A DNA stretch of 64,000 nt from an uncultured Clostridia bacterium. GTDB lineage: Bacteria; Acidobacteriota; Aminicenantia; UBA2199. The position numbers were made by a program, and so were the translations under genes. Below are positions 1 to 64,000 of this stretch, piece by piece. The notes beneath the pieces are model-generated. The model made no database searches and was not told where the DNA came from. It saw only the letters and a program-made list of their open reading frames with translations. The stretch lies in the NCBI GenBank assembly GCA_964465065.1, contig CAYXHZ010000006.1, positions 1,185 to 65,184 on the forward strand, written 5' to 3'. The number at the start of each line of letters is the position of its first letter. Position 1 is the first letter of the stretch.

Positions 1-63
1 CAGTTTTACCGCGCCGACCAGCAGCAACACGACGAAAACCAGTATAATGTCTTTCTTGCTCAT
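1..63 (-). CDS. Partial CDS (N-terminus only; continues off window): small hydrophobic protein beginning MSKKDIILVFVVLLLVGAVKL
   Basis: ATG at 63..61 on the minus strand. The A of this ATG is shared with the TGA stop (62..60) of the downstream 60..290 ORF (ATGA overlap). The translation is strongly hydrophobic. Likely a further member of the ECF/LiaF-TM operon. Confidence 0.3.
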   Translation of the reverse strand, partial: MSKKDIILVFVVLLLVGAVKL

Positions 64-290
64 CGATTGGCATCGTCCCGATCCGAATCCAGCGGCGCTT
101 GGGCTTCATGGCGCTTCTGCAGGTGCGGCCAGAGGTTCTTGAGACCGACCGCGATCAGAATCAGGGGCCAATAGGTCAGAAACAGATCCCCGATATCGAT
201 ATCGAAACCCAGATTGTTCATCAGAAAGATGGCACCGAGCACCAGGAATAACACACCCCAGAACAGGTTGCTCTGCTGTTGATTTTTCAT
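60..290 (-). CDS. Small membrane protein with a LiaF-N-terminal-TM-like (DUF5668-type) motif ...DLFLTYWPLILIAVGLKNLW
   Basis: 76-aa ORF with two predicted TM helices. The C-terminal motif D(I/L)xDLxxxWPLILIxxGLK recurs in the adjacent 292..759 protein. 1-nt gap to the upstream gene, consistent with an operon downstream of the ECF sigma/anti-sigma pair. Confidence 0.5.
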   Translation of the reverse strand: MKNQQQSNLFWGVLFLVLGAIFLMNNLGFDIDIGDLFLTYWPLILIAVGLKNLWPHLQKRHEAQAPLDSDRDDANR

Positions 291-291
291 G

Positions 292-759
292 TCAATGCTC
301 CTTATTTTTACTTTTGGTGGCCATTTTCAAACCCAAAAATATCAGAATCAAAGGCCATAGATCGACGATGTCGCTCAGATCCAGATCCCATACGTCCAGG
401 TTGCCAAGCTGCAGCACGATGCCGGCGACGATCAGAACCAGGGCCAGTCCCAGTGACGGCAGGGCGGAAGCGGGCTCGACGGCTGACTCCAGGGCGGAAG
501 CGGGCTGTGCCGCAAAGTCCCTGGCATCCTGGTAGGCGTCGAAAATCTGAAAGAAATAAAAGGCCGACATCAGCAGGGCGATGATGACGTGATGCTCCGC
601 CCGATCGGCATGCACCTGGGCGACGATCAGGGTGGCCATCAAGGCCATGTAGCTGAGCGCCTTGAGGGGATTGCGCAGGTAAAAGTGACCGGTGCCCATC
701 ACGATCGCCGACAGACTCGCCGCCAGCAGGGGATTTTTTCGGACAGTCGTTTCAGCCAT
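292..759 (-). CDS. Membrane protein with a C-terminal LiaF-TM-like motif (DLSDIVDLWPLILIFLGLK) and an internal short repeat (ASALESAVEPASALPS)
   Basis: 155-aa ORF with an N-terminal TM region and the same C-terminal motif as the 60..290 protein. It overlaps the anti-sigma stop by 8 nt, suggesting translational coupling. Confidence 0.5.
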   Translation of the reverse strand: MAETTVRKNPLLAASLSAIVMGTGHFYLRNPLKALSYMALMATLIVAQVHADRAEHHVIIALLMSAFYFFQIFDAYQDARDFAAQPASALESAVEPASALPSLGLALVLIVAGIVLQLGNLDVWDLDLSDIVDLWPLILIFLGLKMATKSKNKEH

Positions 760-1255
760 TGTTCGTTCGCTCCTCCAGGCTGCCGGCAGGCGGCCGGGAT
801 TCGTTGCCGATGAAGGAAATCGGCATCGTTCTGACTTCCTGATCTTTCTGGAAACGGAAGAACAGGGCCTCGGTCTCGACGGCGATGCGTTCGATCCCTG
901 AAACCAGACCGTGCAGAGTGCGGTTGGCCTGGGGGAAGATATTGGTGAAATAGAAGAGGTTGAAAAACAGGATCATGGTGGCGATCATAGCCGCCGCCCA
1001 CTTCATGTACAGAGCCGGGTGTTCGTCCTCTTCGACGCTGTAGGCTTCCGGGATGTAATAGAGGCGGTTGCGCAGGAAAAACGGTACCTCCTCCTCGAGT
1101 TGGGAGCTGCCGGACAGAATCGAGACCAGATCTTCGTGCAGACAGCGGCACTGCGGACAAAGCTCGATGTGCGCGGCCATCTGGCGACCCGTGTTGTCGT
1201 CGAGCGTACCTTCGATATAATCGGACAGCAGTTCTTCGAAGCTACTGCATTCCAT
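752..1255 (-). CDS. Anti-sigma factor, zinc-finger (ZAS-type HxxxCxxC: AAHIELCPQCRC) with one TM segment
   Basis: The ORF in the track starts at 1348, but the internal ATG at 1255 (MECSSFEELLSDYIEGTLDD...) gives a typical ZAS N-terminus. It overlaps the ECF sigma stop by 14 nt. The hydrophobic stretch AAMIATMILFFNLFYF is the TM helix. Confidence 0.65.
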   Translation of the reverse strand: MECSSFEELLSDYIEGTLDDNTGRQMAAHIELCPQCRCLHEDLVSILSGSSQLEEEVPFFLRNRLYYIPEAYSVEEDEHPALYMKWAAAMIATMILFFNLFYFTNIFPQANRTLHGLVSGIERIAVETEALFFRFQKDQEVRTMPISFIGNESRPPAGSLEERTNNG

Positions 1256-1793
1256 GGCTACCTCCCTGCTGGCGGTAGAGCTGCGCCAGCCGGATGCGCG
1301 CCCGGTTGATCCGGGACTTGACCGTGCCGATGGGCAGGTCCAGGACATCGGATATCTCCTGATAGGATTTATCCTGGATATCCCTCATGATCAACAGCAG
1401 CCGCAAGTCCGGATTGATCCGGTTGATCAGGCCGCGGATGAAGACCGCCTCGTTGCTCCGGGTGGAGCAGTCTTCCGGACTGTCGTGGTCGACGGCCATG
1501 TTCTCTTCCAGTTCGCTCTGGTTGCGGCTGCGCTTGGTCTTGCGCCAGTAATCGATGCAGGTGTTGCGGGCCAGACGCATCAGCCAGGCGCCGAAATTGT
1601 ACTCGTCCTGGTACTTGTCGAGCTGGGTGTAGAGTTTGAGAAAGATATCCTGGGTGATGTCGGCCGCCTCGTCACCGGAGCCGCTGAAGTTGAGGGCTAT
1701 GTTGTAAACGCTCTTCGAGTAGCGATTGATCAGCATGTTCCAAGCCTCTTGCTGCCCGGTTTTAATCCGGGCTATCAGTTCGGTGATTTCCAT
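1242..1793 (-). CDS. ECF (sigma-70 family, RpoE/sigmaW-like) RNA polymerase sigma factor
   Basis: 183 aa. Region 2 (ITQDIFLKLYTQLDKY...FGAWLMRLARN) and region 4 (SYQEISDVLDLPIGTVKSRINRARIRL) motifs are present. It is immediately followed by the ZAS anti-sigma gene. Confidence 0.85.
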   Translation of the reverse strand: MEITELIARIKTGQQEAWNMLINRYSKSVYNIALNFSGSGDEAADITQDIFLKLYTQLDKYQDEYNFGAWLMRLARNTCIDYWRKTKRSRNQSELEENMAVDHDSPEDCSTRSNEAVFIRGLINRINPDLRLLLIMRDIQDKSYQEISDVLDLPIGTVKSRINRARIRLAQLYRQQGGSHGMQ

Positions 1794-1802
1794 TCTGTTT
1801 TG

Positions 1803-1831
1803 ATAAACGTCCCGGGGAACCGAAAAGTTCC
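1803..1831 (-). promoter_or_regulatory. Candidate autoregulatory ECF-type promoter GGAAC-N17-CGTTTA upstream of the ECF sigma gene
   Basis: Minus-strand reading: tGGAACttttcggttccccgggaCGTTTAtcaaaacagaATG. The GGAAC sits inside a palindrome (GGAAC-N6-GTTCC). The -10 would lie close to the ATG, implying a short or leaderless transcript. Confidence 0.3.
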
Positions 1832-1904
1832 ACAGAATCAGATGTACATACTATTTCACGAAAAATCAATCGTTTCCGCCGGATCCTGAAAAATTCACCC
1901 CGGT

Positions 1905-4220
1905 TCAGGTACGGATTCGGACCATCAGGACGATGGAAACGGCGGTGAACAGCAGGTAGGGCAAGACGCTGGCCAGCAGGGGGGGCAACAGGCCGTTGCT
2001 GCCGAACGAGTTGAGAAAGGCCATCATGCCCATGAAAACCATGGAAATGATGACCGCTGCGCCGATACCGTGCATCGAGCCTTTACGGCCCATCAGGAAG
2101 GCGAACGGAATGGCGATCAGTACCATGACCAGACAGGAGAAGGGGTACAGCCGTTTCTGGTAGATCTTGGCCTGAAAGCGGGTCGGGTCGCTGTCGTTGG
2201 CCTTCAGGTAGCGCACGTAGTCGCCGAGTTGGTCGATGTTCATGAATTCGCTCGAGCTGTCGGAGGTTTTGATCTTTTTAAAGAAAGAATCACCGCCGGG
2301 GACAAGCAGTTCATACCGGGTAAACTGACGGGAGTCCACCGGTTGCGAGTCGCGAAACCGGCGCTCGGTCCCGTCGTGCAGCACCAGGGTCCGCTCGTCC
2401 TTCCAGCTTGCCGAATCGGCCGTGAGTCGGGCCTTGATCACGAAGCCGTCTTCGAGCTGGATCAGGTTGAAGTGCCGGAATTGCTGCGTTTTCTCGTTGT
2501 AACGGTCGTAAAAAAAGATCCGCCGCTGCTCGTCGACAGCCCAGTATTTCTGCACATCCTCCTGGTAGGCGGCGTTGCGGTTGCGGGCCAGGATCACGTC
2601 CAGCACTTCCTGGGCCTTACGGCTGGCCTGCGGCAGGACCTGTTCCTGCAAGCCGAAAAACAACAGGCTGACGATCAGCCCGAAACCCAGGGCCGGCAGC
2701 AGGATGCGGTGCAGGCTGATGCCGCTGACCTGAATGGTGATGATCTCGTTCTGCTTGCTCATCAGCGAAAAGGACAGCAACACGGCCGTCAGCACGGCGA
2801 TCGGCAGGGTGATGCCGACCAGTTCGGGAGTGTGGTAATAAATGTATTCGAAAACCAGGGAAAAAGGCAGGCCGTTGTTGAGGATGTTGTCGATCAGTTC
2901 CAGGATCTTGGACAGGTACATGATGGCCATCAGCGACAGAAAAATCAAGGAAAAGGTGAAAACCAGCCGGCGCAGGATGTAGGCGTCCAGGATCCGGATC
3001 AGGCCGAGACGGAGACGAGCCGGGTAGTAGCGGACCAGAACCAGGGGCTTGAAAGACTGCGGGGTCAGCCTGTTGCGCAGACGGCCCAGTCCGGCCCCCA
3101 GCCGACGCAGGGAATCCAGACGCAGAGCGGCCCCGCGGCTGGTCACCCGGAAGGCCAACAGCCCGACCAGCAGCAGGAATATGTTGGCGCCCCAGATACC
3201 GGCGAACGGCGGAATGGTTTTAGCGATGGCCAGGTTACGACCCAGGGTTATCAGGGTGTAGTAGATGAAGATCAGGGCCAGCGACAGCACGAAGCCGCTG
3301 GTCCGACCGCCCCGTCTGGTGCTGATGCCCAGCGAGACGCCCAAAAAGCCCAGAACCAGGGCGGCGAAGGGGAAGGCGAAACGGTTGTGGAGATCGATAG
3401 CCAGACGGACATTGCCCGGGTCGGCGGCTAACAGTTTCCAGACTTCTTGAACCGGCATGTGCTCCGGCCGCTTATAGACGTCCCCGCTCTGGTCCTCGGA
3501 GATGTCTTCGATCAACAGCTTGTAGCTGCTCAGTTCGTAGCTGTCCTCGGGTTTGGTGCGGTTGAAACGGTGCACCTTGGCCTGCTGCAGGGTGATATAG
3601 CCCGAACGCCGGTTCTCCGAAGTGTAGGTGAAACGCCCGCGCTCGGCCAGGACCACCAGGTCGCTCTCCACCTGTTTGGTCGAATAGAGGAAGACGTTCC
3701 TCATTTCCTTGGTCTTGGGGTCGATATCCTCGAAGAACAGGGTGTAGGAAGGAATCTCGCCGTAAAAACTGCGCGGCTTGACCTGGCTGATGGCCCGCGA
3801 CAGGAAGACCTTGGATTTCAGACGCAGGAACTGGTACTGCGCCTGCGGCGCCAGGTACATGCTCAGCAGACTGGAAAAGACCCAGGTCAGCAGCGAAAAG
3901 AGCAGAACGGGTTTGTAGAGCCGGTGGTGATGAACGCCCAGCGTCCGCAACGCCAGAACTTCCGAGTCGCTGCTCATGCGGCTCAGTCCGGCCAGAATGC
4001 CCATCAGGGTGGCCATAGGAATGGTCAGCGACAGAATGGTGGGCATGATGAACAGCAGCATGCGCGCCACGGTCAGCGGCGGCGCCCCTTTGGAAATCAG
4101 CAGGTCGGAAAGCAGGAAAAAGGTGTTGACCAGCATGGTGAAGCTGTATACCGTCAGCCCGATGAAGAACGGGCTCGATATTTCGCGCAGAACGTAGTTG
4201 TCGAAACGCTTGAGCGGCAC
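1905..4220 (-). CDS. lptFG: Fused LptF-LptG (two tandem YjgP/YjgQ permease domains) LPS export ABC transporter permease
   Basis: 771 aa. The N-terminal half starts MPLKRFDNYVLREI... (LptF/G-like DRYI-type start). A second YjgP/YjgQ-like unit begins around ...ILDAYILRRLVFTFSLIFLSLMAIMYL at about residue 400. Each half has the usual TM pattern and a large periplasmic insert. Confidence 0.75.
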   Translation of the reverse strand: MPLKRFDNYVLREISSPFFIGLTVYSFTMLVNTFFLLSDLLISKGAPPLTVARMLLFIMPTILSLTIPMATLMGILAGLSRMSSDSEVLALRTLGVHHHRLYKPVLLFSLLTWVFSSLLSMYLAPQAQYQFLRLKSKVFLSRAISQVKPRSFYGEIPSYTLFFEDIDPKTKEMRNVFLYSTKQVESDLVVLAERGRFTYTSENRRSGYITLQQAKVHRFNRTKPEDSYELSSYKLLIEDISEDQSGDVYKRPEHMPVQEVWKLLAADPGNVRLAIDLHNRFAFPFAALVLGFLGVSLGISTRRGGRTSGFVLSLALIFIYYTLITLGRNLAIAKTIPPFAGIWGANIFLLLVGLLAFRVTSRGAALRLDSLRRLGAGLGRLRNRLTPQSFKPLVLVRYYPARLRLGLIRILDAYILRRLVFTFSLIFLSLMAIMYLSKILELIDNILNNGLPFSLVFEYIYYHTPELVGITLPIAVLTAVLLSFSLMSKQNEIITIQVSGISLHRILLPALGFGLIVSLLFFGLQEQVLPQASRKAQEVLDVILARNRNAAYQEDVQKYWAVDEQRRIFFYDRYNEKTQQFRHFNLIQLEDGFVIKARLTADSASWKDERTLVLHDGTERRFRDSQPVDSRQFTRYELLVPGGDSFFKKIKTSDSSSEFMNIDQLGDYVRYLKANDSDPTRFQAKIYQKRLYPFSCLVMVLIAIPFAFLMGRKGSMHGIGAAVIISMVFMGMMAFLNSFGSNGLLPPLLASVLPYLLFTAVSIVLMVRIRT

Positions 4221-4336
4221 GGTTCACCTTTTTTGCGATACCTGCAGGCATGTCCGCCCAACGGCGCGCCTGACAGATTATCCGTCATATTATAGGCCAG
4301 CCGGACCAAAAAGCAAGTCTGACCTGTCTCGGCAAA

Positions 4337-4365
4337 GACGGTCCGGTTTGCTTTTTCTGTACAAA
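4337..4365 (+). promoter_or_regulatory. Sigma70-like promoter candidate TTGCTT-N17-TATAAT upstream of nusA
   Basis: Sequence ttgctt(4337-4342)-17 nt-tataat(4360-4365), about 38 nt upstream of the nusA ATG. Confidence 0.35.
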
Positions 4366-4403
4366 TTCTTTATAATAAGCAACCAAAGCAATGAGGAACA
4401 AGT

Positions 4404-5465
4404 ATGGCAGCCGATTTATTGGACAGCATCAAGCAACTGAGCCGAGAGCGGGGTATCTCGCCCGAAATTTTCTATTCCGCCATACAGGAAGCGCTGCTCA
4501 CCGTAGCCAGCAAGTATTTTAACTCCAATTCCGACATCCAGGTCGATATCGACGAAGAGCAAGGCAAGATCGAAGTCTTCGTCAGCAAGCTCGTGGTCAA
4601 GGATGTGCGCGACCCCGACCGGGAAATCTCCTGGAAAGAGGCCTTAAAATTCGACAGCAAGGCGCAGGAAGGCCAGGAGATCAAGATCTACCTGCCCGGA
4701 GAAACCCTGGGGCGCATCGCCGCCCAGGCCGCCAAGCAGATCATTCTGAGCAAGGTGCAGCGCGCCGAGCAGAAGAAGATTTACGATCAGTATCTGCCGT
4801 TGCGGGGCACGCTGCAAACCGGCGAAGTCCGCCGCATCGAGAACCAGAACGTCATCATCGGCCTGGAAACGGGCGAAGCCGTCCTGCCCATCAAGGAACT
4901 GTCCCCCAAAGACCAGTTCAAGCGGGGGGACATCATCCGCTTCTTCATCAAGCGGGTCTTCCCCGAAGGCAAAGGGCCGCTCATCCTGGGCACCCGCTAC
5001 ATGAACGATTTCGTCCTGGAACTGATCAAGAAGGAAGTCCCGGAAGTGGCCGACGGGATCGTGAAAATCGCCGCCATCGCCCGTGAACCCGGCACCAAGA
5101 CCAAGGTCGCGGTGTATTCGACCGAAAAGATGGTCGATCCGGTCGGCGCCATCGTCGGCATGAACGGCAACCGGGTGCTGTCGATCACCAAGGAACTCCG
5201 CGGCGAACGCATCGACGTCATCGCCTGGAGTCAGTCCCCGGAACGGTTCATCGCCTCGGCGCTGACTCCGGCGGAAGTGGTCAAGGTGGCCATACTGGAC
5301 GAAGAAGGCCACCGGGCCGAAGTCACCGTGACCGAGGAATCCCTGTCGGCCGCCATCGGCAAGCAGGGCATCAACATCCGCCTGGCCTCCAAGCTGACCC
5401 AATGGAACATTCAGCTGACCAACCGCCTGGCCCCGCGCGATGAACGTCCCACCAAAAAGCTCTGA
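4404..5465 (+). CDS. nusA: Transcription termination/antitermination factor NusA
   Basis: 353 aa with an N-terminal NusA domain, then S1 and KH regions (..GEVRRIENQNVIIGL.., ..KVAVYS.., GMNGNRV..). Followed by infB in the canonical order. Confidence 0.9.
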   Translation: MAADLLDSIKQLSRERGISPEIFYSAIQEALLTVASKYFNSNSDIQVDIDEEQGKIEVFVSKLVVKDVRDPDREISWKEALKFDSKAQEGQEIKIYLPGETLGRIAAQAAKQIILSKVQRAEQKKIYDQYLPLRGTLQTGEVRRIENQNVIIGLETGEAVLPIKELSPKDQFKRGDIIRFFIKRVFPEGKGPLILGTRYMNDFVLELIKKEVPEVADGIVKIAAIAREPGTKTKVAVYSTEKMVDPVGAIVGMNGNRVLSITKELRGERIDVIAWSQSPERFIASALTPAEVVKVAILDEEGHRAEVTVTEESLSAAIGKQGINIRLASKLTQWNIQLTNRLAPRDERPTKKL

Positions 5466-5484
5466 TTTCTAAGGAGATCACTAT

Positions 5485-8064
5485 ATGCAGAATATCAAAC
5501 TCCACGAAGCGACGAAGCAATTCGGCATCAACAACAAGGTGGCCATGTTCTTCCTCGAAAAGAACGGGGTTCCCGTCAAATCCCATTCTTCGAGTATCAG
5601 CATGGATCAGCTTGAGATGCTTCGTGAGTTTGCCCAGGATGCGGACAGCGTCGCGCAACTGACCGTCGAGTTCAAGGCAGCCGAAAAAGCGGCCGCCCAG
5701 CCGGTCAAGGAAACGCTTCCTGAGCCCGAGATCGACACCGGCGAGATGCCGGCCGAGCCGACGGGCATTCAGCCCGTCCAGGTTCCGATCCAAGCCCCGG
5801 CGCAGCCTGCCGCTCCGTTGCAGGAACCTACCCCGCCGCCGGTCCGCGAAACGCCCGAGCCAGCGGCCAAAGCCGAGCCCGTCGTCGTGCCGCCGCCCAA
5901 AACGGAAAGCGAGCCCGAGCCTGTTTTGGTCCCGAAAAAGACCGCCGAAGAGCATGCCCTGCCGAAAGGCAAGACCGAGACGCCCGCTCCGGCGGCTCCA
6001 GCGGAAAAAGACCACCGTCACAAAGACATCCCCATAGAGAAGAAAGCACCGGCCCCCGCCAAGCGGCCGGCCGTCACCCCCCGCACCCCCATGCAGATCG
6101 AGGTCCCGGGAGTCGACGCCGTCGAGCCCGCCGAACATCCGGTCAGCCGTCAGGGCGCCCCGCTCCCCGAAGGCCAGAGACGGGAAAAAATATTCCGCCG
6201 CCAGCCGGGTCAGGCCCCTCATGGCGGAATGCGCACCCAGGGCCGGAAACCGGGCCGGGGAAAGCGGGTGAAAATCACGGTACAACCCAAGATCATGGAG
6301 TTCGATTTGCCGGATAAAATTCAATTGCCCGATTACGTGACCCTCAAAGAGATCGCCGAAAAACTCGACGTCAAGATGAAATACGTGGAAGAGAAGCTGG
6401 CCCACGAAAAGCGGGACTACCCCGCCAATCAGGTCCTCAAGAAGGCCGACATACTGGATGTGTGCGAGCTGTTGGGCGTCGAGGTCGAGGTCCTCAGCTA
6501 CGAGGATTACCAGTTCGTCAACAACATCCGGACCCGGAAGGCCGAGCTCAAATCCCGACCGCCGGTCATCACGGTCATGGGCCATGTCGACCACGGCAAG
6601 ACCACCCTGCTGGACACCCTGCGTAAAACCCGGGTCGCCGAGAGCGAGGCCGGGGGCATCACCCAGTCCATCGGCGCCTACGAGCTGAAAAACGAGAAGG
6701 GACGATTCATCTTCATCGACACCCCGGGCCACGAGGCCTTCACCAACCTGAGAGCGCGCGGCGCCAAAGTCACCGATCTGGTCATCCTGGTGGTGGCCGC
6801 CAACGACGGCGTGCAGCCGCAGACCGTCGAGGCCATCAACCATGCCCGTTCCGCCGGCGTGCCGATGATCATCGCCATCAACAAGATCGATCTGCCCGGC
6901 GCCGACACGATGAAGGTCAAACAGGCCCTGACCAAACACGATATCGTCGTGGAGGACTGGGGCGGCGACGTCGTCTCGGTCGAGATCTCCGCCAAACACA
7001 ACAAGAACATCGACGCCCTGCTGGAGATGATCTCGCTGGTGGCGGAAATGCAGGAGCTCAAGAGCTATTTCGACATCCCGGCCCGCGGCACGGTCATCGA
7101 GTCCCGGCTGGATCCCAAACTCGGCCCGCTGGGCACCGTGCTCATCCAGCACGGTCGGCTGAAGCGCGGCGATCATTTCATCTGCGGCAACTCGGTCGGC
7201 AAGGTGAAATCCATCTTCGACGACCGCGGCAAACTGCTCAACGAAGGCGAAACCCCGCAACCGGTCGAAATCATGGGCTTCGACAACGTACCCCAATCCG
7301 GTGACCGCTTCCAGGTCGTCGACGACCCGGAACGGGCCAAAAAGGTCATCGGGCTGCGCATCCTCTGGGGCAAAGAGCAGCGGGACGAAGAGGTCGACGC
7401 CGACAAGAAGCTGAACCTGCAGAATCTGTTCGACCGGCTCGAGGGCGAAGTCAGCGATGTCAAAGAAATCCCCATCCTGATCAAGTCCGACAATTTCGGC
7501 TCCAGCGAAGTGCTCGAGGAGATCCTGCGCAAACAGGAACAGGAAAAGGTCAAGATCAACATCATACACAAAGGCATCGGCAACATTTCCGAGAGCGACG
7601 TACTGCTGGCCTCGACCGCCAAGGCCATGATCCTGGGCTTCAACGTCAAGGCCCCCCAGAAAGCCCTGGTCCTGGCCAAACGGGACGGTATCGATATCCG
7701 CCTCTACAACGTGATCTACCACCTGATCGAAGACATGCAGAAGGCCATCAAGGGCCAGATCGAACCGGTCTATTCGGAAACCCTGATCGGCAAGGTCGAG
7801 GTGCTCAACCTGTTCAAGATTTCCAAGATCGGCATCGTCGCCGGTTGCCGGGTCAAGGAAGGCAAGATCACCAACAAGTCCCGCGTCAAGGTGTTGCGCA
7901 ACAACGAACTGGCCTTCGAAGGCAGCCTGGAAACCCTCAAACGCATCAAGGACGAAGTCTCCGAGGTCAAGGCCGGCACCGAATGCGGCATCAAGATCAA
8001 AAATTACAACGCCATCGAAGTCGGCGACCTGATCGAGGCCTATGAACTGACCCTGGTATCATGA
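5485..8064 (+). CDS. infB: Translation initiation factor IF-2
   Basis: 859 aa. Pro/Ala-rich N-terminal region, then the GTPase G-domain ([28 protein letters not shown]). Confidence 0.95.
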
Positions 8065-8357
8065 CCGTCGGTTTGCTGGTGATGGACATGATCATCGAGG
8101 AAGCGACCAGTCTCAAGGACAAGCGCATGGTGCTCAGCAGCCTCAAGGACCGGGTAGGCAGACAATTCAACGTGTCCCTCATCGAAAGCGCGCACCAAGA
8201 CCTGTGGCGCAACGCCGAACTGTCCTTCGCCGTGCTCGCCATCAGCCATCGCCAAGCCGAACAGCAACTGGACAGCATCGAACGCTTCATCTTCGATTCG
8301 TACCCGGGCCGGCACAGCGGCAGCCATCGTCAATACTTCGACGGCCTGGAAAAGTGA
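8061..8357 (+). CDS. DUF503 (YlxP-like) protein
   Basis: 98 aa. SLKDKRMVLSSLKDRVGRQFNVSLIESAHQDLW matches the DUF503 signature (SLKEKR..S...R....FNVS.AE...DLW). ATGA overlap with the infB stop. Confidence 0.75.
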   Translation: MTVGLLVMDMIIEEATSLKDKRMVLSSLKDRVGRQFNVSLIESAHQDLWRNAELSFAVLAISHRQAEQQLDSIERFIFDSYPGRHSGSHRQYFDGLEK

Positions 8358-9355
8358 TCGACTACGACCCGTTCCACGAATTGACCGACGCCGACCAGAA
8401 GATCCTTTCCCGGATCTGCGACGCCATCAGACAGGCTGAAAAAATCGCCATCAGCGCCCATATCCGCCCGGACGGGGACGCCATCGGCAGCGGACTGGCG
8501 CTGCTGGAAATGCTGCGCCAGATGGGCAAGGAAGTCCATTTCTGCAATGCCGACCAGGCCCCGTTCCCCCTGTCCCGCCTGCCGTATTACGAAACCATCG
8601 AACAGCGCCAGGTCTACCCGGAGCAGTTCGATCTGCTGATCCTGCTGGAAGGCGCGAACAGCTGCCGTTGCGGCCAGGACGGACTGGACCGCTATTTCAC
8701 CATCAACATCGACCACCATGCCAGCAGCGCTCGGGACGCCACTCTGAACTGGGTGGACGCCCATGCCGCCGCCGTCGCCGAGCTGATCTACCTGCTGGGT
8801 CGACGTCTGCCGATCCGGATGACCGAGAGTATGGGCTTCAACCTGTACGCGGCCGTCATCGCCGACACCGGTTCGTTCAAATATTCCAACACCACGGCCC
8901 GCACCCTGTTCATCGCCGCCGATCTGGTCCGACGCTGCGGCTTCGATCCGGCCACGGTCAGCGATCTGATTTTCAACTCCAACCCGCCGGAAAAAATCCG
9001 CATGCTGCAGAGAGTCCTGTCCACCCTGCAAATTCACCAAAACGGCGAAGTGGCCGTCATCCACTACCGGAGCGATTTCATGGAAAATCTGCAGCTCAAG
9101 GATGTCGACACCGAGGATGTCGTGGCCATTGTCCGCTCGATTCTGGGCGTGAACATGACCCTGTTCTTCAAGGAAGTCGAGCCCGAACGCTTCCGGGTAT
9201 CCATCCGCTCCCGGGGCCAGGCCAACGCCCAGCTGATCGCCTCCCGGTTCGGCGGCGGCGGACACCAGCATGCCGCCGGCTACAACCACGATGGACCGCT
9301 GGAATCCGGAATCCAGGCCGCGCTGCAGGTCATCGCCCAGCACCTGAAGGCATGA
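8354..9355 (+). CDS. nrnA: DHH/DHHA1 phosphoesterase, NrnA-like bifunctional oligoribonuclease/pAp phosphatase
   Basis: The track ORF is extended upstream to 8204 in junk sequence; GTG at 8354 overlaps the DUF503 stop (GTGA). DHH motifs are present (HIRPDGDAIGS, ..NIDHH..) and there is a C-terminal DHHA1-like GGGH. Confidence 0.75.
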   Translation: MIDYDPFHELTDADQKILSRICDAIRQAEKIAISAHIRPDGDAIGSGLALLEMLRQMGKEVHFCNADQAPFPLSRLPYYETIEQRQVYPEQFDLLILLEGANSCRCGQDGLDRYFTINIDHHASSARDATLNWVDAHAAAVAELIYLLGRRLPIRMTESMGFNLYAAVIADTGSFKYSNTTARTLFIAADLVRRCGFDPATVSDLIFNSNPPEKIRMLQRVLSTLQIHQNGEVAVIHYRSDFMENLQLKDVDTEDVVAIVRSILGVNMTLFFKEVEPERFRVSIRSRGQANAQLIASRFGGGGHQHAAGYNHDGPLESGIQAALQVIAQHLKA

Positions 9356-10251
9356 TGGACGGTCTGCTCATCGTCGACAAGCCGCCGGGCATGACCTCGC
9401 ACGACGTGGTCAACCGCATCCGCAGGCTCCTGGGCATCAAACGGGTCGGCCATTTCGGCACCCTGGACCCCATGGCCACCGGCGTACTGCTGCTGGCGGT
9501 CGGCAAGGCCACGCGCCTGTTCGATTACTACCGGGACCGCGTCAAGATCTACGAGGGCATGGCCCAATTGGGCTGGAGCACCGACAGCTACGACGCCACC
9601 GGGAAAATGGTCGGAGAAAAAACTCCGGTCGATCTGAAAAAAATGAAACTCCAGGAGGTGATCGCTCGCTTTCTGGGACAATTTTCCCAGACCCCGCCCG
9701 TCTTTTCCGCCAAAAAGAAAGACGGCAAGCCTCTCTACCACTACGCACGCCAGAACATCCCGGTCGAATTGAAAAGCGCCGAGGTGACCATATACGAACT
9801 GAACTGGCGAATCGAGGGTCCGGACCGCTTCTGGTTCTCGGCCAGCACCTCTTCGGGCACCTACATCCGCTCCCTGATTCACGACATCGGCCAGGCGCTC
9901 GGTTGCGGCGGACATCTGGCCGAGCTGCGGCGAACAGCCATCGGCGAGTTCACCCTGCAGCGAGCCCTGCCCCTGGACCAGCTGACGGGACCCGCCGAAG
10001 CGGGGCAGCTTTCGCAGGCCTGGGAACCGATCGAGAGCCTGCTGCCGGAATGGTCCAAGCTGATCCTGTCCGAAACGGGGGCCAAATTGGCCCGCAACGG
10101 CAATTCCATCCCCCTGTCGGCTGTCGAGCTGCTGACTCCCGGTACCCAGAGCGACCGCTTCCGCATCTTCGACCAGTACGGAACCCTGATCGGCCTGGGC
10201 GCCAAGGAATTCGAGACCAAGAGCATCAAACCCTTCCTGGTTCTGGCCTGA
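9352..10251 (+). CDS. truB: tRNA pseudouridine(55) synthase TruB
   Basis: Starts [51 protein letters not shown], with the catalytic Asp in GTLDP. A C-terminal PUA-like region follows. ATGA overlap with the nrnA stop. Confidence 0.9.
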   Translation: [299 protein letters not shown]

Positions 10252-10300
10252 AGCGTGCGCCGTTCCTCTATCCCAAGTCTGTCGGGAACACGGTCGGGTT

Positions 10301-11128
10301 TTATCGTTTGGCGCTCCGACTTGCCAACAAAATGAACGCCGGCGTCAATCCCAGAACGGCGGTGAAGATCCACAGAGGCAGCATGGTCCAGGCATCGGCC
10401 AGTCGGGCTTTCAGGGCAAACGGCGTGTATGCGATCAAGATGAAGCTGTAAAACCCGCACACCAGACCCATCACGACTCCCAGGACATAGCCCCGCCCCT
10501 CCCCTTTCAAAAGCCAGACTGCCGCCAGGACCTGAGGAACCGCCAGCACCAGCAGATCGAAGGTGGATATCACCGCCACCCCCTCCATATCCAGGGTTCC
10601 GGTCATGAGAAACTGTACCCAGCGCCCGCCCCACAGAAACACGAAGACCAGCGCGAAGGCCAGCAGCATGGCGGCCACCGTGATCGCGCTGCGTTTTCCG
10701 GGGATGTGTTTCCGGTACTTTTTGAGATTCATGCCCAGCATTGCGAATATGAAAGAATACATGGAGACGCCCAGAATCAGGACGTACAGGAGAAAGTAGT
10801 CGTTGTACGCCACGCCCAGCGGGTAATAAATATAATCATAGGTGATCAGCGCCTGAACGCCCAGCCAGAAAACCTGGCCCTTATCCGTACCGCGCCGCAG
10901 CATAACGAGCGCGACGATCAGCAGCGGAACGAAAAGGAACAGGTTTACCAGGTCGTTGCCCCGGAAAACCGCTCGGCCCCAGGTGTTGTCACGGGCGTAG
11001 GTACCGGGCACAAACATTCCGACCGCCGCCTGCACGGTCATCGCCAGCAGGCTGATCTGTGAAAGAATCATCGGCGTCCGCAGCGACTTTTCCGGAGTTT
11101 TTTCGTCGATAAAATCTCGTTTTGTCAT
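10301..11128 (-). CDS. Polytopic inner-membrane protein, function unknown
   Basis: Start chosen at MTKRDFIDEK... (ATG at 11128) with a GGAGG-like SD. About 7 predicted TM helices and no recognisable catalytic motif. Confidence 0.5.
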   Translation of the reverse strand: MTKRDFIDEKTPEKSLRTPMILSQISLLAMTVQAAVGMFVPGTYARDNTWGRAVFRGNDLVNLFLFVPLLIVALVMLRRGTDKGQVFWLGVQALITYDYIYYPLGVAYNDYFLLYVLILGVSMYSFIFAMLGMNLKKYRKHIPGKRSAITVAAMLLAFALVFVFLWGGRWVQFLMTGTLDMEGVAVISTFDLLVLAVPQVLAAVWLLKGEGRGYVLGVVMGLVCGFYSFILIAYTPFALKARLADAWTMLPLWIFTAVLGLTPAFILLASRSAKR

Positions 11129-11284
11129 CCTGGCACCTCCCTTCTCGGACGATCTGTCACTGTTTATAGGACGATGGACAATAATATGCAAGAGGCAGTC
11201 CCGGTTTTTGGGAATGGTGATGGTTATCATGTGTACAGGCGCAGGCAGGCGTCCCCTATGCACCCTGGATCATGGAGATAATCA

Positions 11285-11427
11285 ATGAAAACAATCCGTA
11301 TGCGTTTCCTTTTTCTGACGATGGCGGTTTGGATCCTTCCTGTTCTTGCCGACGAGTTCCGCTACGTCATCAACACCCGCGACCACGGGGATCACATGGC
11401 CGGCAACGAGCTGGCGCCGAGCAGGTG
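11285..11427 (+). pseudogene. Short ORF resembling a degenerate MBL-fold (glyoxalase-II-like THHHxDHxGGN) hydrolase fragment
   Basis: Translation: MKTIRMRFLFLTMAVWILPVLADEFRYVINTRDHGDHMAGNELAPSR*. The VINT-RDHGDH-MAGNEL segment resembles the LLNTHHHADHTGGNLEL Zn-binding block with His->Arg/Asp substitutions. It lies in an AT-rich intergenic stretch. Confidence 0.25.
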
Positions 11428-11626
11428 ATTGCCGCCGATCTGCGAACAGGGTCGTGATGGTGGCAAAGACCGCGGGTGGTGAAATCCCGTCTGAATGAAC
11501 CGGCAAAGAATGAGTAAAAGTACTCAAAGAGGCGTTCGTTTTCTTTGAATCCGCATGGGTATAACCACAAGGCAATAATTCAAAAAACACCGATAATAAA
11601 AGATATACAGTCTCTTCATGTTTGAA

Positions 11627-11666
11627 ATTACAATGTAAAACCCGTGACACTGTTCTGTATTGCAAT
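11627..11666. repeat. Imperfect inverted repeat (ATTaCAATgtAaAACC-N8-tGTTCTGTATTGCAAT), a degenerate copy of the perfect palindrome at 35461..35500
   Basis: The right arm tgttctgtattgcaat shares a 15-mer with the 35.48 kb element; the left arm matches its reverse complement at about 11 of 16 positions. It lies roughly 75 bp upstream of the 11744 start codon. Confidence 0.4.
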
Positions 11667-11743
11667 ATGACGCCGAAAAAAAAGGAGATTTGTTCTAGGC
11701 TGTGAAGGCGAGGGCGGATCAAAGCCTCAAACAGGAGAACAAA

Positions 11744-14371
11744 ATGAGTAAAAGAAATAGGATTGTCGGGATGCTGATTCTGATGCTCGGGCTGACAGGA
11801 ACCGTCCGGGCTGTTGAAAAAGCCCCAATCCGGGCCGAACGGCTCCAGGATCCAGTAACCGTCGATGGACGGCTCGAGGAGTCGTCCTGGCAGCGACAGG
11901 GTTACTGCGAGTTCTGGCAGCGGGAGCCGGACGAAGGCAAACCGGCCAGCGAAAGGAGCGAGGTGTGGCTGGCCTACGATGATGATGCCCTCTATGTGGC
12001 CGCCCGCTTGAGCGATTCTCAGCCCGAACTCGTGTCCGGGCTGCTGGGGCGGCGAGATACGGAATTAGACTGCGACTGGTTCACCGTCTATCTCGATCCC
12101 TATCTGGACAAACTCAGCGGCTTTGCCTTCGGCATCACTCCGGCGGGATCGGTCAGCGATCGCGCCTTGTATAACGATGTCGGATGGAACAGTCTATGGG
12201 ATGGCATCTGGAACGGCAAGGCCCAGCGGGACCGCCAGGGCTGGACGGTGGAGATGCGCATTCCCTTCAACCAGCTCCGCTTTTCCAAAAAGGATGGGGA
12301 ATATCGCTGGGGAGTTCATTTCCGGCGCATCGTCATGCGCAAGAATGAAGTGTCCGATTCGGCGCCCATACCCCGGACCGGCAATAACATGGTATCCCTG
12401 TTCAAGGAAATGGTGGGCATCGAAGGCATCGCCCCGCGACCGTTGATCATGGTCAGTCCCTACCTGGTGGGAAAAGGGGAATTCCTCGCCGGAGAGGTGG
12501 ATCAGGCGACGGGGAATCTGGGGCTGGACGCCAAGATCGGCCTTCGGAGCAACCTGACTCTCGACCTGTGTGTCAACCCCGATTTCGGCCAGGTGGAGGT
12601 GGATCCGGCCAGCATCAACCTCAGCGCCGCCGAGACCTACTATCAGGAAAGACGTCCCTTCTTCATAGAGGGTGCGGATCTGTTTACCAATTTCAGCTTC
12701 TGTGGTGGGAATCACCCCAGTGCTGGCTGGAACAACCCCCGATTCTTCTACAGCCGTCGCATCGGCCGACCACCGCAGGGTTCCGTTTCTCAGTCCGGTC
12801 AGATCGATATGCCGGAATGGGCGACGATTCTGAGCGCGGCCAAACTGACCGGCACCCTGGGGAACGGATGGAAGATCGGGGCCATCTACGGACTGACCGA
12901 GCGGGAGTTCGCCGCAGTCGATGATCTGGGCCAGGAGTTCGAGGTGGAGGTCGAGCCGCTGACCCATTACGCCGTACTGCGCACCCAGAAGGAATTCAAC
13001 CAGGGGCGGCAGGGTCTGGGCTTCCTGGGCACCCTGGTGGCCCGGGATTTTGCGGATGATTCCCTGCGAGGGGCTCTCAATTCCGATTCCTGGATGGTGG
13101 GGTTCGATGGCTGGGCGTTCTTCGGTCCGCAGAAGAATTGGGTTTTGAGTGGATGGTTCAGTTCCAGCCGGGTCAACGGTTCGGCCCAGCGCATCACCTC
13201 CTTGCAGCAAGAATTCCCCCATTACTACCAACGTCCCGACATGAGTCATGTGAACCTGGATACTGGTTTGACCCATTTGGATGGCTGGGTCGGCAGAATT
13301 GAAGTCAACAAGGAAAAAGGGAATTTAAGATTCAATGCGGGACTGGGTGCCGTGTCTCCGGGTTACGATATCCGGGACGGCGGGTATCATACGAGCGCGG
13401 ATGTCATCAACGGGCATGTGCTGGTCGGGTGGCAGGATTTTACTGTGGGGAAGGTGATACGCAAATGGAACATCGATCTGTGGCATCAGCGCAACTACAA
13501 TTTCGCCGGGGACAAGATCGGCGAACAGCGTGTCATTGTCGCGGCCAATGCCCAATTCCTGAACTACTGGTCCTGCAATTTTATGACCAGTTACAATCCC
13601 GGTCATTTTTCCCAGACCGCGACCCGAGGCGGACCGTTGATGAAGATACCATCCTATCAATGGTATAATTTTACCATCAGCAGCGACAGCCGCAAACGGC
13701 TGGTCGGCTCCCTGTCCGGTTATGTGAACCAGAGCAGCAACGGGTCATCGGAAAACACTTTCTCCCTGTCTCTCAGTCTGAAACCCAGCAGCCGGTTCAG
13801 TCTGTCCATCAGCCCGGCTTACAGCTCTATCAATGAACGGGCCCAATACGTGACCCAGGTCAATGATCCGACGATGACGGCCACCTACGGCAAGCGGTAC
13901 GTTTTCTCTGCTTTGGATTTGAAGGAACTCTCCTGTTCCATGCGCATCAACTGGATCTTCACGCCCCAGCTCAGTCTGCAGGGATATATCCAGCCTTTTC
14001 TTTCGGTGGGTCATTACCGGGATTTCGCCGAACTGGCTGAGCCGTCGAGCGATCGATTCAGGCCATTCGGACACGATGGCTCCACCATCGAAGCGGAAAA
14101 CGGGTCGTTTGGGGTCGATCCCGACGGCAGCGGGCCGGCCGCTCCTTTCCGGTTCAACAATCCCGATTTCAACCTCAAATCGCTGCGAGGCACTCTGGTC
14201 CTGCGCTGGGAGTACCTTCCGGGATCGAGCCTGTATTTCGTCTGGACGCAGAATCGGGCCGACTATGCCAACCCCGGCGATTTCCGTTTCGGCCGTGACC
14301 TGGGCGATCTGTTCTCCGCCCGGGGAGACAATGTCTTCATGGTAAAACTGACCCACGGTTTCAATCTGTAG
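11744..14371 (+). CDS. Large exported DUF5916 / CBM9-like (family-9 carbohydrate-binding-like) domain protein
   Basis: ATG at 11744 with an AGGAG SD 7 nt upstream. Signal peptide MSKRNRIVGMLILMLGLTGTVRA. The N-terminal region (..WLAYDDDALYVAARL..DWFTVYLDPY..) is typical of DUF5916/CBM9-like proteins, and the C-terminal 600 aa is beta-rich. Confidence 0.6.
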   Translation: MSKRNRIVGMLILMLGLTGTVRAVEKAPIRAERLQDPVTVDGRLEESSWQRQGYCEFWQREPDEGKPASERSEVWLAYDDDALYVAARLSDSQPELVSGLLGRRDTELDCDWFTVYLDPYLDKLSGFAFGITPAGSVSDRALYNDVGWNSLWDGIWNGKAQRDRQGWTVEMRIPFNQLRFSKKDGEYRWGVHFRRIVMRKNEVSDSAPIPRTGNNMVSLFKEMVGIEGIAPRPLIMVSPYLVGKGEFLAGEVDQATGNLGLDAKIGLRSNLTLDLCVNPDFGQVEVDPASINLSAAETYYQERRPFFIEGADLFTNFSFCGGNHPSAGWNNPRFFYSRRIGRPPQGSVSQSGQIDMPEWATILSAAKLTGTLGNGWKIGAIYGLTEREFAAVDDLGQEFEVEVEPLTHYAVLRTQKEFNQGRQGLGFLGTLVARDFADDSLRGALNSDSWMVGFDGWAFFGPQKNWVLSGWFSSSRVNGSAQRITSLQQEFPHYYQRPDMSHVNLDTGLTHLDGWVGRIEVNKEKGNLRFNAGLGAVSPGYDIRDGGYHTSADVINGHVLVGWQDFTVGKVIRKWNIDLWHQRNYNFAGDKIGEQRVIVAANAQFLNYWSCNFMTSYNPGHFSQTATRGGPLMKIPSYQWYNFTISSDSRKRLVGSLSGYVNQSSNGSSENTFSLSLSLKPSSRFSLSISPAYSSINERAQYVTQVNDPTMTATYGKRYVFSALDLKELSCSMRINWIFTPQLSLQGYIQPFLSVGHYRDFAELAEPSSDRFRPFGHDGSTIEAENGSFGVDPDGSGPAAPFRFNNPDFNLKSLRGTLVLRWEYLPGSSLYFVWTQNRADYANPGDFRFGRDLGDLFSARGDNVFMVKLTHGFNL

Positions 14372-14400
14372 GGGACGAAAACCTTGACGGCAGCGGACAC

Positions 14401-14790
14401 ATGGCCGATTTCTTCAAACAGCTCAACGGTCAGGACGGGAGTTATTAGCGTCAGAGCCATGGCGGACGGGGCTATGTCTTTCAGGATCGCTACAAATCAT
14501 ACCTGATCCAGGATGAGGCCTACCTGATGCTCTGCCTGGCCTATGTGCTCAACAACCCGGTCAAGGCCGGAATATGCAAGGGATTCGAGAACTATCGCTG
14601 GTCCAGTGCCCAGTCCTACTTTTCAGATGAACCCCCAGAATGGCTGGACACGACGTTTATCGAAGAACTCTTCGGAGATGCCGATGCTTTGATGCGCTTC
14701 GTGGATGCGCAGGCCGAACTGGATCCGTTCGCCGATCTCAGCGTCAACAGCCTGGGGGTCATGTACCATCGGGCCCGCCGGAAAGGGTAA
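14401..14790 (+). pseudogene. 3' remnant of an IS200/IS605-family HUH (RayT / REP-associated tyrosine transposase-like) transposase, with an in-frame TAG
   Basis: Frame-1 translation: MADFFKQLNGQDGSY*RQSHGGRGYVFQDRYKSYLIQDEAYLMLCLAYVLNNPVKAGICKGFENYRWSS.... This matches the C-terminal third of Y1/RayT transposases (..WQ.RY....I.......YI..NPV.AGLV....YPWSS). The HUH-containing N-terminal half is absent because the DUF5916 stop abuts it at 14371. Confidence 0.65.
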
Positions 14791-14823
14791 CGGTGGGCGA
14801 CAATGTAAAGAAGTACAGCACTG

Positions 14824-15468
14824 TCACCCCCGCCTCCGTGTTCGCCACATGTAGACAGACACCAGAATGCCGATTACGGGGTAGGTAATACCAACCGTTG
14901 AACTGATCAAGAAGAGAGGCTGAATAATCAGGGCGGCAAACACAAAAGGCGCCGCGCAACCATGGATCAGCATCATGATTCTGATCGTTTTTATAATCCC
15001 GCGGCCTTTGATGGCCAAGGCCATGAACAATGTCGAAAGGCCCATCAAGGTATACGCCAGGCCATTGACAGCATAAAAAGGTTTACCTGCCGCCATTTCA
15101 AAGATCGAAACGCTTTGAAAGGTATTGTTTAAAAAAGAGGGGGCAATTATCATCACCTGTACAACATACACGACTGAATTCAAGGTGGCGTAAATGACGG
15201 CCAACGCCACTGCGAACGAGAACAATATTTTCACTTTGTTTATTTCATCGCGATAGAGAGACAAGGTCATTCCCAGGAATGAATAGGCCAACAGCAGCGA
15301 TGGTCCGTACCATGAAAGCGAAATCCAGAACTGCGATTCCATGACTCCTGTCAATCCCAAAACCGCTGCGACATCAAACATGATGTAAAAAAGAGATGAT
15401 AAAATCGCCGTGATAAAGCCGAACATTTTTGCAGTGCGGAATTCCTGATCTGAAAACATGTCACTCAT
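14824..15468 (-). CDS. Polytopic membrane protein encoded in a low-GC islet, function unknown
   Basis: 214 aa with about 6 TM helices. The local GC is clearly lower than the flanks (AT-rich codons, many Ile/Phe/Lys/Asn). Confidence 0.55.
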   Translation of the reverse strand: MSDMFSDQEFRTAKMFGFITAILSSLFYIMFDVAAVLGLTGVMESQFWISLSWYGPSLLLAYSFLGMTLSLYRDEINKVKILFSFAVALAVIYATLNSVVYVVQVMIIAPSFLNNTFQSVSIFEMAAGKPFYAVNGLAYTLMGLSTLFMALAIKGRGIIKTIRIMMLIHGCAAPFVFAALIIQPLFLISSTVGITYPVIGILVSVYMWRTRRRG

Positions 15469-15760
15469 TCGCTCCTCCTTTTGAGTGTTCCAAATGTCTT
15501 CAATGCGCTGTTAGGCCAGAAATGTTTCATTTTATACGGTCTGATCGAAAAAAGTTTGTTTTAATTCCCAATATAGCCATGATGATAAAGAAAGACACCG
15601 TGATTAAACCACAGATCATACATATCACGCCATCGGAACATATACGGAGACGAGCGTTCAATGTTCCAGACAGGTAATCCGATACGCTGATTGTTATAGG
15701 ACAGTGAAAACAATAAAGCAAGAAGATGACTCGGCAATTCGTCCGGTCGCGGCAGAAATT

Positions 15761-16414
15761 TCAGTAGTAGATCGTCACCCGGAAGGAACCGGAATTGTCG
15801 CCGAAGTCGAAATCGTTGATGCCGATGAACAGGCGCCCGGCACGGCTCATGCGGATCGGCGCCCGGTTGTTGCCCACGTAGAACGGCGGACCATCCTCGG
15901 CCACCCGGGCGATGACGGCCCCGGTCGGCTGTGTCGGCATGGTCTTGTCCTTGTGCCAGTTGAGATTGAGCTCACCGTCCTGGAAAACCGAATTCTTGTC
16001 GTCGATGAAGATCGATCCGCTGCAGGAGAACATGATCTCCTGGCCGGTCTGCACCGTCAGACCGGTGTCGATCCATTGTTGACCGGCCTGGAGATCGACG
16101 CTGAGCGACCGTTTTTTTCGGCGCAGTTTCTGATACTTCTGCTCCACATCGTAGGCGGATTGAATGATTTGCGGGGCTGCCGAGGTGAACTCGATCTTCC
16201 ATACCTTGCCGATCGGTATCCTCAATGTATGACTTTCCGCCTGCCCCTGTTTGAAGACATTGAAAAAAATCGTCTCGTAGCGCAGATCGACCATCTTGCC
16301 GATATACTGAGTGCCATCGGTCGTATACAGGACATGATGCTCGGCAACCAGCGCCCGGGGCCAAGCCCAGATCAAGCCCAAAAACAAACCCAGCCAAGCC
16401 AGCCGTTTACTCAT
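15761..16414 (-). CDS. Secreted protein with a C-terminal PA-IL (LecA)-like lectin domain
   Basis: Start at MSKRLAWLGLFLGLIWAWPRALVA (signal peptide). The C-terminus ..GAVIARVAEDGPPFYVGNN..RLFIGINDFDFGDNSGSFRVTIYY resembles P. aeruginosa LecA (..[38 protein letters not shown]). Start overlaps the stop of the DapF-like gene by 8 nt. Confidence 0.5.
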   Translation of the reverse strand: MSKRLAWLGLFLGLIWAWPRALVAEHHVLYTTDGTQYIGKMVDLRYETIFFNVFKQGQAESHTLRIPIGKVWKIEFTSAAPQIIQSAYDVEQKYQKLRRKKRSLSVDLQAGQQWIDTGLTVQTGQEIMFSCSGSIFIDDKNSVFQDGELNLNWHKDKTMPTQPTGAVIARVAEDGPPFYVGNNRAPIRMSRAGRLFIGINDFDFGDNSGSFRVTIYY

Positions 16415-17243
16415 CGCCAGACTCCAGATATTCTCCCTTATAAACGATCCGGGTACGGTTTTCAATAAAGATGCGGTCGCAACCGGATATTTTTATTTTT
16501 TCCCCGCTCGGCGGCAAGAAAACCAGCTCGCTCAAACCTGGTTCGAGAGCCCGGAGCACCGCGTAGGCGCCGGCCGTTCCGGTGGACGAGGACAGGGTCG
16601 CTCCGACGCCGCGCTCGTAAAAGCGGATGCCGACCCCGTCGTCGCCCCGGTCGGTGATGATCGACACGTTGGTGCGCTGCGGAAAGATCGGTTGGCGGTG
16701 CAGTTCTTCGGCCAAGGCCAGCGCCTCGGCCGTCGATTGTCCGGCTGCCTGAAAGAAAACGACCTGCGGGTTGCCGACGGCGACCGGGTAGAAACGGAGG
16801 GAACGGTGATAAAACCCGTCACGCCAGCGCCGCTGCGGGTCGGCATTGAGAAAAGGGAAAAATCGGCTGTCGGCGAAATCCGGAAGCCCCAGATCGATCC
16901 GCAGACGGTAGCCGTTGTCCCGGCTGTCCAGCAGGCGGTGGCGATAGAGGTCGCGAATCCCGGCCAGCTCGATGGTATCGCCGTTCGCACCCAGATGGCA
17001 CAAGAGCGCGCTCAGACCGGCCATACCGTTGCCGGACAGTTCGGCCTCCAGGCCATCCTGGTTGAAAATGCGGAAAGAAACCGGCCGAACGGACCGGTCG
17101 TAAACGACCAGCCCGTCCGCGCCCGCACCGTAGTGACGGTCGCACCAGCGCCGCACCTGCGTCGGCGAAGGTGGCCCGCTCAGCTCGGCGGCATCGACCT
17201 GTAAAAAGTCGTTACCGCCGCTGCAGCTCTTGTAAAAAACCAT
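16407..17243 (-). CDS. Diaminopimelate-epimerase (DapF) family protein with both catalytic cysteines replaced (Cys73->Ser, second Cys absent)
   Basis: MVFYKSCSGGNDFLQVD (GNDF motif). FRIFNQDGLEAELSGNGMAG aligns to E. coli YRIFNADGSEVAQC73GNGARC. FYERGVGATLSSSTGTAGAYAV aligns to [21 protein letters not shown] with no Cys at all. ATG at 17243 overlaps the degP TGA (TGATG). Confidence 0.7.
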   Translation of the reverse strand: MVFYKSCSGGNDFLQVDAAELSGPPSPTQVRRWCDRHYGAGADGLVVYDRSVRPVSFRIFNQDGLEAELSGNGMAGLSALLCHLGANGDTIELAGIRDLYRHRLLDSRDNGYRLRIDLGLPDFADSRFFPFLNADPQRRWRDGFYHRSLRFYPVAVGNPQVVFFQAAGQSTAEALALAEELHRQPIFPQRTNVSIITDRGDDGVGIRFYERGVGATLSSSTGTAGAYAVLRALEPGLSELVFLPPSGEKIKISGCDRIFIENRTRIVYKGEYLESGDE

Positions 17244-18712
17244 CACTCTTCGGGAATGGTGAACGGAATGACCTGCTCGTTGCCCTGGCGGTTGATGTAG
17301 AGGTAAACGCCGTCACCCGGTGAACGCCGGCCCATGAGCTCGCGGAACTGTTTGACCGATCTCAGTTCGGTCCGGCCGACGGCGATGATGACGTCGTTGG
17401 GCCGCAAACCCTGCTGATGCGCCGCACCGCCGCGCACCACCTGGTCGACGACGACGCCCTCGTCGGTCTTGAGCTTGCGGCGCGAGGCCTCGGCGGCGTT
17501 GTTGTCCACCAGCACCATGCCCAGATCGATGAGCCCGCCGTCTTCCCCTTCGGCCTGGATGGTCTCCGATTCCGGAGCCTCGCCGACGATGACCGTGAAC
17601 GAGATGGGCTTGCCGTCACGCACAACGCCGACCGCCAGCTTTTCTCCCGGTTTGAGTTCGGCCACTTTGATGCTCAGCAGGCGGGATTCCTTGATCGGTT
17701 CTCCGCCCAGCGAAGTGATCAGATCGAGCTTCTTGAGGCCCGCCTTCTCGGCCGGTGAACCTTTCTCGACCGAGCGGATCAGGATACCGGGCTGACCGAT
17801 ATCGAACTTCTTGGCTCTTTCCTCGTCCATTTCCTCGATTTCCACACCCAGCCAACCGCGGATGACGCGGCCGCCCTTCTTGAGGTCCGCCACGACCCGT
17901 CTGGCCAGATTGGAGGTGATGGCGAAACCCAGGCCGATGCTGCCGCCGCTGTTGGAAACGATGACCGAGTTGATACCGATGACCTGGCCCTGCATGTTGA
18001 TCAGCGGACCGCCGGAATTGCCCTGGTTGATGGCGGCGTCGGTCTGGATGAAATCCTGGTACTGCAGACCGGACTGACGCAGCCCTTCCATGTAACGGCC
18101 CTTGGCGGAAATGATGCCGCTGGTGACGGTCAGATCCTGGTAGAGAGGGTTGCCGATGGCCAGAACCCATTCCCCGACCTCGGCCTTGTCGGCGTCGCCC
18201 ATTTCCAGGTAGGGGTGATCGCCACCCTCGATCTTGAGCAGGGCCAGATCGGTCTTGGAATCCTCGCCGATCTTCTTGGCCTTGTATTTCTTCTTGTCGA
18301 TGGTCTCGATGGTGATGCTGATGGCGTCCTTGACCACGTGATGATTGGTAATGATGTAGCCGTCGGCGGAAATGAAGAAGCCCGAACCCAAACCTTCGAC
18401 GGGTTGACGTCGCTGCGGCTGCATGTTGAAGAAGCGGTCGAAGATGTCATCGCCGAAAGGGGACTGGCTCCTTTCGGAAATGATCTGCGTCGACACCTTG
18501 ACCACGGCCGGCCGCACTTTGCGTACGATCGGGGCGAAGCCCATACCCTGGGCCGGATTGTTGTCGGTGGCCGCCAGGACCGGAGTCGCTGTCAATCCCA
18601 AAACCTCGGCGGGAGGATTATCCGTCGCATCCCGGTTCAGAAAACCCGTGAAGGCCAGAGTGGACAGGCCGACCAGGAATCCCAGCAAACTGGCTAAAAC
18701 AACTTTTTTCAT
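17243..18712 (-). CDS. degP: Periplasmic serine endoprotease DegP/HtrA (trypsin-like domain plus two PDZ domains)
   Basis: Signal peptide MKKVVLASLLGFLVGLSTLA. Catalytic motifs NHHVV, DLALLK and GNSGGPLINMQGQVIGINS. Two PDZ-like C-terminal regions. AGGAGG SD 6 nt upstream of the ATG at 18712. Confidence 0.9.
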   Translation of the reverse strand: MKKVVLASLLGFLVGLSTLAFTGFLNRDATDNPPAEVLGLTATPVLAATDNNPAQGMGFAPIVRKVRPAVVKVSTQIISERSQSPFGDDIFDRFFNMQPQRRQPVEGLGSGFFISADGYIITNHHVVKDAISITIETIDKKKYKAKKIGEDSKTDLALLKIEGGDHPYLEMGDADKAEVGEWVLAIGNPLYQDLTVTSGIISAKGRYMEGLRQSGLQYQDFIQTDAAINQGNSGGPLINMQGQVIGINSVIVSNSGGSIGLGFAITSNLARRVVADLKKGGRVIRGWLGVEIEEMDEERAKKFDIGQPGILIRSVEKGSPAEKAGLKKLDLITSLGGEPIKESRLLSIKVAELKPGEKLAVGVVRDGKPISFTVIVGEAPESETIQAEGEDGGLIDLGMVLVDNNAAEASRRKLKTDEGVVVDQVVRGGAAHQQGLRPNDVIIAVGRTELRSVKQFRELMGRRSPGDGVYLYINRQGNEQVIPFTIPEE

Positions 18713-18760
18713 GTGCATCCTCCTTTGTATAGATAGTCTATCGGTATTCGATTACTATCA

Positions 18761-18790
18761 GACGCTCTGTCAACCCATCGGGTTTCACGA
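18761..18790 (-). promoter_or_regulatory. ECF (sigmaW/sigmaE-type) promoter candidate tGAAAC-N17-CGTCTGA upstream of degP
   Basis: Minus-strand reading: gtGAAACccgatgggttgacagagCGTCTGAtag, about 45 nt upstream of the degP ATG. Compare B. subtilis sigmaW TGAAAC-N16-CGTA and E. coli sigmaE -10 TCTGA. Confidence 0.4.
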
Positions 18791-19000
18791 TTGATTTTAA
18801 CACGATTGGCGGCGGGACAGAATGCCGGACAGGCGGAAAAATATGCAGCCTCACGGCGGTTTTTTCCGCACCCGACCCGCACCGCCACCGTGCAGCGCCG
18901 TGCCCCGGAATGACGCCTGAGCCGGGTCCAGAGCCGTAAATGCGGACGGGCCGGACCGGACCGTCACGGTCTGCGCACATGGCAACGGAATTGCTGAACG

Positions 19001-20227
19001 ATGGGCATGAACATACCTACTGGCAGCGTCTCGACCCTCAGCCTTCGTATCGACAATCGTTGCCGGCTGTCCGGCGACAGCCAGTCCCCCAGAACGGACA
19101 GAAAAGGCAAACCGGCCCAGGCCGACAACGATTTCGAACAGGCGATCAGTACGCAGAACCTTCCCGAGCCCCAGCCCCCGAAAGAGCAGGAAACCGAAAC
19201 ATCCGGAACCGAAACGCAAACCAGACCCGCCGACAGTCCGGCCAGTGCCGACGACACGGCGGCGGCCGATTTGCCAGCCTCTCAGGAACTTCAGGGCGAA
19301 ACGGCCGACTCCGATCCGGCCAGAGCGCAGGAACAAACCCGGACCGATGCCCCGGCCCAGATCCAGACCGAACTGCGCTTGCCGCAACCCCAGTTTATCC
19401 AGCAAACGGCAGCGATCGCCTTCGACAGCGCCCTGGTCGATCTCTCGGCAGACGCAGGACCGCAGACCGCCAAGCCGGTGCCGGAGCAGGCGCCTGCCAC
19501 GTCCCGGACCGATCCGGCCGCCAGCAAGGTCATCCAGACCAATATTCCCGCGCAGACCGAGCCAAGCCCCTTGCCCTGGACAGACGGCGAACAGAACGAA
19601 GGCGCCGGCACTGCGACAGTCTCCGAACCGGTTTTACCCAAAAAAATTCCCGAAAAGGGACTGCCAACCGGACTCGGCCACAGCCAGCCGGAGAACGGCC
19701 TGACGCCGCCAACCGGCGTTCCGTCCGGTGAGGCAGCGGTCAATACGGCCCAGATCAGCCAGGCGACGCCGGTCTGGCAGAACAGCCCGGTCAACCCCGC
19801 CGACATCATCGACCAGGTCCGGGTGCAGATCCTGCAGGGCAGCAAGTCGGGTGAAAAAAAGATCACCATGCAATTGCAACCCCCGGAACTCGGCAAGATG
19901 AGCATCGAACTGTCCCTGAGCGACAAACAGATCGAGGCCCGCATCTACACCGAACATCAGGTGGTCCGCGAGGTGGTACTGTCACAGATCGAGCAGCTGC
20001 GCTCGCAACTGGCCCAGGAAGGTTGGAATCTCAACAAGGTCGATGTCAACATCGGCACCTTTCGCGAACAGCAGGACCAGACGGCCCAGGCTGCACTGCA
20101 ATCGCTCAGAGCCGGCTACCGTGGCGGCGCGGCCGCCGGTCGGGACGGGCAAACGGAAAGCGCCGATACCGCTCAGCGGGTCTGGCAACCACCGGGATTG
20201 GGCAGAAGGGTGAACCTGATCGTCTGA
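19001..20227 (+). CDS. Protein with a FliK (flagellar hook-length control) C-terminal Flg_hook-like domain and a Pro/Gln/Thr/Ala-rich low-complexity N-terminus
   Basis: The C-terminus ADIIDQVRVQILQGSKSGEKKITMQLQPPELGKMSIELSLSDKQIEARIYTEHQVVREVVLSQIEQLRSQLAQEGWNLNKVDVNIG matches the FliK C-terminal domain. No other flagellar genes are nearby. The start codon is uncertain. Confidence 0.55.
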   Translation: MGMNIPTGSVSTLSLRIDNRCRLSGDSQSPRTDRKGKPAQADNDFEQAISTQNLPEPQPPKEQETETSGTETQTRPADSPASADDTAAADLPASQELQGETADSDPARAQEQTRTDAPAQIQTELRLPQPQFIQQTAAIAFDSALVDLSADAGPQTAKPVPEQAPATSRTDPAASKVIQTNIPAQTEPSPLPWTDGEQNEGAGTATVSEPVLPKKIPEKGLPTGLGHSQPENGLTPPTGVPSGEAAVNTAQISQATPVWQNSPVNPADIIDQVRVQILQGSKSGEKKITMQLQPPELGKMSIELSLSDKQIEARIYTEHQVVREVVLSQIEQLRSQLAQEGWNLNKVDVNIGTFREQQDQTAQAALQSLRAGYRGGAAAGRDGQTESADTAQRVWQPPGLGRRVNLIV

Positions 20228-20320
20228 AGCGGATCGACGACTAACTCCTGACAAAATAAAAAAAGCAGCGCATTACAGATATGCCGCATTCTTGGCAACG
20301 GGGTGAAAAAAAACGGCGAT

Positions 20321-20340
20321 TGTGTAACATCTGTTACAAC
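20321..20340. promoter_or_regulatory. Palindrome TTGTGTAAC-ATCT-GTTACAAC about 50-70 bp upstream of hcp, a candidate CRP/FNR-family (HcpR-like) or NsrR-like operator
   Basis: Half-sites TGTAAC (20323-20328) and GTTACA (20333-20338) with outer TTGT...ACAA. Positioned in front of the hcp gene. Confidence 0.35.
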
Positions 20341-20389
20341 ATAGGCGACAAGGAGCGGCTAAAATGATTGCAGAACCAAGGAGGAACTC

Positions 20390-22018
20390 ATGTCAATGTT
20401 TTGTTTTCAATGTCAGGAGACGGCACGCAACACGGGCTGCACCGTCAAGGGAGTATGCGGCAAGAAGGAAGAGACCGCCCTGCTTCAGGACCTGCTGATC
20501 TATACCTGCAAGGGTATCGCCATGGCCGCCAGCCATCAATACGATCAGGCCGCCGGCCGTTTCATCATCAGCGCCCTGTTTTCCACCATCACCAACGCCA
20601 ATTTCGACGATGACCGCCTGCAGGCCCTGATTCAGGAAGGGCTGGGCATCCGCAGACAGCTGGTCAACAGCTGCGGTCAGAAATGCTGCTCGGGTCCCGA
20701 CTGCCACGACGCCCTGAGCTGGGAAGGCCGCAGCCTCGAGGATCTGCTGGCCAAGGCCCGGACCGTGGGCGTCATGTCCTGCCCGGATCCCGACATCCGT
20801 TCTCTGCGGGAACTGGTCGTCTACGGCCTGAAAGGCATCGCAGCTTACGCCTCGCACGCCGAACACCTGGGCTACGAGGACGACGAGATCTACCGGTTCA
20901 TGTTCAAGGCCCTGCCGGCCACCCTGAAACTGAGCGACGCGGAAAGCCTCAAGGCCCTGGTTCTGGAAACCGGGAAATTCGCCGTACAGACCATGGCCCT
21001 GCTCGACCGGGCCAACACGGAAAAATACGGTCACCCGGAAATCACCCAGGTCAACATCGGTGTCGGTACCCGACCGGGCATCCTGATCTCCGGACATGAC
21101 CTGCACGACATGGAAATGCTGCTGAAGCAGACGGAAGGCAAGGGTGTCGACGTCTACACCCACAGCGAGATGCTGCCGGCCAATTACTACCCGGCCTTCA
21201 AGAAACACAAACACTTCGTGGGCAACTACGGCAACGCCTGGTGGAAACAGGCTGAGGAATTCGAAAAATTCAACGGCGCCATCCTCATGACCACCAACTG
21301 CATCATCCCGGTCCGGGAATCATATCTGGGACGCATCTTCACCACCGGTATGGCCGGTTACCCCGGAGTCCGTCACATCCAGGCCGGCAAAGACGGCCGA
21401 AAAGACTTTTCGGCAGTCATCGAGACGGCCCTGGCCTGTCCTCCGCCGCAACAGATCGAGGAAGGCTCCATCGTAGGCGGCTTTGCCCACAACCAAGTGC
21501 TGGCTCTGGCCGACAAGGTGGTGGCCGCCGTCAAGAGCGGCGCCATCAAACGCTTTGTGGTCATGGCCGGCTGCGACGGCCGCCACACCAGCCGGCAGTA
21601 CTTCAGCGACGTGGCCCAGACCCTGCCCAAGGACACCGTCATCCTGACCGCCGGTTGCGCAAAGTACCGCTACAACAAACTGAAATTGGGCGATATCGGC
21701 GGCATTCCCCGGGTTCTGGACGCCGGACAGTGCAACGACTCCTATTCGCTGGCTCTCATCGCACTCAAGTTGAAAGAGGTGTTCGGATTGGCCAGCATCA
21801 ACGATCTGCCCCTGTCCTTCGATATCGCCTGGTACGAACAGAAAGCGGTGGCCGTGCTGCTGGCCCTGCTCTACCTGGGAGTGAAAGGCATCCGCCTCGG
21901 CCCTACCCTGCCCGGATTTTTGTCCCCCAACGTGGCGAAGGTGCTGGTGGAACTGTTCGATATCAAGGCGATCGGCCAAGCCGGCGACGATGTCGCCCGG
22001 ATGATGTCCGGTCACTGA
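20390..22018 (+). CDS. hcp: Hydroxylamine reductase / hybrid-cluster protein Hcp
   Basis: [36 protein letters not shown] is the classic Hcp N-terminal Cys cluster. 542 aa. AAGGAGG SD 7 nt upstream. Confidence 0.95.
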
Positions 22019-22035
22019 TCCCGTATTCCGACGGG

Positions 22036-22061
22036 CGGCGGCAGGCACGCGCCTGCCGCCG
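22036..22061. terminator. GC-rich hairpin (cggcggcaggc-acgc-gcctgccgccg) between convergent hcp and kdsC; no clear U-tract
   Basis: 11-bp perfect stem seen in sequence. Could be a factor-dependent or bidirectional terminator. Confidence 0.3.
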
Positions 22062-22070
22062 TCGTCCGGA

Positions 22071-22652
22071 TCAGGAGTTGATCTGGTTGAGCAGGGACTG
22101 CTCGTCCTGCGAGGATTTGATCTTGATGAAGATGTCGGACCATTTCTCCTGGGCGTCCAGGATGAAATCGATCACTTCGCGCACCGCACCCCGGCCACCG
22201 TAGCGCTTAGCGATGTAGTGGGCGATCCGTTTGATCAGAGGGTGCGCGTCCCCGACCGCCGCCGAGAAACCGACCATACCCATCACCTCGGCGTCACCGA
22301 TGTCGTCGCCGATGTAACAGACCTGATCCTTGGTCAGTTCGTATTTGTTGAGCAGCTCCATCAGGGGTTCGGTTTTATCGCTGATCCCTTCGTAATAGTT
22401 TTCGATCTGCAGCTCCTGGGCCCGGCGGCGTACCGTCTGCGACACTTTTCCGGTGATGATGGCCGTATGCAGACCGGCCAGACCGGCAAAAACCACACCG
22501 GTGCCGTCCTTGACGTCGAAAGACTTGATCGTTTCCCCGGAAGGCAGCATGAAAAAACGCCCGTCCGACAAGGTGCCGTCGACATCCATCACAATCAGCT
22601 TCACGCGTTTGGCCAATTCTTTCTGGTCCATTAAATCATCTCCGTACGCCAC
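22071..22652 (-). CDS. kdsC: KDO 8-phosphate phosphatase KdsC (HAD family)
   Basis: LIVMDVDGTLSDG (HAD motif I) and ..GDDIGD.. (motif IV). An alternative start at MDQKEL (ATG 22631) would overlap the kdsD stop as TAATG. Confidence 0.8.
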   Translation of the reverse strand: MAYGDDLMDQKELAKRVKLIVMDVDGTLSDGRFFMLPSGETIKSFDVKDGTGVVFAGLAGLHTAIITGKVSQTVRRRAQELQIENYYEGISDKTEPLMELLNKYELTKDQVCYIGDDIGDAEVMGMVGFSAAVGDAHPLIKRIAHYIAKRYGGRGAVREVIDFILDAQEKWSDIFIKIKSSQDEQSLLNQINS

Positions 22653-23599
22653 AGGTCATGCAAGTGTATCAAGCCCAGCACCCGTTTCTGTTCGACCACC
22701 GCCAGCGAGGTGATACGGTGGGTCTCCATGATCTTGAGCGCTTCGACCGCCATTTTCCCGGGGGCGATGGTCAGGGGCGAGCGGGTCATCACCTCGTCGA
22801 CGAAACCGCTGCGGAAATCGGTTCCGCGCCGAATCAGGCGGCGCAGGTCGCCGTCCGTGACCACGCCATGAAGGATACCGTCGGCATCGACCACCAGACC
22901 GACGCCAAACTTCTTCTCGTCGATCAGATCGACCACCTGCAAGAGCGGGGTGCGCGGGGCGATCAGGGGCAGCTCGTCGCCGCGGTGCATCAGGTGGGAA
23001 ACTTTGAGCAGCTTTTTACCCAACGCCCCGCCAGGATGGTAGATGCGAAAATCCTCTTCCTGGAAGCCGCGCTTCTGCATCAGGGCAATCGCCAGCGCAT
23101 CGCCGACGGCCAGAGTCAGGGTGGTCGAGGTGGTGGGAACCAGGCCGAAGGAGCAGGCTTCGCGCTCGACGCTGCAGTCCAGAACCACTTCGCTCTGTTG
23201 GGCCAGGGTCGAATCCAGATTCCCGACCATGGCGATCAGCTTGACACCGATGCGTTTGAGGTAGCCGATCAGGCGGATCACCTCCTCCGTCTCGCCGCTG
23301 GTCGACAGAGCCAGTACCGTATCGTCTTCGTTGATGATACCCATGTCGCCGTGCAGGGCGTCGGCGGGGTGCAGAAACACCGCCGGAGTGCCGGTCGAGG
23401 TCAGCATGGCCGAAATCTTCTTGCCGATCAGGCCCGATTTGCCCATGCCGGTGACGACGATACGGCCACGGCTGTCCATCATCAGTTCCACGGCCCTGAC
23501 GAAACTGTCATCCATACGGTCCGCGCCGATCAGCAGCGCCTGAGCCTCCGTGCGCAGAACTTCCCGGCCGACGGCCAGGATATCTTCATTCATGGGCAA
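22631..23599 (-). CDS. kdsD: Arabinose-5-phosphate isomerase KdsD/KpsF (SIS domain plus tandem CBS domains)
   Basis: GRIVVTGMGKSGLIGKKISAMLTSTGTPAVFLHPADALHGDMG is the SIS motif. Two C-terminal CBS domains. Confidence 0.85.
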   Translation of the reverse strand: MPMNEDILAVGREVLRTEAQALLIGADRMDDSFVRAVELMMDSRGRIVVTGMGKSGLIGKKISAMLTSTGTPAVFLHPADALHGDMGIINEDDTVLALSTSGETEEVIRLIGYLKRIGVKLIAMVGNLDSTLAQQSEVVLDCSVEREACSFGLVPTTSTTLTLAVGDALAIALMQKRGFQEEDFRIYHPGGALGKKLLKVSHLMHRGDELPLIAPRTPLLQVVDLIDEKKFGVGLVVDADGILHGVVTDGDLRRLIRRGTDFRSGFVDEVMTRSPLTIAPGKMAVEALKIMETHRITSLAVVEQKRVLGLIHLHDLWRTEMI

Positions 23600-24419
23600 T
23601 TCTCCAACGGTACAAATCGGTCAGCTTCTGCAGTAACGGCCGCAGCTGGCCAAGGTTCAGGGCGTTGAGACCATCCGACTTGGCCCGGTCCGGATCGGGA
23701 TGGACCTCCATGAACACCCCCCGGGCGCCGCTGATGATGCCGCATTGGGCGATGGTCGGGATGAAGCGGGGCAAGCCGCCGGTCACCTGCCCGGCCGCAC
23801 CGGGCTGCTGGACTGCATGGGTGGCGTCGATGATCACCGGGCAGCCGCTGTCGGCCATGATCGGCAGCGATCGCATGTCCACCACCAGATCGCGGTACCC
23901 GAAAGTCGATCCACGCTCGGTCAGCATCAGCCGCCGTCGGTCCGGACCGCGCACCTCGTCGATCTTGCTGACCACATGGGCCATGTCCTGCGGTGCCAGA
24001 AACTGTCCCTTTTTGACATTGAGCCAGCAGGAACTTTTCGCCGCCTGGAGCAGCAGGTCGGTCTGCCGGCACAGAAAGGCGGGGATCTGGATGACATCGA
24101 CCACTTCGGCCACCGCCGCCACCTGGACGGATTCGTGGACATCGGTCACCAGCGGCAGACCGGTTTCCTCTCTCACTTTCGCCAGGATGCGCAGACCTTC
24201 GTCCAGGCCCGGTCCGCGAAAGGAATGAATGGAAGATCGGTTGGCCTTGTCGAAGGAAGCTTTGAAAAGAAGCGACAGGTTCAGGTCATGTTTCAAGTCG
24301 AGCAGGACCCGGGCGATGTGCAGAGTCAGTTCCTCGGATTCGATGACACAGGGACCGAGAATGAAGAGGGGGGTGTCGGCCGGAAAGGATTGAGTTCCGA
24401 TCGTCAACGCATCGCCCAT
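23586..24419 (-). CDS. kdsA: 2-dehydro-3-deoxyphosphooctonate aldolase (KDO8P synthase) KdsA
   Basis: ..LFILGPCVIESEEL.., ..KASFDKANRSS.., ..PVIIDATH... Start chosen at MGDALTIGT (ATG 24419); the track ORF extends to 24455. Overlaps the kdsD start by 14 nt. Confidence 0.85.
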   Translation of the reverse strand: MGDALTIGTQSFPADTPLFILGPCVIESEELTLHIARVLLDLKHDLNLSLLFKASFDKANRSSIHSFRGPGLDEGLRILAKVREETGLPLVTDVHESVQVAAVAEVVDVIQIPAFLCRQTDLLLQAAKSSCWLNVKKGQFLAPQDMAHVVSKIDEVRGPDRRRLMLTERGSTFGYRDLVVDMRSLPIMADSGCPVIIDATHAVQQPGAAGQVTGGLPRFIPTIAQCGIISGARGVFMEVHPDPDRAKSDGLNALNLGQLRPLLQKLTDLYRWRIAHE

Positions 24420-24494
24420 GGTCGGAATTGTACCAGATATGGGGCGGCTACGCAATGGGAAAGATGGAACGAGACCGGCAGGACCGTAAAAAAC

Positions 24495-26792
24495 TCAGGC
24501 CTCGGACTCTTCGGAATCCCCGCTGCCCATGCCGCCGGCGCGCAGGCCGGCCAGGTCCTCGACCCCCATCAGGATCTCGCGCTGGTTGCGGCTGTTGGCC
24601 TCCGACACCACCCCCTGAGCCTCCAATTGGTCCATGATTCGCCCGGCGCGGGCGTAACCGACGCTGAGCCGGCGCTGCAGAAAGGACGTGGACGCCTGAC
24701 CGGTCGAGATGACGATCTCGGCCGCCTGGTAGAACAGTTCGTCGAGAACGTCGCTTTCCTCGCCTTCCTCGCGGTTGGTCTGCGCTTTGACCACCTGGGT
24801 GTTGTACTTGGGTTTCTGCTGCTTGGCCAGGAAGTTGACCACCCGCAGCGCCTCCTCTTCGGAAACGTAGGCGCAGTGCAAACGCACCAGCACAGCGGTT
24901 TTCGGCGGCATGAACAGCATATCGCCGTGTCCGAGCAGTTTTTCGGCACCCATGGCGTCGATGACCGTGCGCGAGTCGTGCTTGGAGGGCACGGCCAGGG
25001 CGATGCGCGAAGGGAAGTTGTTCTTGATGGTGCCGGTGATGACATCCACGGAAGGCCGCTGGGTGGCCAGAATGATGTGAATGCCAACGGCCCGGGCCTT
25101 CTGGGCGATACGGGCGATATCGTACTCGATCTCCTTGGTCGATTCCATCATCAGGTCGGCGAATTCGTCGATTACGATGACGACATAGGGAAGTTTCACC
25201 GGCTCGCCCAGGTCGACGGGAATGTCGCCTTCGGAATGAACCAGGAGCTCGATGCGTTTGTTGTACTGATCGAGGTTGCGCACCTGCAGGATGGCCAGTT
25301 TCTTGTAGCGCTCCTCCATCTCGTAAACGGCCCAGTCCAGGGCGTTGCGGGCCAGCTTGGTGTTGACCACCACCGGAGTCAACAGATGGGGCAGGGAATT
25401 GTAGATGGCCAGCTCCACGCGCTTGGGATCGATGAGCACCAGTTTGACCTCGTCCGGCGAGGCCTTGTAGAGGATGCTGAGGATGATGGTGTGAATGGCC
25501 ACGCTCTTGCCGCTGCCGGTGGCCCCGGCGATGATCAGGTGCGGCATTTCGCGCAGGTCGGTGATGAAGATCTCCCCGTTCTTGCTTTTGCCCAGGGCGA
25601 TGGTCAACGGGGAACGGGAGTTGCGGTATTCGGCGGACTCCAGAATTTCACGCAGATGGATCACCTCGCGTTTCTTGTTGGGGATTTCGATACCGATGGC
25701 CATCTTGCCCAGGATGCGCTCGATGCGCACGTACTGGGCCCGGGCCGCCAGGGCCAGGTCCTCGGCCAGATTGGTGACGTCCTTGACCTTCACGCCGGTG
25801 TCGGGAACGAACTCGTAGGTGGTGATGACCGGGCCCGGAGTGTACTCCACGATGCGGCCGCTGATTTTGAATTCCTGCAGGCGTTGCGCCAGATCGTGCA
25901 TCTTGTCCCGCAGCTCCTGATGATCGATCTGCGAACGTTCGGTCGGCGCGTCCAGGTAGGTCAGCGGCGGCGGGTGGTAGCCGATCAGCCCCCCTTCGCT
26001 GAGATCGCCGAACAGCAGCCCTTCTTCCGGTATCTTGCTCGGCTCCCGGACCAGGCGCTTCTTCTCCTTGCCGTCGAGTTCCGGTTCGGCCTTGACCGCC
26101 TCGATCTTGGGATCGCTTTTGCTCACCTTCTGGTGATACTTCTCCTCGATGCGCTTGATTCGGCCTTCCTCTTCCTTCTTGTCCTGCCGGTCCTGCCAAT
26201 GGGACTGAAAGACCAGCAGCAGTTCACGACCGTTAGCCAGCAGCCACTTGACCAGGCGACGCATCGAGAACCGGGCCACCAGGGCCAGCGCGACAACCAG
26301 CAGCAGAAGAAACAGAAACAGGGCGAAGACGCTCTTGATCTGCCCGGAAACCATGTCGTTGACGATGAAGCCGATAAAACCTCCGCTGCGCACCTGGATG
26401 CCGTCCATGCTGACCAGCGGGTGGACATTGTCGAAAATCGCCGCCAGCGCCATGGCCAGCAGCAGGTAACCGACCGATTTGGTCACCATGCTGGGGATGC
26501 GGCGGTTGACCAGAAAATAGACGGCCCAGATCACCAGGTAGACCACGACGGTAAACGAGGCGAAGCCGAAGAGCGTGTACAGCATGGCCGACAGGTAGGC
26601 TCCGAGACGGCCGGCCAGATTGTCGACGCCATCCTGAGCGCCGGCGGAAAAAAAGCTGGGATCGGTCGGAGAATAGCTGAACAGGCTGAACAGCAGCAGA
26701 ACCGCCACAAAAATGAACAGCAATCCCCAGAGTTCGTTGTGCAGACGAAGTTCTTGGGTGTCGACCATCCGGGGGTGCTGCGTGCTTTTCAT
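24495..26792 (-). CDS. ftsK: DNA translocase FtsK/SpoIIIE
   Basis: N-terminal TM region, a Glu/Lys-rich linker, and a C-terminal motor (IAGATGSGKSV Walker A; ..LVLIDPK..; ..VVIVIDEFADLM..) plus the gamma domain. The start is uncertain: 26792 or 26768, while the track ORF extends to 26951. Confidence 0.85.
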   Translation of the reverse strand: MKSTQHPRMVDTQELRLHNELWGLLFIFVAVLLLFSLFSYSPTDPSFFSAGAQDGVDNLAGRLGAYLSAMLYTLFGFASFTVVVYLVIWAVYFLVNRRIPSMVTKSVGYLLLAMALAAIFDNVHPLVSMDGIQVRSGGFIGFIVNDMVSGQIKSVFALFLFLLLLVVALALVARFSMRRLVKWLLANGRELLLVFQSHWQDRQDKKEEEGRIKRIEEKYHQKVSKSDPKIEAVKAEPELDGKEKKRLVREPSKIPEEGLLFGDLSEGGLIGYHPPPLTYLDAPTERSQIDHQELRDKMHDLAQRLQEFKISGRIVEYTPGPVITTYEFVPDTGVKVKDVTNLAEDLALAARAQYVRIERILGKMAIGIEIPNKKREVIHLREILESAEYRNSRSPLTIALGKSKNGEIFITDLREMPHLIIAGATGSGKSVAIHTIILSILYKASPDEVKLVLIDPKRVELAIYNSLPHLLTPVVVNTKLARNALDWAVYEMEERYKKLAILQVRNLDQYNKRIELLVHSEGDIPVDLGEPVKLPYVVIVIDEFADLMMESTKEIEYDIARIAQKARAVGIHIILATQRPSVDVITGTIKNNFPSRIALAVPSKHDSRTVIDAMGAEKLLGHGDMLFMPPKTAVLVRLHCAYVSEEEALRVVNFLAKQQKPKYNTQVVKAQTNREEGEESDVLDELFYQAAEIVISTGQASTSFLQRRLSVGYARAGRIMDQLEAQGVVSEANSRNQREILMGVEDLAGLRAGGMGSGDSEESEA

Positions 26793-26979
26793 TTCTGGCA
26801 AAGTATAGGCAGCACGCCTGTTTTTGTCAAGAAAGCTCCTGTTTTGGCTTTGTCGCCGGTCCGGGCCGCCATGCCGAAACGCAGCCCGTTCTTCCTGTTG
26901 CGACAGCAGTGAAAACCGAAAAAAAACATGGTAATATTCAGCTACAATCAATCATTCGGCAACGCAACAGGAGGCATCC

Positions 26980-27339
26980 ATGGTTCGCAAAGCTTTGGTT
27001 TTGGCAGGCATCATCGCGGCATTGTTCATCGCCAGTCAGCTTCTGGCCGGAGAACAGGATTTCACACTGATCAATTCGACCGGCGTCGAGATCCATGAGC
27101 TGTACATCTCCGCCCATTCGACCAACGAATGGGAAGAAGACGTCCTCAGCGTCGACACTTTGCCCGACGGCGAAGAAGTCACCATCAATTTTCCCCATGA
27201 AGAGGACGAATGCCTCTGGGACATGATGGTCAAAGACAGCGAAGGCAACAGCATCACCTGGCAGAACATCGATCTGTGCCAATACGCCAGCATCACCCTG
27301 CATTTCAAAGACGGCAAGGCCTGGGCCGAATGCGAATAA
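26980..27339 (+). CDS. Small secreted acidic protein, function unknown
   Basis: Signal peptide MVRKALVLAGIIAALFIASQLLAG. 119 aa with 4 Cys. Confidence 0.4.
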   Translation: MVRKALVLAGIIAALFIASQLLAGEQDFTLINSTGVEIHELYISAHSTNEWEEDVLSVDTLPDGEEVTINFPHEEDECLWDMMVKDSEGNSITWQNIDLCQYASITLHFKDGKAWAECE

Positions 27340-27370
27340 GGCCCGCTCGCTGACTTCAGCCTCTCACAAA

Positions 27371-27403
27371 GGCGGCCAAGCTGTCCGCTTGGCCGCCTTT
27401 TTT
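27371..27403. terminator. Rho-independent terminator (GGCGGCCAAGC-tgtcc-GCTTGGCCGCC followed by TTTTTT), bidirectional between convergent genes
   Basis: Perfect 11-bp GC-rich stem, 5-nt loop and a T6 tract, all seen directly in sequence. Confidence 0.6.
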
Positions 27404-27414
27404 ACCTGTTCAGC

Positions 27415-28311
27415 TCATCCGTTCAACGAACGCCAGCTCAGCCATGAGCCGGCGACGAGCAGAAAACAGCCCGCCCACAACCCGGCTCCGGGCATGACCC
27501 CGAGGTAGAGGACGCTGATCAGGGACGACAACAGCGGGGTCAGATAGGAAAAACTGGTCACCAGAGCCAGCTTGCCGTTGCGCATGGCCCTGTCCCACAG
27601 GCTGTAGGCCAGAAAGGTTGCCGTACCCAGGAAAACCGTCCGGACCAGGGTAGACGAATCCCAATGCCGTTCTTCCCCGGAAAACAGGGCCGCGACGGAG
27701 ATCAGCACACCCGTCAGCAACAAAAAGAACGCCACCCCCCCGGCCGATGTCCCGCCCGCCCACCTGCGGGTCAGGTTGGAGTAGAGTGCCCAGCAGACTG
27801 CCGCCAGCACCGCCGTCAGGTAAGCCCCGGGGTTGGCAGCCAAAGCGGACAAAAGCCTCGTTTGCGGCCGATCTCCCATCGGCAGCAGAACCAGGACGAT
27901 TCCCGACAAAGCCAGAACGGTGGCCGGCCAAAGTGTCCAGCGGGCCTTTGCCCCCAGCAAGGGCAGCGACAGCAACAGGGTCAGCGCCGGCCAGAGATAA
28001 TTGAGCAGTCCGACAATCAGCGTTTCTTCCCGGTTGCGGCTCCAGCCGACAGCCAGATAGAGGAGCAGGGTATAGACGGTGAAGAGAGCGCCGCAACCCC
28101 ACAGGTATTTCGCGGGCAGGGCCATCAGGGCCTGCCGCTGCCGTTTCGTCCGCAGGCTGAACAGAACAGCCAGACCGGCACTGAACAGACAAGTCAGCGC
28201 GGCGGCGCCGAGCGCGCCGAGATCTTCGGTCAGGCGTCGGCTGACGGCGATGGTCGAACTCCACAGCAATACGGCCGTAAAGCCGCCGGCGGTCGCCCGG
28301 TTGCAATTCAT
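27415..28311 (-). CDS. EamA-family (DMT superfamily) transporter
   Basis: 10 TM helices and two EamA-like halves (..LLWSSTIAV.., ..AVCWALYSNLTRR..). Confidence 0.7.
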   Translation of the reverse strand: MNCNRATAGGFTAVLLWSSTIAVSRRLTEDLGALGAAALTCLFSAGLAVLFSLRTKRQRQALMALPAKYLWGCGALFTVYTLLLYLAVGWSRNREETLIVGLLNYLWPALTLLLSLPLLGAKARWTLWPATVLALSGIVLVLLPMGDRPQTRLLSALAANPGAYLTAVLAAVCWALYSNLTRRWAGGTSAGGVAFFLLLTGVLISVAALFSGEERHWDSSTLVRTVFLGTATFLAYSLWDRAMRNGKLALVTSFSYLTPLLSSLISVLYLGVMPGAGLWAGCFLLVAGSWLSWRSLNG

Positions 28312-29204
28312 GACTGCGCAGTACCGGTCGAGGTTTGGTTAAAAACCTGGCGGTACAGACGATAGTGACTGTCGAAAACCCAGATCCGGACGAAGACTCT
28401 CGCAAGCATGAACAGCTGCTGAAGCAAAAAAACCAGCAGGATGGCCGGTCCCGTTGGGCCTTTCATGCTCTCTGCGAGCAGGTGGAAGACAAGCGCCAGC
28501 AGGAGACCTGTGAAAATGAACAGGGAAAACAAACCGGCGACGGTCCCAAGATTCCGGAACGTCAGGCCCAGAGAGGAAGCGATCGCCCGCCGCACCCGTT
28601 TTTCCTGGCCAGCGACGATGCCGACCTTGCCGTAACAGGAAACGATCAGCAGCAGGAGCGCCACGAACAGGTGCAGCACGGCTCCGCTCACGGCGACCCA
28701 GAAAAGCGTCGCTTCCGATTCGACGGTAACCGCCAAGTACTTGAGAATCAAAAACAAGGGCAGATAGACGGCGCATGCCGCCAGGATTTGGCAAACCGTC
28801 ATGCTCACCGTCAACCGGAAAAAACGCCCCAGGTACAACCGGGCTCCGTCCAAGAACGCACCGAAAGAAAAGCTTTGTCCCCGCTCGATCAGGTGCAGGG
28901 TACCGGCGGACGAAAAAACGCCGAAGAGGAAGTAGACGACGACGATCCACCAGGACTGGGCGAGAACGGTGGCCAGAGTTTGGGCGCCGTGCCGCAGCAG
29001 CTCGGACAGGGCGGTGAAATCGAAGCCTTCCAGCAGCGCTTCCGGCAGCATGGAACCGCGCAGCCCTTCCTGCAGACGGCCGACCAGAGGCAGGACCGCC
29101 ACCAGGGCCAGCAGAAGGTTGCAGCCGTACAGCAGGACCGTCAGCGGCAAGCTGAGGCTCATGTTCCGCAATCCGTTCCAATACGATTTCCAGATCTTGT
29201 TCAT
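28308..29204 (-). CDS. Polytopic membrane protein, function unknown
   Basis: 298 aa, hydrophobic, ATGA-coupled to the EamA gene. Two competing frames in the track (28339..29181 minus and 28335..29450 plus) translate to Arg/Pro/Ala-rich junk. Confidence 0.45.
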   Translation of the reverse strand: MNKIWKSYWNGLRNMSLSLPLTVLLYGCNLLLALVAVLPLVGRLQEGLRGSMLPEALLEGFDFTALSELLRHGAQTLATVLAQSWWIVVVYFLFGVFSSAGTLHLIERGQSFSFGAFLDGARLYLGRFFRLTVSMTVCQILAACAVYLPLFLILKYLAVTVESEATLFWVAVSGAVLHLFVALLLLIVSCYGKVGIVAGQEKRVRRAIASSLGLTFRNLGTVAGLFSLFIFTGLLLALVFHLLAESMKGPTGPAILLVFLLQQLFMLARVFVRIWVFDSHYRLYRQVFNQTSTGTAQS

Positions 29205-29218
29205 CGGAGCCTCCGCCT

Positions 29219-31261
29219 TCAGGAAAAGATCGACAAGGACTGCATGACGTTCTGGAGAAAGAACAGAAAATCGCGGCCCAGTTTCCAGGATGTCTTCTTG
29301 AGCGGCTCGACCCGCAGACTGTTGTTGAGCCGGTTCAAATCCAAGGGAATCCTGTTCTGCGGGTCCAGGCTGGCCCAGACGATTTTCTGCGGCCGGCGGT
29401 ACTTGAATTCCCCGCTGCGAGCCTGGCCGTCCCAGGTTTCCAGAACCTGAGTCCCGTCGTCGAAACAGACCAGCACATCGACCGGCAGACAGACGCCGCC
29501 CAGACGGTGCACAATGATCTCGGAATCAAAGAGCGCTTGCCCATCCTGATCGCCATCCGCTTTTTTCAGCAATTCCTTGCCGCCGCCGATCCCGACGAGC
29601 CCCCGGTCGGGCGTCAGCTCACGATTGTGAATAGCGGCCAGGCGGTAGTCGCAGACATCCGAACCGTACAGCACCTGATCGAAAAACCAGTTCATGTCCG
29701 GGCCGAAGCGTTGACCATGCCTGGCGGCCACCACCTCGTTGACCACGGCGATGAAGTCTCTGGCGCAGGGATGCCGGAATTTCCAGCGCTGATAGTAGGT
29801 CTTCATGATCTCGTCCATGGTCGCTGTGCCGATCAGCCCCTCCAATGTGCGCAGCCAGACGGCCGTCTTCTGGTAGGACAGCGGGCTGTAGCCACCGTGG
29901 GGGTAATGCCAGGAAAAGCGGAAATTCTCGGCGATACTGGGATTTTTCATAGCGACATAGCCCTGACGGACATTGTCGCCGTCCCCGATCCGGACGGTGC
30001 AGAAATCGACCAGCGAAGTCCTGGCGCCGTAGGCATGATCCATGATCCGGGCCTCGTAATAGGTGTTGAAGCCTTCGTCCAGCCAGGGTTCCTCGAACTC
30101 GTTGGAGGCCAGAATACCCATGAAGAATGCGTGACCGAACTCGTGCACCGAAACCATCTCGGTGAAGCGCAGACCGGGCGGCATGCCCCACAGGCAGCCG
30201 GCGGTGATCAGAGTGGTGTACTCCATGCCCGCCGAACCCAGACCGCGGAAAGGGGGATCGACAACGGTCAGGTGCGGGTAGGGGTATGCGCCCAGGTGTT
30301 CGCTGAAGTAGGCTAGGGCCGCCTTGACCGAATCGATGTGCCTGCCGGCCTGGCTGTAATGCTCCGGTTGCAGGTAAACCTGGATGTGGACATGCCGCCA
30401 CTGATCCTGAGCGATTCGGAAGCGGGGCGAGGCCGTCCAGGCGAAGTCGACGATGTCCTCGGCCCGGATCGCCACGGTCTTGGTGCCGTCGCCGTTGTCC
30501 TTCTCGGACTGGGTGATACCGCCGCTGCCGACAACGAATCGCCCGGGCAGCGTGATGCGCACATCGTAGACGCCGTGATTGGCGTAGAACTCGGAATCGG
30601 CGTGGAACTGATGGCAATTCCACTGCCCTTTTGCGGCATAGCGCTGTCCGGCCGGTTCGTAAACCCCGAGTTTGGGGAACCACTGACCGACCAGAAAATA
30701 ATCGTCGCTGTAGCCGGTTCGGGCGAAAATTTTCGGCAGTTTGCTGACGAATTCGATTTCGAGATCGATTTCCCCCTGCGGCAAGACCGGCTCGTCCAAG
30801 GTCACGGCCATGACCGTCTGATCATCGCTATTGCCGTCGTCAGGCTGAATGAAACGCATCCGGGCGGTCAGGTCCGATCCGTTGACCACCCGCAGGCGCT
30901 TGACATCGACAAAGCCCCAGTCCAGGGCCCGGTCCCCGTCCAGCCCGAAGCCGCGGTGCGAGCCCCGGGATTCCTTCATGAACGTGGAACGGGTGTTCTT
31001 GAAGGCGTTGAGGTAGAGGTGGAACTGCAGTTCGTCGACGGTGTCGTCCGACGGATTCTTCCAATGCAGGATCATACGGCCGTCTATCACCTTCTTATCG
31101 GTGTCCAGCCTCGCCTCCATATCGTAACGGGTCAGACGCTGACTCAGCGGCGACGGGAAGATATCCACCCCGGCGACGAGACGAAGCGTGAAAACCATGG
31201 TGAACGCCGCAAGCACACTAAACCGGACCGACAAGCCGGCCGCAGGATTATTTTTGCCCAT
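29219..31261 (-). CDS. M1-family zinc metallopeptidase (aminopeptidase-N-like), exported
   Basis: VHEFGHAFFMG (HExxH) followed by WLDEGFNTYYE (the third Zn ligand Glu). Start chosen at MGKNNPAAGLSVRFSVLAAF (ATG 31261); the track ORF starts with GTG at 31282. Confidence 0.8.
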   Translation of the reverse strand: MGKNNPAAGLSVRFSVLAAFTMVFTLRLVAGVDIFPSPLSQRLTRYDMEARLDTDKKVIDGRMILHWKNPSDDTVDELQFHLYLNAFKNTRSTFMKESRGSHRGFGLDGDRALDWGFVDVKRLRVVNGSDLTARMRFIQPDDGNSDDQTVMAVTLDEPVLPQGEIDLEIEFVSKLPKIFARTGYSDDYFLVGQWFPKLGVYEPAGQRYAAKGQWNCHQFHADSEFYANHGVYDVRITLPGRFVVGSGGITQSEKDNGDGTKTVAIRAEDIVDFAWTASPRFRIAQDQWRHVHIQVYLQPEHYSQAGRHIDSVKAALAYFSEHLGAYPYPHLTVVDPPFRGLGSAGMEYTTLITAGCLWGMPPGLRFTEMVSVHEFGHAFFMGILASNEFEEPWLDEGFNTYYEARIMDHAYGARTSLVDFCTVRIGDGDNVRQGYVAMKNPSIAENFRFSWHYPHGGYSPLSYQKTAVWLRTLEGLIGTATMDEIMKTYYQRWKFRHPCARDFIAVVNEVVAARHGQRFGPDMNWFFDQVLYGSDVCDYRLAAIHNRELTPDRGLVGIGGGKELLKKADGDQDGQALFDSEIIVHRLGGVCLPVDVLVCFDDGTQVLETWDGQARSGEFKYRRPQKIVWASLDPQNRIPLDLNRLNNSLRVEPLKKTSWKLGRDFLFFLQNVMQSLSIFS

Positions 31262-31376
31262 GACTGGAGTGTAAGAAGCCACTATGGAAAAGTCAATCCT
31301 CGCACCGGGCAGGCCTGGCGTGACATTGCCATATCACCTGGGTTATCATGGGGAATGAAATCCAGCGGAGGGGCGC

Positions 31377-32576
31377 ATGACCGGTTACGCAGAGCAGACG
31401 GAGCAAAGGCGGCAGCAAATCCTGCGTCTGGCCCTGCGGGTCATCGACGGCCCGGAACCGGCGGCGGCGGTCGCCCGCGAACGGGCGCTGATCGATACCG
31501 TCACCGTCTCCGATGTCATCACCCTCATCGACGCCCTGGTCCGCCAGGAACTGCCCATGGCCAAGCTCAAGACCGGTGTCAACAGGCTGATCAACCTGTT
31601 TTCCCGCAGTCTGAGCCGTCAGAGCGTCCCCTTTCCCGACACGCTGCCCCTGCTGAACACCCTGTGCGCCGACAACCGCCAGGCCGAGCAGTTGCTGTCC
31701 GCCCTGCGGCCGCTGGTCGGCGCATTGCAACGGCAGCCCCGCGACCCCGAATTGACCGCCGCCGCCCGCGAACTGCTGCTCAAGCTGCTGCGCTTCTGCA
31801 ACCACTACCTGATCAAGGAAAACGTGATCTTTCCCCGTCTGGAAGACAAATGGCCCGATTACCGTTGCCTGGCGGTGATGTGGTCCGTTCACGACGATAT
31901 CCGTTTCTGCCTGCGTGAGACCCTGGCCCAGCTTCTGCTCGAGGAACTGGACCTGGCGGCTTTCAACGCCCTGATCGGCCGCATCTTCTTCTCCGTTTCG
32001 GCCATCATCTTCCGGGAAGAAAAGCTGCTGCTCCCGCGCATGCTGACCACCCTGAGTCCGGCAGACTGGCAGGAGATGCTCGAACTCAGCGCCAAACTGG
32101 ACTGGCCGTTCGAGGCGCCGGTCTTCGTCCCGAAAAGAGCGCCGGAAAGCGACTACGTCCCGGACGGTCTCGTCAACCTGGGCAGCGGCCAGCTCAGCCC
32201 CAGGCAGCTGCTGCTGATGCTCAACAATCTGCCGCTGGACATCACCCTGGTCGACGCCAACGACCGCGTCCGCTACTTTTCGGAAGGCCGGGAACGCATC
32301 TTCCCCCGCAACCGGGCCATCATCGGCCGCCTGGTGCAGAACTGCCACCCGCCGGAAAGCGTGGCTGTGGTCGAGGAAATCATCCATGCCTTCCGCAGCG
32401 GCGAACGGGACAAGGCCGAATTCTGGATCGATCTGCCCCAGGGAAAAGTGCTGATCCAGTATTTCGCCCTGCGCGACAGCGGCGGCACCTACCGCGGCGT
32501 CCTCGAGACCAGCCAGAGAATCGATGCCATACGTGGATTGCAGGGTGAGCGGCGTCTGCTGGACTGGAACAAGTAG
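31377..32576 (+). CDS. DUF438 / hemerythrin-like / PAS-like domain sensor protein
   Basis: The C-terminal region NLPLDITLVDANDRVRYFSEG..RIFPRNRAIIGRLVQNCHPPESV resembles DUF438 (PAS-like). The N-terminal helical region has His/Glu residues consistent with a hemerythrin-like fold. Confidence 0.5.
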   Translation: MTGYAEQTEQRRQQILRLALRVIDGPEPAAAVARERALIDTVTVSDVITLIDALVRQELPMAKLKTGVNRLINLFSRSLSRQSVPFPDTLPLLNTLCADNRQAEQLLSALRPLVGALQRQPRDPELTAAARELLLKLLRFCNHYLIKENVIFPRLEDKWPDYRCLAVMWSVHDDIRFCLRETLAQLLLEELDLAAFNALIGRIFFSVSAIIFREEKLLLPRMLTTLSPADWQEMLELSAKLDWPFEAPVFVPKRAPESDYVPDGLVNLGSGQLSPRQLLLMLNNLPLDITLVDANDRVRYFSEGRERIFPRNRAIIGRLVQNCHPPESVAVVEEIIHAFRSGERDKAEFWIDLPQGKVLIQYFALRDSGGTYRGVLETSQRIDAIRGLQGERRLLDWNK

Positions 32577-32730
32577 CTGCAGGGCATAGTCCCATCAGAA
32601 ATTCACGGTAATTCAGCGGAATATCGGTTCTGATCAGAAGAAAAAGTGACAGAAAGACAAAAGCGTGTGATCAAAGCGAAAGCAAATGGAATGTTACAGT
32701 GCTATGATTTCAACGGGTCAAGGAGGCAAG

Positions 32731-34455
32731 ATGACGCGAACTTTGAAAATCATTCTCATCGTTCTGATCTGTCTGTTTTCACTGGCCAGCCTGACGGCGG
32801 CGCTGCACGACCAGTCCGGGTTCTACACGATTCCGCAGGTCAGCTACTCCTTGCATGACGGCACGGCACTGAGCCGGCTGTGCTTCACCGCTTCGGGGGC
32901 CCGTCTCTTCTACTGTTTCATCAAAGCCGACAAGGACCCGGAAAACAAGCCATTGTTCCTCTTCTTCAACGGCGGCCCCGGCAGCGCCACCAGCGCCGGC
33001 CTGCTCGGCTTCTACACCAGCCGCAAGACCTTCGACAACCGCATCAGAGGCGGTGGCGACCGCTACATCGACAACCCCTGCAGTTGGACAAAACTCGGCA
33101 ACCTCCTGTATATCGACGCCCGCTGCGCCGGCTTCTCCTACGGACTGTTGCCGGACGGCACCGGCCGCAATCTGGCCGGACTGTCCGGCGAGTTTCTGGG
33201 CCACAACTTCAACAGTTACATCGACGCTGCCGACTACATCCGCGTACTGCTGGCCTTTCTGGCAGATCACGCCGAGTTGCGGGACAATCCGGTCGTCATC
33301 GTCGGCGAGAGCTACGGCGGCGTGCGGGCCACCCTGATGCTGAACATGCTGCTCCATTACCCGGAGTACGGCAACAGCCTGGATATATACCAGGATGAGA
33401 GTCTGGTCGAAACGATCCAGGCGCATTACGATGCGGTTTTCCCCGAGTACAACGGCCAGGAGGTGCCGGCGCAGGTCATCGCCCGCCAGTTCGGCCACCA
33501 GGTTTTGATCCAGCCGGCCATCGACGCCTACCGTGATTATTTTGACGGCCCCATGCTCGAGCAACCCGGTTCGCTCGTCTACCGGATCGCCGCCGAGACC
33601 GGAACCGTATTCACCCCCTGCACCGGCAGCGATTGCGATGCCATGAGCAACATCTACGACTTCATCGAAAATGTCGCCAAGCGGGACATTTACGGCTGTC
33701 ACAAGCCGGCCGGATGGACGGACAGTTTCTTCGCTCACGCCGGCAGCCTGCTCCTCGACAGCGGGCAGTTCCAGGCCATCACAGGCACAGACCCCGCTCT
33801 GATCCCGCAGATCCGGCCCGATGCCCGTTCTCAGGCCTATAAATTCGCCTACTACCCGCCCGACAGCGCCCTGAGCCTGCTGCCCCGGCACCGCTGGATC
33901 CTGCCGCTGCTGTCAAGCGACCAGAAAGCCCGACTGCGCCGCCTTTTCACGGCGCCGGCCAACCCGCCGCAGACCGACGGCTACCACATCCCCACCCTGT
34001 TCGGTTCCCTGCTGGCCTTCGACGCCTATTTCAGCAGTTCGACCCACGACGGTTTCATCGCCTACTACTACCTCAACCCGACCTATTGCCGCGACTACGC
34101 ATCCTACTCCTACCACCCGCTGACCGGCCAGAAGTTTTTGCAGAACCTGCTCGATGTCCGCACCTTCATCACCAACGCCAAGTACGATCTGGTCGTGTAC
34201 ACCAACGCCCTGCCGCCGGCTCTGGGCATGCACGACAACCTGGTCGCCTCGTCCGTTCACCAGACCCAGCTGCCCCAGGGCAGCCAGCGGCCCGGACAGA
34301 TCGTCATCCAGTACCAGAACGGCGTATTGAATCAGAGCGGCAGTCCGGTTCGCACCATCCGTTTCCCCTATTACGCCCACAGCTCGCACCCCGTTTCGCT
34401 GACCGAACCGCAGGAATTTTTCAGCGATGTCAGCGCCTGGCTGAAAGAGGAATGA
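32731..34455 (+). CDS. S10-family serine carboxypeptidase-like protein, exported
   Basis: Start at MTRTLKIILIVL with AGGAGG 5 nt upstream. S10 motifs FFNGGPGSATS and VVIVGESYGGVRA (GESYGG, nucleophile Ser). Candidate His region ..AHSSHPVS.. near the C-terminus. Confidence 0.65.
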   Translation: MTRTLKIILIVLICLFSLASLTAALHDQSGFYTIPQVSYSLHDGTALSRLCFTASGARLFYCFIKADKDPENKPLFLFFNGGPGSATSAGLLGFYTSRKTFDNRIRGGGDRYIDNPCSWTKLGNLLYIDARCAGFSYGLLPDGTGRNLAGLSGEFLGHNFNSYIDAADYIRVLLAFLADHAELRDNPVVIVGESYGGVRATLMLNMLLHYPEYGNSLDIYQDESLVETIQAHYDAVFPEYNGQEVPAQVIARQFGHQVLIQPAIDAYRDYFDGPMLEQPGSLVYRIAAETGTVFTPCTGSDCDAMSNIYDFIENVAKRDIYGCHKPAGWTDSFFAHAGSLLLDSGQFQAITGTDPALIPQIRPDARSQAYKFAYYPPDSALSLLPRHRWILPLLSSDQKARLRRLFTAPANPPQTDGYHIPTLFGSLLAFDAYFSSSTHDGFIAYYYLNPTYCRDYASYSYHPLTGQKFLQNLLDVRTFITNAKYDLVVYTNALPPALGMHDNLVASSVHQTQLPQGSQRPGQIVIQYQNGVLNQSGSPVRTIRFPYYAHSSHPVSLTEPQEFFSDVSAWLKEE

Positions 34456-34456
34456 A

Positions 34457-35407
34457 ATGCAACGCGCACACCCATCCCTGTTGGTCCTGTTCTGCCTGCT
34501 GACGACCGTATCGGCGGCGGAAAAAGGCAACTCGAACGAATTCGGGCGCTGGCAACTGGAGATATCCGGCGGTCCGCAACTTTTTTTTGCCAACGACGTC
34601 AACCTGTTCACCCAGGCCGAAAACCGCTACCTCGATCTCTATTTCCGAGACAACCCCTATTGCTCCGTTCTCAACGATCCGGGTCTGAGCAATTTCCGTT
34701 ACGCCCTCAACGGCCGGATCCGCCTCCGTTATCAGCTGAACAGGCGCTTCCGGCTCTGCGGCGGTCTGCATTACCTGTACGGAAACAACAGCAATTCCGC
34801 CCGTTTCAGTTTCCAGCGCGACAACGGCTGGCGCACCCTGACCGATTCGCTGGATTACCAGGCCCTGGATACCCGGCTGGACCTCGTCTTCCCCCACCTG
34901 GGCCTCGCCTACCAGCTGCCGGTCGGCACCAGAACGGACCTGGAACTGGGCCTGTCGGCCGGCTTGGTCTGGGCCACTCTACGTCTGGAACGGCACATCG
35001 TCGACAGCATCCAGGCCCGGGAACTGGATCCGGTCAACGAGTACATCATCTATCAGGGCGAACGTTCGCTGAGCATGAAGGGCAGGGGCAGCGGTTTCGG
35101 AATCAACGCCGAATTGAAACTGAACCGGCGCGTCAACCGGCACCTGGGCGTCTTCCTGGAAACCGGGTACAGCTTCTACCATCTGCCCAGGCTACGCGGT
35201 CCCAGCAGCGAATTGGCCGGAGGCCGGACCCGCAGCTGGGATGGGGAATGGTTCCTGATCGGCGAACGGGTCGAAAAGAGCTGGGGTTCCGGCGAATTCT
35301 ACTACCCCAGCAACGATCCCAGTCTGACACAACGTCGCGGCGGCGATTTTTTCATCAACCTGCACGGCTTCATCAGCCTGCAATTCGGTATACTGATCAG
35401 CTTGTAA
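34457..35407 (+). CDS. Exported protein, probably an outer-membrane beta-barrel; immediately follows the S10 peptidase gene
   Basis: Signal peptide MQRAHPSLLVLFCLLTTVSA, alternating amphipathic beta-strand pattern, and C-terminal ..LQFGILISL. Only a 1-nt gap to the S10 gene. Confidence 0.45.
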   Translation: MQRAHPSLLVLFCLLTTVSAAEKGNSNEFGRWQLEISGGPQLFFANDVNLFTQAENRYLDLYFRDNPYCSVLNDPGLSNFRYALNGRIRLRYQLNRRFRLCGGLHYLYGNNSNSARFSFQRDNGWRTLTDSLDYQALDTRLDLVFPHLGLAYQLPVGTRTDLELGLSAGLVWATLRLERHIVDSIQARELDPVNEYIIYQGERSLSMKGRGSGFGINAELKLNRRVNRHLGVFLETGYSFYHLPRLRGPSSELAGGRTRSWDGEWFLIGERVEKSWGSGEFYYPSNDPSLTQRRGGDFFINLHGFISLQFGILISL

Positions 35408-35460
35408 TTCACTGTTTCGGCTCGCGGCGAAAATGGTCATGTCCCGCTCGGCCGTTCGAA

Positions 35461-35500
35461 ATTGCAATACAGAACCTTTCCGGGGTTCTGTATTGACAAT
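35461..35500. repeat. Near-perfect palindrome ATTGCAATACAGAACC-tttccgg-GGTTCTGTATTG(a)CAAT, with 12-bp perfect arms extendable to 16
   Basis: Seen directly in sequence, 54 bp downstream of the OMP gene stop and 64 bp upstream of the DUF4097 gene. The 15-mer GTTCTGTATTGCAAT recurs at 11651-11666. Confidence 0.45.
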
Positions 35501-35563
35501 CCGGAATTCCCCGCACCTGAGGCCGACGTATGTAGAGGCATGAAATCAACTGTGAGGTGAAAC

Positions 35564-36520
35564 ATGAACAAACAAGGCAAATGGATTTTGATGAGCGTCG
35601 CGCTGCTGAGCCTGGGGCTGACCCTGTACTCGGCAGAGATGCAAAGCGAGAACCGCGCCTTCAGCGGGAAAAAGAGCGTTCGGTTGGAACTGGTCAGCGG
35701 CGATTGCCGGATCAAAACCGTCGGCGGCGACCGGATCGAGGTGAAGCTCAGCTTCAGTTACGACCGAAAATCGTTCACCCCGAAATTCGAGGAACAGGGG
35801 GAAATCCTGGTTCTCGGTGAGGATTTCGACGGCAACAGTTGCCAGGGCGAATCGATCTGGGAAATTTCCCTGCCGGCCAGTACGGGCATCGAGTTCCGCT
35901 CGGCCTCTGGCAATTTAGTGATCAGCGGCGTTCAAAACGGTATCGAGGCCCACTCGGCCTCCGGCAACATCGAGCTCCGGGAAATCGGCGGCCCGGTGTC
36001 GCTGCACACCGCCAGCGGAAACATCAGCTTGAAAGACATCGGCGGCGACATCAACGCCCGCTCGGCCAGCGGCGACATCGACATCGAGCAGGTCAACGCC
36101 AAGCTCGTCTGCTGCAAGACGGCCAGCGGAAACATCGGCCTGAACAAGGTCAAGGCCGGACTGAAAATCGCCGGCGCAAGCGGCAACATCAGCGCCCAGG
36201 CTGTCAGCCCGGAGTCCGAGAGCAGTTTCAAAACCGCATCAGGCAATGTCGCGGTGCAGCTGGCCTCCGCCCTGAAGGCCGACATCACGCTGGCCTCGGC
36301 TTCCGGGGACGCCTGCCTGGATTTCAACGGTCAGCCCATGGATGGCAGCTTCGAGTTGACCGCCCGCAAGGGCCGCCCCATCCTGTCCCCGTTCAAATTC
36401 GACCGGGAAGAGGAATTCGAGCAAAACGACCAGACCTACGTCAAAAAGACAAAGGTTCAAAAGTCGGCCAGCCCCAAAATCACGGTGAAAACCGCTTCCG
36501 GAAAGGCCGAAGTCAAATAG
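35564..36520 (+). CDS. DUF4097 (LiaF C-terminal-like, beta-helical 'putative adhesin') exported protein
   Basis: Signal peptide MNKQGKWILMSVALLSLGLTLYSA, then about 10 tandem roughly 20-aa repeats (S/T)ASGN(I/V)... typical of DUF4097. Confidence 0.65.
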   Translation: MNKQGKWILMSVALLSLGLTLYSAEMQSENRAFSGKKSVRLELVSGDCRIKTVGGDRIEVKLSFSYDRKSFTPKFEEQGEILVLGEDFDGNSCQGESIWEISLPASTGIEFRSASGNLVISGVQNGIEAHSASGNIELREIGGPVSLHTASGNISLKDIGGDINARSASGDIDIEQVNAKLVCCKTASGNIGLNKVKAGLKIAGASGNISAQAVSPESESSFKTASGNVAVQLASALKADITLASASGDACLDFNGQPMDGSFELTARKGRPILSPFKFDREEEFEQNDQTYVKKTKVQKSASPKITVKTASGKAEVK

Positions 36521-36528
36521 TCATCGCA

Positions 36529-36550
36529 GGGGCTTGATCCATCAAGCCCC
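36529..36550 (+). terminator. Hairpin GGGGCTTGAT-cc-ATCAAGCCCC just after the DUF4097 stop
   Basis: Perfect 10-bp stem; the downstream sequence is only weakly T-rich. Confidence 0.35.
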
Positions 36551-36582
36551 GCTCCTTCCTGAATCTCATTCGACCCAAAGCT

Positions 36583-36610
36583 GAAACAAAAGCAGTCGCC
36601 GATTCGTACC
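36583..36610 (+). promoter_or_regulatory. ECF (sigmaW-like) promoter candidate cTGAAAC-N17-CGTACC upstream of the M13 peptidase gene
   Basis: ctGAAACaaaagcagtcgccgattCGTACCaattttt, about 40 nt upstream of the ATG at 36649. Same pattern as the degP and ECF-sigma upstream regions. Confidence 0.35.
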
Positions 36611-36648
36611 AATTTTTTGAGCTTGAGATCTACAGCTAGGAGACATAT

Positions 36649-38706
36649 ATGAAAATTTCCGTACAAAAGTTCCGCACTGTTCTGTTTTGGCTCGTCTTCA
36701 CACTGGTTTCGACCGACTCGGCATTCCTGGTCGCCGACGACACGAAGACACCGGCTCTGGACAAGAACAACATGGATGTATCCGTCAGACCCGGCGATGA
36801 TTTCTACCGCTACGCCAACGGTCTGTGGATCAAGAGATTCAATCTGCCCGACGACCGCAGTTCCTACGATGCCTTCGATCAGGTACGCGAGCAGAACCGC
36901 GACCGTCTGCATGCCCTGTGCCAGGAACTGGCCGCCACGCCCGGCCGGTTTCAAACGGGCAGCCCGGCGCAGAAGATCGGCGATTTCTACGCTACGGCCA
37001 TGGACACGGAAACCATCGAAAAACTGGGCTATGAGCCGTTGCAGGAAGAGCTGAAGCGCATCGCCGCCTTGAGCGATGTTAAAAGCCTGCTCGCCTTGCT
37101 GGCAGAATTTCACCGCAACGGCCTGGGCGCTCTCTTCGGTGGCGGAGTCATGGCCGATCTGGCCAATTCCAAGGCTACCGCCTATTACCTGGCCCAGACC
37201 GGACTCGGACTCTCCGACCGGGATTATTACACCCGGGACGATGCCGACGCCCAGCGCATCCGCCGCGAGTACCTGATCCACATCGCCAAGATGATGCAGC
37301 TCATCGGCGACAGTTCGCAACAGGCCGAGCAGGCGGCCAAGACGGTCATGGCCATCGAAACCCGCCTTGCCAAAGCTTCCAAAACCCGGGTCGAGATGCG
37401 CGATATCCCCGGCCTGTACAACAAGATGAGTATTACCCAGCTCCAGTCCCACTGTCCCCAGGTGGACTGGACCGCCTATTTCCAGGCCATCGCCGGCCGG
37501 GAAATCCCCGAAGTCGTCGTCATGTCCCCCAAGTTCTACAAGGAGATGGGTCTGATGCTGCAGGAAGTCCCGATCGCCGACTGGCGCTGCTACCTGCGCT
37601 GGCACCTGACCACCTTCTGCGCAGATTATTTGAGTTCGGACTTCGTCAACGAGGATTTCCGCTTCTTCGACCAGATCATGGAAGGCACCAAGGAGATCCA
37701 GGAACGCTGGAAACGCATGACCAACCTGACCAGCGACTGTCTGGACGAGATCATGGGTCAGATGTACGTGGAAAAATACTTCCCGCCTGCAGCCAAACAG
37801 CGCATGGCCCAGATGGCCGCCAATATCAAGCAGGCCCTGGAAGCCCGCCTGAAATCGGTCAGCTGGATGGGTGAAGAAACCAAAAAAGAGGCCCTGGCCA
37901 AGCTGGCGGCCATGAAGGTCGAGGTCGGTTACCCCGACAAGTGGCAGGATTACAGCAAGCTGGAGGTCAAGCGCGACGGATTTCTGGCCAACATCAGACG
38001 CTACGGCCGCTTCAACTTCGAAAAAAACATGCAGGAATACGGCAAGCCGGCCGACCACAGCAAGTGGGACATGCCGCCGCAGGTCGTCAACGCCGCCTAC
38101 AACCCGATCTTCAACCGCATGGTCTTCCCGGCGGGCATCCTGCAGGCCCCCTTCTTCTTCATGGACGCCGACGACGCCATGAACTACGGCGCCATCGGCA
38201 TGGCCATCGGCCACGAGATGAGCCACGGTTTCGACGACCAGGGCCGAAATTTCGACAGGGAAGGCAATCTGCGCGACTGGTGGACTCAGCAGGACGCAGC
38301 CGAGTTCAAGAAAAAGACCCAGGTGCTCGTCGACCAGTACAGCGCCTTCACCGCCGTGGGCGATGTCAAGGTCAACGGTGAACTCGCCCTGGGCGAAAGC
38401 ATCGCCGATTTCGCCGGTCTGACCATCGCCTATGATGCCTACCGCCTGTCTCTGGCCGGCAAAGAACCGGAACCCATCGACGGTCTCAGCGGCGGACAGC
38501 GCTTCTTTCTGGCCTTCGCCCAACTGTGGCGCGGCAAGATCCGCGACGAGGCGCTCAAGCGCATGGTCAGCGAGGACGTCCACCCCTGGGGCGAGTTCCG
38601 GGTCAATGGAGCCCCGTTCAACGTGCCCGCCTTTTACGAACTCTTCCAAATCAAAGAAGGGGACAAACTGTACCGCAAACCCGAGCAACGCGCCGTGATC
38701 TGGTAA
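36649..38706 (+). CDS. M13-family zinc metalloendopeptidase (neprilysin/PepO-like), exported
   Basis: IGHEMSHGFDDQG (HExxH) and GESIADFAGL (the ENIAD-type motif). Signal/TM N-terminus. 685 aa. Confidence 0.85.
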   Translation: MKISVQKFRTVLFWLVFTLVSTDSAFLVADDTKTPALDKNNMDVSVRPGDDFYRYANGLWIKRFNLPDDRSSYDAFDQVREQNRDRLHALCQELAATPGRFQTGSPAQKIGDFYATAMDTETIEKLGYEPLQEELKRIAALSDVKSLLALLAEFHRNGLGALFGGGVMADLANSKATAYYLAQTGLGLSDRDYYTRDDADAQRIRREYLIHIAKMMQLIGDSSQQAEQAAKTVMAIETRLAKASKTRVEMRDIPGLYNKMSITQLQSHCPQVDWTAYFQAIAGREIPEVVVMSPKFYKEMGLMLQEVPIADWRCYLRWHLTTFCADYLSSDFVNEDFRFFDQIMEGTKEIQERWKRMTNLTSDCLDEIMGQMYVEKYFPPAAKQRMAQMAANIKQALEARLKSVSWMGEETKKEALAKLAAMKVEVGYPDKWQDYSKLEVKRDGFLANIRRYGRFNFEKNMQEYGKPADHSKWDMPPQVVNAAYNPIFNRMVFPAGILQAPFFFMDADDAMNYGAIGMAIGHEMSHGFDDQGRNFDREGNLRDWWTQQDAAEFKKKTQVLVDQYSAFTAVGDVKVNGELALGESIADFAGLTIAYDAYRLSLAGKEPEPIDGLSGGQRFFLAFAQLWRGKIRDEALKRMVSEDVHPWGEFRVNGAPFNVPAFYELFQIKEGDKLYRKPEQRAVIW

Positions 38707-38732
38707 TACGGTCGTTCTTGCAAACCGCATCC

Positions 38733-38766
38733 GCGCCAGGGGTTTGATTCTGCAAACCCCTGGCGC
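38733..38766 (+). terminator. Rho-independent-like terminator GCGCCAGGGGTTTG-attctg-CAAACCCCTGGCGC followed by a U-rich tail
   Basis: Perfect 14-bp stem and 6-nt loop, seen 27 bp after the M13 peptidase stop. Confidence 0.5.
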
Positions 38767-38849
38767 ATTATCTGTTCAGTCCTCTTGCCAAAAGCACCCC
38801 AACAAAGGTATAACAAGCTCATACCAATCAAACTCGAATTGGAGATTTC

Positions 38850-41690
38850 ATGCAGTCACGCTTCTGGCTGAAACCGTTGCTTATCGCCCAAATGCTGTTT
38901 TCCATCACCCTATCGGCCCAAATCCGCCTAGCTCTGCTTCCGGTCGACACTCCGACCGCTCTGCCGGCGGTCAACTCCGACATACTGATCCTGCGGGAAC
39001 TGAGTTGGCAGACGGCCATCGGCTCCGATCCCAGCCCCATCTCCGCCGGATCGCAACCGCTTCTGCTGCGTCTCCGCTTTCCCGACGAGGGCGTGACCAT
39101 CGGTGACAGCGAACTCGATCGGCTGGAGATCTTCCTACAGCAAAACCCGGCCATCGACGCCATCATTCTCGATCTGGGCACCTTTAAACCGGCCAGCGAC
39201 CAGATGAATTACCTGCTCAAGCGGATTTCCAGCCTGATCAAAGGGGTCAAGACGGATTTTAAAATCGGCCTGGAGGCCGATGACCTGGATTCGCTGCTGG
39301 AAGCGATCGTCACCCAGAAACTGAGTTCCTACCTCGATGCCCTGGTCGTGTCATCGGCCGACAACGCCCTGCAGGAAAAGATCATGACCCGCCTGCCCGA
39401 GCTCAAGCTCTGGGAGCGCCTGAGCCCCAATCCGGGCACAGATACGGAAACCGCCCGGCTGATCACGCGTCTGCTCAACCGGCCGCTGTTCATGACCAAC
39501 ACCACTTCCCTCTACCTGTGCGAAAGTCCGGCCAGCGCCGAATGCCTGCATACCCTGGACCGACTGATGCCCTACCTGAGCATGGGACTCATCGACCACA
39601 TGGAAGTCGTCAACCTGCAGGAAGAAAAGGGCAGCGTCCGACCGTTGCCGCTCTACTACAAGCACGACGGCGTGTCGCCGGTGATCATGGCCGTCATCGA
39701 CCAGGCCGGGAAAAAATCGATCCAGCTGACCCCCGGAGTCTACGAAAACGCCCTGGTCACCGACCTGCAGACCGGAGCGCAGAACCGCGAGAAGATCGGC
39801 CGGCACAGCCGCAGCTTCAGGATCCAGCTGAATCCCTCCATATATGTCATCGAATTGAGCCCCCGCGATGAGCTCAAACGCCAGGTCATCGAGGTCGGCG
39901 TCAATTCCGAACGCCAGTTGAGCGCCGAGGAAATCGTCGCCAAGGCCCGTGCCTGGATGACCATGCAGAGCCGTCGGCTGCACTGCTTCATTGCCGATAT
40001 GAGCGTCAACTACAGCCTCACCGTCGGCAACCTCAACGAAACCTTCGATCTGCTCATCCGCGGACCGTACTTCAGCTCCCGCGGCGAACCGGCCGATTGG
40101 GTGCAACAGGATTTTTTTCTCAACCGTATCAAATGGAAATCGAAGAAAATACCCAAAATTCCGCTGCTGCAACCCGAGAAGGTCAGCGTCGTCCCCCTGG
40201 AAATCGAACTCAGCGAACTCTACCAGTACCAGCGCAGCCATGACGAAACCCTTGCCGGGACAGCGGTCTACGTCATCCATTTCAAACCCGGACCGGGCCT
40301 GAAGGATCAAAGCGCCTACGAAGGCCGCCTGTGGATCAGCAAAAAGGACGGCGCCATCCTGCAGAAGGAACTGAACCAGCTCAACCTCAAAGGCGAAGTG
40401 CTCTCCAACGTCGAGACGCAAACCATCAGTCCCATGGGCAGCGACGGAGAAATCTGCCTGCCGACAAGGCTGGTGGGCCACCAGATTTTCAACATCGCCG
40501 GTACGCTCACCCACATCGAGAAACTGATCGAATACGACAATATCCGCATCAATCCCGTGGATTTCACCGCCCAGCGCCAGGCGGCCCGCGATTCGGACGC
40601 CCGCATGGTACGGGACACCGACCGAGGCCTGCGTTACCTGGTCAAGGACAGCCAGAGCGGCGAACGCACCGTGGAATGGCAGCAGAGCAAAACGCAGACC
40701 GCCGCCATTTTCGGGAGCTTTTACGACAGTTCCTACGAATTTCCGGTGCCGCTGGCCGGCATCAATTACCTCAATTTCGACCTCGGTGGCCGTGGCAAGG
40801 GCCGCCAGACCAACATTTTTTTCGCCGGAGCCATGCTGCTGGCCAACTACACCGATCCGTCGCTGTTCGGCAGCGGTATCAGTTTCAACGCCAACCTCAA
40901 CGGCATCGCCTTCGCATCGCGGAACAAAATCTACCGCAACCTGGACCTGAGCCCCGGCGAGACCATCAAGGACCAGTCCTTCAAGAGTTTCATCAGTTTC
41001 GGCTTTTCACTGACCCGCAACGTCAAGCTGACCGCCGTCCTTGGCGCGGATTATTACATGTACAGCCGCCACAAGGAAGACACCAACCCGGAGTTCATCC
41101 TGCCCCGCGACAATCTGACCGGCAGCATCCGTCTCAAGCTGGACGCCAGTTTCAAGGGTTTCACCCTGTCCTGCTGGGCCGATTACGGCCGGCGCAGCGA
41201 TTGGGGTTTCTGGGGTCTGCCCGAAAACGACGATTACCTGGCCAGCCAGAAAGGCTTTTACCGCTTTCGGGTCATCGCCGCCAAGGACTTCCACCTGTCC
41301 CTGTTCCGCAAGATCCAGACCAAGTTCACCTGGCTGGACAGCTACCGCGTGGACCGCTTCAGCGCCTACAAGTTCGGCTTTTTCAGCGAGCTGCGCGTCA
41401 GCGGCTTCAACTCCGGAACCATTCGCGCCGAACGGGCGCTGATGTTCAATCTGGCATACAGCTATCAATTGAGCCAGCATTTCGGGCTGGAATTCAAGTA
41501 CGATTCCGTTCTGGCCAGCAACAGCAGCGAAGAGATGAGCCGGCAATATTTTTCAGGCATAGCCGCCGCCGCCAGTACCGCCCTGCCCTTCTGGGACAAC
41601 ATGCTGGTCAAGTTAGAAGCCGGACTGCCGGTGGTCAGCCACGGCGTCAAAGGCTTTGTTCTCTACCTGATGCTGCTCAAGATGTTCTGA
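38850..41690 (+). CDS. Large (946 aa) exported protein, function unknown; predicted beta-rich C-terminal (possible OM barrel) region
   Basis: Signal peptide MQSRFWLKPLLIAQMLFSITLSA. No catalytic motif recognised. The C-terminal 350 aa has an alternating aromatic/beta pattern and ends ..VLYLMLLKMF. Confidence 0.5.
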   Translation: MQSRFWLKPLLIAQMLFSITLSAQIRLALLPVDTPTALPAVNSDILILRELSWQTAIGSDPSPISAGSQPLLLRLRFPDEGVTIGDSELDRLEIFLQQNPAIDAIILDLGTFKPASDQMNYLLKRISSLIKGVKTDFKIGLEADDLDSLLEAIVTQKLSSYLDALVVSSADNALQEKIMTRLPELKLWERLSPNPGTDTETARLITRLLNRPLFMTNTTSLYLCESPASAECLHTLDRLMPYLSMGLIDHMEVVNLQEEKGSVRPLPLYYKHDGVSPVIMAVIDQAGKKSIQLTPGVYENALVTDLQTGAQNREKIGRHSRSFRIQLNPSIYVIELSPRDELKRQVIEVGVNSERQLSAEEIVAKARAWMTMQSRRLHCFIADMSVNYSLTVGNLNETFDLLIRGPYFSSRGEPADWVQQDFFLNRIKWKSKKIPKIPLLQPEKVSVVPLEIELSELYQYQRSHDETLAGTAVYVIHFKPGPGLKDQSAYEGRLWISKKDGAILQKELNQLNLKGEVLSNVETQTISPMGSDGEICLPTRLVGHQIFNIAGTLTHIEKLIEYDNIRINPVDFTAQRQAARDSDARMVRDTDRGLRYLVKDSQSGERTVEWQQSKTQTAAIFGSFYDSSYEFPVPLAGINYLNFDLGGRGKGRQTNIFFAGAMLLANYTDPSLFGSGISFNANLNGIAFASRNKIYRNLDLSPGETIKDQSFKSFISFGFSLTRNVKLTAVLGADYYMYSRHKEDTNPEFILPRDNLTGSIRLKLDASFKGFTLSCWADYGRRSDWGFWGLPENDDYLASQKGFYRFRVIAAKDFHLSLFRKIQTKFTWLDSYRVDRFSAYKFGFFSELRVSGFNSGTIRAERALMFNLAYSYQLSQHFGLEFKYDSVLASNSSEEMSRQYFSGIAAAASTALPFWDNMLVKLEAGLPVVSHGVKGFVLYLMLLKMF

Positions 41691-41693
41691 GTT

Positions 41694-42707
41694 TCAGTTT
41701 TTACCGGCCGGCAAACGGAGCTTCTCCAGAAAAGCGGCCTCCACCCACCATATCGACGGGTTACCGTTGGGAACCGTTGTCCGCATGCGGCGCAGATATG
41801 AAAAGTCGATGCGTTCGGGCGTCTGCGCCGGCAGGCGCGGCGACATGAAAAACAGATACTTCCCGTCCGGGGAAAGGCTGGCCGAATGCTCTTCGTTGTC
41901 GGCGGTGTTGATCAGCGGTCCCAGGTTGACCGGTTCGCTCCAGCTGTCATCGGAGTTATGGAAAACAACGTAATAATCCACCCCGTTCGGATTGGCTTTA
42001 TGTCCGTAGATCGGAACGATAGCCAAACGGTCGTCGGGCGAGAAATAGGCATTGTACCGGGCCTTGCCGGCGTTGATCTGCTCCGGCAGACGTTCGGGCT
42101 GGCTGTAACCGCCGTTTATGAATCGGCTGCGGTAGATGCACTCCCCGCCCCCCTCCTTCTCCGGTCCGGTGAAATACAGGGTGCCGTCGCGGGTGGTGCT
42201 GGGGAAAAATTCTCCTCCGGCTGTGTTGACCGGAGCGCCGAGGTTGCGCGCCTGTCCCCAGCCCGAACCGCTGCGTTCCATGACCCAGATGTCTTCGTCA
42301 CGCTCGGCGAAGACCTTTCCGGGAGCCGGCAGATTGGAGGCGAAGAAGAACTTCTGCCCGTCAGGAGAAATATGCGGCTCGATGTAATGAATCCCCGGCT
42401 TGTCCAGCCCCGCCACAACTTCCGGTTCGCCCCAGCGCCCGTTCTCGAAACGGCAACCGACGATGTAACTCAACTTGTACTGTCCGACGATGACCACGAA
42501 ATACAGTTCGCGGCCGTCGGGGCTCATGGTGAAATCCCGGGTGTGCAGGCCGGTGTTGACAATGCCCGGGGCAAACAGGACCGGTACCTGGCCGGGAGGG
42601 GTCTGGCCCAGATAGGGGATCGGCTCGTCCGGACTTGAGCCGGCAGCCGGCCAGGACGTATTGAGACACAGCAGAAACGAAAACAACACGGCAAATAAAC
42701 GGATCAT
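41694..42707 (-). CDS. PD40 / TolB-like WD40-like beta-propeller repeat protein, exported
   Basis: Start at MIRLFAVLFSFLLCL (signal peptide; GGAGTGA SD). Repeated ..SPDG(R/K)xL(Y/F)F.. motifs (SPDGRELYF, SPDGQKFFFAS, SPDGKYLFFMS) are typical PD40 repeats. Confidence 0.6.
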   Translation of the reverse strand: MIRLFAVLFSFLLCLNTSWPAAGSSPDEPIPYLGQTPPGQVPVLFAPGIVNTGLHTRDFTMSPDGRELYFVVIVGQYKLSYIVGCRFENGRWGEPEVVAGLDKPGIHYIEPHISPDGQKFFFASNLPAPGKVFAERDEDIWVMERSGSGWGQARNLGAPVNTAGGEFFPSTTRDGTLYFTGPEKEGGGECIYRSRFINGGYSQPERLPEQINAGKARYNAYFSPDDRLAIVPIYGHKANPNGVDYYVVFHNSDDSWSEPVNLGPLINTADNEEHSASLSPDGKYLFFMSPRLPAQTPERIDFSYLRRMRTTVPNGNPSIWWVEAAFLEKLRLPAGKN

Positions 42708-42831
42708 TTCTTCACTCCTTGCTTGCCTGCACGGTAAACGCGGCCGATAGCGGATTTCCTCAATCCATCCTGCCTGCAATCAGCAAAAAAATCAAGACCG
42801 TAATCGTTTGGAGGCTGTGCTATAATGGACA

Positions 42832-43806
42832 ATGGACAGTTCAATCGCATATTACCGCCGTCTCTGGAAAATCTACCGCAGTTACAAGCGCCGGGACACG
42901 ACTGTGGCCACCCTGCCGCTGCGCATGTGGGTGGAACTCTGTTCCGACTGCAATCTGCGCTGCGTCATGTGCCCAAACAAAGAACTGGCCGCCAAACAAC
43001 GCGGCATGATGGATCCGGAACTGTTTTTTCGCATCGTCGATCAGGCCGCCGAGTTCGTCCACGAGATGGCCCTGCACCACCGCGGCGAATCGCTGCTGCA
43101 CCCCCGTGCCGGCGAACTGATCCGTTACGCCGCCCAACGTATCCCGGTGACCAAATTGCACACCAACGGCACCCAGCTCAACGAGCGGATCTGCGCCGAG
43201 CTGGTTGATTCAGGTCTGACGCGCATCTCCTTCAGCTTCGACGGTTTCAACAAGGAAGATTACGAAAAAATCCGCGTCGGTGCCGATTACGCTGCCACCG
43301 TCGCCAACATCAAAACCCTGCTGCGCATCCGCCGCGAGAGACACAGCACCAGACCGATCGTCGCCATCGAGGTGATCAAGCTGAACGAATCGCAACTGGA
43401 GGCGGATAAACTGGCCCAGTTCAAGGCCATGTTCGGCGAAATCGGTCTCGACCAGTTCATCATCAAAAAACCGCACAACTGGGCCGGCCACCTGGACATC
43501 GGCCACAACCAGAATCAATACGCGCCCTGCACCTTCCTCTGGAACGCCCTGCTGGTTTTCTGGAACGGCGACGTGTCCCCCTGCGCCCAGGATTTTTTCG
43601 CCAGCTACACTCTGGGCAATGTCGGCCGGAACAGCTTGAAAGAGATCTGGAACGGTCCCGAGCAGCGCCGCCTGCGCCAGGCTCTTTCCGAACGCCGCTA
43701 CCAGGAATTCACCGCCTGCCGGAACTGCGACCGTCTCTGGCGCGACACCTTCCTGGGTATTCCCCGCGAGTACCTGCGCCAATTCCTGTTCCGGCGCATG
43801 CCCTAG
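42832..43806 (+). CDS. Radical SAM enzyme with a C-terminal SPASM domain
   Basis: CSDCNLRCVMC (CxxxCxxC) within ..LPLRMWVELCSDCNLRCVMCPN... C-terminal Cys cluster CTFLWNALLVFWNGDVSPCAQDF...CRNCD is typical of a SPASM auxiliary cluster. 324 aa. Confidence 0.75.
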   Translation: MDSSIAYYRRLWKIYRSYKRRDTTVATLPLRMWVELCSDCNLRCVMCPNKELAAKQRGMMDPELFFRIVDQAAEFVHEMALHHRGESLLHPRAGELIRYAAQRIPVTKLHTNGTQLNERICAELVDSGLTRISFSFDGFNKEDYEKIRVGADYAATVANIKTLLRIRRERHSTRPIVAIEVIKLNESQLEADKLAQFKAMFGEIGLDQFIIKKPHNWAGHLDIGHNQNQYAPCTFLWNALLVFWNGDVSPCAQDFFASYTLGNVGRNSLKEIWNGPEQRRLRQALSERRYQEFTACRNCDRLWRDTFLGIPREYLRQFLFRRMP

Positions 43807-43807
43807 T

Positions 43808-44383
43808 TCAGCGTTTCCGTCTGATGGAATGAATGGTCACCGGTTTGCGCAAGGTCTGACCGTCGGCCGGCATACTTTGAATGGCGCACACCACGTCCAT
43901 GCCGCGGATGACTTTACCGAAAACGGCGAATCCCTGTCCATCGGGGTTGCGCCGACCGGCGAAATCCAGCTCGGGCTGGTCGTGGATGCAGATGAAGAAA
44001 CTGCCCTGGGCCGAATCGGGCGCGCCACGGGCCATGGACAGCGCGCCGTCGCAGTGCCGCAGGCCGGTTTGATCGGTTCTCTCCAGACGGATTGGCGGCA
44101 AACAGCGCTCATCCGCCGGGCCGTCGGCCTGGACCACTTCGATTTTGACCCGGTCGTTCGGTTGGTTGTCGGGACGGACCACCCGGAAGAAACTGCACTT
44201 TTCATACATCCCGGCGTCGAGATAGGCCAGAAAGTTGGCCACCGTCAACGGTGCCTTGTCCGGATACAATTCGGCTTCGATATCCCCCATGGAGCAGTGC
44301 ATGACCACCCTGAGCGCCGCTGTCTCGGACAGGAGCCCCAACGGCAGCGCCAGGCAGATCAGCAGCCGGAAGAAACTTCTCAT
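43808..44383 (-). CDS. ppiA: Cyclophilin-type peptidyl-prolyl cis-trans isomerase, periplasmic
   Basis: Signal peptide MRSFFRLLICLALPLGLLS, then ..GDIEAELYPDKAPLTVANFL.., ..FFRVV.., ..GALSMAR.., ..FFICI.. Confidence 0.85.
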   Translation of the reverse strand: MRSFFRLLICLALPLGLLSETAALRVVMHCSMGDIEAELYPDKAPLTVANFLAYLDAGMYEKCSFFRVVRPDNQPNDRVKIEVVQADGPADERCLPPIRLERTDQTGLRHCDGALSMARGAPDSAQGSFFICIHDQPELDFAGRRNPDGQGFAVFGKVIRGMDVVCAIQSMPADGQTLRKPVTIHSIRRKR

Positions 44384-45195
44384 GACGCACCTCTATCCAC
44401 AGTCACCCCCTTGCGGGCGATGAGCAAGGTGGCGTAGCCTGTTTTGCAAAACAGCAGCCGGTCCAGGCGGGTGAACAGGTAGAGCAGGGGATAAATAAGA
44501 TATCGATAAAGCCGCATCAGGAACGGATTTTTATCCAAGGCCGACGCCGATGTCGGCGATATGGCGCCGCTGTGCAGATGCGAGCTTCGGATCCGGTTCT
44601 TTCTGGTGAACAGAACGTTGAGCGTCATCTCCACCATCTCGACGAAGAATTTGGCGTAGGTTCCTTGGTATTCCGTTTTCAGCCCCTGCTCTCCGGCCAA
44701 AAGTGCCAATTGCGCCAGGCTGTAGCCCTCACGTTTGTGACCGTAGATTTCGGGAGTCAGACCGAAGCGGTTTTTAAGCTTGTTGAACAGGAAAAAACCG
44801 CCCGAAATCGGCGTGGAAATGGCCAGCCGCCCCCCCGGGCGCAGCAGGCGGGCCGTTTCCGCCAGCAGGGCGCGGTCGTCGTCGACATGCTCCAGAGTAT
44901 CGAGCAGCAAGACATCGTCAAAGCTGCCGGAGGCGAAGGGCAACCGGGCGCAGGCGCACTGGACCAGATCGCGCCCCAGCACCGCTCGGGCCTCGGGCAG
45001 ATTGGCGAAATCGACATCGGTATGCACCCAGTTGCCGGCACCGTTCTTGAGCTGCGCCGACACGACGCCCTGGGCGCAGCCGATGTCCAGCACCCGCCGG
45101 CCGGACAGGTCCATCCGGGACCGGATGATGCGCACCTTTTCCTTCTTCATGAAGCTGATCGTATACAGACGCCATTGCCAGGATTTCTTATCCAT
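44380..45195 (-). CDS. Class I SAM-dependent methyltransferase (MT type-11-like)
   Basis: RVLDIGCAQG (motif I), ..VHTDVD.., ..FDDVLLLDTLEHV.., ..LRPGGRLAIST... The start is uncertain (ATG 45195 chosen; the track ORF extends to 45306). The stop overlaps the cyclophilin start (ATGA). Confidence 0.7.
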   Translation of the reverse strand: MDKKSWQWRLYTISFMKKEKVRIIRSRMDLSGRRVLDIGCAQGVVSAQLKNGAGNWVHTDVDFANLPEARAVLGRDLVQCACARLPFASGSFDDVLLLDTLEHVDDDRALLAETARLLRPGGRLAISTPISGGFFLFNKLKNRFGLTPEIYGHKREGYSLAQLALLAGEQGLKTEYQGTYAKFFVEMVEMTLNVLFTRKNRIRSSHLHSGAISPTSASALDKNPFLMRLYRYLIYPLLYLFTRLDRLLFCKTGYATLLIARKGVTVDRGAS

Positions 45196-45323
45196 GAGGC
45201 CAACATAGCGGGAATTTTCACCTTTGTCAACCTTTCTGTCCGCGCCTGTTTTTTGACAAAGACGACGAAAGGGCCTATCATTAACCCATATTCCGGAATA
45301 AAGCAAAGTTAAGGAGAAACAAT

Positions 45324-46019
45324 ATGAAAAAAACCCTGATCGTAATTGCCGTCATCCTGTTTTCGAGCCTGATGATCCAGGCCGATGTCTGCATCAAACA
45401 GAAGACCGAAGCCCCGGCCATGATGGGCCAGCCGGCCAAATCCGAAACCGTCCAGCAATGGCTCGGCGACGGTAAGATGGCCACCGTCGGCGGCGCCCAG
45501 GGCGTCGTCATCGACCTGACCGCCAAAAAGATGCTGATGATCGACAATACCGCCAAAACCTACGTGGAGGCGTCCATTCCCGTCGATTTCGGCAAGCTGC
45601 TGCCCCCCGAGGCCGCACCGATGGTCGAGCAGATGATGAAGAGCATGACCGTGACCGTCGAAAAGCTGGGTGCCACCAAGAAGGTGGCCGGCATCGACAC
45701 CGTTTCCTACAAGGTGACCATGAACATGATGGGTATGCAGATGCCGATGACCATGTGGGTGGCCGAAAAGCTGCCGTTCGACTGGAAGAAGTATCAGGAG
45801 GTCTACGGCCAGATGATGCAGATCATGATGAAGGGCGGCGAGCAGGTGATGAAAGAGATGGCCAAGATTCAGGGCTATCCCCTGGCCACCGAGATGGAGG
45901 TCATGGGGATGAAGACCACCAGCGAAACCCTCGAAATCCTGGCCAACGCCACCGCCCCGGCTGGCACCTACGCAGCCCCGGCCGGATACAAGAAAGTCGA
46001 CAAGGTGAATATGAAATAA
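45324..46019 (+). CDS. Met-rich periplasmic DUF4412-like protein
   Basis: Signal peptide MKKTLIVIAVILFSSLMIQA. About 13% Met with clusters MNMMGMQMPMTMW, MMQIMMKGG and EMEVMGM. Confidence 0.55.
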   Translation: MKKTLIVIAVILFSSLMIQADVCIKQKTEAPAMMGQPAKSETVQQWLGDGKMATVGGAQGVVIDLTAKKMLMIDNTAKTYVEASIPVDFGKLLPPEAAPMVEQMMKSMTVTVEKLGATKKVAGIDTVSYKVTMNMMGMQMPMTMWVAEKLPFDWKKYQEVYGQMMQIMMKGGEQVMKEMAKIQGYPLATEMEVMGMKTTSETLEILANATAPAGTYAAPAGYKKVDKVNMK

Positions 46020-46097
46020 GCGCGAGTTTTACGCACGATCCGGCCGGCGGACAGCCGCAATCTCCCGCCGACCGGATTCTATCATCCCCCCGAAACC

Positions 46098-47030
46098 ATG
46101 CGCATAGACCGCCTGCTGGCCATCACCGTTTTGCTGCTCGGCCGTGACCGGGTCACCGCCGCCGAACTGGCCGAAAAGTTCGAAGTCTCCGTGCGCACCG
46201 TCTACCGTGACATCGAAGCCATGAGTATGGCCGGCATTCCGGTTGTCCCCTATTCCGGCAACGGCGGCGGTTACAGCTTGATCGAAACCTACAAGCTCGA
46301 CCGGCGCCTGCTCAAGACGGAAGACATCCGGGCCATCATGTCCTCACTGTCCGGCCTGAACCGTACCCTGGGCGACCGGCACATGCAGAGCGCCCTGGAC
46401 AAGATCGGCAGCCTGCTCCCCAGGGGTTCCGGCCCCCAGGCGCCTTCACTGTGCGAACAGCTGGTCATCGATCTGTTCCCCTGGAACCAGAATCCGGCCC
46501 AGGTCGACACCATCCGCACCGTTCACCAGGCCATCAGCGAGACCAGGCTGCTGCATTTCCATTACCAGAACAGCCATAACGAATCGGGACGACGGCGGGT
46601 CGAACCGATGACCCTGGTTTTCAAGGGCTACGGCTGGTACCTGTTCGCCTTCTGCACGACCCGCAACGACTTCCGTTTCTTCAAGCTCAGCCGCATGAGC
46701 GAACTCGCTATCGCCGCGGAAACCTTCGCACGCCGTCCGGCCGGCTATCAGTCCTACCTGCCGGAGAAAAAAAACAGCGGAAACAGTTACCAACTTGTCC
46801 TGGAATTCGCCGCCGAGATGGCCCCGTTTCTGGAAGACAGCTTCCCCCAGGAACCCAAAGTGCCCCAGGAAAACGGAAGCATCCGCATCACCCTGACGGT
46901 CCCCCAGGACGATTGGGTACTGGGCATGATCCTCAGTTACGGACCTTACGTCCGTGTCATCGAACCGGATCGAATCCGCGACCAGGTCGTCAGCGCCGCC
47001 AAAAAAATACTCAGCGCCAATCAAACCTGA
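46098..47030 (+). CDS. YafY-family transcriptional regulator (N-terminal HTH plus WYL domain)
   Basis: HTH MRIDRLLAITVLLLGRDRVTAAELAEKFEVSVRTVYRDIEAM; WYL region ..LVFKGYGWYLFAFCTTRNDFRFFKLSRM... Confidence 0.7.
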   Translation: MRIDRLLAITVLLLGRDRVTAAELAEKFEVSVRTVYRDIEAMSMAGIPVVPYSGNGGGYSLIETYKLDRRLLKTEDIRAIMSSLSGLNRTLGDRHMQSALDKIGSLLPRGSGPQAPSLCEQLVIDLFPWNQNPAQVDTIRTVHQAISETRLLHFHYQNSHNESGRRRVEPMTLVFKGYGWYLFAFCTTRNDFRFFKLSRMSELAIAAETFARRPAGYQSYLPEKKNSGNSYQLVLEFAAEMAPFLEDSFPQEPKVPQENGSIRITLTVPQDDWVLGMILSYGPYVRVIEPDRIRDQVVSAAKKILSANQT

Positions 47031-47085
47031 CGTCACGCTGTCAGGGTACCCGTTTATACTTTGGCCATGACAATGACAAGGAGGC

Positions 47086-47607
47086 ATGCAAATGACTTTT
47101 CTACTGCTCTCATTTCTGGCCAGCGCGGCGCCGGCCGAGACGACCAACCAGGTGATCATTCGCACGGAGTCGGCCTTTGATTACGCCTGTATGGATCATC
47201 AGGGGGATTATGCGGCCATTCCCCAGGCTATTGCGGATTTTATGGCGGAGTTTTCGCGTCAGGACCTGAAAGCTGCAGGCCCCCTGCTGGGCATCTACCT
47301 CAACTTCGCCGCCGACACGGCCGGCTCCGACCTGAAGTGGCAGATCGGTCTGCCGATAACATCGGAAACAAAACCCAAGCCCCCCTTGCTGCGGGGTCGC
47401 TTCGAAAAGCAGGAGGTCGTCCATATCCTGCGTCAAGGTCCCTACGACACCGTCGGAGAAACCTATCGCCTCTTGCAGCAGACCATTAACGAAAAGGGGT
47501 ACCGGATCAACGGCCCGGCCTGGGAACGGTATCTCAGCGACCCGGCCCAGGTGGCGCCCCAGGAGACTCTGACCGAGATCTTCATTCCGATCCGCAAGAA
47601 AGACTGA
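47086..47607 (+). CDS. GyrI-like (AraC effector-binding / SbmC-like) small-molecule-binding domain protein
   Basis: 173 aa with ..GDYAAIPQA.., ..GPLLGIY.., and a C-terminal ..GYRINGPAWERYLSDP.. typical of GyrI-like domains. Paired with the WYL/YafY regulator, as is often seen. Confidence 0.6.
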   Translation: MQMTFLLLSFLASAAPAETTNQVIIRTESAFDYACMDHQGDYAAIPQAIADFMAEFSRQDLKAAGPLLGIYLNFAADTAGSDLKWQIGLPITSETKPKPPLLRGRFEKQEVVHILRQGPYDTVGETYRLLQQTINEKGYRINGPAWERYLSDPAQVAPQETLTEIFIPIRKKD

Positions 47608-47655
47608 CAGAAAAAAGCGGCGGCCGTTTTCGGTCAAAATATGCTATGATGGTCC

Positions 47656-48618
47656 ATGCCCTTGATCCAGCCAGCCACGTACCAGCCGCCTCGCTTTCTT
47701 GGCAACGCCCATCTTCAGACCATCTGGCACTCCGAATTCCGTCGCGTCGCCGGCGTGGCCTACCGGCGCAGCCGTATCGACACCCCGGACGGCGATTTTC
47801 TCGATCTCGACTGGCTGGACAAGGGCAGGCAGCGGCTCGCCCTGCTGGTACACGGTCTGGAATCGGCCAGTTCCCGAGCCTATATGAAAGGGATGGCCAA
47901 GGCCCTGGTCCGGCGGGGTTTCGACTGTCTGGCCATGAGCCTACGGGGCTGCGGCGGTCAGATTAACCGCCGGACTGCCTTCTACCATGCCGGCAAGACC
48001 GACGACCTGGAAACGACCCTGCAGCATGTATTCCGTCTCGGCCGAACCGAGATCTATCTCATCGGCTTCAGCCTGGGGGGGAACATCGTGTTGCGCTGGC
48101 TGGGCGAACAGGGCGACAAGATCGATCGTCGCATCATCGCGGCCGCTGCGGTATCGGCGCCCTGCGATCTGGTTTCCTCCAACCAGGCCCTGAACAAACC
48201 GTCGAACCGGCTGTACAACCGGCGCTTCGTCAACAAACTGACGGCCAAAGTCAGGGCCAAAGCAGCGGCCATGCCCGGAACTGTGGACACCGGCTTTCTG
48301 ATCGGTCTCAAAACCTTGGAAGATTTCGACGAGGCATTCACCGCCCGACAGTTCGGTTTCTCCGGCGCCCAGGACTACTACCGGCGCGCCAGCGCCCGAC
48401 CGCTTCTGAAACGCATCTCGGTACCGACCTTGCTGCTCAACGCCCAGGACGATCCCTTCCTGGGACCGGACTGTTTCCCCTGGGACATCGCTCAAGCCAG
48501 CGGTTTTCTGTTCCTCGAGGCGCCTGAACATGGTGGGCACATCGGCTTCCTGACCGGACAAGCGGGCGGCGAATACTGGCACGAAACCCGGGTAAGCGAT
48601 TTCTTCACCGCGGTTTGA
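47656..48618 (+). CDS. Alpha/beta-fold hydrolase, YheT-like
   Basis: ..LLVHGLESASSRAY.., GFSLGGN (nucleophile elbow GxSxG), ..DDPF.., ..HGGHIGF... Confidence 0.7.
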   Translation: MPLIQPATYQPPRFLGNAHLQTIWHSEFRRVAGVAYRRSRIDTPDGDFLDLDWLDKGRQRLALLVHGLESASSRAYMKGMAKALVRRGFDCLAMSLRGCGGQINRRTAFYHAGKTDDLETTLQHVFRLGRTEIYLIGFSLGGNIVLRWLGEQGDKIDRRIIAAAAVSAPCDLVSSNQALNKPSNRLYNRRFVNKLTAKVRAKAAAMPGTVDTGFLIGLKTLEDFDEAFTARQFGFSGAQDYYRRASARPLLKRISVPTLLLNAQDDPFLGPDCFPWDIAQASGFLFLEAPEHGGHIGFLTGQAGGEYWHETRVSDFFTAV

Positions 48619-48676
48619 GTCCAGCGTATTTGCGGTCCAAGCCAGACCAAAGGGATCCGAATCATCGCTCCGCTCT

Positions 48677-49303
48677 TTACAGGAATGCCACTGTCAAGCC
48701 CAGCGAGGCCGTAAGTCCACCCAGGTTGACATTTCCACGGCTCCCCCTGCCGGCCGGAATCGAAGAATACTCCAGCTGCAGCCGGGCATCCAGGTTATGC
48801 CCGAATCGGTAGCGGCCGCCACCCTGAACGAAAAACCCCGCCTTGTCGTTCTCGCCGGTCCAATTGACCGAGGGCCACTCCTCCTTGTAGAAGCTGTACG
48901 ATGCGCCAACACCCAGAAAGGGCGCCAAACGGGACCCAGAAAAAAAGTAATCGCCGCCCAGACGCACGGTCAGCATGCGCCATTGGACAGGATAGGACTC
49001 TTCCACCTGTTTGAAACCCTCGACCACCGTTTCCCCCTGGCACTTCATATGACGGACGGCTGCAAACAAGGACAGTCTGCGGCTGACCTTCCATCCCAAA
49101 GACAATTCCAGCGGCAGTATCGTCCGATCGTACACATCGCGGAATTCGCTCTGCCCGGGATAAAAATAGCCAAACGCCGCTCCGAGGAAAATCCTCCGGG
49201 TCGGCTTTTCCGCACCTGGAGCAGCGGCCGGAATCAGAAAAAGCGCGACCAGAAGCAATACCGAAGCCAACCCGTGTCCCCGCTCAGCCGTTGTTCTCGT
49301 CAT
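48677..49303 (-). CDS. Small outer-membrane beta-barrel (OmpW/OmpA-barrel-like) protein
   Basis: Start at MTRTTAERGHGLASVLLLVALFLIPAAAPGA (GGAGG SD). Alternating beta pattern; C-terminal ..LTASLGLTVAFL ends in Phe. Confidence 0.5.
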   Translation of the reverse strand: MTRTTAERGHGLASVLLLVALFLIPAAAPGAEKPTRRIFLGAAFGYFYPGQSEFRDVYDRTILPLELSLGWKVSRRLSLFAAVRHMKCQGETVVEGFKQVEESYPVQWRMLTVRLGGDYFFSGSRLAPFLGVGASYSFYKEEWPSVNWTGENDKAGFFVQGGGRYRFGHNLDARLQLEYSSIPAGRGSRGNVNLGGLTASLGLTVAFL

Positions 49304-50900
49304 CTCGAACCTCCACGGAATAGCCGCTTTCCTCGCCGGTTTCGTCAAGCGCCGTCAATACGTAATAATAATGCTGATCGGCGGCCAGAAACCGATCCAC
49401 AAATGCAGTCTGTTCCAGTAAAGATTCGTTGACGCGCACATAGGGCCCGGATTGCCGAGTCGAGCGGTATACGTTGTAGCCCAGTACCGGTCTCTGGTTG
49501 GCCTGCCAGTTCAGATAAACCGTTTTCATTCTGTAGAAAACCGCCGCCGACACCTGACAACGTCCCTGCAATCCGGTCGGAACTTCCGGTTCCGCAACCG
49601 ATTGGGCCAGATCAACCAGCACGGCCAGCGACGCCTTGACCACATCCGTGGCATAATCGAGATCCAGGGTGTCCACGGTGTCGCTTGTCTGGTGATAATA
49701 GGGGTTGTCGTCGGTCTCGATACCGCAAAGCGCCGAATAGCCCTGATCCCAGAAAGACGAATGATCGCTCCAGGTCAGGGAGGCGTCGACGGTTTTAACG
49801 AGATTCACGTTCACCAGCGGCTGGGCCACGGCGATGAAACGATCGGCCAGCCACTGCGACTTGCCGTTGACGATCAGAGACAGCTCGCCGGCCCCTGCAT
49901 GGTTGTAGGCGATCATGTCCAGGTTGATCACGGCCGTGATGGTACGATTGTGATCCCGGGCCTTGCGAGCGTAGTCCCCGCTGCCATAAAGGCCCCACTC
50001 TTCCGCCGAAACGCAAAGCAGAACGACCGGATTCTTAAATTTCCGCTTGGCCAGGATCCGGGCGATTTCGAGTACCGCCGCCGTACCGCTGGCGTTGTCG
50101 TCGGCCCCCGGAGCATCGGTATCCATGCTGTCGCTGTAGGAATCGTAATGGGCACACGCCAGGATAGTCTGGGTGGAGCCGGTCGTTCCGGGAATCAGGG
50201 CCACAATGTTCCGACTCCGGTACCGTGATTCAAAGGAAAACGTTTCCGCTTTGGCATCCAGTCCCAAAGACCGGAAACGATTCAGAAGGAATTCACCCGC
50301 CTCTTCACACTGGGCGGTGGAGGCGTACCGAGTCTTGAAATTCTGCAGAGCCACGATATCGCTTCGCACCCTCTGCTTTGAAACCTGCGTCAGCAGTTCC
50401 GGAATCAGCGGTCCGGTCCGGATCTGGATGCGCTTTGCGGCCTGCCGATCCGTACGCGCGGTCTCGGGAATACGTAGCGGCCGGGACAGTGAAAGCGCTT
50501 TCAGGTGGTAGGGCTGGCTCAACCGGTTCCGAAAATCACGATCGGAGCTCCAGATCAACCAGATATGCTCTTCCAGAGGATAGGCCCCGATTCCATCCGG
50601 TCCGGCGGCCTGCGGGTAGTGCAACAGGTAAAAAGATGCCCGATCGTCCGGCTGGACAATCACCTTGTAGGCGATCCCGGCCCGACCGAGTCCCGGCAGA
50701 GCCGATGGTCTGGAACTGACCAGGAAACAGCTTTCAAGTTCCTGCAGCACCGCGGCTCCGGCCGCATCGATCCGCTGCAGATCTACAGTCTCCGTTTTGT
50801 CCACTCTCAGCAGCAGCGCGTTTTCCACGACCGACGGCGAGGCCGGCAGCAACAAACAGCCAGCAACCAGCAATATGCCCCAAAGCATTCCCATTTTCAT
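49284..50900 (-). CDS. M28-family zinc peptidase with a C-terminal fibronectin-III-like domain, exported
   Basis: Start at MKMGMLWGILLVAGCLLL. ..CAHYDSYS.., ..DDNASGTAAVLEIAR.. (M28 Zn ligands), ..SAEEWGLYGS... FN3-like tail ..YNVYRSTRQSGPYVRV... Confidence 0.75.
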   Translation of the reverse strand: MKMGMLWGILLVAGCLLLPASPSVVENALLLRVDKTETVDLQRIDAAGAAVLQELESCFLVSSRPSALPGLGRAGIAYKVIVQPDDRASFYLLHYPQAAGPDGIGAYPLEEHIWLIWSSDRDFRNRLSQPYHLKALSLSRPLRIPETARTDRQAAKRIQIRTGPLIPELLTQVSKQRVRSDIVALQNFKTRYASTAQCEEAGEFLLNRFRSLGLDAKAETFSFESRYRSRNIVALIPGTTGSTQTILACAHYDSYSDSMDTDAPGADDNASGTAAVLEIARILAKRKFKNPVVLLCVSAEEWGLYGSGDYARKARDHNRTITAVINLDMIAYNHAGAGELSLIVNGKSQWLADRFIAVAQPLVNVNLVKTVDASLTWSDHSSFWDQGYSALCGIETDDNPYYHQTSDTVDTLDLDYATDVVKASLAVLVDLAQSVAEPEVPTGLQGRCQVSAAVFYRMKTVYLNWQANQRPVLGYNVYRSTRQSGPYVRVNESLLEQTAFVDRFLAADQHYYYVLTALDETGEESGYSVEVRDDENNG

Positions 50901-50943
50901 GCTCTTCTCCCCTTGGAACCGTTGTGACTTCCGCCCTCGGCCA

Positions 50944-52326
50944 TCAGCCGTGAATCGAGAAACCGCCGATCTGGGCCAGGGCTTCCCAGACATTCTCGCC
51001 CAAAGTGGGATGGATGGTGATCAGATCCCGGAACTCCTCGACCTTGAGCTGCCGGGTCACGGCGTAGTTGAGCAGAGGCATCAGTTCACCGGCCTCGGCA
51101 CCCAGGATGTGCGCGCCCACCACGGTTCCGTCGCTTTGGGCCAGAACCTTGACCAGGCCGTTCTTCTCGTCGATGGCGTTGGAACGCGAGCCGGCGGCGT
51201 AAGCGAAGCGGCCGATCCGGATGTCGGCGAATTGCTCCCGGGCCTGGACCTCGGTCAGTCCAATCGAGGCGAATTCCGGGAAGGTGAACACCGCCCCGGG
51301 AACGGGATGATGGACGATCGACCGGCCGGTGGCGATGCGGCGGGCAATGGCTATGGCCTGATGCGAAGCCTTGTGGGCCAGCAGAGGCTGACCGATCAGG
51401 TCGCCGCAGGCGTACACGCCCGGGATATTGGTCTGCAGCTGCTCGTCGACGACCACGAAGCCGCGCTTGTCGACGGCCAGAGCGAGGGCTTCGTCGGCAA
51501 GGCCGCTGCTGCGCGGTTTACGACCTACGGCCAGCAGTACCCGGTCGAAGTGTTCCAATTGCGAGTTTCCTTCCCGGGTCAGCTTGACGGCCACGCCGCC
51601 TCCGGGTTCGTCCAGTACGGGATCGGACAGAACAGTCGAGGTCAGCACCGAGATTTTCTGCTTCTTCAACTCGGCCTGCAACATGTCGGCCAGTTCGACA
51701 TCGCTGCCGGGAACGACATGGTCCAATACCTCCACCACCGTGACCTCGCTGCCCAGGTAAGAGTAGATCTCGGCCATTTCCAGGCCGATGGCCCCGGCGC
51801 CGACGATCAGCAGCCGTGCCGGAATCGAATTCAGTTCCAGCGCCTGATCGGAATTGATCACCCGTTCCCCGTCGGGTTTGAGGAAGGGCAGTGCGGCCGG
51901 TTCCGAACCGGTGCATAAAACGACATGCCCAGCCGAAAAATCACCGAGACCGGCAACGCTCACCCGCCCCGGGGCGGTCAGACGGCCCAAACCGCCGATC
52001 AGTTCGACGCCGTGTTCCTGGAACAGCAGTTCGATGCCCTTGGTCAGTTTGGACACCACCCGTTCTTTGTATTTCTTCAGTTTATCGACGTCCAGTTCAT
52101 AATCCTTCACCGTCAGGCCCGCCTTGGCCAGGTCCTTGAAGGCCTTGACCGATTTCAGCGGGTGCAGCAGCGCCTTGGTCGGGATACAACCCCAGTGCAG
52201 GCAGGTTCCCCCGGCCTTTTCCTTCTCGACGACGGCCGTCTTGAGCCCCAGTTTCGCCGCGGCGATAGCCCCTTCGTAACCGGCCGGACCGCCACCTAGA
52301 AAAATCACATCGTAGTTCATGTTCAC
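50944..52326 (-). CDS. lpdA: Dihydrolipoyl dehydrogenase (E3)
   Basis: YDVIFLGGGPAGYEGAI (FAD), GGTCLHWGCIPTK (redox-active disulfide), LIVGAGAIGLE (NAD). Confidence 0.9.
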   Translation of the reverse strand: MNMNYDVIFLGGGPAGYEGAIAAAKLGLKTAVVEKEKAGGTCLHWGCIPTKALLHPLKSVKAFKDLAKAGLTVKDYELDVDKLKKYKERVVSKLTKGIELLFQEHGVELIGGLGRLTAPGRVSVAGLGDFSAGHVVLCTGSEPAALPFLKPDGERVINSDQALELNSIPARLLIVGAGAIGLEMAEIYSYLGSEVTVVEVLDHVVPGSDVELADMLQAELKKQKISVLTSTVLSDPVLDEPGGGVAVKLTREGNSQLEHFDRVLLAVGRKPRSSGLADEALALAVDKRGFVVVDEQLQTNIPGVYACGDLIGQPLLAHKASHQAIAIARRIATGRSIVHHPVPGAVFTFPEFASIGLTEVQAREQFADIRIGRFAYAAGSRSNAIDEKNGLVKVLAQSDGTVVGAHILGAEAGELMPLLNYAVTRQLKVEEFRDLITIHPTLGENVWEALAQIGGFSIHG

Positions 52327-53066
52327 ACTCCCCGAAAAAACGGCAGTTCTTTCTCTCTGGCCAGCAGGGTCTTCATGCGCTTGACCGCCTCGGGAAGACC
52401 GATCAGCGCCGCATTGGCGATGATGGTGTGGCCGATGTTGAGTTCGTCGATCTCGTTGATCTCCACGATGGGCCGCACGTTCTGGTAGGTCAGACCGTGT
52501 CCGGCCAGCACCCGCATTTTGAGCTTGTCGGCGTATACCGCCACCTTGGCGATCTTGTCGAGCTCGAGCAAGGCGTAGCTGTTGTTCCAGTTGTGGGCGT
52601 ATTCACCGGTGTTGATCTCGATGAGACGCACGCCGATGCGATGGCAGGCCTTGACCTGATCCAGATCGGGATCGATGAAGATCGACACACTGATGCCGGC
52701 CGCCCGCAGGTTGCCCATAATCTCCTCGATACGGTCGGCGAACATGATCACGTCGAGCCCGCCTGTGGTGGTCACCTCCTCGGAGCTTTCCGGCACCAGA
52801 GTGACGGTATCGGGCTTGTTTTTCAGCGCGACTTTCACCATTTCCATGGAAATAGCCATTTCCAGATTCAGGTGCGACTTAACCGTCTTGCGCAGCAATT
52901 CCAGGTCGCGCTCCTGCATGTGCCGTCTGTCCTGACGCAAGTGCATGGTGATGCCGTCGGCACCGGCGAGTTCGGCCAGAGCGGCGGCGTAGACGGGATC
53001 GGGTTCGATGGTCTTGCGTGCTTCTCGGATGGTGGCGATATGATCGATGTTGACCGAAAGTTTCAT
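52323..53066 (-). CDS. pdxJ: Pyridoxine 5'-phosphate synthase
   Basis: MKLSVNIDHIATIREAR.., ..HLRQDRRH.., ..GHGL.. are classic PdxJ blocks. ATGA-coupled on both sides. Confidence 0.9.
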   Translation of the reverse strand: MKLSVNIDHIATIREARKTIEPDPVYAAALAELAGADGITMHLRQDRRHMQERDLELLRKTVKSHLNLEMAISMEMVKVALKNKPDTVTLVPESSEEVTTTGGLDVIMFADRIEEIMGNLRAAGISVSIFIDPDLDQVKACHRIGVRLIEINTGEYAHNWNNSYALLELDKIAKVAVYADKLKMRVLAGHGLTYQNVRPIVEINEIDELNIGHTIIANAALIGLPEAVKRMKTLLAREKELPFFRGV

Positions 53067-54406
53067 TGTGTTTCCCCTATGCTGTCCACGATAAAAGAAT
53101 GCAAACGATCTATCCAGGTGTCGACGACCTGCATGTCGTCGGCTTCGACCATGATCCGGATCTTGGGCTCGGTACCCGAATAACGGATCAGCAACCGGGC
53201 CTGCTTTGCGGCCGTCTCCCGCCGGAATTCCTCCTGCAGGGCCTGCAAGCCGGGCCAGTCCTCAAGACGCGGTTTTTGCGTTACCCGCAGACTTTGCAGC
53301 CGCTGCGGGAAACGCGTCATGCGGAAATCCCGCCCCAGCTCGTTCAAGGCCATGAAATGATGCAGAGCGGTCAACAGGCCGTCGCCGCTGCGCTGCAGCG
53401 AACGGATGATGACATGCCCCGAAGACTCCCCGCCCAGTTCGGCGTCGAATTGCTGCATCTGGCGGTAAACATGGCGGTCGCCGACATCGGCCCGAACCAG
53501 TTCGACACCCAACGAACGCAGAGAACATTCCAGTCCCAGGTTGGACATGACGGTTCCGACCACGACAGGCCGGAAATCGGGCGTCCGTTTGAGTCGATAT
53601 CCGGCCAGCAAATACAGGATGTCGTCGCCGTCGCTGATCCGGCCGTCCCGGCCGTCTACCAGCAAGACCCGGTCGCCGTCGCCGTCGAAAGCGATGCCCC
53701 AATCGGCGCCTTCGCTCCTGACTTTTTCCAGCAGCGCTTCCGGGTACTGCGAGCCGCAGCGCTCGTTGATGTTGCGACCGTCGGGCTGGTCGGACCGGAC
53801 AATCAGCCGGGCGCCGGTCCGCGCCAACACTTCGGGTGCCACACCGCACATGGCCCCGTTGGCCGTATCGACCAACAGGCTGAGACCGCGCAGGTCGATC
53901 CGGCTGGCCTGATCGAGCAGAAAATCCAGGTATGGCCGGGGATCGGCATCCAGCACCGGCGCGCTGGCCGCATGGGTAGAACCGGCAAGGCTCCGACCGG
54001 GGCTTTGTTCCCGGAAAATTCGGCTGATCTTCGCTTCCAGCTCATCGGGAATCTTCTCGCCGCAGGCGTTGAAGAGTTTGATGCCGTTGTCCTCGGCCGG
54101 ATTGTGGGAGGCGGTGATCATCATCCCGTACCTCCAATTCCCGTGCCCCAGCAGGTAAGACAGTCCCGGAGTGGGCAACACGCCAAGTCTGCCGACCGGA
54201 CAATGTCCGGCCAGACCGTCCATGACCCGATTCAGTATTTCCGGCCCCGAAAAGCGGGTGTCCATCGCCGTCAGCAGGGCCGCCCCGTCCATGACCGAGG
54301 CCATGGCCGCCCCCAGACGACGCAAGCCGTCAGCTGTAAACGGAAAATCGCCGAACCTGCCCCGAATGCCATCGGTACCGAACAGAGATTCCGCAGTCAA
54401 CGACAT
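53063..54406 (-). CDS. glmM: Phosphoglucosamine mutase
   Basis: LFGTDGIRG.., ..ITASHNPAEDNGIKLF.. (active-site Ser), ..GDGDR... Confidence 0.9.
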   Translation of the reverse strand: MSLTAESLFGTDGIRGRFGDFPFTADGLRRLGAAMASVMDGAALLTAMDTRFSGPEILNRVMDGLAGHCPVGRLGVLPTPGLSYLLGHGNWRYGMMITASHNPAEDNGIKLFNACGEKIPDELEAKISRIFREQSPGRSLAGSTHAASAPVLDADPRPYLDFLLDQASRIDLRGLSLLVDTANGAMCGVAPEVLARTGARLIVRSDQPDGRNINERCGSQYPEALLEKVRSEGADWGIAFDGDGDRVLLVDGRDGRISDGDDILYLLAGYRLKRTPDFRPVVVGTVMSNLGLECSLRSLGVELVRADVGDRHVYRQMQQFDAELGGESSGHVIIRSLQRSGDGLLTALHHFMALNELGRDFRMTRFPQRLQSLRVTQKPRLEDWPGLQALQEEFRRETAAKQARLLIRYSGTEPKIRIMVEADDMQVVDTWIDRLHSFIVDSIGETQ

Positions 54407-54409
54407 CGG

Positions 54410-55096
54410 CTATTCCTTTTTTTCTTCATGACTGTTTTTCGGGCTGTCGACCACAAAGGTGACATCCACGCTGGCGGCGCCTTCGAAGCGGATGATTCCG
54501 TCCTGTTTGAGCAACGGCACCGTAATGACCTGGTTGCGGTCGATATCTTCCAGGTTGATGGCGGACTCTCCTTCGACACGGTCGATTTTGATGATCTGGG
54601 ACAGATAGCCGAACAGTACCACCCGTTCGGGGGAAAGACGACGTTCCAAAAGCCGGACGCCACCGGGCAATCGTCCCTTATAGATGATCCGGACAGGCAC
54701 TTCGCGGGTACTGAACTCGTCGCTGATCACCCGCACGATCCGCGGTTGAATCTGACGCACCTCGATCCCTTCCGGCACCTGCAGATAATCCTCGGAAAAG
54801 AAGGCACTCTCCCCGGCCCGTTTGACGTTCTGCAGGTCGATGTTGAGCGCCAGCGAGGAAGCATCGAGTTTTTCGATCAGGCTGGAGATGCCGTAAACCC
54901 TGACCAAGACCTTGGTCGGCTGGATTTCCCGGACATCGATATGCGCCAGAACACCGTGATAGGTGACCCCCACCTCCAGATTTTTCTCGGAATATGCCCG
55001 AGCCTGACCGACGACGAAGGCCCAGATCAGCAAAGACACCAGCAGGGCCAGCAGCTTGAGATGAAGGTTTTTGAACAACAGTTTTTTCGGGTTCAT
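54410..55096 (-). CDS. cdaR: YbbR-like domain protein CdaR (regulator of diadenylate cyclase)
   Basis: N-terminal TM segment plus tandem YbbR-like repeats. Lies between cdaA and glmM, as in canonical cdaA-cdaR-glmM operons. Confidence 0.75.
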   Translation of the reverse strand: MNPKKLLFKNLHLKLLALLVSLLIWAFVVGQARAYSEKNLEVGVTYHGVLAHIDVREIQPTKVLVRVYGISSLIEKLDASSLALNIDLQNVKRAGESAFFSEDYLQVPEGIEVRQIQPRIVRVISDEFSTREVPVRIIYKGRLPGGVRLLERRLSPERVVLFGYLSQIIKIDRVEGESAINLEDIDRNQVITVPLLKQDGIIRFEGAASVDVTFVVDSPKNSHEEKKE

Positions 55097-55854
55097 TTAT
55101 AAACGAATTGCTGCAGACGGGATTTCAGGCCTTCGCGGTCCAGTCCGCGTACAAGCTCTCCGTCCACGGCGAAAGAGATTTTACCGGTTTCCTCGGAAAC
55201 GACGATGACCACGCAGTCGGTCTGCTGGGTGATGCCGATGGCGGCCAGGTGACGGGTGCCGCTGGGACTCAGTTCCAACAGAGGCGGCAGGGGGAAAAAG
55301 CAACGGGCCGCCTCGATGCGCTCCTCCTTGATGACCACCGCGCCGTCGTGCAGCGGCGATCCCGGAGTGAAAATAGTCAGCAGCAGATCCTTGTTGACCA
55401 TGGCGTCCAGACGGACCGGTTTGTTGACGTAATTCTCGACCCGCATTTTCCGCTCGATGGCCATGATGGCGCCGATCCGCGACAGGGACAGGGCCATGAC
55501 GGCGTTGAGGATCTCGTCGAGCACTTCCGAGCGGACGCTGGCGCTGTACCGTTTCTTGAGCCGGCCGCCGATCTCGGCCAGGATGCGCCGGATTTCGTCC
55601 TGAAACAGGATGATGATGGCCAGGATCAGGTAGCTCAGGAAGGCGTTGAGTATGAAAGAAAAGGCGGTCAGCTGCAGCAATCGCCCGAATACGGCGGCCA
55701 CGCCGATCAGGATCAGGCCGACGGCCACCTGGTAAGATTTGGTGCCCTTGATCAGCAGGATCATGTAGTAGAAGATGACCGTCATGAACAGGATGTCCAG
55801 AAAATCGTTGAGCCCGAAACGGGAAAAAGCGTTGACCAGATGGCTCCAGTTCAT
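55093..55854 (-). CDS. cdaA: Diadenylate cyclase CdaA (DacA), membrane-anchored DAC domain
   Basis: Three N-terminal TM helices, then DAC motifs ..GAIMAIER.., ..LHDGAVVI.., ..GTRHLAAIGITQQTDCVVIVVSEETG... Confidence 0.85.
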   Translation of the reverse strand: MNWSHLVNAFSRFGLNDFLDILFMTVIFYYMILLIKGTKSYQVAVGLILIGVAAVFGRLLQLTAFSFILNAFLSYLILAIIILFQDEIRRILAEIGGRLKKRYSASVRSEVLDEILNAVMALSLSRIGAIMAIERKMRVENYVNKPVRLDAMVNKDLLLTIFTPGSPLHDGAVVIKEERIEAARCFFPLPPLLELSPSGTRHLAAIGITQQTDCVVIVVSEETGKISFAVDGELVRGLDREGLKSRLQQFVYK

Positions 55855-55887
55855 GATTCGTCCATTTTCGACCGCGGACCGGTCACC

Positions 55888-57774
55888 TCAAGCCTCTTCG
55901 GTCTCTTCGACGGCATCCTCAAGCGGTACCTTGATCGCTTCGCCGTTGAGTATACCTTGAATGTCGGCGGCGCTCAGACTCTCCCGTTCCAGCAGCGTCT
56001 GGGCGATGATTTCCATTTTCTCCCGGTTGGCTTCGATCAGCTCGCGGGCTTTCTTATAGGCGGTATCGATGATTTTACCGATCTCTTCGTCGATGAGACG
56101 GGCCGTCTCGTTGGAATAATCGCTCTGGTGCATCAGATCGCGCCCCAGAAAGACCATGTCGTCTTTGCGGCCGAGCACACGGGGTCCCAGCGAAGACATA
56201 CCCCATTCGCAGACCATTTTACGGGCGATCGAAGTGGCCCTTTCGAAATCGTTACCGGCTCCGGTGGTCTTGGTATCCAGAAAGACTTCTTCCGAGATGC
56301 GGCCGGCCAGGAGGATCTGCAGCTGGGCCTCCAGGTAGGTCTTGGAATAGGTGTATTTGTCGTTGAGCGGCAGCTGCTGGGTGACGCCCAAAGCCATCCC
56401 GCGCGGAATGATCGAAACCTTGTGAAGGGGATCGGCCTCCTTGGCCAGAGCGGCGATCAGCGCGTGACCGGCCTCGTGGTAGGCGGTGATCTTTTTTTCG
56501 TCCTCGGAAATGATCATGCTGCGGCGTTCCGCACCCATCATGACTTTGTCCTTGGCGTATTCGAAATCCTTCATGGTCACTTTTTTCTTGCCCTTACGCG
56601 AGGCGTACAGGGCGGCCTCGTTGACCATGTTGGCGATATCGGCACCGGAGAAACCGGGAGTGGAACGGGCCAGAACCTTGAGATCCACACCCTTGGCCAG
56701 CGGAGTCTTGCGAGTATGCACGCGCAGGATCTCTTCCCGGCCGCGCACATCCGGGGTGGACACCACCACCCGGCGGTCGAAGCGCCCCGGACGAAGCAGG
56801 GCGGAATCGAGGATGTCCGGCCGGTTGGTCGCCGCCACGATGATGATCCCTTCGTTGGCGTCAAAGCCGTCCATTTCGACCAGCAGCTGGTTGAGGGTCT
56901 GTTCCCGTTCATCGTGACCGCCGCCCAGGCCGGCGCCACGCTGACGGCCGACGGCGTCGATTTCATCGATGAAAATGATGCAGGGCGAATGCTTCTTGCC
57001 CTCTTCGAAAAGATCGCGGACCCGGGATGCCCCGACACCGACGAACAACTCGACGAAATCGGAACCCGATATCGAGAAAAAAGGCACGTTGGCCTCGCCG
57101 GCAATGGCTTTGGCCAGCAGGGTCTTGCCGGAACCGGGCGCCCCGACCAGCAGCACGCCTTTGGGGATCTTGCCGCCCAGGCGCTGGAACTTCTTGGGTT
57201 CCTTGAGGAACTCGATGATCTCTTCCAGCTCTTCCTTGGCCTCTTCGACACCGGCGACATCCTTGAAGGTCACCTTGCCTTTTTCACCGGAGAACATCCT
57301 GGCCTTGCTCTTGCCGAAAGTGAAGTTTTTACCGCCGGCCTGCTGGCGCATCATGAACATCCAGAAAAAGATGATCAGGATGAACGGCACCAGGTAGGAC
57401 AGCCAGGAGGCCCATTCGTTCTTGGTGATTTTCTCGATATCGATGACCACCCCGCCCTCGCGCAACAGGTCGACCAGGTTGGGGTAATTGAGGGGAATGG
57501 CGGTTTCGTAGCGCGTGACCAGGTGAGAGGTCCCGGACTGGCCGTTAGCGGTATCGGGGTCCATCTTGCCGGTCACCACGTTCGAAGAGATGTTCGCCGT
57601 ATGAATCTTCTTCTGCTGCACCAGGTCGAGAAACTCCGAAAATTTGAGGTTTTTCACCGACTGCGGTCCAAGCCGGGACAGGGTGCTCCACAGCGAGAAC
57701 ACGACAATACCCGATATGATCCAAATCAGAAGGCCCCGGGAACGTTTTTGGTTTAAGTTATTTAAATTCTTCAT
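55888..57774 (-). CDS. ftsH: ATP-dependent zinc metalloprotease FtsH
   Basis: Start at [18 protein letters not shown] (ATG 57774). [23 protein letters not shown] (Walker A), ..[11 protein letters not shown].., ..ATNRPDILD.. (SRH), HEAGHAL (Zn site). Confidence 0.9.
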
Positions 57775-57884
57775 TACACCGTACCGTTTACAATTTTTCC
57801 GTCCAGCCGTATGGCGTTTCGACAGCTGCGGTCGTATCATTATAGCATAAAAAAACAGCGACGCTGACAAATACCCGGAGAGAG

Positions 57885-60290
57885 ATGGTCGGCAAAAGCA
57901 CCTGTTTCTTTTTTCCCGCCGTCATTCTGCTCATTATTCTGCCTCTGGCCCCGCTGCGGCTGAACTGGCCGGTCATTGGCCCGCCAATGCTGTTTCTGGT
58001 TATTTCCTACCGTCTTTGCCGTCGTCTCACCCTGCGACGACTCCTGCTCGTCTGCCTGTTCCTGCTGACCTTGCTGGTCATCCGCAATCAACGCTTCACC
58101 AGACTGCAGCTGGCCCAGTCCCTGAATTTTCCCGTTCAGGAATACCTGGACCTGCACGGTACCGTGGCCAGCCAGATTCAGCCCCTGCCCGAGAAGGGAT
58201 TCAGTTTCATGCTGCGCAGCCATAGCATTCAATACCGCAGACGGAAACACGCGCTTGCCCTCAACTTCCAGGTCCGACTGCGACAGGGGCCCTTACCCGA
58301 AGGATTTGCCCGGGGTGCGGAAGTCGCGATCGCCGCGGCATTGTCTCCGCCCCGGGAGCGGTACAATTTCCATATGGCAAACGGTACGGCGCGGCTCCTG
58401 GCCAGCGGTACCGATTGGCTGGCTTCCTGCAAAAGCGCCCACATGATCGAGGTCGTCTCGCCGGCCCCGTCTCACTGGCGTCTGCTGCAAACCTGGCGGG
58501 AGGCCATGGACCGCGCCGTCGACCGCCTGCCGGTACCGGCAAGAAACGACACCTTGACCAAACTGATCATGAAATCGTCTTTTCTGGGTTACCCCTACAC
58601 CGGCGAACCCGATATATACCATGGCTTCATGGTCAGCGGCGGGCTGCACCTGTTGGCCATATCGGGTTCCCACATCGCCCTGATCACCGCATTCACGCTG
58701 TTCCTTTTTTCATGGCTGCCGCCCAACCTGCGCCGTTGGCTCTGCGCCGTCGTAATCCTGCTCTACCTGCTTCAGGCGGCGGCTCCCGTTTCCGCTCAGC
58801 GATCGGCCATCGTCGCCTGGGCCTGGCTCTGGGCCTCGCATCGGCAACGCAAGATGCACTTCACCCATATCCTGGGGCTGTCGGGTTGCCTGGACCTTGC
58901 GTGCAATCCGCTCATCGTTTTTTCGGCCGGCTTTTTCCTGACCTATGCCATCTGTTTCGCGCTGGCCTACTGGGCGGACTGGCTGGGCCTCAGCCCGCAA
59001 GCCCAGCCGCGCCCGCTGCGAACCCGCATCGCGACACTGCTGAAAACCCAGGGCTTGGCGATCCTGACCTCCACGCCGCTGACCCTGCATTTTTTCAACA
59101 ACGCCACCCTGAACGCTCTCCCGGCCGGCATGCTGATGATTCCCCTGTTCAGCCTTCTGCTTCCGGTGGCGGCAGCCTGCCTGCTGCTGTTCATGTTCAT
59201 TCCGGCCAGCGCCGGCGTCAGCCTCTTCCTGCTCAACCCACTGGTCAGCCTGCTGCAGACGACACTGGCCTTCTTTTCCCATTGGGACTGCCTGCTTTTT
59301 TACCGTCAGGCGCCGTCTATCGGCCTGATTCTGGTTTACCTGGCCTTGCTTTTGGGCTGCGGCCCCCTCCTGGGCAGAAAACAGCCCATCCGCATCGGCC
59401 TGCTGCCTCTGCTGGCAGTTATTGTGTTCCTGCTCCTGCCGGACCGACCCTACCGCCCCAGCCGGACCGAACTCCACACCCCGGATATCGGCCAGGGGGA
59501 GATACACGCCCTGATCTTTCCATCCGGAAAAAGCATGCTCATCGATTGTGGGGGAAGCCCGTTTTCCGATCAGCGCTCCGCAACCCAGCTGGTCAGTTCT
59601 TATCTGCTCAACAACCGGATTCATCCACAATGGATCGCCGTATCCCACTTCCACTCCGACCATTGCGGCACGCTACCCGAACTGATTCGCATATTTGCTC
59701 CCCGGCAGATCCTGCACTCCGAATGCCCGCAGGACAACCCGCTGTTCAACCAGTCCCGAAAAGCCAGCACGAAACGGACGCAGTGGCTCCCCGTCAAGAA
59801 AGGCGACAGCCTGACCATCGACGGCACCCGGCTGCACTGGCTCTACCCGGAACGAATCGCCCCCGCTGCGGCAGAGACGGAAAACGGACATTCCCAGGTC
59901 ATCCACGTCCAGACCCCGGATTTCACCATCCTCCTGTGCGGCGACATCGGCAGCCGCGAGGAATCCCGGCTGCTGGCCTCGGTGCCCGAAATCGACATTC
60001 TCAAAGTTCCCCATCACGGTTCGAAAGGTTCTTCATCCATGGATTTCCTGAAAACCGTCTCGCCCAAGTTGGCCCTCTTCCATTGCGACCGGCACAACCC
60101 GTTTCATTTCCCGCACCCGACCGTGCTGGACCGCTACCGGCAACTCGGCATCCCCTGCCGGTTCACCTGGCAGGGTGGTTTGATCATCAGCGGCATTCAC
60201 AGTCGAATCCGCCTGCGGTTGGCCTCGAAAACCCTGATCCCGGCGTTTGAACCACTTGTCCCAGACAGGGCCGCCATTCTTGATTTTTAA
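57885..60290 (+). CDS. comEC: ComEC/Rec2-family DNA internalization competence protein (DUF4131 + competence TM domain + C-terminal MBL fold)
   Basis: 801 aa, polytopic. The C-terminal MBL block is ..IAVSHFHSDHCG.., ..HHGSKGSS... Confidence 0.8.
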   Translation: MVGKSTCFFFPAVILLIILPLAPLRLNWPVIGPPMLFLVISYRLCRRLTLRRLLLVCLFLLTLLVIRNQRFTRLQLAQSLNFPVQEYLDLHGTVASQIQPLPEKGFSFMLRSHSIQYRRRKHALALNFQVRLRQGPLPEGFARGAEVAIAAALSPPRERYNFHMANGTARLLASGTDWLASCKSAHMIEVVSPAPSHWRLLQTWREAMDRAVDRLPVPARNDTLTKLIMKSSFLGYPYTGEPDIYHGFMVSGGLHLLAISGSHIALITAFTLFLFSWLPPNLRRWLCAVVILLYLLQAAAPVSAQRSAIVAWAWLWASHRQRKMHFTHILGLSGCLDLACNPLIVFSAGFFLTYAICFALAYWADWLGLSPQAQPRPLRTRIATLLKTQGLAILTSTPLTLHFFNNATLNALPAGMLMIPLFSLLLPVAAACLLLFMFIPASAGVSLFLLNPLVSLLQTTLAFFSHWDCLLFYRQAPSIGLILVYLALLLGCGPLLGRKQPIRIGLLPLLAVIVFLLLPDRPYRPSRTELHTPDIGQGEIHALIFPSGKSMLIDCGGSPFSDQRSATQLVSSYLLNNRIHPQWIAVSHFHSDHCGTLPELIRIFAPRQILHSECPQDNPLFNQSRKASTKRTQWLPVKKGDSLTIDGTRLHWLYPERIAPAAAETENGHSQVIHVQTPDFTILLCGDIGSREESRLLASVPEIDILKVPHHGSKGSSSMDFLKTVSPKLALFHCDRHNPFHFPHPTVLDRYRQLGIPCRFTWQGGLIISGIHSRIRLRLASKTLIPAFEPLVPDRAAILDF

Positions 60291-60314
60291 GTCCTGTTAC
60301 ACTATATTGACGGA

Positions 60315-60686
60315 ATGGCAGGCAAGAATATTTTAATAATCGACGACGAGGACTATATACGCGACCTTCTGGTCGACATGCTGACACTTGAAGGGTTTTT
60401 CTGTAACTCGGCGGCTACAACCGACCAGGCTTTGCAGCTACTGGCGCAAGCCGAGAACGCCTACAGCCTGATTCTGCTGGACCGTCACCTGGAGAACCAC
60501 AGCAGTGACGCTTTTCTGACCTGGGCACGGGAACAGCCGGATCTCCCTCCTGTCGTGCTGTTGACCGGAGACCACGATATCGGCGCCGACGAAGCCCGGC
60601 AGCTGGGTGCCCGGGATATTTTCTACAAGCCGTTCCAGATCAACGGACTGCTGACGCGAATCAAAGAATTGTTGGAGCAATCATGA
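60315..60686 (+). CDS. Single-domain CheY-like response regulator (receiver only)
   Basis: NILIIDDEDYIRDLL (acidic pocket), ..LILLDRHL.. (phospho-acceptor Asp), ..LTGD.., ..KPF... 123 aa with no output domain. ATGA overlap with the next gene. Confidence 0.8.
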   Translation: MAGKNILIIDDEDYIRDLLVDMLTLEGFFCNSAATTDQALQLLAQAENAYSLILLDRHLENHSSDAFLTWAREQPDLPPVVLLTGDHDIGADEARQLGARDIFYKPFQINGLLTRIKELLEQS

Positions 60687-62449
60687 ATATGACCATGCGG
60701 ATTTTCACCTCCCTTCTCCTGCTGAGCGTTTTCATCCCGGCCGCAACCGAGATCATGCCGTTGTCCGAGATCCGACCCGGCATGAAAGGCATCGGCAAGA
60801 CTATTTTCAAGGGATCCGAAATCGAACAGTTCGATTTCGAGATTCTGGGCATCATGGAAAACAACATGGGCCCCGGTAAATCGCTGATCTGGGCAGAGCT
60901 GAAGAATCCCATTCTGGCCGAAACCGGGGTCATGCAGGGCATGAGCGGCAGCCCGCTGTACATCGACGGCAAAATCATCGGTGCCGTGGCCTACGGCATG
61001 CCGTTTGCCAAAAGGCCCATCGCCGGTATCACCCCCATCCAGGACATGTTGACCAGCTCAAGTTACAACACTCCGACCATCAGCATCGAAATTTCCAACA
61101 TTTCCGCCGACTTCGACAAACAAAGCCTGCAGAACCTGTCGGACCGGCTGATGCAGGCCCTGGCCAGCCGTCTTCCTGGTCTAGGCGACAATACCCTGAC
61201 CCCCATCGAGCTGATCCGCACCGGTAACCGGTCGCTGCAGCAGACAAACCAGTTCATTCCCCTGCAGGGCGGCGCTCAGATTCAATCCTCGCTGACACCC
61301 AAACCGACCCCCGGCGACAAATTCAGCCTGCACGAAGCCGACGCTGTAGCCATCCCGTTGATCAGCGGCGACATGGAGTACACGGTTTCCGGGACCGTCA
61401 CCTACGTCAAAGACAAAGATGTCTACATGTTCGGACACCCTTTCTACAACCTGGGCACCGTCAATTTCCCCATGCACAAGGCCGAAGTGATCACCTCGTT
61501 CCCCTCCTACAACAACTCCTTCAAGATGCACCGTACCGGCCAGATGGTCGGCACCGTCAAACAGGACCGGCTATCCTCGGTCTACGGAGTACTGGGGGAA
61601 AAACCGGTGCTCATGCCGATGAAGCTGTTCCTGCGCAACCGCAACAAGACCGTCAATCTGGAGATCATCAACCACCCGCTTTTCAACCCGGTCCTGACCG
61701 GCCTGGCCCTGCTCAACACCTTCAGTTCCGAATACCAGGATTTCGGCTACCAGTCCCTGCGCGTCAACGGCCGCATTTTCATTGAAGGGCAAAAAAACAT
61801 TGAAATATCGGATTTTTACAGCGGAACTACCGCCTACAACGAATTCTCGAACCTGATGATCATGGTACAGTACCTGCTGCTCAACAACCAGGAGATGCCG
61901 GCTAAAATCCAGAAAATAGACTTCGAATTCGAAGGTTTCGAGGCCCTGCGCCGCTCGGCAATCCGCGACGTCATCATCAACAAACACCAATTCGCCCCCG
62001 GTGAGATCATCAATCTGCAAATCACCCTGCAGAACGAACGCGGACCGCTGGTCAGCGAGCAGATCAGCATCGAGACGCCCAGGCTGCCCGACGGCAGCAC
62101 CTTTTTTCTGTTCGTTGGCGGCAAGGACGAAATGCTCAATTTCGATTCCAAGAACGTGAAGTCCGACTTCATGCCCGACAGCCTGCGGGCCATCACCCGG
62201 GCCATCAACAACCTGCGCAAGAACAACCGTATCTACGTCAAACTGGCCTCCCCGCAGAAAGGTCTGTTCGTCAACGGCTACGAATACTCGCAGGTGCCGG
62301 ATACCCTCGGTTCCGTTTTCAATTTCAACCCCCACGAACAAACCCCGCCAAACGATATCAAGATGTCGACATTGACAGAGTACCAGGTCGACATCCCCAA
62401 TGTCGTCAGCGGCTGGAAATCGTTCAAACTGACCATCAAAGAGAGGTAA
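60683..62449 (+). CDS. SpoIVB/S55-type serine-peptidase-like protein with an apparently permuted domain order plus a roughly 250-aa C-terminal extension
   Basis: [25 protein letters not shown] near residue 95 matches the SpoIVB Ser378 block [35 protein letters not shown] (approx. residue 190) resembles IKVIPGGQSIG at the start of the PDZ domain. [20 protein letters not shown] (approx. residue 250) resembles the His236 block [21 protein letters not shown]. In SpoIVB the His block precedes the Ser block. The comparison is from memory of the B. subtilis sequence. Confidence 0.45.
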   Translation: [588 protein letters not shown]

Positions 62450-62450
62450 C

Positions 62451-64000
62451 ATGCCTAGCATCCACCGTCTGTATACCCCCGTTCTGCTGGCCCTGCTCGC
62501 CATCCGCATCGGCGCAGTGGAAGTCAAGAAGATCACCGTAAACTCCTTCGATCTCTTCGAGAAGGGATCGTTCAGCTCGGCGCTTCTCGATCATCAGGGA
62601 CGCCTGAGAATCGGCCCGGGCTCTTCCCGGATAAACGGTCCGGCCAAAGAATTCTACCTCTGCTTTGACATCAGCGAACAGGGCGACATTCTGCTGGGCT
62701 GCGGCCACGGAGCCGAGGTCTTCAAGATCACCCCCCAAAGCGACAAGCCCGTTTCCATTTATAAAGGCGAGGAGCCGGACGTTCATGCTGTGCTGCAGCA
62801 TTCCAGTGGCGCCGTCATCGCCGCCACCGGGCCCAACGGCAAATTGATCAGCATCGACGCCAAGGGCAACAGCACCGTTCTGTTCGATCCCAAAGAACGC
62901 TTCATATGGGACATGGTCGAGGACCAGGACGGATCGCTCCTCGTTTCCGTCGGCGGCAACGGCGGCGTGTACCGGGTCAGCCTGTCGGGACAGGTCAGCA
63001 AACTCTTCGAGACCGAGGATCCGCACATCACCACCCTGCATCTGTCCCAGGACAAGATCCTGTACGCAGGCAGCGGCGAACGCGGCATCGTCTACATCAT
63101 CACCAAGAATAAAACCAAGGTCCTCTACGATTCGGTGTACAAGGAAATCCGCGGCATCACCTCCGACAACAAGGCCAATGTCTATTTCGCCGCCACCTAT
63201 TACGACGAAGAGGCCAACAAGCGCAGTGACAGCGATCCCAACCTGATCAAGACCACCGCCAAGGGCACCCCGGTCACCGGCTTGCGCAGCGTAGTCTACC
63301 AGCACCAGGCCAACGGCAACACCGAGGAAATATTCAGTCTGAAGAACGAAACCATTTTCGATATCGATTTCGACCTGAAGTCCCAGACCCTGCTGGTTGC
63401 CACCGGCAATTCCGGACGGGTATTCCAGGTCAAGCCGAACGGCGAATACGCCATCGTCTACGAGTCGGATGCCGCCCAGGTTTTCCGGGTCAGCACCAAA
63501 GGTCCGGGATCGACCATGATCACCAACAATTCGGCCGGCATCGTCCGCATCAACGATAACGACAGCAACAGCGGCAGCTATGTCTCCGACATCTTCGACC
63601 TCAGCATCCAGTCCAGTATCGGCAGACTGTACTGGCAGGATTACAAACCGGACGACGCACAGGTCGCCGTTTCGATCCGGGCCGGAAATTCCAGCAAACC
63701 CGACAACACCTGGACCGAATGGCTGCCCCCTTTCCTGGACAGCCGGGGTGCGGCCACCAACCTGTCCGCCTACCGCTTCGTTCAGTTCAAGGTCAATCTG
63801 AAGGCGGCCAGCAACGGCAAGGAACCCTTTCTGGAACAGTTGCACTTCTATTACTTGCAGAACAACCTATCCCCGCGCCTGAGCTCGGTGCAGGTTTTTT
63901 CCAGGGGCTCAAAAAAGGACGACCTGTCAGCCAAACCCGAAGAAAAAAACCCGGGCAACAATTCGATTGCCCCCAAAGACCTGGTCGTCACCTGGTCCTG
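62451..64000 (+). CDS. Partial CDS (runs off window end): exported beta-propeller-like repeat protein
   Basis: ATG at 62451, 1 nt after the previous stop. MPSIHRLYTPVLLALLAIRIGA (signal), then repeated ..DG.L..G..G.VY.. motifs. Open through position 63990 with GC3-rich codon use. Absent from the ORF track because no stop lies within the window; the minus-strand ORF 62436..63845 is its antisense artefact. Confidence 0.45.
   Translation, partial: MPSIHRLYTPVLLALLAIRIGAVEVKKITVNSFDLFEKGSFSSALLDHQGRLRIGPGSSRINGPAKEFYLCFDISEQGDILLGCGHGAEVFKITPQSDKPVSIYKGEEPDVHAVLQHSSGAVIAATGPNGKLISIDAKGNSTVLFDPKERFIWDMVEDQDGSLLVSVGGNGGVYRVSLSGQVSKLFETEDPHITTLHLSQDKILYAGSGERGIVYIITKNKTKVLYDSVYKEIRGITSDNKANVYFAATYYDEEANKRSDSDPNLIKTTAKGTPVTGLRSVVYQHQANGNTEEIFSLKNETIFDIDFDLKSQTLLVATGNSGRVFQVKPNGEYAIVYESDAAQVFRVSTKGPGSTMITNNSAGIVRINDNDSNSGSYVSDIFDLSIQSSIGRLYWQDYKPDDAQVAVSIRAGNSSKPDNTWTEWLPPFLDSRGAATNLSAYRFVQFKVNLKAASNGKEPFLEQLHFYYLQNNLSPRLSSVQVFSRGSKKDDLSAKPEEKNPGNNSIAPKDLVVTWS

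Follow-up and report, generated by a model that had tools for sequence, protein, structure and literature searches.

A probable decayed TIRtron downstream of a DUF5916 gene

Main finding

The segment at approximately 14371-14831 of the window (the entire 64-kb stretch of DNA that was analysed) is very probably the decayed remnant of a TIRtron, with a gene for a TIRYT, a tyrosine transposase of TnpA-Y1 subclass 2.1. The 3' part of a tyrosine (Y1/HUH) transposase homologue is encoded at window positions 14377/14386-14790 of the forward strand, directly behind an intact DUF5916 gene. The evidence comprises the homology of this fragment to a family of longer proteins, three lesions that interrupt or shorten it, a degenerate terminal inverted repeat (TIR) at its right end with a probable vestige of one at its left, and the architecture of its intact relatives. 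Feature coordinates are collected in Table 1.

Table 1. Positions of the remnant, its internal features and its immediate neighbours in the window
Feature	Position	Strand	Basis
Intact DUF5916 gene, left neighbour	11702/11744-14371	+	Pfam DUF5916, E 5.8e-64
TAG stop codon of the DUF5916 gene	14369..14371	+	ORF list
GGGGACG, 7 nt, probably left over from the outer end of the left repeat	14371..14377	+	Family consensus GGGGACGGTGC
Pseudogene remnant, very probably of a TIRYT-type Y1 transposase	14378..14790	+	Family alignment, BLASTP, NCBIfam
In-frame TAG nonsense codon in place of a conserved Tyr/Phe codon (family ..YYRQ/..YFRK)	14446..14448	+	
W motif region YVFQ, retained; FQ variant typical of subclass 2.1	14473..14484	+	Motif definition in PMC6006769
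Annotated 87-aa ORF (P0001)	14527..14790	+	100% identical public record entry
Tyrosine motif AYVLNNP, retained; class-2 signature Y---NP	14539..14559	+	PMC6006769, published RAYT/TIRYT alignment
WSS motif, retained; conserved SS of the proximal tail	14599..14607	+	
Junction of the internal in-frame deletion (between 14721 and 14722), ..AQAEL/DPFADL..	14719..14724	+	Family alignment, second HSP
Hairpin, GGTGGGCGACAATG paired with the core of the right TIR	14792..14831	-	Minus-strand fold
Degenerate right TIR; + strand AATGTAAAGAAGTACAGCACTGTCACCCCC	14801..14831	-	TIR HMM

Homology of the remnant to Y1 transposases

The frame of the remnant opens at 14374, +2 relative to the DUF5916 frame, and closes at the stop codon at 14788-14790. 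Its translation reads DENLDGSGHMADFFKQLNGQDGSY, a stop, RQSHGGRGYVFQDRYKS and, further on, AYVLNNPVKAG, YRWSS and a terminal RKG. By the database scores, the similarity of this fragment to Y1 transposases is far above chance. Fragment residues 13-77 match positions 83-146 of the 146-position NCBIfam profile NF047646 (REP_Tyr_transpos) with 37 bits and an E value of 2.2e-9, and a search of 5.8 billion proteins returned PF01797 proteins at E values of 7e-28 and 1.5e-21. In tblastn, proteins P0003 and P0002 matched a single locus in the window (E 1e-28 and 9e-31). The initial annotation had proposed a 3' remnant of a Y1/HUH transposase of the RayT branch, and the match to the C-terminal half of the REP_Tyr_transpos profile, together with the PF01797 homologues, supports that reading; the protein and tblastn E values exclude the chance resemblance it had allowed for.

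The remnant is 55-64% identical to PF01797 proteins of ~300 aa from Aminicenantes/Acidobacteriota metagenomes. In BLASTP against this family, fragment residues 5-117 align to residues 66-178 of the ~300-aa proteins (64% identity to P0045), and a second collinear HSP pairs fragment residues 114-137 with family residues ~271-296, the last ~24 residues. In family numbering, the pseudogene covers residues ~64-178 and continues directly with ~272-296, the native stop codon included. The fragment had no Y1_Tnp match in a Pfam scan, because only the second half of that domain survives. Intact relatives score above the PF01797 cut-off, and the predicted structure of one matches 4ER8, ISDra2 and IS608, in line with the Y1 superfamily. 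Mean identity between the remnant and the family is 51%, compared to 54% among live members, and the GC3 of the remnant, 0.69, is host-like.

The motifs of the relatives are NHYH, YVFQ (FQ), YVLNNP (Y---NP) and WSS, of which the last three are kept in the window. The catalytic tyrosine codon at 14542-14544 aligns with the catalytic tyrosine marked in the published RAYT/TIRYT alignment. The tyrosine of DRYKS was considered as the catalytic residue and rejected, because published alignments place the catalytic tyrosine at the Y of AYVLNNP.

Lesions and decay

At its 5' end the remnant has lost ~220 bp, the HUH motif included. Homology begins at codon ~64, just past the position of the HUH motif (NHYH in relatives); the motif was not found in the window, nor is it encoded in another frame upstream. 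The HUH half is missing, as the initial annotation had stated, and the window copy is therefore a pseudogene rather than a functional member of the Y1 superfamily. The in-frame TAG that had also been reported lies where the family has a conserved tyrosine or phenylalanine. That TAG truly means stop in this genome follows from the DUF5916 gene, which itself ends with TAG where its homologues end: its C-terminus, FMVKLTHGFNL, stops at the same residue as in 16 homologues.

The third lesion is an internal in-frame deletion of ~94 codons (~282 bp), which takes out most of the C-terminal helical domain. The ~94 residues, with invariant positions among them, are present at this point in 23 of the 23 aligned family members and none of them in the window. 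Relatives have the residues L-D in common at both flanks of the deletion, which suggests that it arose between short direct repeats. This deletion, the right TIR past the stop codon and the probable left vestige had all been missed in the initial annotation.

The surviving conserved residues are all intact: of the 43 covered, correctly aligned family columns with a conservation of 90% or more, 43 are kept in the remnant. This indicates that the decay is recent. The codons that survive match live family members in their degree of conservation, which points to a recent inactivation as well. The lengths are also in balance, as the 461 bp kept, together with the losses of ~220 and ~282 bp, give ~963 bp, compared to 971-1010 bp in intact units.

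Ends of the element and neighbouring genes

Only 2 nt separate the end of the DUF5916 gene from the start of the remnant frame. The earlier claim that the frame starts one codon after the DUF5916 stop stands in that the two abut, but the frame is shifted relative to that of DUF5916. The deletion boundary proposed at this position also holds. The heptamer GGGGACG sits exactly between the stop and the first homologous codon, its first G being the last G of the DUF5916 TAG. It occurs three times on the + strand of the 64 kb, or ~1e-3 for that 15-nt interval, and DUF5916 relatives lack it behind their stop codon. Though just 7 nt in length, it is probably a vestige of the left TIR.

At the other end, we searched the window with a TIR HMM whose input was 10 arms from 5 intact elements. 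The top match on either strand is the right repeat, in the expected orientation (7.5 bits, E 0.57 for 128 kb). Its core, GCACTGTCACCCCC, differs from the consensus, GCACCGTCCCC, by one substitution and a 1-2-nt insertion, and the repeat begins 13 nt past the stop codon, as in the relatives at loci L010 and L020.

The hairpin that includes the right-repeat core folds at -21.6 kcal/mol (z = -3.1; 2 of 200 shuffles fold equally well) and overlaps the TGA stop (14824-14826) of a convergent membrane-protein gene, for which it could be a putative terminator. With a window-wide E value of 0.57 and an indel in the core, the right-repeat match is weak by itself, and the stretch could simply be the terminator hairpin of that gene. 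A low-GC islet had been noted immediately downstream. The low GC content is confirmed (0.40-0.46 at ~14.8-15.76 kb, compared to 0.55-0.62 in neighbouring genes), but the islet is outside the element: it is a complete membrane-protein gene of ~214 aa on the reverse strand, with homologues elsewhere.

Three separate lesions and a degenerate right TIR are unlike the product of a chimeric join, and we consider it very unlikely that assembly or binning created the junction artificially, by joining the end of a DUF5916 contig to a fragment of a transposase-bearing repeat. The source does look like a metagenome-assembled contig, and in two assemblies the contigs of a relative, P0002, break off at one and the same codon, a sign that assemblers break near here. 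Nonetheless, the GC and GC3 of the remnant match those of the neighbouring genes, the window holds no second copy that could seed a mis-join, and the contig runs on for tens of kb on either side.

Genomic comparisons were also used to look for the history of the site. They yielded no conspecific genome that has either an intact copy or an empty site, and a search of genome contigs with DUF5916 returned only two relatives, at 33-37% identity. Synteny is not conserved around the closest DUF5916 relatives (62-64% identity), and the indel is therefore not definable by comparison. Metagenome scans with the membrane protein and with a 234-aa neighbour, as well as a scan of viral contigs with the family alignment, found nothing, and the window has no Rfam matches at the gathering threshold.

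Intact relatives and classification of the family

Intact relatives of the remnant carry their genes between TIRs. In all seven independent relatives examined, the end sequence GGGGACGGT(G/T)C is conserved, either as such or as a variant. Repeats of 25-44 nt lie directly on both sides of the gene at six independent loci (L006, L009, L010, L011, L012 and L015), and the right repeat is present at the seventh, L020. The 10-mer GGGACGGTGC occurs in exactly two copies in each of five loci, L006-L010, which represent three distinct elements, and is absent from loci without the transposase gene. Where this TIR core was found, it lies at the two ends of the gene and nowhere else in the locus. The end GGGGACGGTGC is kept across proteins that are only ~45-60% identical, which argues for recognition of these ends by the protein.

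The family resembles the TIRtrons and their TIRYTs (Di Nocera, De Gregorio & Rocco 2013, BMC Genomics 14:522; PMC3733652) in having a single Y1/HUH gene between TIRs unrelated to REPs, an apparently low copy number and hosts in Acidobacteria-related lineages. The outer motif of the relatives' TIRs, GGGGACGG, agrees with the published TIR consensus, GGGGWSAS, at 7 of 8 positions, with G where the consensus has A; that motif is shared by only "some" TIRs (PMC3733652). At the level of protein sequence, similarity to the long TIRYTs is strong. A profile of the family scores gbm2474 at 130 bits, dau2153 at 126 and pca3049 at 120 (the long TIRYTs span 84-130), compared to 35-41 bits for short Acidobacteria TIRYTs and 16 bits for E. 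coli RayT. For the window fragment, the scores are 47 bits to gbm2474 and 4.8 bits to RayT. There are differences: the published long TIRYTs have 216-238 aa, whereas the relatives described here have ~300 aa, with an extra C-terminal helical module of ~90 aa, and originate in uncultured Aminicenantes/Acidobacteriota-type metagenomes; the copy in the window is a non-functional fragment. The conserved C-terminal extension of the relatives spans ~160 aa, of which the last ~75 are a predicted helical bundle.

In the classification of Quentin, Siguier, Chandler & Fichant (2018, BMC Genomics 19:475; PMC6006769), TnpA-Y1 subclass 2.1, which is equivalent to Bertels' RAYT Group 1, has the key motifs NH[YF]H, FQ, Y---NP and SS (Table 1 of that paper) and is not associated with REPs. 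The relatives share with it NH[YF]H (as NHYH), the FQ form of the W motif, Y---NP and SS, together with a long C-terminal extension, the lack of REPs and an apparently low intragenomic copy number. They differ in the consensus around the tyrosine (YIELNP or Y[IV]HLNP in subclass 2.1, YVLNNP here) and in length, the median of the subclass being 238 aa (PMC6006769). The C-terminal similarity of subclass 2.1 to Bac_DnaA_C, HTH_23 or HTH_28 has no Pfam counterpart in the relatives: no HTH-type C-terminal domain matched in Pfam at E<=1, and the profile found no DnaA match among PDB sequences.

A canonical REP-associated RayT (a REPtron), which the initial annotation had tied to REP palindromes and in particular to one at 35.48 kb, is a highly improbable source of the remnant. 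The best NCBIfam model for the fragment is REP_Tyr_transpos, and JGI annotates the relatives as "REP element-mobilizing transposase RayT". The structural evidence points the same way: a sequence-only PDB search gave marginal matches only, but in a fold search with the AlphaFold model of an intact relative (pLDDT 84) the best PDB match was E. coli TnpA-REP (4ER8; E 1.7e-6, TM 0.65 on target). E. coli RayT and the present family share the Y1 HUH fold and the class-2 Y---NP motif, and both are single-copy, non-IS-like genes. However, the intact relatives score 56-71 bits against REP_Tyr_transpos, below its curated equivalog cut-off of 80 bits, and the family profile separates E. coli RayT from the long TIRYTs by the scores given above. 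E. coli RayT has ~165 aa and lies between multi-copy REP hairpins with a GTAG tag, whereas the genes for the ~300-aa proteins here lie between non-palindromic TIRs; neither hairpins nor repeated palindromes were found around the intact relatives or the remnant. The palindrome at 35.48 kb is a single-copy hairpin (35465-35495), 21 kb away, and the 64-kb window contains no REP-like family of palindromes. The lack of REPs in the published work on subclass 2.1 also stands against this reading.

A classical IS200/IS605 element, multi-copy and with subterminal hairpins, with or without tnpB, is barely credible. The intact relatives do match Pfam PF01797, "Transposase IS200 like" (27-43 bits, cut-off 23), the next fold matches after 4ER8 are the ISDra2 and IS608 transposases, and the IS200/IS605 TnpA proteins (IS608, ISDra2) have the PF01797 superfamily and the HUH and tyrosine fold in common with the family. 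Against this, the NCBIfam model NF033573 (transpos_IS200) gives the relatives 16.5 bits, far below its cut-off of 55; their tyrosine motif is the class-2 Y---NP and not Y---Q; and at ~300 aa they are about twice the length of IS200 transposases (~150 aa). Subterminal hairpins, high copy number and frequent tnpB, all features of IS200/IS605, were not seen: the ends are TIRs, no tnpB is adjacent to the relatives, and identical relative proteins recur across samples only in the same genomic context, so that no multi-copy signal emerged. In the window, neither a second copy nor a solo TIR was found. By profile scores and TIRs, then, the family belongs with the TIR-associated TIRYTs and TIRtrons of subclass 2.1, and the label of IS200/IS605 or RayT given at the outset needs correction, the family being neither a classical IS200/IS605 element nor a REP-flanked RayT.

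The annotated 87-aa ORF

The 87-aa ORF is the longest ATG-started ORF inside the remnant; it is not an independent gene, and its annotation is an artefact. Its protein cluster is a singleton, and among 5.8 billion protein clusters no family of short, C-terminal-only homologues was found; the homologues are either ~300 aa long or cut by contig ends. The possibility raised earlier, that it might be a conserved small gene in its own right, falls with these results.

That this ORF, or the TAG-interrupted frame, encodes a functional domesticated small protein kept by selection has next to no probability, although every surviving conserved residue is intact with one stop in 139 codons, GAGG lies ~9 nt upstream of the ATG at 14527 and the public record carries the ORF as a CDS: besides the absence of short homologues, the ORF begins mid-helix in the core domain and lacks both the HUH motif and the strands from which the fold is built, no promoter-like site was found in 14000-16600, and intact residues are equally expected if inactivation was recent (approximately one point change in 417 nt).

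A possible site-specific break after the HUH motif

The 3' piece in the window starts at AAAAC (14378), and in an unrelated element (loci L015-L019) a duplicated 5' piece ends in CTGGTTTTGG. To within 1 nt, the two breakpoints coincide at the phosphodiester that links codons 63 and 64, with the right half kept in the window element and the left half in the other. It is conceivable, though doubtful, that the 5' loss reflects a recurrent, site-specific break right after the HUH motif and not a random deletion. The cut might be made by the Y1 enzyme of the element itself, or else by a hairpin nuclease with the local GTTTT-GG-AAAAC quasi-palindrome as its target. If such breaks occur, TIRtrons would be cut internally, yielding mobile or dead half-elements. 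A conserved DNA-level site at the HUH-proximal breakpoint was considered and rejected, because the family shows no DNA conservation at that point.

Proposed history and implications

The decayed TIRtron would have begun as a compact unit of ~0.97-1.0 kb, with one ~300-aa TIRYT gene and TIRs of 25-44 nt whose outer ends read GGGGACGGTGC. It would have sat in the short spacer between the convergent genes for DUF5916 (+) and the 214-aa membrane protein (-). A deletion of ~220 bp between approximately position 7 of the left repeat and codon ~63 would have taken with it the promoter/5'UTR as well as the start codon and the HUH motif; a TAY-to-TAG change would have introduced the nonsense codon; an in-frame deletion of ~282 bp would have reduced the C-terminal helical domain; and small changes would have accumulated in the right repeat. 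We infer the order and mechanism of these deletions, and likewise the biochemical activity of intact TIRYTs.

Having no HUH motif, start codon or intact C-terminal domain, the remnant is incapable of producing an active enzyme. What is left is inert DNA, ordinary genomic debris whose right-end hairpin is at most a putative terminator, and no phenotype is expected from it. The locus matters mainly for annotation. A RayT or IS200 label given to it should not be read as a sign of REPs or of an active IS in this genome, and the public record should flag its 87-aa "hypothetical protein" as a pseudogene fragment. The intact relatives bring two modest gains. A large, well-conserved branch of ~300-aa TIRYTs exists in uncultured Aminicenantes/Acidobacteriota-type bacteria, and its GGGGACGGTGC ends are a defined substrate on which the biochemistry of TIRYTs, so far missing, could be worked out.

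Remnant of a TIRYT gene downstream of DUF5916

The DNA between the DUF5916 gene and the convergent membrane-protein gene is a pseudogene, left by the recent decay of an element of an already described type, a TIRtron (a gene for a Y1/HUH tyrosine transposase homologue, or TIRYT, of TnpA-Y1 subclass 2.1, flanked by terminal inverted repeats, TIRs), from a poorly sampled lineage. The C-terminus of the DUF5916 protein (..FMVKLTHGFNL, stop) ends in the alignment at the identical position to those of 16 homologues (..FMIKLSHSFNL, stop), and the gene is therefore complete. The reading frame quoted in the initial annotation, DENLDGSGHMADFFKQLNGQDGSY-stop-RQSHGGRGYVFQDRYKSYLIQDEAYLMLCLAYVLNNPVKAGICKGFENYRWSS...SLGVMYHRARRKG-stop, is present but is not that of DUF5916: it starts in another frame, at 14374, two bases past the DUF5916 stop.

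The resemblance to transposases proved to be more than chance. The NCBIfam profile NF047646 (REP-associated tyrosine transposase) matches fragment residues 13-77 over profile positions 83-146 of 146 (E 2.2e-9), a span corresponding precisely to the core domain's C-terminal half. Searched against 5.8 billion protein clusters, the fragment matched PF01797 proteins at E 7e-28 and 1.5e-21, and tblastn of these two proteins on the window returned the remnant locus as sole match (E 1e-28 and 9e-31). A Pfam scan gave no Y1_Tnp match to the fragment because only ~55 of 121 model positions are left; full-length relatives score 27-43 bits against a cut-off of 23 bits. The annotated 87-aa ORF within the remnant (P0001, 14527-14790) forms a singleton protein cluster, which argues against a conserved independent small gene, and is a gene-calling artefact.

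A chimeric full-length query gathered 563 relatives, nearly all of them 295-310 aa long, with PF01797 and from metagenomes; the few that are named belong to 'Candidatus Aminicenantes', 'Acidobacteriota' or 'WOR-3'. Two collinear stretches of the fragment match the relatives: residues 5-117 match their residues 66-178 (64% identity to the intact relative P0045), and residues 114-137 match their residues ~271-296 (58-65% identity). A multiple alignment of the family confirmed that the HUH half is missing: homology starts right behind the HUH motif (family ..NHYHLVLEN/SSGRMSDFFKQLNG..), and ~63 codons and everything upstream of them are absent. The in-frame TAG noted earlier sits on a conserved Tyr/Phe codon and is obtainable from TAY by one base change. 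A further ~94 residues that are found in every relative, invariant positions included, are gone between ..VDAQAEL and DPFADLSVNSLG.., while the tail and stop codon are native.

All 43 correctly aligned, still-covered family columns of at least 90% conservation are unchanged in the remnant, and its mean identity to the family is 51%, versus 54% for live members; the surviving codons are therefore undrifted, and inactivation was recent relative to the divergence of the family. The single point lesion in 417 nt fits recent inactivation. Lacking a promoter, start codon, HUH motif and most of the C-terminal domain, and carrying a stop codon, the window copy cannot be active.

Coordinates of features in the window and of TIR arms at three loci of intact relatives
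Feature	Position	Strand	Remarks
DUF5916 gene stop, TAG	14369-14371	+	Pfam DUF5916 E 5.8e-64
GGGGACG heptamer	14371-14377		last G of DUF5916 stop and next six bases
Remnant in-frame TAG	14446-14448	+	
Internal deletion junction	14721/14722	+	reading frame kept across gap
Remnant terminal stop	14788-14790	+	
Hairpin	14792-14831	-	-21.6 kcal/mol, z = -3.1; overlaps stop of convergent gene
Membrane-protein gene (214 aa, multi-pass), complete	14824-15468	-	
L006 TIR arms	9960-9990 and 10900-10930		
L009 TIR arms	9721-9757 and 10693-10730		
L010 TIR arms	9956-9999 and 10894-10936		

Intact relatives and their class

In six independent loci of the remnant's relatives (L006, L009, L010, L011, L012 and L015) the strongest inverted repeat consists of arms of 25-44 nt that directly bracket the gene. 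The outer ends are conserved although the proteins are only ~45-60% identical: most loci have GGGGACGGTGC, L012 has GGGGGACGGTTC, L015 retains only CGGTGC, and a seventh element, L020, shares the right end (..AAAGCACCGTCCCC). Each locus with the 10-mer GGGACGGTGC (L006-L010) has exactly two copies of it, and loci lacking the gene have none. No flanking hairpins, tnpB or conserved neighbours were found at the intact loci, and no relatives were found on viral contigs; identical proteins from different samples always share the same genomic context. Tandem TTGAYTTC repeats lie just upstream of the gene in the inner, A/T-rich left TIR of L012 (4953-4988) and L015 (1775-1802), and a TTGACA hexamer occupies the same place in the L010 TIR at 9956-9999; these could be promoter and/or protein-binding sites.

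The names 'TIRtrons' and 'TIRYTs' were coined for RayT-like genes flanked by TIRs and for their proteins, respectively, with a TIR consensus of GGGGWSAS (Di Nocera et al. 2013, PMC3733652), which the end of the present family, GGGGACGG, matches in 7 of 8 positions. Most TIRYTs fall in TnpA-Y1 subclass 2.1, Bertels' Group 1, which has the HuH motif NH[YF]H, an 'FQ' variant of the W motif, the Y motif Y---NP, a conserved SS, a long C-terminal extension, no REPs and low copy number (Quentin et al. 2018, PMC6006769). The corresponding motifs of the present family are NHYH, YVFQ, YVLNNP and WSS. When published sequences were rebuilt from the supplementary alignment and scored with the family profile, long TIRYTs gave 84-130 bits (gbm2474 130, dau2153 126, pca3049 120), the short Acidobacteria TIRYT group 35-41 bits and E. 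coli RayT 16 bits. By itself, the window fragment gave 47 bits to gbm2474 versus 4.8 bits to RayT. The main difference from published TIRYTs is length, 216-238 aa versus ~300 aa here, the family adding a helical C-terminal module that is unrecognised by Pfam.

The label of IS200/IS605 (RayT-like) transposase given in the initial annotation is thus right as to Y1 HUH kinship but not as to membership in transpos_IS200, for which intact relatives score 16.5 bits against a cut-off of 55. Four of them (P0010, P0012, P0045 and P0105) reach 56-71 bits with the NCBI REP_Tyr_transpos equivalog, under its 80-bit cut-off, and automated annotation is therefore a generic 'transposase' or no name. The ~300-aa branch is without a dedicated model. 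The predicted structure of P0045 (pLDDT 84) has E. coli TnpA-REP (4ER8) as its top match (E 1.7e-6), with the ISDra2 and IS608 transposases next; the protein accordingly has the Y1 HUH fold that was expected. In an intact TIRtron the Y1 enzyme would act on the conserved GGGGACGGTGC ends, with HUH binding metal, the Tyr of YVLNNP as nucleophile and the C-terminal helical domain perhaps binding DNA; this action is presumed from homology and from the co-conservation of the ends.

Ends and breakpoints of the window copy

The sequence AATGTAAAGAAGTACAGCACTGTCACCCCC (~14801-14831), 13 bases past the remnant's stop, can be aligned with the right arms of the relatives. Scanned over both strands of the whole window (128 kb), an HMM made from ten intact TIR arms has its best match precisely here, oriented as expected (E 0.57), with the core reading GCACTGTCACCCCC versus the consensus GCACCGTCCCC. 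A match at so narrow a prior location is good evidence for reading these bases as a degenerate right TIR. On the left, GGGGACG directly precedes AAAAC.., the codons for E64-N65. Only three instances of the heptamer exist on the window's + strand, and DUF5916 relatives lack it after their stop codons; the chance of its falling in this 15-nt gap is ~1e-3. The most economical reading is that it is the element's left end, still present. The 5' lesion would be an internal deletion of ~220 bp, spanning TIR position ~7 through codon ~63; the 461 bp retained and the missing ~220 and ~282 bp sum to ~963 bp, versus 971-1010 bp for intact units.

The unit would have sat in the spacer of two convergent genes. 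The left TIR of L010 similarly begins 2 nt past the stop of an upstream gene, and the TGA stop of the minus-strand neighbour (14824-14826) falls inside the right TIR core. This core pairs with GGTGGGCGACAATG, just past the remnant's stop, in a hairpin with a 13-bp stem that might be a co-opted terminator of the membrane-protein gene.

Loci L015-L019 carry a second, partial TIRtron copy 1.2 kb upstream of the full one (584-805 versus 1774-2025 in L015). It comprises the inner left TIR and codons 1-63, shares 98-100% identity with the full copy, has a 29-nt deletion in the 5'UTR, and ends exactly at ...CTGGTTTTGG, inter-codon position 63/64; the 217-aa ORF between the L015 copies is unrelated and without a Pfam match. 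The window remnant begins at AAAAC, the same bond within 1 nt, right behind HUH. The common breakpoint may be a coincidence, with a chance of ~3 in 970 per pair for a match that was noticed post hoc. That the site is fragile or cleaved seems improbable. The L015 DNA at 63/64 is a quasi-palindrome, GTTTT-GG-AAAAC, but DNA-level conservation of the site is absent in other family members. Position 1 of both L020 and L021 (ENA and JGI assemblies) is the Met70 codon of the same TIRYT gene, six codons further; this common start points to branching of the assembly graph a few codons past the HUH motif, for instance at a repeat boundary or a structural polymorphism.

Genomic surroundings

The closest DUF5916 relatives (L003, L004 and L005; 62-64% identity) lie in three gene neighbourhoods entirely different from window positions 10000-19000, and none of the three has dapF or htrA beside DUF5916 as in the window; the comparison of synteny that the initial annotation had proposed for defining the indel accordingly found no counterpart. 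No same-genus genome was found in the collections searched. The lineage is either poorly sampled or highly rearranged.

A low-GC islet had been placed immediately downstream of the remnant. It exists, with a GC of 0.46 in the membrane-protein gene and 0.41 in its upstream spacer (15469-15760), but lies outside the element and is a complete gene with homologues. Its GC3 is 0.57, versus 0.69-0.79 for neighbours, and that of the remnant is host-like (0.69). The protein has 160 homologous cluster representatives at E<=1e-3, of ~210-230 aa (best identities 61% and 46%), a C-terminus that is complete in full-length alignment, and no Pfam or NCBIfam family. Its own family is sparse and uncharacterised.

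The palindrome at 35.48 kb (35465-35495), CAATACAGAACC-N7-GGTTCTGTATTG, forms a strong hairpin (-22.7 kcal/mol, z = -5.8) and is single-copy within the window, and the 64 kb hold no REP-like repeat family and no further TIR copies. As subclass 2.1 has no association with REPs, the suggested tie between remnant and palindrome is unsupported. One palindrome arm and its flank share a 15-nt identity (GTTCTGTATTGCAAT) with 11652-11666, upstream of DUF5916; both sites are ~70-90 nt upstream of start codons, and the N-termini of both genes resemble signal peptides. With ~4 such 15-mer matches expected by chance in 64 kb, the identity may be meaningless, or it could be a common operator or promoter element.

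The finding is real yet ordinary, and its chief worth is correct annotation; a second gain is a defined, conserved TIR end that is usable for TIRYT biochemistry.

Follow-up and report, generated by a model that had tools for sequence, protein, structure and literature searches.

In the textbook picture, the amino-acid racemases and epimerases that need no cofactor are two-thiol enzymes, and the exchange of their cysteines for serine is routinely used for inactivation. In DapF of H. influenzae, the variants C73S and C217S (PDB entries 2q9h and 2q9j) lost most of the activity, and in the proline-racemase superfamily the replacement of one cysteine turns an epimerase into a dehydratase. Promoters with an AAC -35 block and a CGT -10 block about 17 nt apart are known from E. 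coli, where sigmaE serves the HtrA-family gene degP/htrA, and from B. subtilis, in the ECF promoters of the sigmaW/sigmaM type (TGAAAC-N16-CGTA). The PA-IL lectins include LecA (P. aeruginosa), PllA (Photorhabdus), and the N-domain of EclA (Enterobacter). The DapF fold is further shared by HisR/CntK, the O-ureidoserine racemase DcsC, PhzF, and the Cys/Thr 3-hydroxyproline dehydratases, which set a precedent for altered function through an altered pocket or catalytic pair (PMC11602996).

Members of all three families meet in one operon of an uncultured Aminicenantes-related lineage (Acidobacteriota). The window, i.e., the whole 64-kb stretch of DNA analysed, carries three minus-strand genes joined by stop/start overlaps, which encode in order HtrA/DegP, a DapF homologue, and an exported protein with the PA-IL/LecA fold (ORF3). 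The features are as follows:

15761-16414, minus strand: ORF3, from its ATG; exported two-domain protein of 217 amino acids
15764..16108, minus strand: PA-IL (LecA/PllA/EclA)-fold beta-sandwich domain of ORF3, residues ~103-217, from Foldseek and profile alignment
16407-17243, minus strand: DapF-family protein, from its ATG, or from a GTG at 17246; no signal peptide
16587..16589, minus strand: codon TCG of Ser219, aligned with Cys217 of H. influenzae DapF
17034..17036, minus strand: codon TCC of Ser70, aligned with Cys73 of H. influenzae DapF
17243-18718, minus strand: htrA/degP-family periplasmic serine protease, from the first ATG; 17243..18712 from the probable start
18719..18725, minus strand: ribosome-binding site AAGGAGG, 6 nt before the second ATG (18712) and abutting the first (18718)
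18761..18786, minus strand: ECF-sigma-type promoter motif GAAAC-N17-CGTC (context gTGAAACcc...gCGTCTGA), read from the sequence
752-1793: candidate ECF sigma/anti-sigma pair

The ATG of dapF shares 1 nt with the htrA stop codon (TGATG), while its GTG start would give a 4-nt overlap, and the start of ORF3 overlaps the dapF stop by 8 nt. Because of the position of the ribosome-binding site, and because the HtrA proteins of relatives begin with MKK directly after the same AGGAGG, htrA probably starts at the second ATG.

HtrA scored 442.8 bits on TIGR02037, above the curated cut-off of 416.2, and matched the Pfam families Trypsin_2 (residues 111-249), PDZ_2, and PDZ. Its translation contains the His (TNHHV), Asp (DLALLK), and Ser (GNSGGP) motifs, so that a complete triad in a trypsin-like domain is followed by two PDZ domains and preceded by a hydrophobic N-terminal signal or anchor, the organization of the HtrA/DegP (Do) proteases.

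Counted from the likely start of htrA, the promoter motif lies 49-74 nt upstream. It combines an AAC-containing -35 block and a CGT-containing -10 block within the usual distance of about 16-17 nt ahead of the first gene, and a scan of 15400-19100 revealed no sigma-70-type site. GAAAC-N17-CGTC has a single exact match in the 64 kb against 0.75 expected, which alone is not significant. By contrast, its conservation in relatives is highly significant: of 27 related loci, 24 carry TGAAAC-N17-CGTC with the identical spacer ahead of htrA, against about 0.016 per locus expected by chance. The distance between the blocks TGAAACtTT and gCGTCt was constant across 25 distinct loci, with the remaining intergenic sequence unalignable, and among AT-rich and GC-rich genomes only these -35-like and -10-like blocks of the htrA upstream region were conserved. 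The ECF-type promoter that an earlier note on this DNA had read here is therefore upheld by its conservation. The motif suggests that the operon may depend on an ECF sigma factor and may be induced by envelope stress. The candidate ECF sigma gene of the window itself lies behind a somewhat different promoter, GGAAC-N17-CGTT. Unlike the known sigmaE or sigmaW regulons, the protease has a dapF homologue and a lectin-like gene as operon partners.

The gene order proved syntenic in relatives. The htrA gene is followed by a dapF homologue with serines in place of both catalytic cysteines (Ser/Ser) in around 30 Aminicenantes/Acidobacteriota loci, with the lectin-like gene next in around 20, and the stop/start overlap of htrA and dapF is present in about 27 of the 30. 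These overlaps persist at protein identities of 36-63%, and their retention makes the co-transcription of the three genes, as supposed in the earlier note, likely. The htrA-dapF junction also persists while its upstream neighbors vary (FliK-like, AmiC-like, Yip1). An AmiC-type peptidoglycan amidase is encoded just upstream in many loci and is directly coupled to the Ser/Ser dapF in one of them (L019). A more distant Ser/Ser type is likewise preceded by HtrA. The flanking nusA-infB-truB block is conserved too. Within the Aminicenantes-type loci the Ser/Ser dapF is always present, whereas HtrA (L003, L014, L019) or ORF3 (L017, L023, L024, L027, L029) can be missing. A dapF that stays constant while the protease or the lectin gene can go is more in keeping with a housekeeping enzyme than with an accessory sensor.

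In the ORF3 protein, a signal peptide (residues ~1-24, ...ALVA/EHH) is followed by a small N-terminal beta-barrel domain (~27-76), then by a helix (87-100), and finally by the PA-IL/LecA-like C-terminal domain. Its AF2 model had a pLDDT of 80.7, with 85-96 in the lectin-fold part. Foldseek searches of this model against the PDB returned PllA, LecA, and EclA as the top 11 matches (E 1.5e-5, target TM 0.73-0.81, or 0.57-0.81 over all 11, rmsd 2.0-2.7 A), and the family profile matched the PDB sequences of EclA (E 6e-6), PllA (4e-5), and LecA (0.17). The window protein had no match in Pfam (E<=0.1, including PA-IL PF07828) or NCBIfam; a distant homologue (P0145) carries PF07828. The signal peptide together with the fold and profile matches bears out the exported PA-IL-like protein proposed in the earlier note. 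The C-terminal 115 residues share the beta-sandwich of LecA, PllA, and the EclA N-domain, as well as the C-terminal signature ND..[DN]NSG.F.V of the PA-IL lectins. The invariant ORF3 loop I-N-D-x5-D-N-x-G-x-F, with the invariant columns N200, D201, D206, N207, G209, and F211, matches the Ca2+/sugar loop ND....[DN]NSG.F. The Ca2+-coordinating loop of LecA comprises D100, T104, N107, and N108, and in LecA the shared signature forms the Ca2+/galactose loop; residues D201, D206, and N207 are the equivalents of LecA loop residues in an ORF3 loop that is two residues shorter. Sugar binding by ORF3 is a prediction. Unlike the PA-IL lectins, ORF3 has an additional N-terminal beta-barrel domain and a signal peptide, and its identity to them is only 18-24%.

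The middle protein scored 119.3 bits on the DapF model TIGR00652, only just above the cut-off of 114.65, and matched Pfam DAP_epimerase (PF01678) at 9e-20. Its AF2 model (pLDDT 92.9) has the two-domain DapF fold, and the nearest PDB structures were DapFs (E 3e-22, TM 0.76-0.81), other subfamilies of the fold matching at 1e-13 or weaker against about 1e-22. As in the DapFs of H. influenzae, E. coli, and cyanobacteria (PDB 1gqz, 4ijz, 9mro), the match is full-length and the DAP-binding residues N11, N64, G74, N75, N157, N190, E208, R209, and S/T219 (DapF numbering) are all present. In the alignment to solved DapF structures, ELSGNG lies opposite E[MQ]CGNG and TLSSSTG opposite TLACGTG. Both catalytic cysteines, Cys73 and Cys217 of H. 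influenzae DapF, which act there as a thiol/thiolate pair, are consequently replaced by serines, each immediately before one of the two central helices, at whose N-termini the cysteines sit in DapF. The loss of both thiols had been claimed in the earlier note, and the PDB alignments and homologues confirmed the missing cysteines. The protein differs from DapF further in the absence of the R of the GNGxRC motif, in the replacement of several second-shell Met residues, and in its gene context, which in this lineage is an htrA operon instead of a DAP or miaA-hflX context. The DapF-fold enzymes of changed function alter the pocket, keep at least one Cys, or use Glu, whereas this protein has Ser for both bases in an unchanged pocket.

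The Ser/Ser dyad was invariant in 120 of the 120 closest homologues. The nearest 150 DapF representatives (50%-identity clusters) comprised 81 Ser/Ser, 60 Cys/Cys, and 5 Ser/Cys proteins, and the intermediate forms Ser/Cys and Cys/Ser both occur naturally. The protein belongs to a large natural class that is apparently undescribed, since we found no account of natural Ser/Ser DapFs in the literature, and that probably still acts on diaminopimelate. In the Ser/Ser groups N11, N61, G71, N72, N158, N192, E210, R211, and T221 are as well conserved (96-100%) as in Cys/Cys DapFs, while Met at 6, 57, 69, and 260 is replaced and V208 is changed to F or I. No residue able to activate a serine was seen in these groups. 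Judged from these alignments, the Ser/Ser dyad is an invariant, widespread state and not a decayed site.

The genomic context of the class differs between lineages. Gaiellales loci have the order miaB-miaA-dapF(Ser/Ser)-[LL-DAP aminotransferase]-hflX, which is a housekeeping dapF slot; MiaA precedes it in 42 of 45 loci, and HflX follows it in 36. The adjacent aminotransferase scored 518 bits on NF006756 (cut-off 507), and its pairing with dapF also occurs with the Cys/Cys DapFs of Firmicutes. No DAP-pathway gene adjoined the Aminicenantes-type dapF in the loci examined. A second DapF was found neither in the 64-kb window nor within 10 kb in the around 30 related loci, and the window contained no Cys/Cys dapF or meso-DAP dehydrogenase gene. 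The Aminicenantes-type is the most divergent Ser/Ser group, and it formed a clade separate from the Gaiellales-type in a rough NJ tree, so what the gene context indicates for one group may not hold for the other.

Our preferred reading, which we hold to be somewhat more probable than all others combined, is a conserved ECF-run envelope-maintenance operon of this uncultured lineage, with the middle gene encoding the lineage's own thiol-free DapF. An ECF sigma factor would recognize TGAAAC-N17-CGTC and direct the transcription of three translationally coupled genes. HtrA/DegP, with its intact catalytic triad and two PDZ domains, would serve as a periplasmic quality-control protease, and the exported protein, whose PA-IL-type beta-sandwich keeps the putative Ca2+ loop, would probably bind an envelope glycan. 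The cytoplasmic Ser/Ser DapF most probably still binds LL-/meso-diaminopimelate and would not be a dead sensor; its Ser/Ser pair may act as a thiol-free acid-base pair that provides meso-DAP for the synthesis of peptidoglycan (and lysine). Epimerase activity is suggested by the conserved pocket and dyad and, indirectly, by the gene context in Gaiellales, while the loss of most activity in HisR C67S and C209S (PMC11602996) counts against an active Ser/Ser DapF. The divergence of the Aminicenantes-type protein, its marginal score on the DapF model (119 vs 114.65), the absence of a DAP-pathway neighbor, and the lack of a serine-activating residue also speak against this reading. In addition, if an ECF promoter were the sole source of its expression, a housekeeping enzyme would depend on basal activity of the sigma factor. 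As a more far-reaching proposal, which we put forward tentatively, the Ser/Ser DapFs may be genuine thiol-free, cofactor-independent DAP epimerases and a second natural catalytic solution to the inversion of the alpha-carbon in this fold, housekeeping in Aminicenantes-type Acidobacteriota, Gaiellales/Thermoleophilia, and Gemmatimonadota, and ECF-wired in the lineage of the window.

The earlier note had instead proposed an envelope sensing or remodelling module built around a DapF-like, meso-DAP-binding protein without epimerase chemistry. This claim is not secure as stated, given the invariant and widespread dyad, the retained DAP pocket, and the housekeeping slot in Gaiellales, and such a module is not the best reading of the locus. 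In this model, the Ser/Ser protein would be a catalytically dead DapF paralogue that binds diaminopimelate or DAP muropeptides as a sensor or regulator in a stress module with HtrA and the lectin, which we consider unlikely. Both thiols are absent, Cys-to-Ser mutants of the fold are poor catalysts (PMC11602996), and the conserved pocket makes ligand binding likely. Behind an ECF promoter, its gene shows a tight and specific coupling to htrA, beside a peptidoglycan amidase gene and without DAP-pathway genes, and in E. coli, DapF is known to partner RppH in a non-catalytic capacity (PDB 6d13; PMC6061791). However, strict invariance of serine at both positions is not expected of a mere binding protein, Ser/Ser DapFs elsewhere occupy a housekeeping slot beside an LL-DAP-making enzyme, and the gene persists where HtrA or ORF3 was lost. 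Moreover, with HtrA and ORF3 exported but DapF in the cytoplasm, the three proteins do not evidently form a direct physical module.

A less probable alternative, to which we give little credence, is that the protein converts a DAP-like substrate by an altered chemistry, such as one-directional or slow epimerization, elimination or dehydration, or the conversion of a modified diamino acid. The structural neighbors include PhzF, HisR, O-ureidoserine racemase, and 3-hydroxyproline dehydratase, so the fold supports several chemistries, and the natural Ser/Cys and Cys/Ser intermediates and the systematic second-shell shifts point in the same direction. Nevertheless, the residues holding both ends of diaminopimelate are all unchanged, DapFs are by far the closest structures, and the Gaiellales context points to an ordinary pathway step. 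That the arrangement has no functional meaning, with dapF behind htrA by descent, a motif that is no ECF promoter, and an unrelated exported third protein, is very improbable, since although the loci come mostly from one phylum-level lineage, so that conservation partly reflects shared ancestry, the flanking block is conserved as well, and the sigma autopromoter differs somewhat from the htrA motif, the gene overlaps were kept at protein identities of 36-63%, the two motif blocks survived while the rest of the intergenic region was scrambled and its GC content changed, and the htrA-dapF junction outlasted its differing upstream neighbors.

A large conserved class of Ser/Ser DapFs with an untouched pocket, placed in one phylum in a housekeeping slot, challenges the two-thiol view of these enzymes. 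Either a pair of serines is capable of such chemistry once its site is suitably tuned, or bacteria that abound in soil and sediment (Gaiellaceae, Aminicenantes) acquire their meso-diaminopimelate by an unrecognized route. Either outcome affects the annotation of dapF in thousands of metagenome-assembled genomes as well as the status of DapF as an antibiotic target. For a phylum-level lineage without genetics, the operon provides a concrete and testable ECF regulon core, consisting of the motif and three genes.

The operon consists of three genes on the minus strand, for which the following open reading frames were called.

17243-18718, minus strand: htrA, 491 aa
16407-17246, minus strand: dapF homologue, 279 aa
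15761-16465, minus strand: ORF3, 234 aa counted from a TTG start

The gene overlaps claimed in an earlier note were borne out by direct reading of the sequence. The htrA stop codon TGA and the ATG at 17243 have an A in common (TGATG), an alternative GTG one codon upstream would give the dapF homologue a 4-nt overlap with htrA, and between the ORF3 ATG at 16414 and the TAA of the dapF homologue there is an 8-nt overlap. The TTG at 16465 was ruled out as the start of ORF3, since its relatives are 210-218 aa long and begin at the equivalent of the ATG at 16414. HtrA probably starts at the second ATG (18712); the sequence AAGGAGG at 18719-18725 adjoins the first htrA ATG and lies 6 nt ahead of the second, and in htrA relatives MKK begins directly after the same RBS. 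The terminator scan gave no intrinsic terminators above chance level, and the Rfam search of the whole window, which would cover elements such as the lysine riboswitch, returned 0 matches.

The dapF gene encodes a full-length DapF homologue (TIGR00652, 119.3 bits against a cut-off of 114.65; PF01678, 9e-20), in which Ser70 and Ser219 align exactly with the catalytic Cys73 and Cys217 of solved DapFs, with ELSGNG in place of E[MQ]CGNG and TLSSSTG in place of TLACGTG. This alignment to solved structures confirmed that both catalytic cysteines have been lost. Recoding of the dyad, as selenocysteine or otherwise, was ruled out, the codons being ordinary TCC and TCG. In the AF2 model (pLDDT 92.9), each Ser directly precedes one of the two central helices. 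The nearest structures were true DapFs (E 3e-22, TM 0.76-0.81), followed by O-ureidoserine racemase, while PhzF, YddE, HisR, and the hydroxyproline epimerases were much weaker matches (E 1e-13 to 1e-11). The PDB also holds structures of H. influenzae DapF C73S and C217S. No second DapF turned up in the 64-kb window or, to a distance of 10 kb, around the related loci.

The Ser/Ser dyad was not a peculiarity of one sequence, as Ser occupied both positions in 120 of the 120 best homologues, within AELSGNGM and SSTGSA. In an exhaustive HMMER search covering 1.84 billion cluster representatives, 23 matches reached E<=1e-30, and these constitute the Aminicenantes-type family; of the best 150 representatives, 81 were Ser/Ser, 60 were Cys/Cys, and 5 were Ser/Cys. 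Among the matches listed in the species-representative genome scan, the closest DapF was 42% identical to that of the window, and Ser/Ser DapFs were also present in Gaiellaceae/Thermoleophilia, Longimicrobiales, and Gemmatimonadales. The nearest Cys/Cys representatives, few of whose members carry taxon names, came from Myxococcota and Atribacteria, with none from Aminicenantes. Cys/Ser hybrids (AEMCGNG ... ET[MP][AS]SGTGA) were found in Acidimicrobiia at L041:9995-10756 and L057:10001-10762, where they occupy a miaB-miaA-dapF slot; together with the Ser/Cys forms, they may represent steps in the evolution between Cys/Cys and Ser/Ser. A query with a Gaiellales Ser/Ser DapF listed Gaiellaceae metagenome sequences of at least 85% identity and no cultured organisms. 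Soil metagenomes contain more than 8000 close relatives of the Gaiellaceae type, every one annotated as an ordinary diaminopimelate epimerase, and this plain name is also the public annotation of the Ser/Ser proteins.

The residues N11, N64, G74, N75, N157, N190, E208, R209, and S/T219 (H. influenzae numbering), which bind diaminopimelate in the solved DapF structures, showed 96-100% conservation in each of the two Ser/Ser groups, just as they did in the Cys/Cys proteins. In the alignment of the 150 representatives (window numbering), the Ser/Ser proteins had Phe, Leu, Ile, or Thr at 6, 57, 69, and 260, where Cys/Cys DapFs have conserved Met, and Phe or Ile in place of Val208. By sequence comparison, these replacements represent a coordinated second-shell change alongside the loss of the thiols. 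A search of the Ser/Ser proteins for a compensating catalytic residue revealed no new acid or base, only these hydrophobic/Met second-shell replacements.

The genomic context of the Ser/Ser proteins outside Aminicenantes pointed, at least in one phylum, to a housekeeping gene. Locus L082 comes from the MAG of an uncultured actinomycete, and its DapF groups with Gaiellaceae; its genes at 7010-13265 run miaB, miaA, dapF(Ser/Ser), aminotransferase, and hflX. The aminotransferase scores 518 bits on NF006756, the model for LL-diaminopimelate aminotransferase, whose cut-off is 507. In the 45 Ser/Ser loci listed from outside Aminicenantes (L032-L086), MiaA was encoded upstream of dapF in 42 and HflX downstream of it in 36, and in about 20 an aminotransferase at least 65% identical to the L082 enzyme directly followed dapF. 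The dapF-aminotransferase pair also occurs with Cys/Cys DapFs in four Firmicutes loci. We take miaA-dapF-hflX to be the classical actinobacterial position of dapF (M. tuberculosis Rv2727c-2726c-2725c). At least in that phylum, the miaA-hflX slot thus marks Ser/Ser DapF as the positional orthologue of the housekeeping enzyme, with the gene for LL-DAP formation as its neighbor. A rough NJ tree separated the Aminicenantes-type clade from the Ser/Ser clade of Gaiellales and Gemmatimonadota, and the argument therefore extends to the window protein only by inference.

Taken from sequence and context, this evolutionary evidence argues that the Ser/Ser proteins still fulfil the role of DapF or a closely similar one. 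The lack of epimerase chemistry suggested in the earlier note rests on mutational precedent and is the weakest link of that note in view of the natural Ser/Ser class, the intact pocket, and the Gaiellales housekeeping context. The same precedent, that Cys-to-Ser mutants of the DapF fold are poor catalysts (PMC11602996), favors a sensor or paralogue of DapF, a reading that keeps a low but real probability. An enzyme with altered chemistry seems less probable still.

The other two products were examined by HMM and structure prediction, which placed HtrA, like the DapF homologue, above its model cut-off and assigned ORF3 to the PA-IL fold. Gene 1 encodes a Do/HtrA protease (TIGR02037, 442.8 bits against a cut-off of 416.2) with Trypsin_2 and two PDZ domains in Pfam, and its translation has a hydrophobic N-terminus and intact His, Asp, and Ser motifs. 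ORF3 had no match in Pfam or NCBIfam and only 26 word-sharing homologues. In its AF2 model (pLDDT 80.7), the signal peptide is followed by a small beta-barrel, then by a helix, and at the C-terminus by a beta-sandwich. The best 11 PDB matches of the sandwich were all PA-IL family lectins (PllA, LecA, EclA), with target TM reaching 0.81, rmsd 2.0-2.7 A, and E 1.5e-5. A sequence search with the ORF3-family profile recovered EclA (E 6e-6), PllA (4e-5), and LecA (0.17). The invariant IND-x4-DNxGxF of the family is the counterpart of the lectin Ca2+/galactose loop ND....[DN]NSG.F, although the loop of ORF3 is two residues shorter. Based on the fold matches and the invariant loop, the description "secreted LecA-like" is therefore correct as far as fold and motif go, with sugar binding as a prediction.

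The gene order was compared in about 30 Aminicenantes/Acidobacteriota loci, with DapF homologues 36-63% identical to that of the window, using contig look-ups, the species-representative genome scan, and tblastn/phmmer on fetched loci; these loci are phylogenetically connected, so that locus counts do not equal independent events. The end of htrA was the exact start of the DapF homologue in about 27 of the 30, and the lectin-like gene came next in about 20, so the triad proposed earlier is clearly syntenic in relatives. Judged by its best hits and by the synteny it shares with MAGs labelled Aminicenantes or Acidobacteriota, the window organism probably belongs to this lineage as well. The lectin-like gene was missing from one subclade (L017, L018, L022-L024, L026-L029). 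HtrA was reduced to a 167-aa PDZ-only fragment (9402-9905) in L003, from a 9.1-Mb Aminicenantes genome, and was absent in L014 and L019; from these sequences, the module appears to decay in some genomes (L003, L014, L019). The sole constant gene across the Aminicenantes-type loci was the DapF homologue. Upstream there was often a gene for an AmiC-like peptidoglycan amidase (AMIN+Amidase_3) and one for a Yip1 protein, and in L019:1-1985 the amidase gene directly overlaps the Ser/Ser dapF start. At L092:4497-6864, a distant Ser/Ser type (EAETSGNGL ... ASGSGSS, 39% identical) directly follows an HtrA gene near a class A PBP, which dates the pairing of htrA with dapF(Ser/Ser) to before the Aminicenantes-type clade.

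The operon is flanked in the window by the following genes.

19001-20227, plus strand: FliK-like protein (Flg_hook), N-terminal region long and rich in Pro/Gln/Thr/Ala, divergent from htrA
20390-22018, plus strand: hybrid-cluster protein Hcp, following the FliK-like gene
14824-15468: 214-aa membrane protein, in the insert, no Pfam match
14527-14790: 87-aa ORF, in the insert, no Pfam match
11702-14371, plus strand: DUF5916 protein, 889 aa, in the insert, 1.4 kb beyond the operon

Among the closer relatives, L088 has both the FliK-like gene and hcp, and L001 and L090 have the FliK-like gene; no other flagellar genes were found within 10 kb in relatives or among the window neighbors scanned. The operon runs straight into a convergent truB-nrnA-DUF503-infB-nusA block in L001 and L088, while in the window about 4-5 kb are inserted between the operon and the truB-nusA block (region 10301-15760). 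At L067:6748-9444, from Longimicrobiales, a DUF5916/CBM9-like protein flanks a Ser/Ser DapF, which may be coincidence.

The candidate regulatory elements are listed below.

18761-18786, minus strand: GAAAC-N17-CGTC, sole exact match in the window
1806-1831, minus strand: GGAAC-N17-CGTT autopromoter-like site, upstream of the window ECF sigma
1242-1793, minus strand: ECF sigma (Sigma70_r2/r4), 32% identity to E. coli RpoE
752-1348, minus strand: zf-HC2 anti-sigma, beside the ECF sigma
292-759, minus strand: LiaF-like membrane protein, same cluster (292-1831)

ECF promoters of the sigmaE and sigmaW consensus combine an AAC -35 block with a CGT -10 block. The single GAAAC-N17-CGTC match in the window is not significant by itself, with 0.75 expected by chance, and the motif was judged real because of its conservation. 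Of 27 related loci, 24 carried it ahead of htrA at a distance of 26-146 nt, with the spacer invariably 17 nt long, against a background in these loci of 0.016 per 360 nt; two further loci carried a GCAAC version. Only the blocks TGAAACtTT and gCGTCt were conserved in 25 distinct sequences, with spacers and flanks ranging from AT-rich to GC-rich. The motif thus has the predicted architecture of an ECF-sigma promoter, in support of the sigmaW/sigmaE-type promoter proposed earlier. The promoter scan found no sigma-70-type promoter in 15400-19100, and a TTGACA in the spacer was ruled out as a sigma-70 -35, there being no acceptable -10 at 16-18 nt. The only ECF sigma gene in the window lies in a cluster 15 kb from the htrA operon. 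Its upstream site, found identically before the ECF sigma of the related locus L025, resembles the htrA motif without matching it exactly, and this sigma factor is therefore only a candidate regulator of the operon.

Each part of the operon is from a known family. A full-text literature search turned up neither natural Ser/Ser DapFs nor an htrA-dapF operon. Two things therefore appear to be new, namely the Ser/Ser catalytic state, as a natural class of wide distribution, and the fixed coupling of a Ser/Ser dapF to htrA behind a conserved ECF-type promoter. The best reading is a putative ECF-controlled envelope operon, which would couple a periplasmic protease and an exported, PA-IL-like putative glycan-binding protein to the lineage's thiol-free DapF, which in turn may supply meso-DAP for peptidoglycan.

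Follow-up and report, generated by a model that had tools for sequence, protein, structure and literature searches.

A DapF-family protein with serine at both catalytic cysteine positions, a candidate thiol-free diaminopimelate epimerase

Diaminopimelate (DAP) epimerase, DapF, is the textbook PLP-independent two-cysteine epimerase. It is also an antibacterial target, and its best inhibitors (aziridino-DAP) alkylate the catalytic cysteines. In the proline racemase family, members with a Cys to Thr replacement are trans-3-hydroxyproline dehydratases. Engineered Cys to Ser PddB keeps <0.1% activity, a result given with reference to M. tuberculosis DapF (PMC8225329), and the same replacement has been chosen in studies since it “hinders catalysis” (PMC11602996; PMC12039745). 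The Asp/Glu racemase EcL-DER has a natural Thr/Cys pair and is unidirectional (PMC8142540). In Anabaena DapF, the substrate is contacted by N13, N66, G76, N77, N164, N197, E215, R216, and T226 (PMC12039745); in E. coli numbering, this DAP-binding set is N11, N64, G74, N75, N157, N190, E208, R209, and S/T219. In the library of papers that we searched, we found no description of a natural DapF with serine in place of both cysteines (Ser/Ser). Here, we describe such a protein, encoded in a stretch of 64,000 nucleotides that was analyzed as a whole (the window).

The protein and its active site

The gene at 16407-17243 encodes a DapF-fold protein, which we call window DapF. Its open reading frame spans 16407..17246 on the minus strand; from the ATG at 17243 it reads 278 amino acids with the N-terminus MVFYKS, as in the N-termini of its family, and the stop codon lies at 16407-16409. 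The gene and the codons discussed below are as follows.

16407..17243, minus strand: dapF-family gene, Ser/Ser active-site variant, 278 amino acids (open reading frame, PF01678, and TIGR00652)
17034..17036, minus strand: codon TCC, Ser70, in the column of E. coli Cys73 (alignments and DNA)
16764..16766, minus strand: codon CAG, Gln160, in the column of His159, GNPH to GNPQ (alignments)
16587..16589, minus strand: codon TCG, Ser219, in the column of E. coli Cys217 (alignments and DNA)
16584..16586, minus strand: codon TCC, Ser220, Gly replaced behind the second catalytic residue, specific to the clade of window DapF (SSSTG)

PF01678 was the sole family matched in a Pfam search (E = 9e-20, 71.4 bits vs a cutoff of 34.7), and the NCBIfam DapF model TIGR00652 was matched with 119.4 bits against a cutoff of 114.65, a narrow margin of about 5 bits. 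An AF2 model (pLDDT 93, pTM 0.89) has the two similar alpha/beta domains of DapF with helix N-termini at the active site, where two helices start at residues 71 and 220, right behind both serines. The best Foldseek matches were all DapF structures (TM 0.71-0.81). The protein does not fall among the PhzF/YddE proteins, to which it had no family match (TM 0.63-0.69, 12-19% identity), or among proline racemase-like proteins (TM 0.63-0.64, 12-17% identity, rmsd 6-7 Å in Foldseek).

A preliminary description of this gene, made from the sequence, had reported that the GNDF and YERG blocks are retained, that the first catalytic block reads ELSGNG with Ser in place of Cys73, and that the second reads TLSSSTGTAGA with loss of the second Cys. 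All of these readings hold: the four blocks lie at residues 10-13, 209-212, 68-73, and 216-226, respectively, and when aligned to solved DapFs with HMMER, Ser70 falls in the column of the first catalytic Cys (elSgng under emCgng). The second Cys is not simply lost, as the same alignments place Ser219 in its column (tlsSstg under tlaCgtg). A MAFFT alignment with E. coli DapF gave the same columns, C73 and C217, and both residues have ordinary Ser codons. The catalytic thiol/thiolate pair of DapF (Cys73, Cys217) is thus replaced by Ser in both columns, and we therefore class the protein as a Ser/Ser variant of the family and not as a canonical DapF. Cys34, which is invariant, was considered as a relocated catalytic residue and rejected because canonical Anabaena DapF shares its CDRH motif. 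Among the Ser/Ser representatives compared, no newly gained His, Lys, Asp, or Tyr that could act as a base was universal.

The DAP-binding residues are all present in window DapF, as N11, N61, G71, N72, N158, N192, E210, R211, and T221. They are invariant in its family and occur in at least 79 of the 80 Ser/Ser representatives; Glu210 and the helix-cap residues are likewise retained. Two other columns vary. The column after the second catalytic residue is Gly in 60/61 Cys/Cys and 56/80 Ser/Ser representatives and Ser in 21/80 Ser/Ser representatives, which constitute the clade of window DapF (the window clade). Gln occupies the His159 column in 15 of the 80 Ser/Ser representatives versus 1 of the 61 Cys/Cys representatives. 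TIGR00652 scores were 121-167 bits for other members of the window clade and 155-249 bits for other Ser/Ser clades. By these sequence comparisons, the window clade is the most derived Ser/Ser group, with Gly to Ser, His159 to Gln, and a TIGR00652 score near the cutoff.

Distribution and gene neighborhoods of Ser/Ser proteins

Identical proteins are encoded on 7 independent assembled contigs, and Ser/Ser was found in 120/120 of the closest homologues (Aminicenantes/Acidobacteriota); together, these observations make the state more than chance or error. The homologues include one that is 97% identical and many full-length proteins at 40-63% identity. Two further families, one with the motif AEKSGNGL and one from Terriglobia, were each Ser/Ser in 120/120 sequences. 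Of the best 150 representatives, 148 full-length sequences were scored, and 80 of them had this state. When the two catalytic columns were masked, a neighbor-joining tree put almost all Ser/Ser sequences in one large clade, which includes the Terriglobia (Sulfotelmatobacter-like) family, a family with members named Planctomycetota and Anaerolineae, and copies in metagenome-assembled genomes (MAGs) labelled Gemmatimonadota, Chloroflexota, and Opitutales. A search with a Terriglobia Ser/Ser DapF as query matched no cultured strain; everything it returned was environmental and bore the name “Candidatus Sulfotelmatobacter”. Across several hundred sequences that span <35% identity, neither serine varies. 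The two serine codon families, AGY and TCN, are both found at both sites within one clade, which points to long-term selection for Ser; switches between them can pass through Cys. Natural Ser/Cys and Cys/Ser hybrid DapFs were also found. Overall, the Ser/Ser substitution is fixed in relatives that number in the thousands and come from several bacterial phyla.

In the window, dapF lies between two genes that recur in its clade.

17243..18718, minus strand: HtrA/DegP-type serine protease, upstream, with a trypsin domain and two PDZ domains (Pfam)
17241..17245, minus strand: TGATG junction, in which the HtrA stop TGA and the dapF ATG share one base
15761..16414, minus strand: X217, a secreted 217-amino-acid protein, downstream (gene calls on identical contigs)

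The upstream gene scored 442.8 bits against TIGR02037 (cutoff 416.2). The overlap of the degP stop with the dapF start as TGATG, reported in the preliminary description, was read at these positions, and abutting HtrA/dapF coordinates recur in related loci. HtrA is immediately upstream in 30/36 window-clade genome loci, and at 25 of those 30 the tblastn matches to HtrA and dapF abut exactly. Downstream, the first 8 nt of X217 are also the last 8 nt of dapF (16407-16414), and an X217 homologue follows dapF at 24/36 window-clade loci. X217 matched no Pfam or NCBIfam family; its C-terminal part has a weak profile match to PllA/PA-IL lectins (E = 0.005), and a single-sequence AF2 model of it was unusable (pLDDT 48). 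A promoter and terminator scan around htrA-dapF-X217 gave nothing above background, and no dapL, lysA, or second dapF was found within the 64-kb window. Here, dapF is probably translationally coupled to the periplasmic HtrA protease, and we read htrA-dapF-X217, with a secreted lectin-like protein in most relatives, as a cell-envelope maintenance operon.

Other Ser/Ser lineages do show links of dapF to the DAP/lysine or peptidoglycan pathway, whereas the neighbors in the window clade are HtrA and X217. At three loci (L014, L090, and L145), a Ser/Ser dapF is followed by DapL (TIGR03542, 542.6 bits vs a cutoff of 364.7) and then a LysA-like decarboxylase. This linkage is not general: of about 85 loci examined in the AEKSGNGL family, only 3 have it. 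At 10 Clostridia-type loci, dapL occupies the corresponding position behind a Cys/Cys dapF. In Terriglobia, the genes behind Ser/Ser dapF encode an LD-carboxypeptidase and Mpl (TIGR01081, 455 bits vs a cutoff of 388.7), a peptidoglycan-recycling (ldcA-mpl) cluster.

We scanned genome contigs for second copies with the patterns EAE[LI]SGNGM and [YF]PV[SA][VI]GNP[HQ], the second of which ignores the Cys/Ser state. These patterns are non-exhaustive and would miss many canonical DapFs; with them, no second DapF type was found in Aminicenantes-labelled genomes, and genomes labelled Acidobacteriota, Gemmatimonadota, or Opitutales gave only Ser-containing DapFs. Three low-identity or partial sequences from Aminicenantes MAGs (L040, L053, and L056) were considered as second copies and rejected as the same gene: L053 and L056 are frameshifted, and L040 is a variant copy (AELSGHGM). 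A complete Opitutaceae genome lists a single DapF together with DapL, and DAP was detected (PMC5303756); if its DapF is Ser/Ser, this genome would bear on Ser/Ser function, though only suggestively.

Candidate functions

We consider it reasonably probable that the window gene is its lineage's functional DAP epimerase, working with an oxygen-based acid/base pair. In that case, an Aminicenantes-like Acidobacteriota bacterium would have it as its DapF ortholog (LL-/meso-diaminopimelate epimerase, EC 5.1.1.7), and the gene would belong to a very large and old DapF lineage with Ser in place of each catalytic Cys. The protein would still interconvert LL- and meso-DAP for lysine and peptidoglycan synthesis, with Ser70 and Ser219 as the acid/base pair on opposite faces of the alpha-carbon. 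Activation of both serines would presumably come from the N-termini of the two helices together with Glu210, which is retained, and a sulfur-poor, repacked pocket may offset the shorter C-O side chains. The invariant serines, the kept DAP residues, and the dapF slot in dapL-lysA and ldcA-mpl clusters together argue for an orthologous, working DapF. Against this stand the engineered Cys to Ser mutants of related enzymes, which are nearly dead, and the window-clade neighbors, which are HtrA and a secreted protein and not lysine genes. So do the derived state of the window clade, the rarity of the dapL-lysA linkage, and the finding that no gained base is universal. The wider proposal is evenly poised in our judgment: that Ser/Ser DapFs are fully competent thiol-free epimerases and the sole DAP epimerase of whole lineages, namely Aminicenantia, Terriglobia, and those of the MAGs labelled Gemmatimonadota, Planctomycetota, Chloroflexota, and Opitutales. 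In such enzymes, a serine alkoxide/hydroxyl pair would take and return the alpha-proton, perhaps with a relay via Glu210.

The preliminary description had suggested an inactive DAP/peptide binder or an enzyme with different chemistry. The same invariant serines, DAP residues, and dapF-slot operons do not favor this, and we retain it, above all for the more derived window clade, as a minority possibility in two forms. It is unlikely, though worth serious consideration, that the Aminicenantes clade (SSSTG, Gln160) still binds DAP, or a DAP-like or DAP-containing molecule, but performs another reaction or one that runs in a single direction, such as elimination/dehydration or epimerization of a more acidic substrate, in a role tied to envelope stress or muropeptide handling. 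Such a role would explain why the coupling of dapF to HtrA and to a secreted lectin-like protein is fixed, as the htrA-dapF-X217 order is conserved with its overlapping stop and start and no lysine genes lie near dapF in this clade. The clade-only changes in the active site (Ser220 in place of Gly, Gln160 in place of His) and a TIGR00652 score barely over the cutoff point the same way. Precedents in which an oxygen-for-sulfur exchange altered the outcome exist in the Cys to Thr dehydratases of the proline racemase family. A unidirectional Thr/Cys racemase is another (PMC8142540). However, no residue of the distal and proximal DAP-binding set varies, and judged by these residues DAP itself is almost certainly the substrate. 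This clade also nests within Ser/Ser DapFs of lysine and peptidoglycan clusters, Aminicenantes-labelled genomes showed no second DapF type in the non-exhaustive pattern scan, and synteny within a class can be plain inherited gene order.

We find it improbable that epimerase chemistry has been lost altogether, leaving a DAP-binding sensor, regulator, or moonlighting partner. Both thiols are gone, single Cys to Ser mutants are nearly inactive, the DAP-binding residues are kept, and DapF can act non-enzymatically, at least as far as an account of its stimulation of E. coli RppH indicates. Yet catalytic positions usually drift in such proteins, whereas here Ser is invariant at both sites through codon-family switches; Glu210 and the helix-cap residues are conserved too, and in a dapF-dapL-lysA operon the step from DapL to LysA calls for an epimerase. 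The chance that the serines reflect faulty sequencing or assembly, or a pseudogene in decay, is negligible. Some related copies from nanopore MAGs are indeed frameshifted (L053, L056), but the window reading frame is intact, and an artefact is refuted by the 7 contigs with an identical protein, the 97%-identical and many 40-63%-identical full-length homologues, and the confident AF2 model.

If Ser/Ser DapFs are competent, they would overturn the view that this enzyme class needs a thiolate/thiol pair: epimerase chemistry would apparently be feasible without thiols, although single Cys to Ser laboratory mutants are almost dead, and this raises the mechanistic question of which compensating changes make serine work. 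Cys-directed DapF inhibitors would fail on several environmentally dominant phyla, and oxidation-insensitive epimerases may become available for biocatalysis. Annotation rules that demand the Cys pair, or silently ignore its absence, need revisiting. If the protein is instead inactive or otherwise active, “dapF” calls and lysine/DAP pathway reconstructions would be wrong for these phyla.

Comparison with known systems

We compared window DapF with canonical DapF structures from E. coli (4ijz), H. influenzae (1gqz/2gke), Anabaena (9mro), and A. thaliana (3ejx). It shares their two-domain fold (TM about 0.8), length, and motif order, as well as all DAP contacts, among them the Pro/Ala-Glu-x loop of the type seen in Anabaena and plants. 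It differs from them in having Ser at the two catalytic Cys positions and also for the Gly that follows the second, Gln for His159, and other residues in place of the Met/Val/Leu packing around the active site; identity is only 24-30%.

More distant enzymes share parts of this picture. The O-ureidoserine racemase DcsC (7vdy, matched by window DapF at E = 4e-16), the histidine racemases HisR/CntK, and the Dab racemase PddB have the same fold and two-base logic, but they are Cys/Cys and lack the DAP distal-site residue set. EcL-DER and the Cys to Thr dehydratases resemble window DapF in having naturally exchanged a catalytic thiol for a hydroxyl with the fold retained; they belong to different families, have a single residue replaced, and are unidirectional or dehydrating. 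Of the proline racemase family, the structure 6r76 was among the Foldseek matches of window DapF.

Its natural counterparts include three other Ser/Ser families that share its large clade and its binding residues: the AEKSGNGL/GNDY family (Planctomycetota, Anaerolineae, Chloroflexota, and Opitutales names), the Terriglobia family (AEISGNGT), and the Gemmatimonadota family (FERSGNGL). Unlike window DapF, these keep the Gly after the second Ser, mostly keep His159, and have much higher TIGR00652 scores; contexts in other Ser/Ser families are dapL-lysA or ldcA-mpl, whereas that of the window clade is htrA. Finally, H. influenzae DapF engineered to carry C73S or C217S (PDB 2q9h, 2q9j) has Ser at a catalytic Cys position in the same fold, and 2q9h is the top Foldseek match of window DapF. 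Laboratory Cys to Ser mutants (H. influenzae DapF, PddB, HisR, and M. tuberculosis DapF) are single replacements with activity of about 0.1% or less; window DapF, in contrast, is a natural double Ser protein under strong purifying selection, with co-varying pocket residues.

Active site and pocket of the DapF variant

Features of the window, with coordinates and strand
1905-4220, minus: 771-aa ORF with two LptF/LptG permease matches
15761-16414, minus: X217, encoding a secreted protein of 217 aa (signal peptide present)
16407-17246, minus: dapF ORF, ATG at 17243
19001-20227, plus: gene for a 408-aa protein, divergent from htrA
22071-24455, minus: envelope-related cluster, Kdo pathway
53063-55854, minus: envelope-related cluster, CdaA-YbbR-GlmM (c-di-AMP cyclase)

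Read from the ATG at 17243, the window DapF is a 278-aa protein with the N-terminus MVFYKS; its relatives start alike (MIFYKT). The preliminary description had placed a DapF-family protein at 16407-17243, and this assignment held: the protein matched Pfam PF01678 (E = 9e-20), narrowly exceeded the cutoff of the NCBIfam DapF equivalog TIGR00652 (119.4 bits, cutoff 114.65) and, in a phmmer search of PDB sequences, hit only DapFs and the DapF-like DcsC. We located the motifs GNDF (residues 10-13), AELSGNGM (67-74), GNPQ (157-160), YERG (209-212) and TLSSSTGTA (216-224), so that GNDF and YERG are retained and, as had also been claimed, the first catalytic cysteine is a serine and the second is lost. 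Specifically, in HMMER alignments to PDB DapF sequences Ser70 falls in the column of the first catalytic Cys (elSgng/emCgng) and Ser219 in that of the second (tlsSstg/tlaCgtg), and MAFFT alignment with E. coli DapF placed them in the C73 and C217 columns; we refer to this state as Ser/Ser. Both residues have ordinary serine codons (TCC and TCG). The reported TGATG overlap, in which the HtrA (degP) stop and the dapF start share one base, lies at 17241-17245, and the gene downstream begins 8 nt ahead of the dapF stop. Seven independent contigs encode exactly this protein, which rules out a read error; the Ser/Ser feature is real.

A confident AlphaFold2 model (pLDDT 93, pTM 0.89), for which 34 family members were used, has two helices starting right after the two serines. 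Foldseek of this model against PDB returned DapF structures first (TM 0.71-0.81), with the PhzF/YddE, HisR and proline racemase families scoring far lower. In Anabaena DapF, DAP is held by Asn13, Asn66, Gly76, Asn77, Asn164, Asn197, Glu215, Arg216 and Thr226 (PMC12039745). Counterparts of all of these are present in the window DapF and invariant across its family, and its pocket is therefore a DAP pocket. Relative to canonical DapF, its changes are Cys to Ser at both catalytic positions, Ser in place of Gly at 220, and Gln at 160 in place of His159.

In our alignment of representatives, the DAP-binding set was kept in at least 79 of 80 Ser/Ser proteins, and what co-varied with the Ser/Ser state were packing residues, with no new base. 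In Cys/Cys enzymes, Met predominates at positions 6, 60 and 72 (E. coli numbering), Val at 206 and Leu at 242, whereas Ser/Ser proteins carry T/Y/A, F/L/V, L/I/K, F/I and T/M at positions 6, 60, 72, 206 and 242, respectively (window residues 6, 57, 69, 208 and 244 in this alignment). The methionines around the thiols (6, 60 and 72) are thus absent from Ser/Ser DapFs, and position 206 holds a bulkier Phe or Ile. The pocket could be sulfur-poor and repacked, or could reflect selection against oxidisable residues.

Distribution and evolution of Ser/Ser DapFs

All 120 best homologues of the window DapF (40-97% identity; those named are mostly Candidatus Aminicenantes or Acidobacteriota) carried AE[LI]SGNGM and x-T-x-x-S-[SAT]-T-G. 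An exhaustive HMMER search over 1.84 billion cluster representatives found 9838 matches to the DapF family; 148 of the best 150 were full-length and could be scored, with Ser/Ser in 80, Cys/Cys in 61, Ser/Cys in 5 and other states in 2. In the Ser/Ser groups outside the window clade (Aminicenantes-type, with SSSTG and Gln160), the second serine was still followed by Gly, and scores against TIGR00652 were 155-249 bits. Two such families were entirely Ser/Ser among the matches listed: AEKSGNGL...ERGAGYTLASGSSSC (120/120; members named Planctomycetota and Anaerolineae) and the Terriglobia family AEISGNGT...SSGTGSC (120/120; members named Candidatus Sulfotelmatobacter). The at least 8000 candidates from each of these searches, nearly all at E <= 1e-10, span the DapF family broadly and are not Ser/Ser family sizes. 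Among GTDB species genomes, further Ser/Ser copies came from MAGs labelled Gemmatimonadetes and Longimicrobiales, Opitutales/Opitutia, Chloroflexota and other Acidobacteriota. Natural hybrids that pair a catalytic Ser with a catalytic Cys turned up there as well: Ser/Cys in one Chloroflexi and one Puniceicoccales MAG, and Cys/Ser at locus L054. The hybrids (loci L054, L058 and L059; proteins P0158, P0192, P0224, P0249 and P0266) are possible evolutionary intermediates.

Nearly all Ser/Ser sequences still formed one clade in a neighbour-joining tree built without the two catalytic columns, on which parsimony counted 6-7 changes per catalytic site. In the AEKSGNGL family, the first serine codon was AGY in 71 sequences and TCN in 16, and the second TCN in 64 and AGY in 23. 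A switch between AGY and TCN takes two substitutions, through Cys or Thr. Both codon families at both sites indicate very long selection for Ser; the mix is also consistent with interchangeability of Cys and Ser. Judged from these sequences, the Ser/Ser state is a widespread lineage property and no private defect of the window copy.

Several loci showed individual peculiarities. In two nanopore-derived Aminicenantes MAGs, dapF is frameshifted or carries insertions (L053, which repeats a PASPPVGSAALR stretch, and L056); these are probably errors of assembly and not pseudogenes. L040 has an intact variant copy, AELSGHGM. In a Planctomycetota MAG, Ser/Ser DapF carries a GNAT acetyltransferase domain as a C-terminal fusion (422-425 aa; P0399/L172 4599-5867, and P0382), and a second GNAT gene comes after it.

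Gene neighbourhoods

Within the window clade, an HtrA/DegP gene lay directly upstream of dapF in 30 of 36 species-level genome loci, its tblastn match stopping exactly at the dapF match start in 25 of the 30, and an X217 homologue lay downstream in 24/36; the htrA-dapF-X217 arrangement is therefore conserved to about 40% protein identity. Some genomes with this arrangement are titled "uncultured Clostridia bacterium" (binchicken MAGs), Patescibacteria, Omnitrophota, Chrysiogenales or Deferrimicrobium (L015, L016, L027, L028, L032, L034 and others), probably as placeholders or because contigs were mis-binned. X217 matched no Pfam or NCBIfam family; its C-terminal ~70 residues weakly match PllA/PA-IL (LecA) galactophilic lectins (profile against PDB 5odu, E = 0.005), and it has the invariant ending GINDF.F.DNSG.F.V.IYY.

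The window looks like ordinary chromosome. It is syntenic with an Acidobacteriota MAG at LptFG and at NusA-IF2-DUF503-DHH-TruB. The 771-aa ORF is an apparent LptF-LptG fusion by its profile matches, with a 760-aa counterpart in the syntenic Acidobacteriota locus L008. At its C-terminus the 408-aa protein carries a FliK hook-length-control domain (PF02120, E = 5e-19), and its N-terminal region is long and rich in Pro, Thr, Gln and Ala; the scanned ORFs nearby showed no further flagellar genes. The Kdo cluster encodes a KdsC-like HAD phosphatase, a KdsD-like SIS+CBS protein and a KdsA-like DAHP_synth_1 protein. We found no second dapF within the 64 kb, and no dapL or lysA either.

In other Ser/Ser lineages, the neighbourhood of dapF is informative. 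At L014, L090 and L145 it is followed within 2-130 nt by DapL (LL-DAP aminotransferase; TIGR03542 equivalog, 542.6 bits, cutoff 364.7) and then by a LysA-like decarboxylase (best match TIGR01048, 243 bits, under that model's cutoff). DapL produces LL-DAP and LysA uses meso-DAP, so the gene between these steps should be an epimerase. Cys/Cys dapF of Clostridia-type genomes has dapL in the identical downstream slot (10 loci). Terriglobia have an LD-carboxypeptidase gene (S66) after Ser/Ser dapF and then the gene for Mpl, the ligase for L-Ala-gamma-D-Glu-meso-DAP, confirmed in L170 only (TIGR01081, 455 bits, cutoff 388.7). This conserved cluster (L170 5001-8411 and L076 5974-9424) looks like a peptidoglycan-recycling unit.

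Proposed function and comparison with known DapFs

The simplest reading of the observed fold, pocket, serine invariance, clade structure and operon contexts is that Ser/Ser DapF would be the orthologous DAP epimerase of its lineages, the window gene being an Aminicenantes-like bacterium's copy. It would be catalytically competent, the hydroxyls of the two serines serving as acid and base and the helix dipoles and retained Glu210 as their sole obvious helpers; the window copy may be expressed together with HtrA in the service of envelope maintenance. A diverged function of the window clade is unlikely, and a non-catalytic DAP binder is more improbable still; both draw on the additional Gly-to-Ser and His-to-Gln substitutions of this clade, on the window DapF's marginal score against TIGR00652 and on the HtrA/X217 context.

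The strongest argument against competence, in our assessment, is the precedent of Cys-to-Ser mutants. Single mutants of DapF-type enzymes retain <0.1% activity (PMC8225329), and the substitution is a routine way to stall these enzymes for crystallography (PMC11602996; PMC12039745). Compensating changes would therefore be required in natural Ser/Ser enzymes, and the repacked pocket is a candidate. We found no description of a natural Ser/Ser DapF in the literature searched, which does not prove that none is published, and the window DapF apparently represents a new, undescribed form of the active site within a known enzyme family. The serine-bearing DapFs from our PDB sequence search were engineered single mutants only; the loss of both thiols in so many natural orthologs, some in dapL-lysA operons, would be unexpected to specialists in cofactor-independent racemases.
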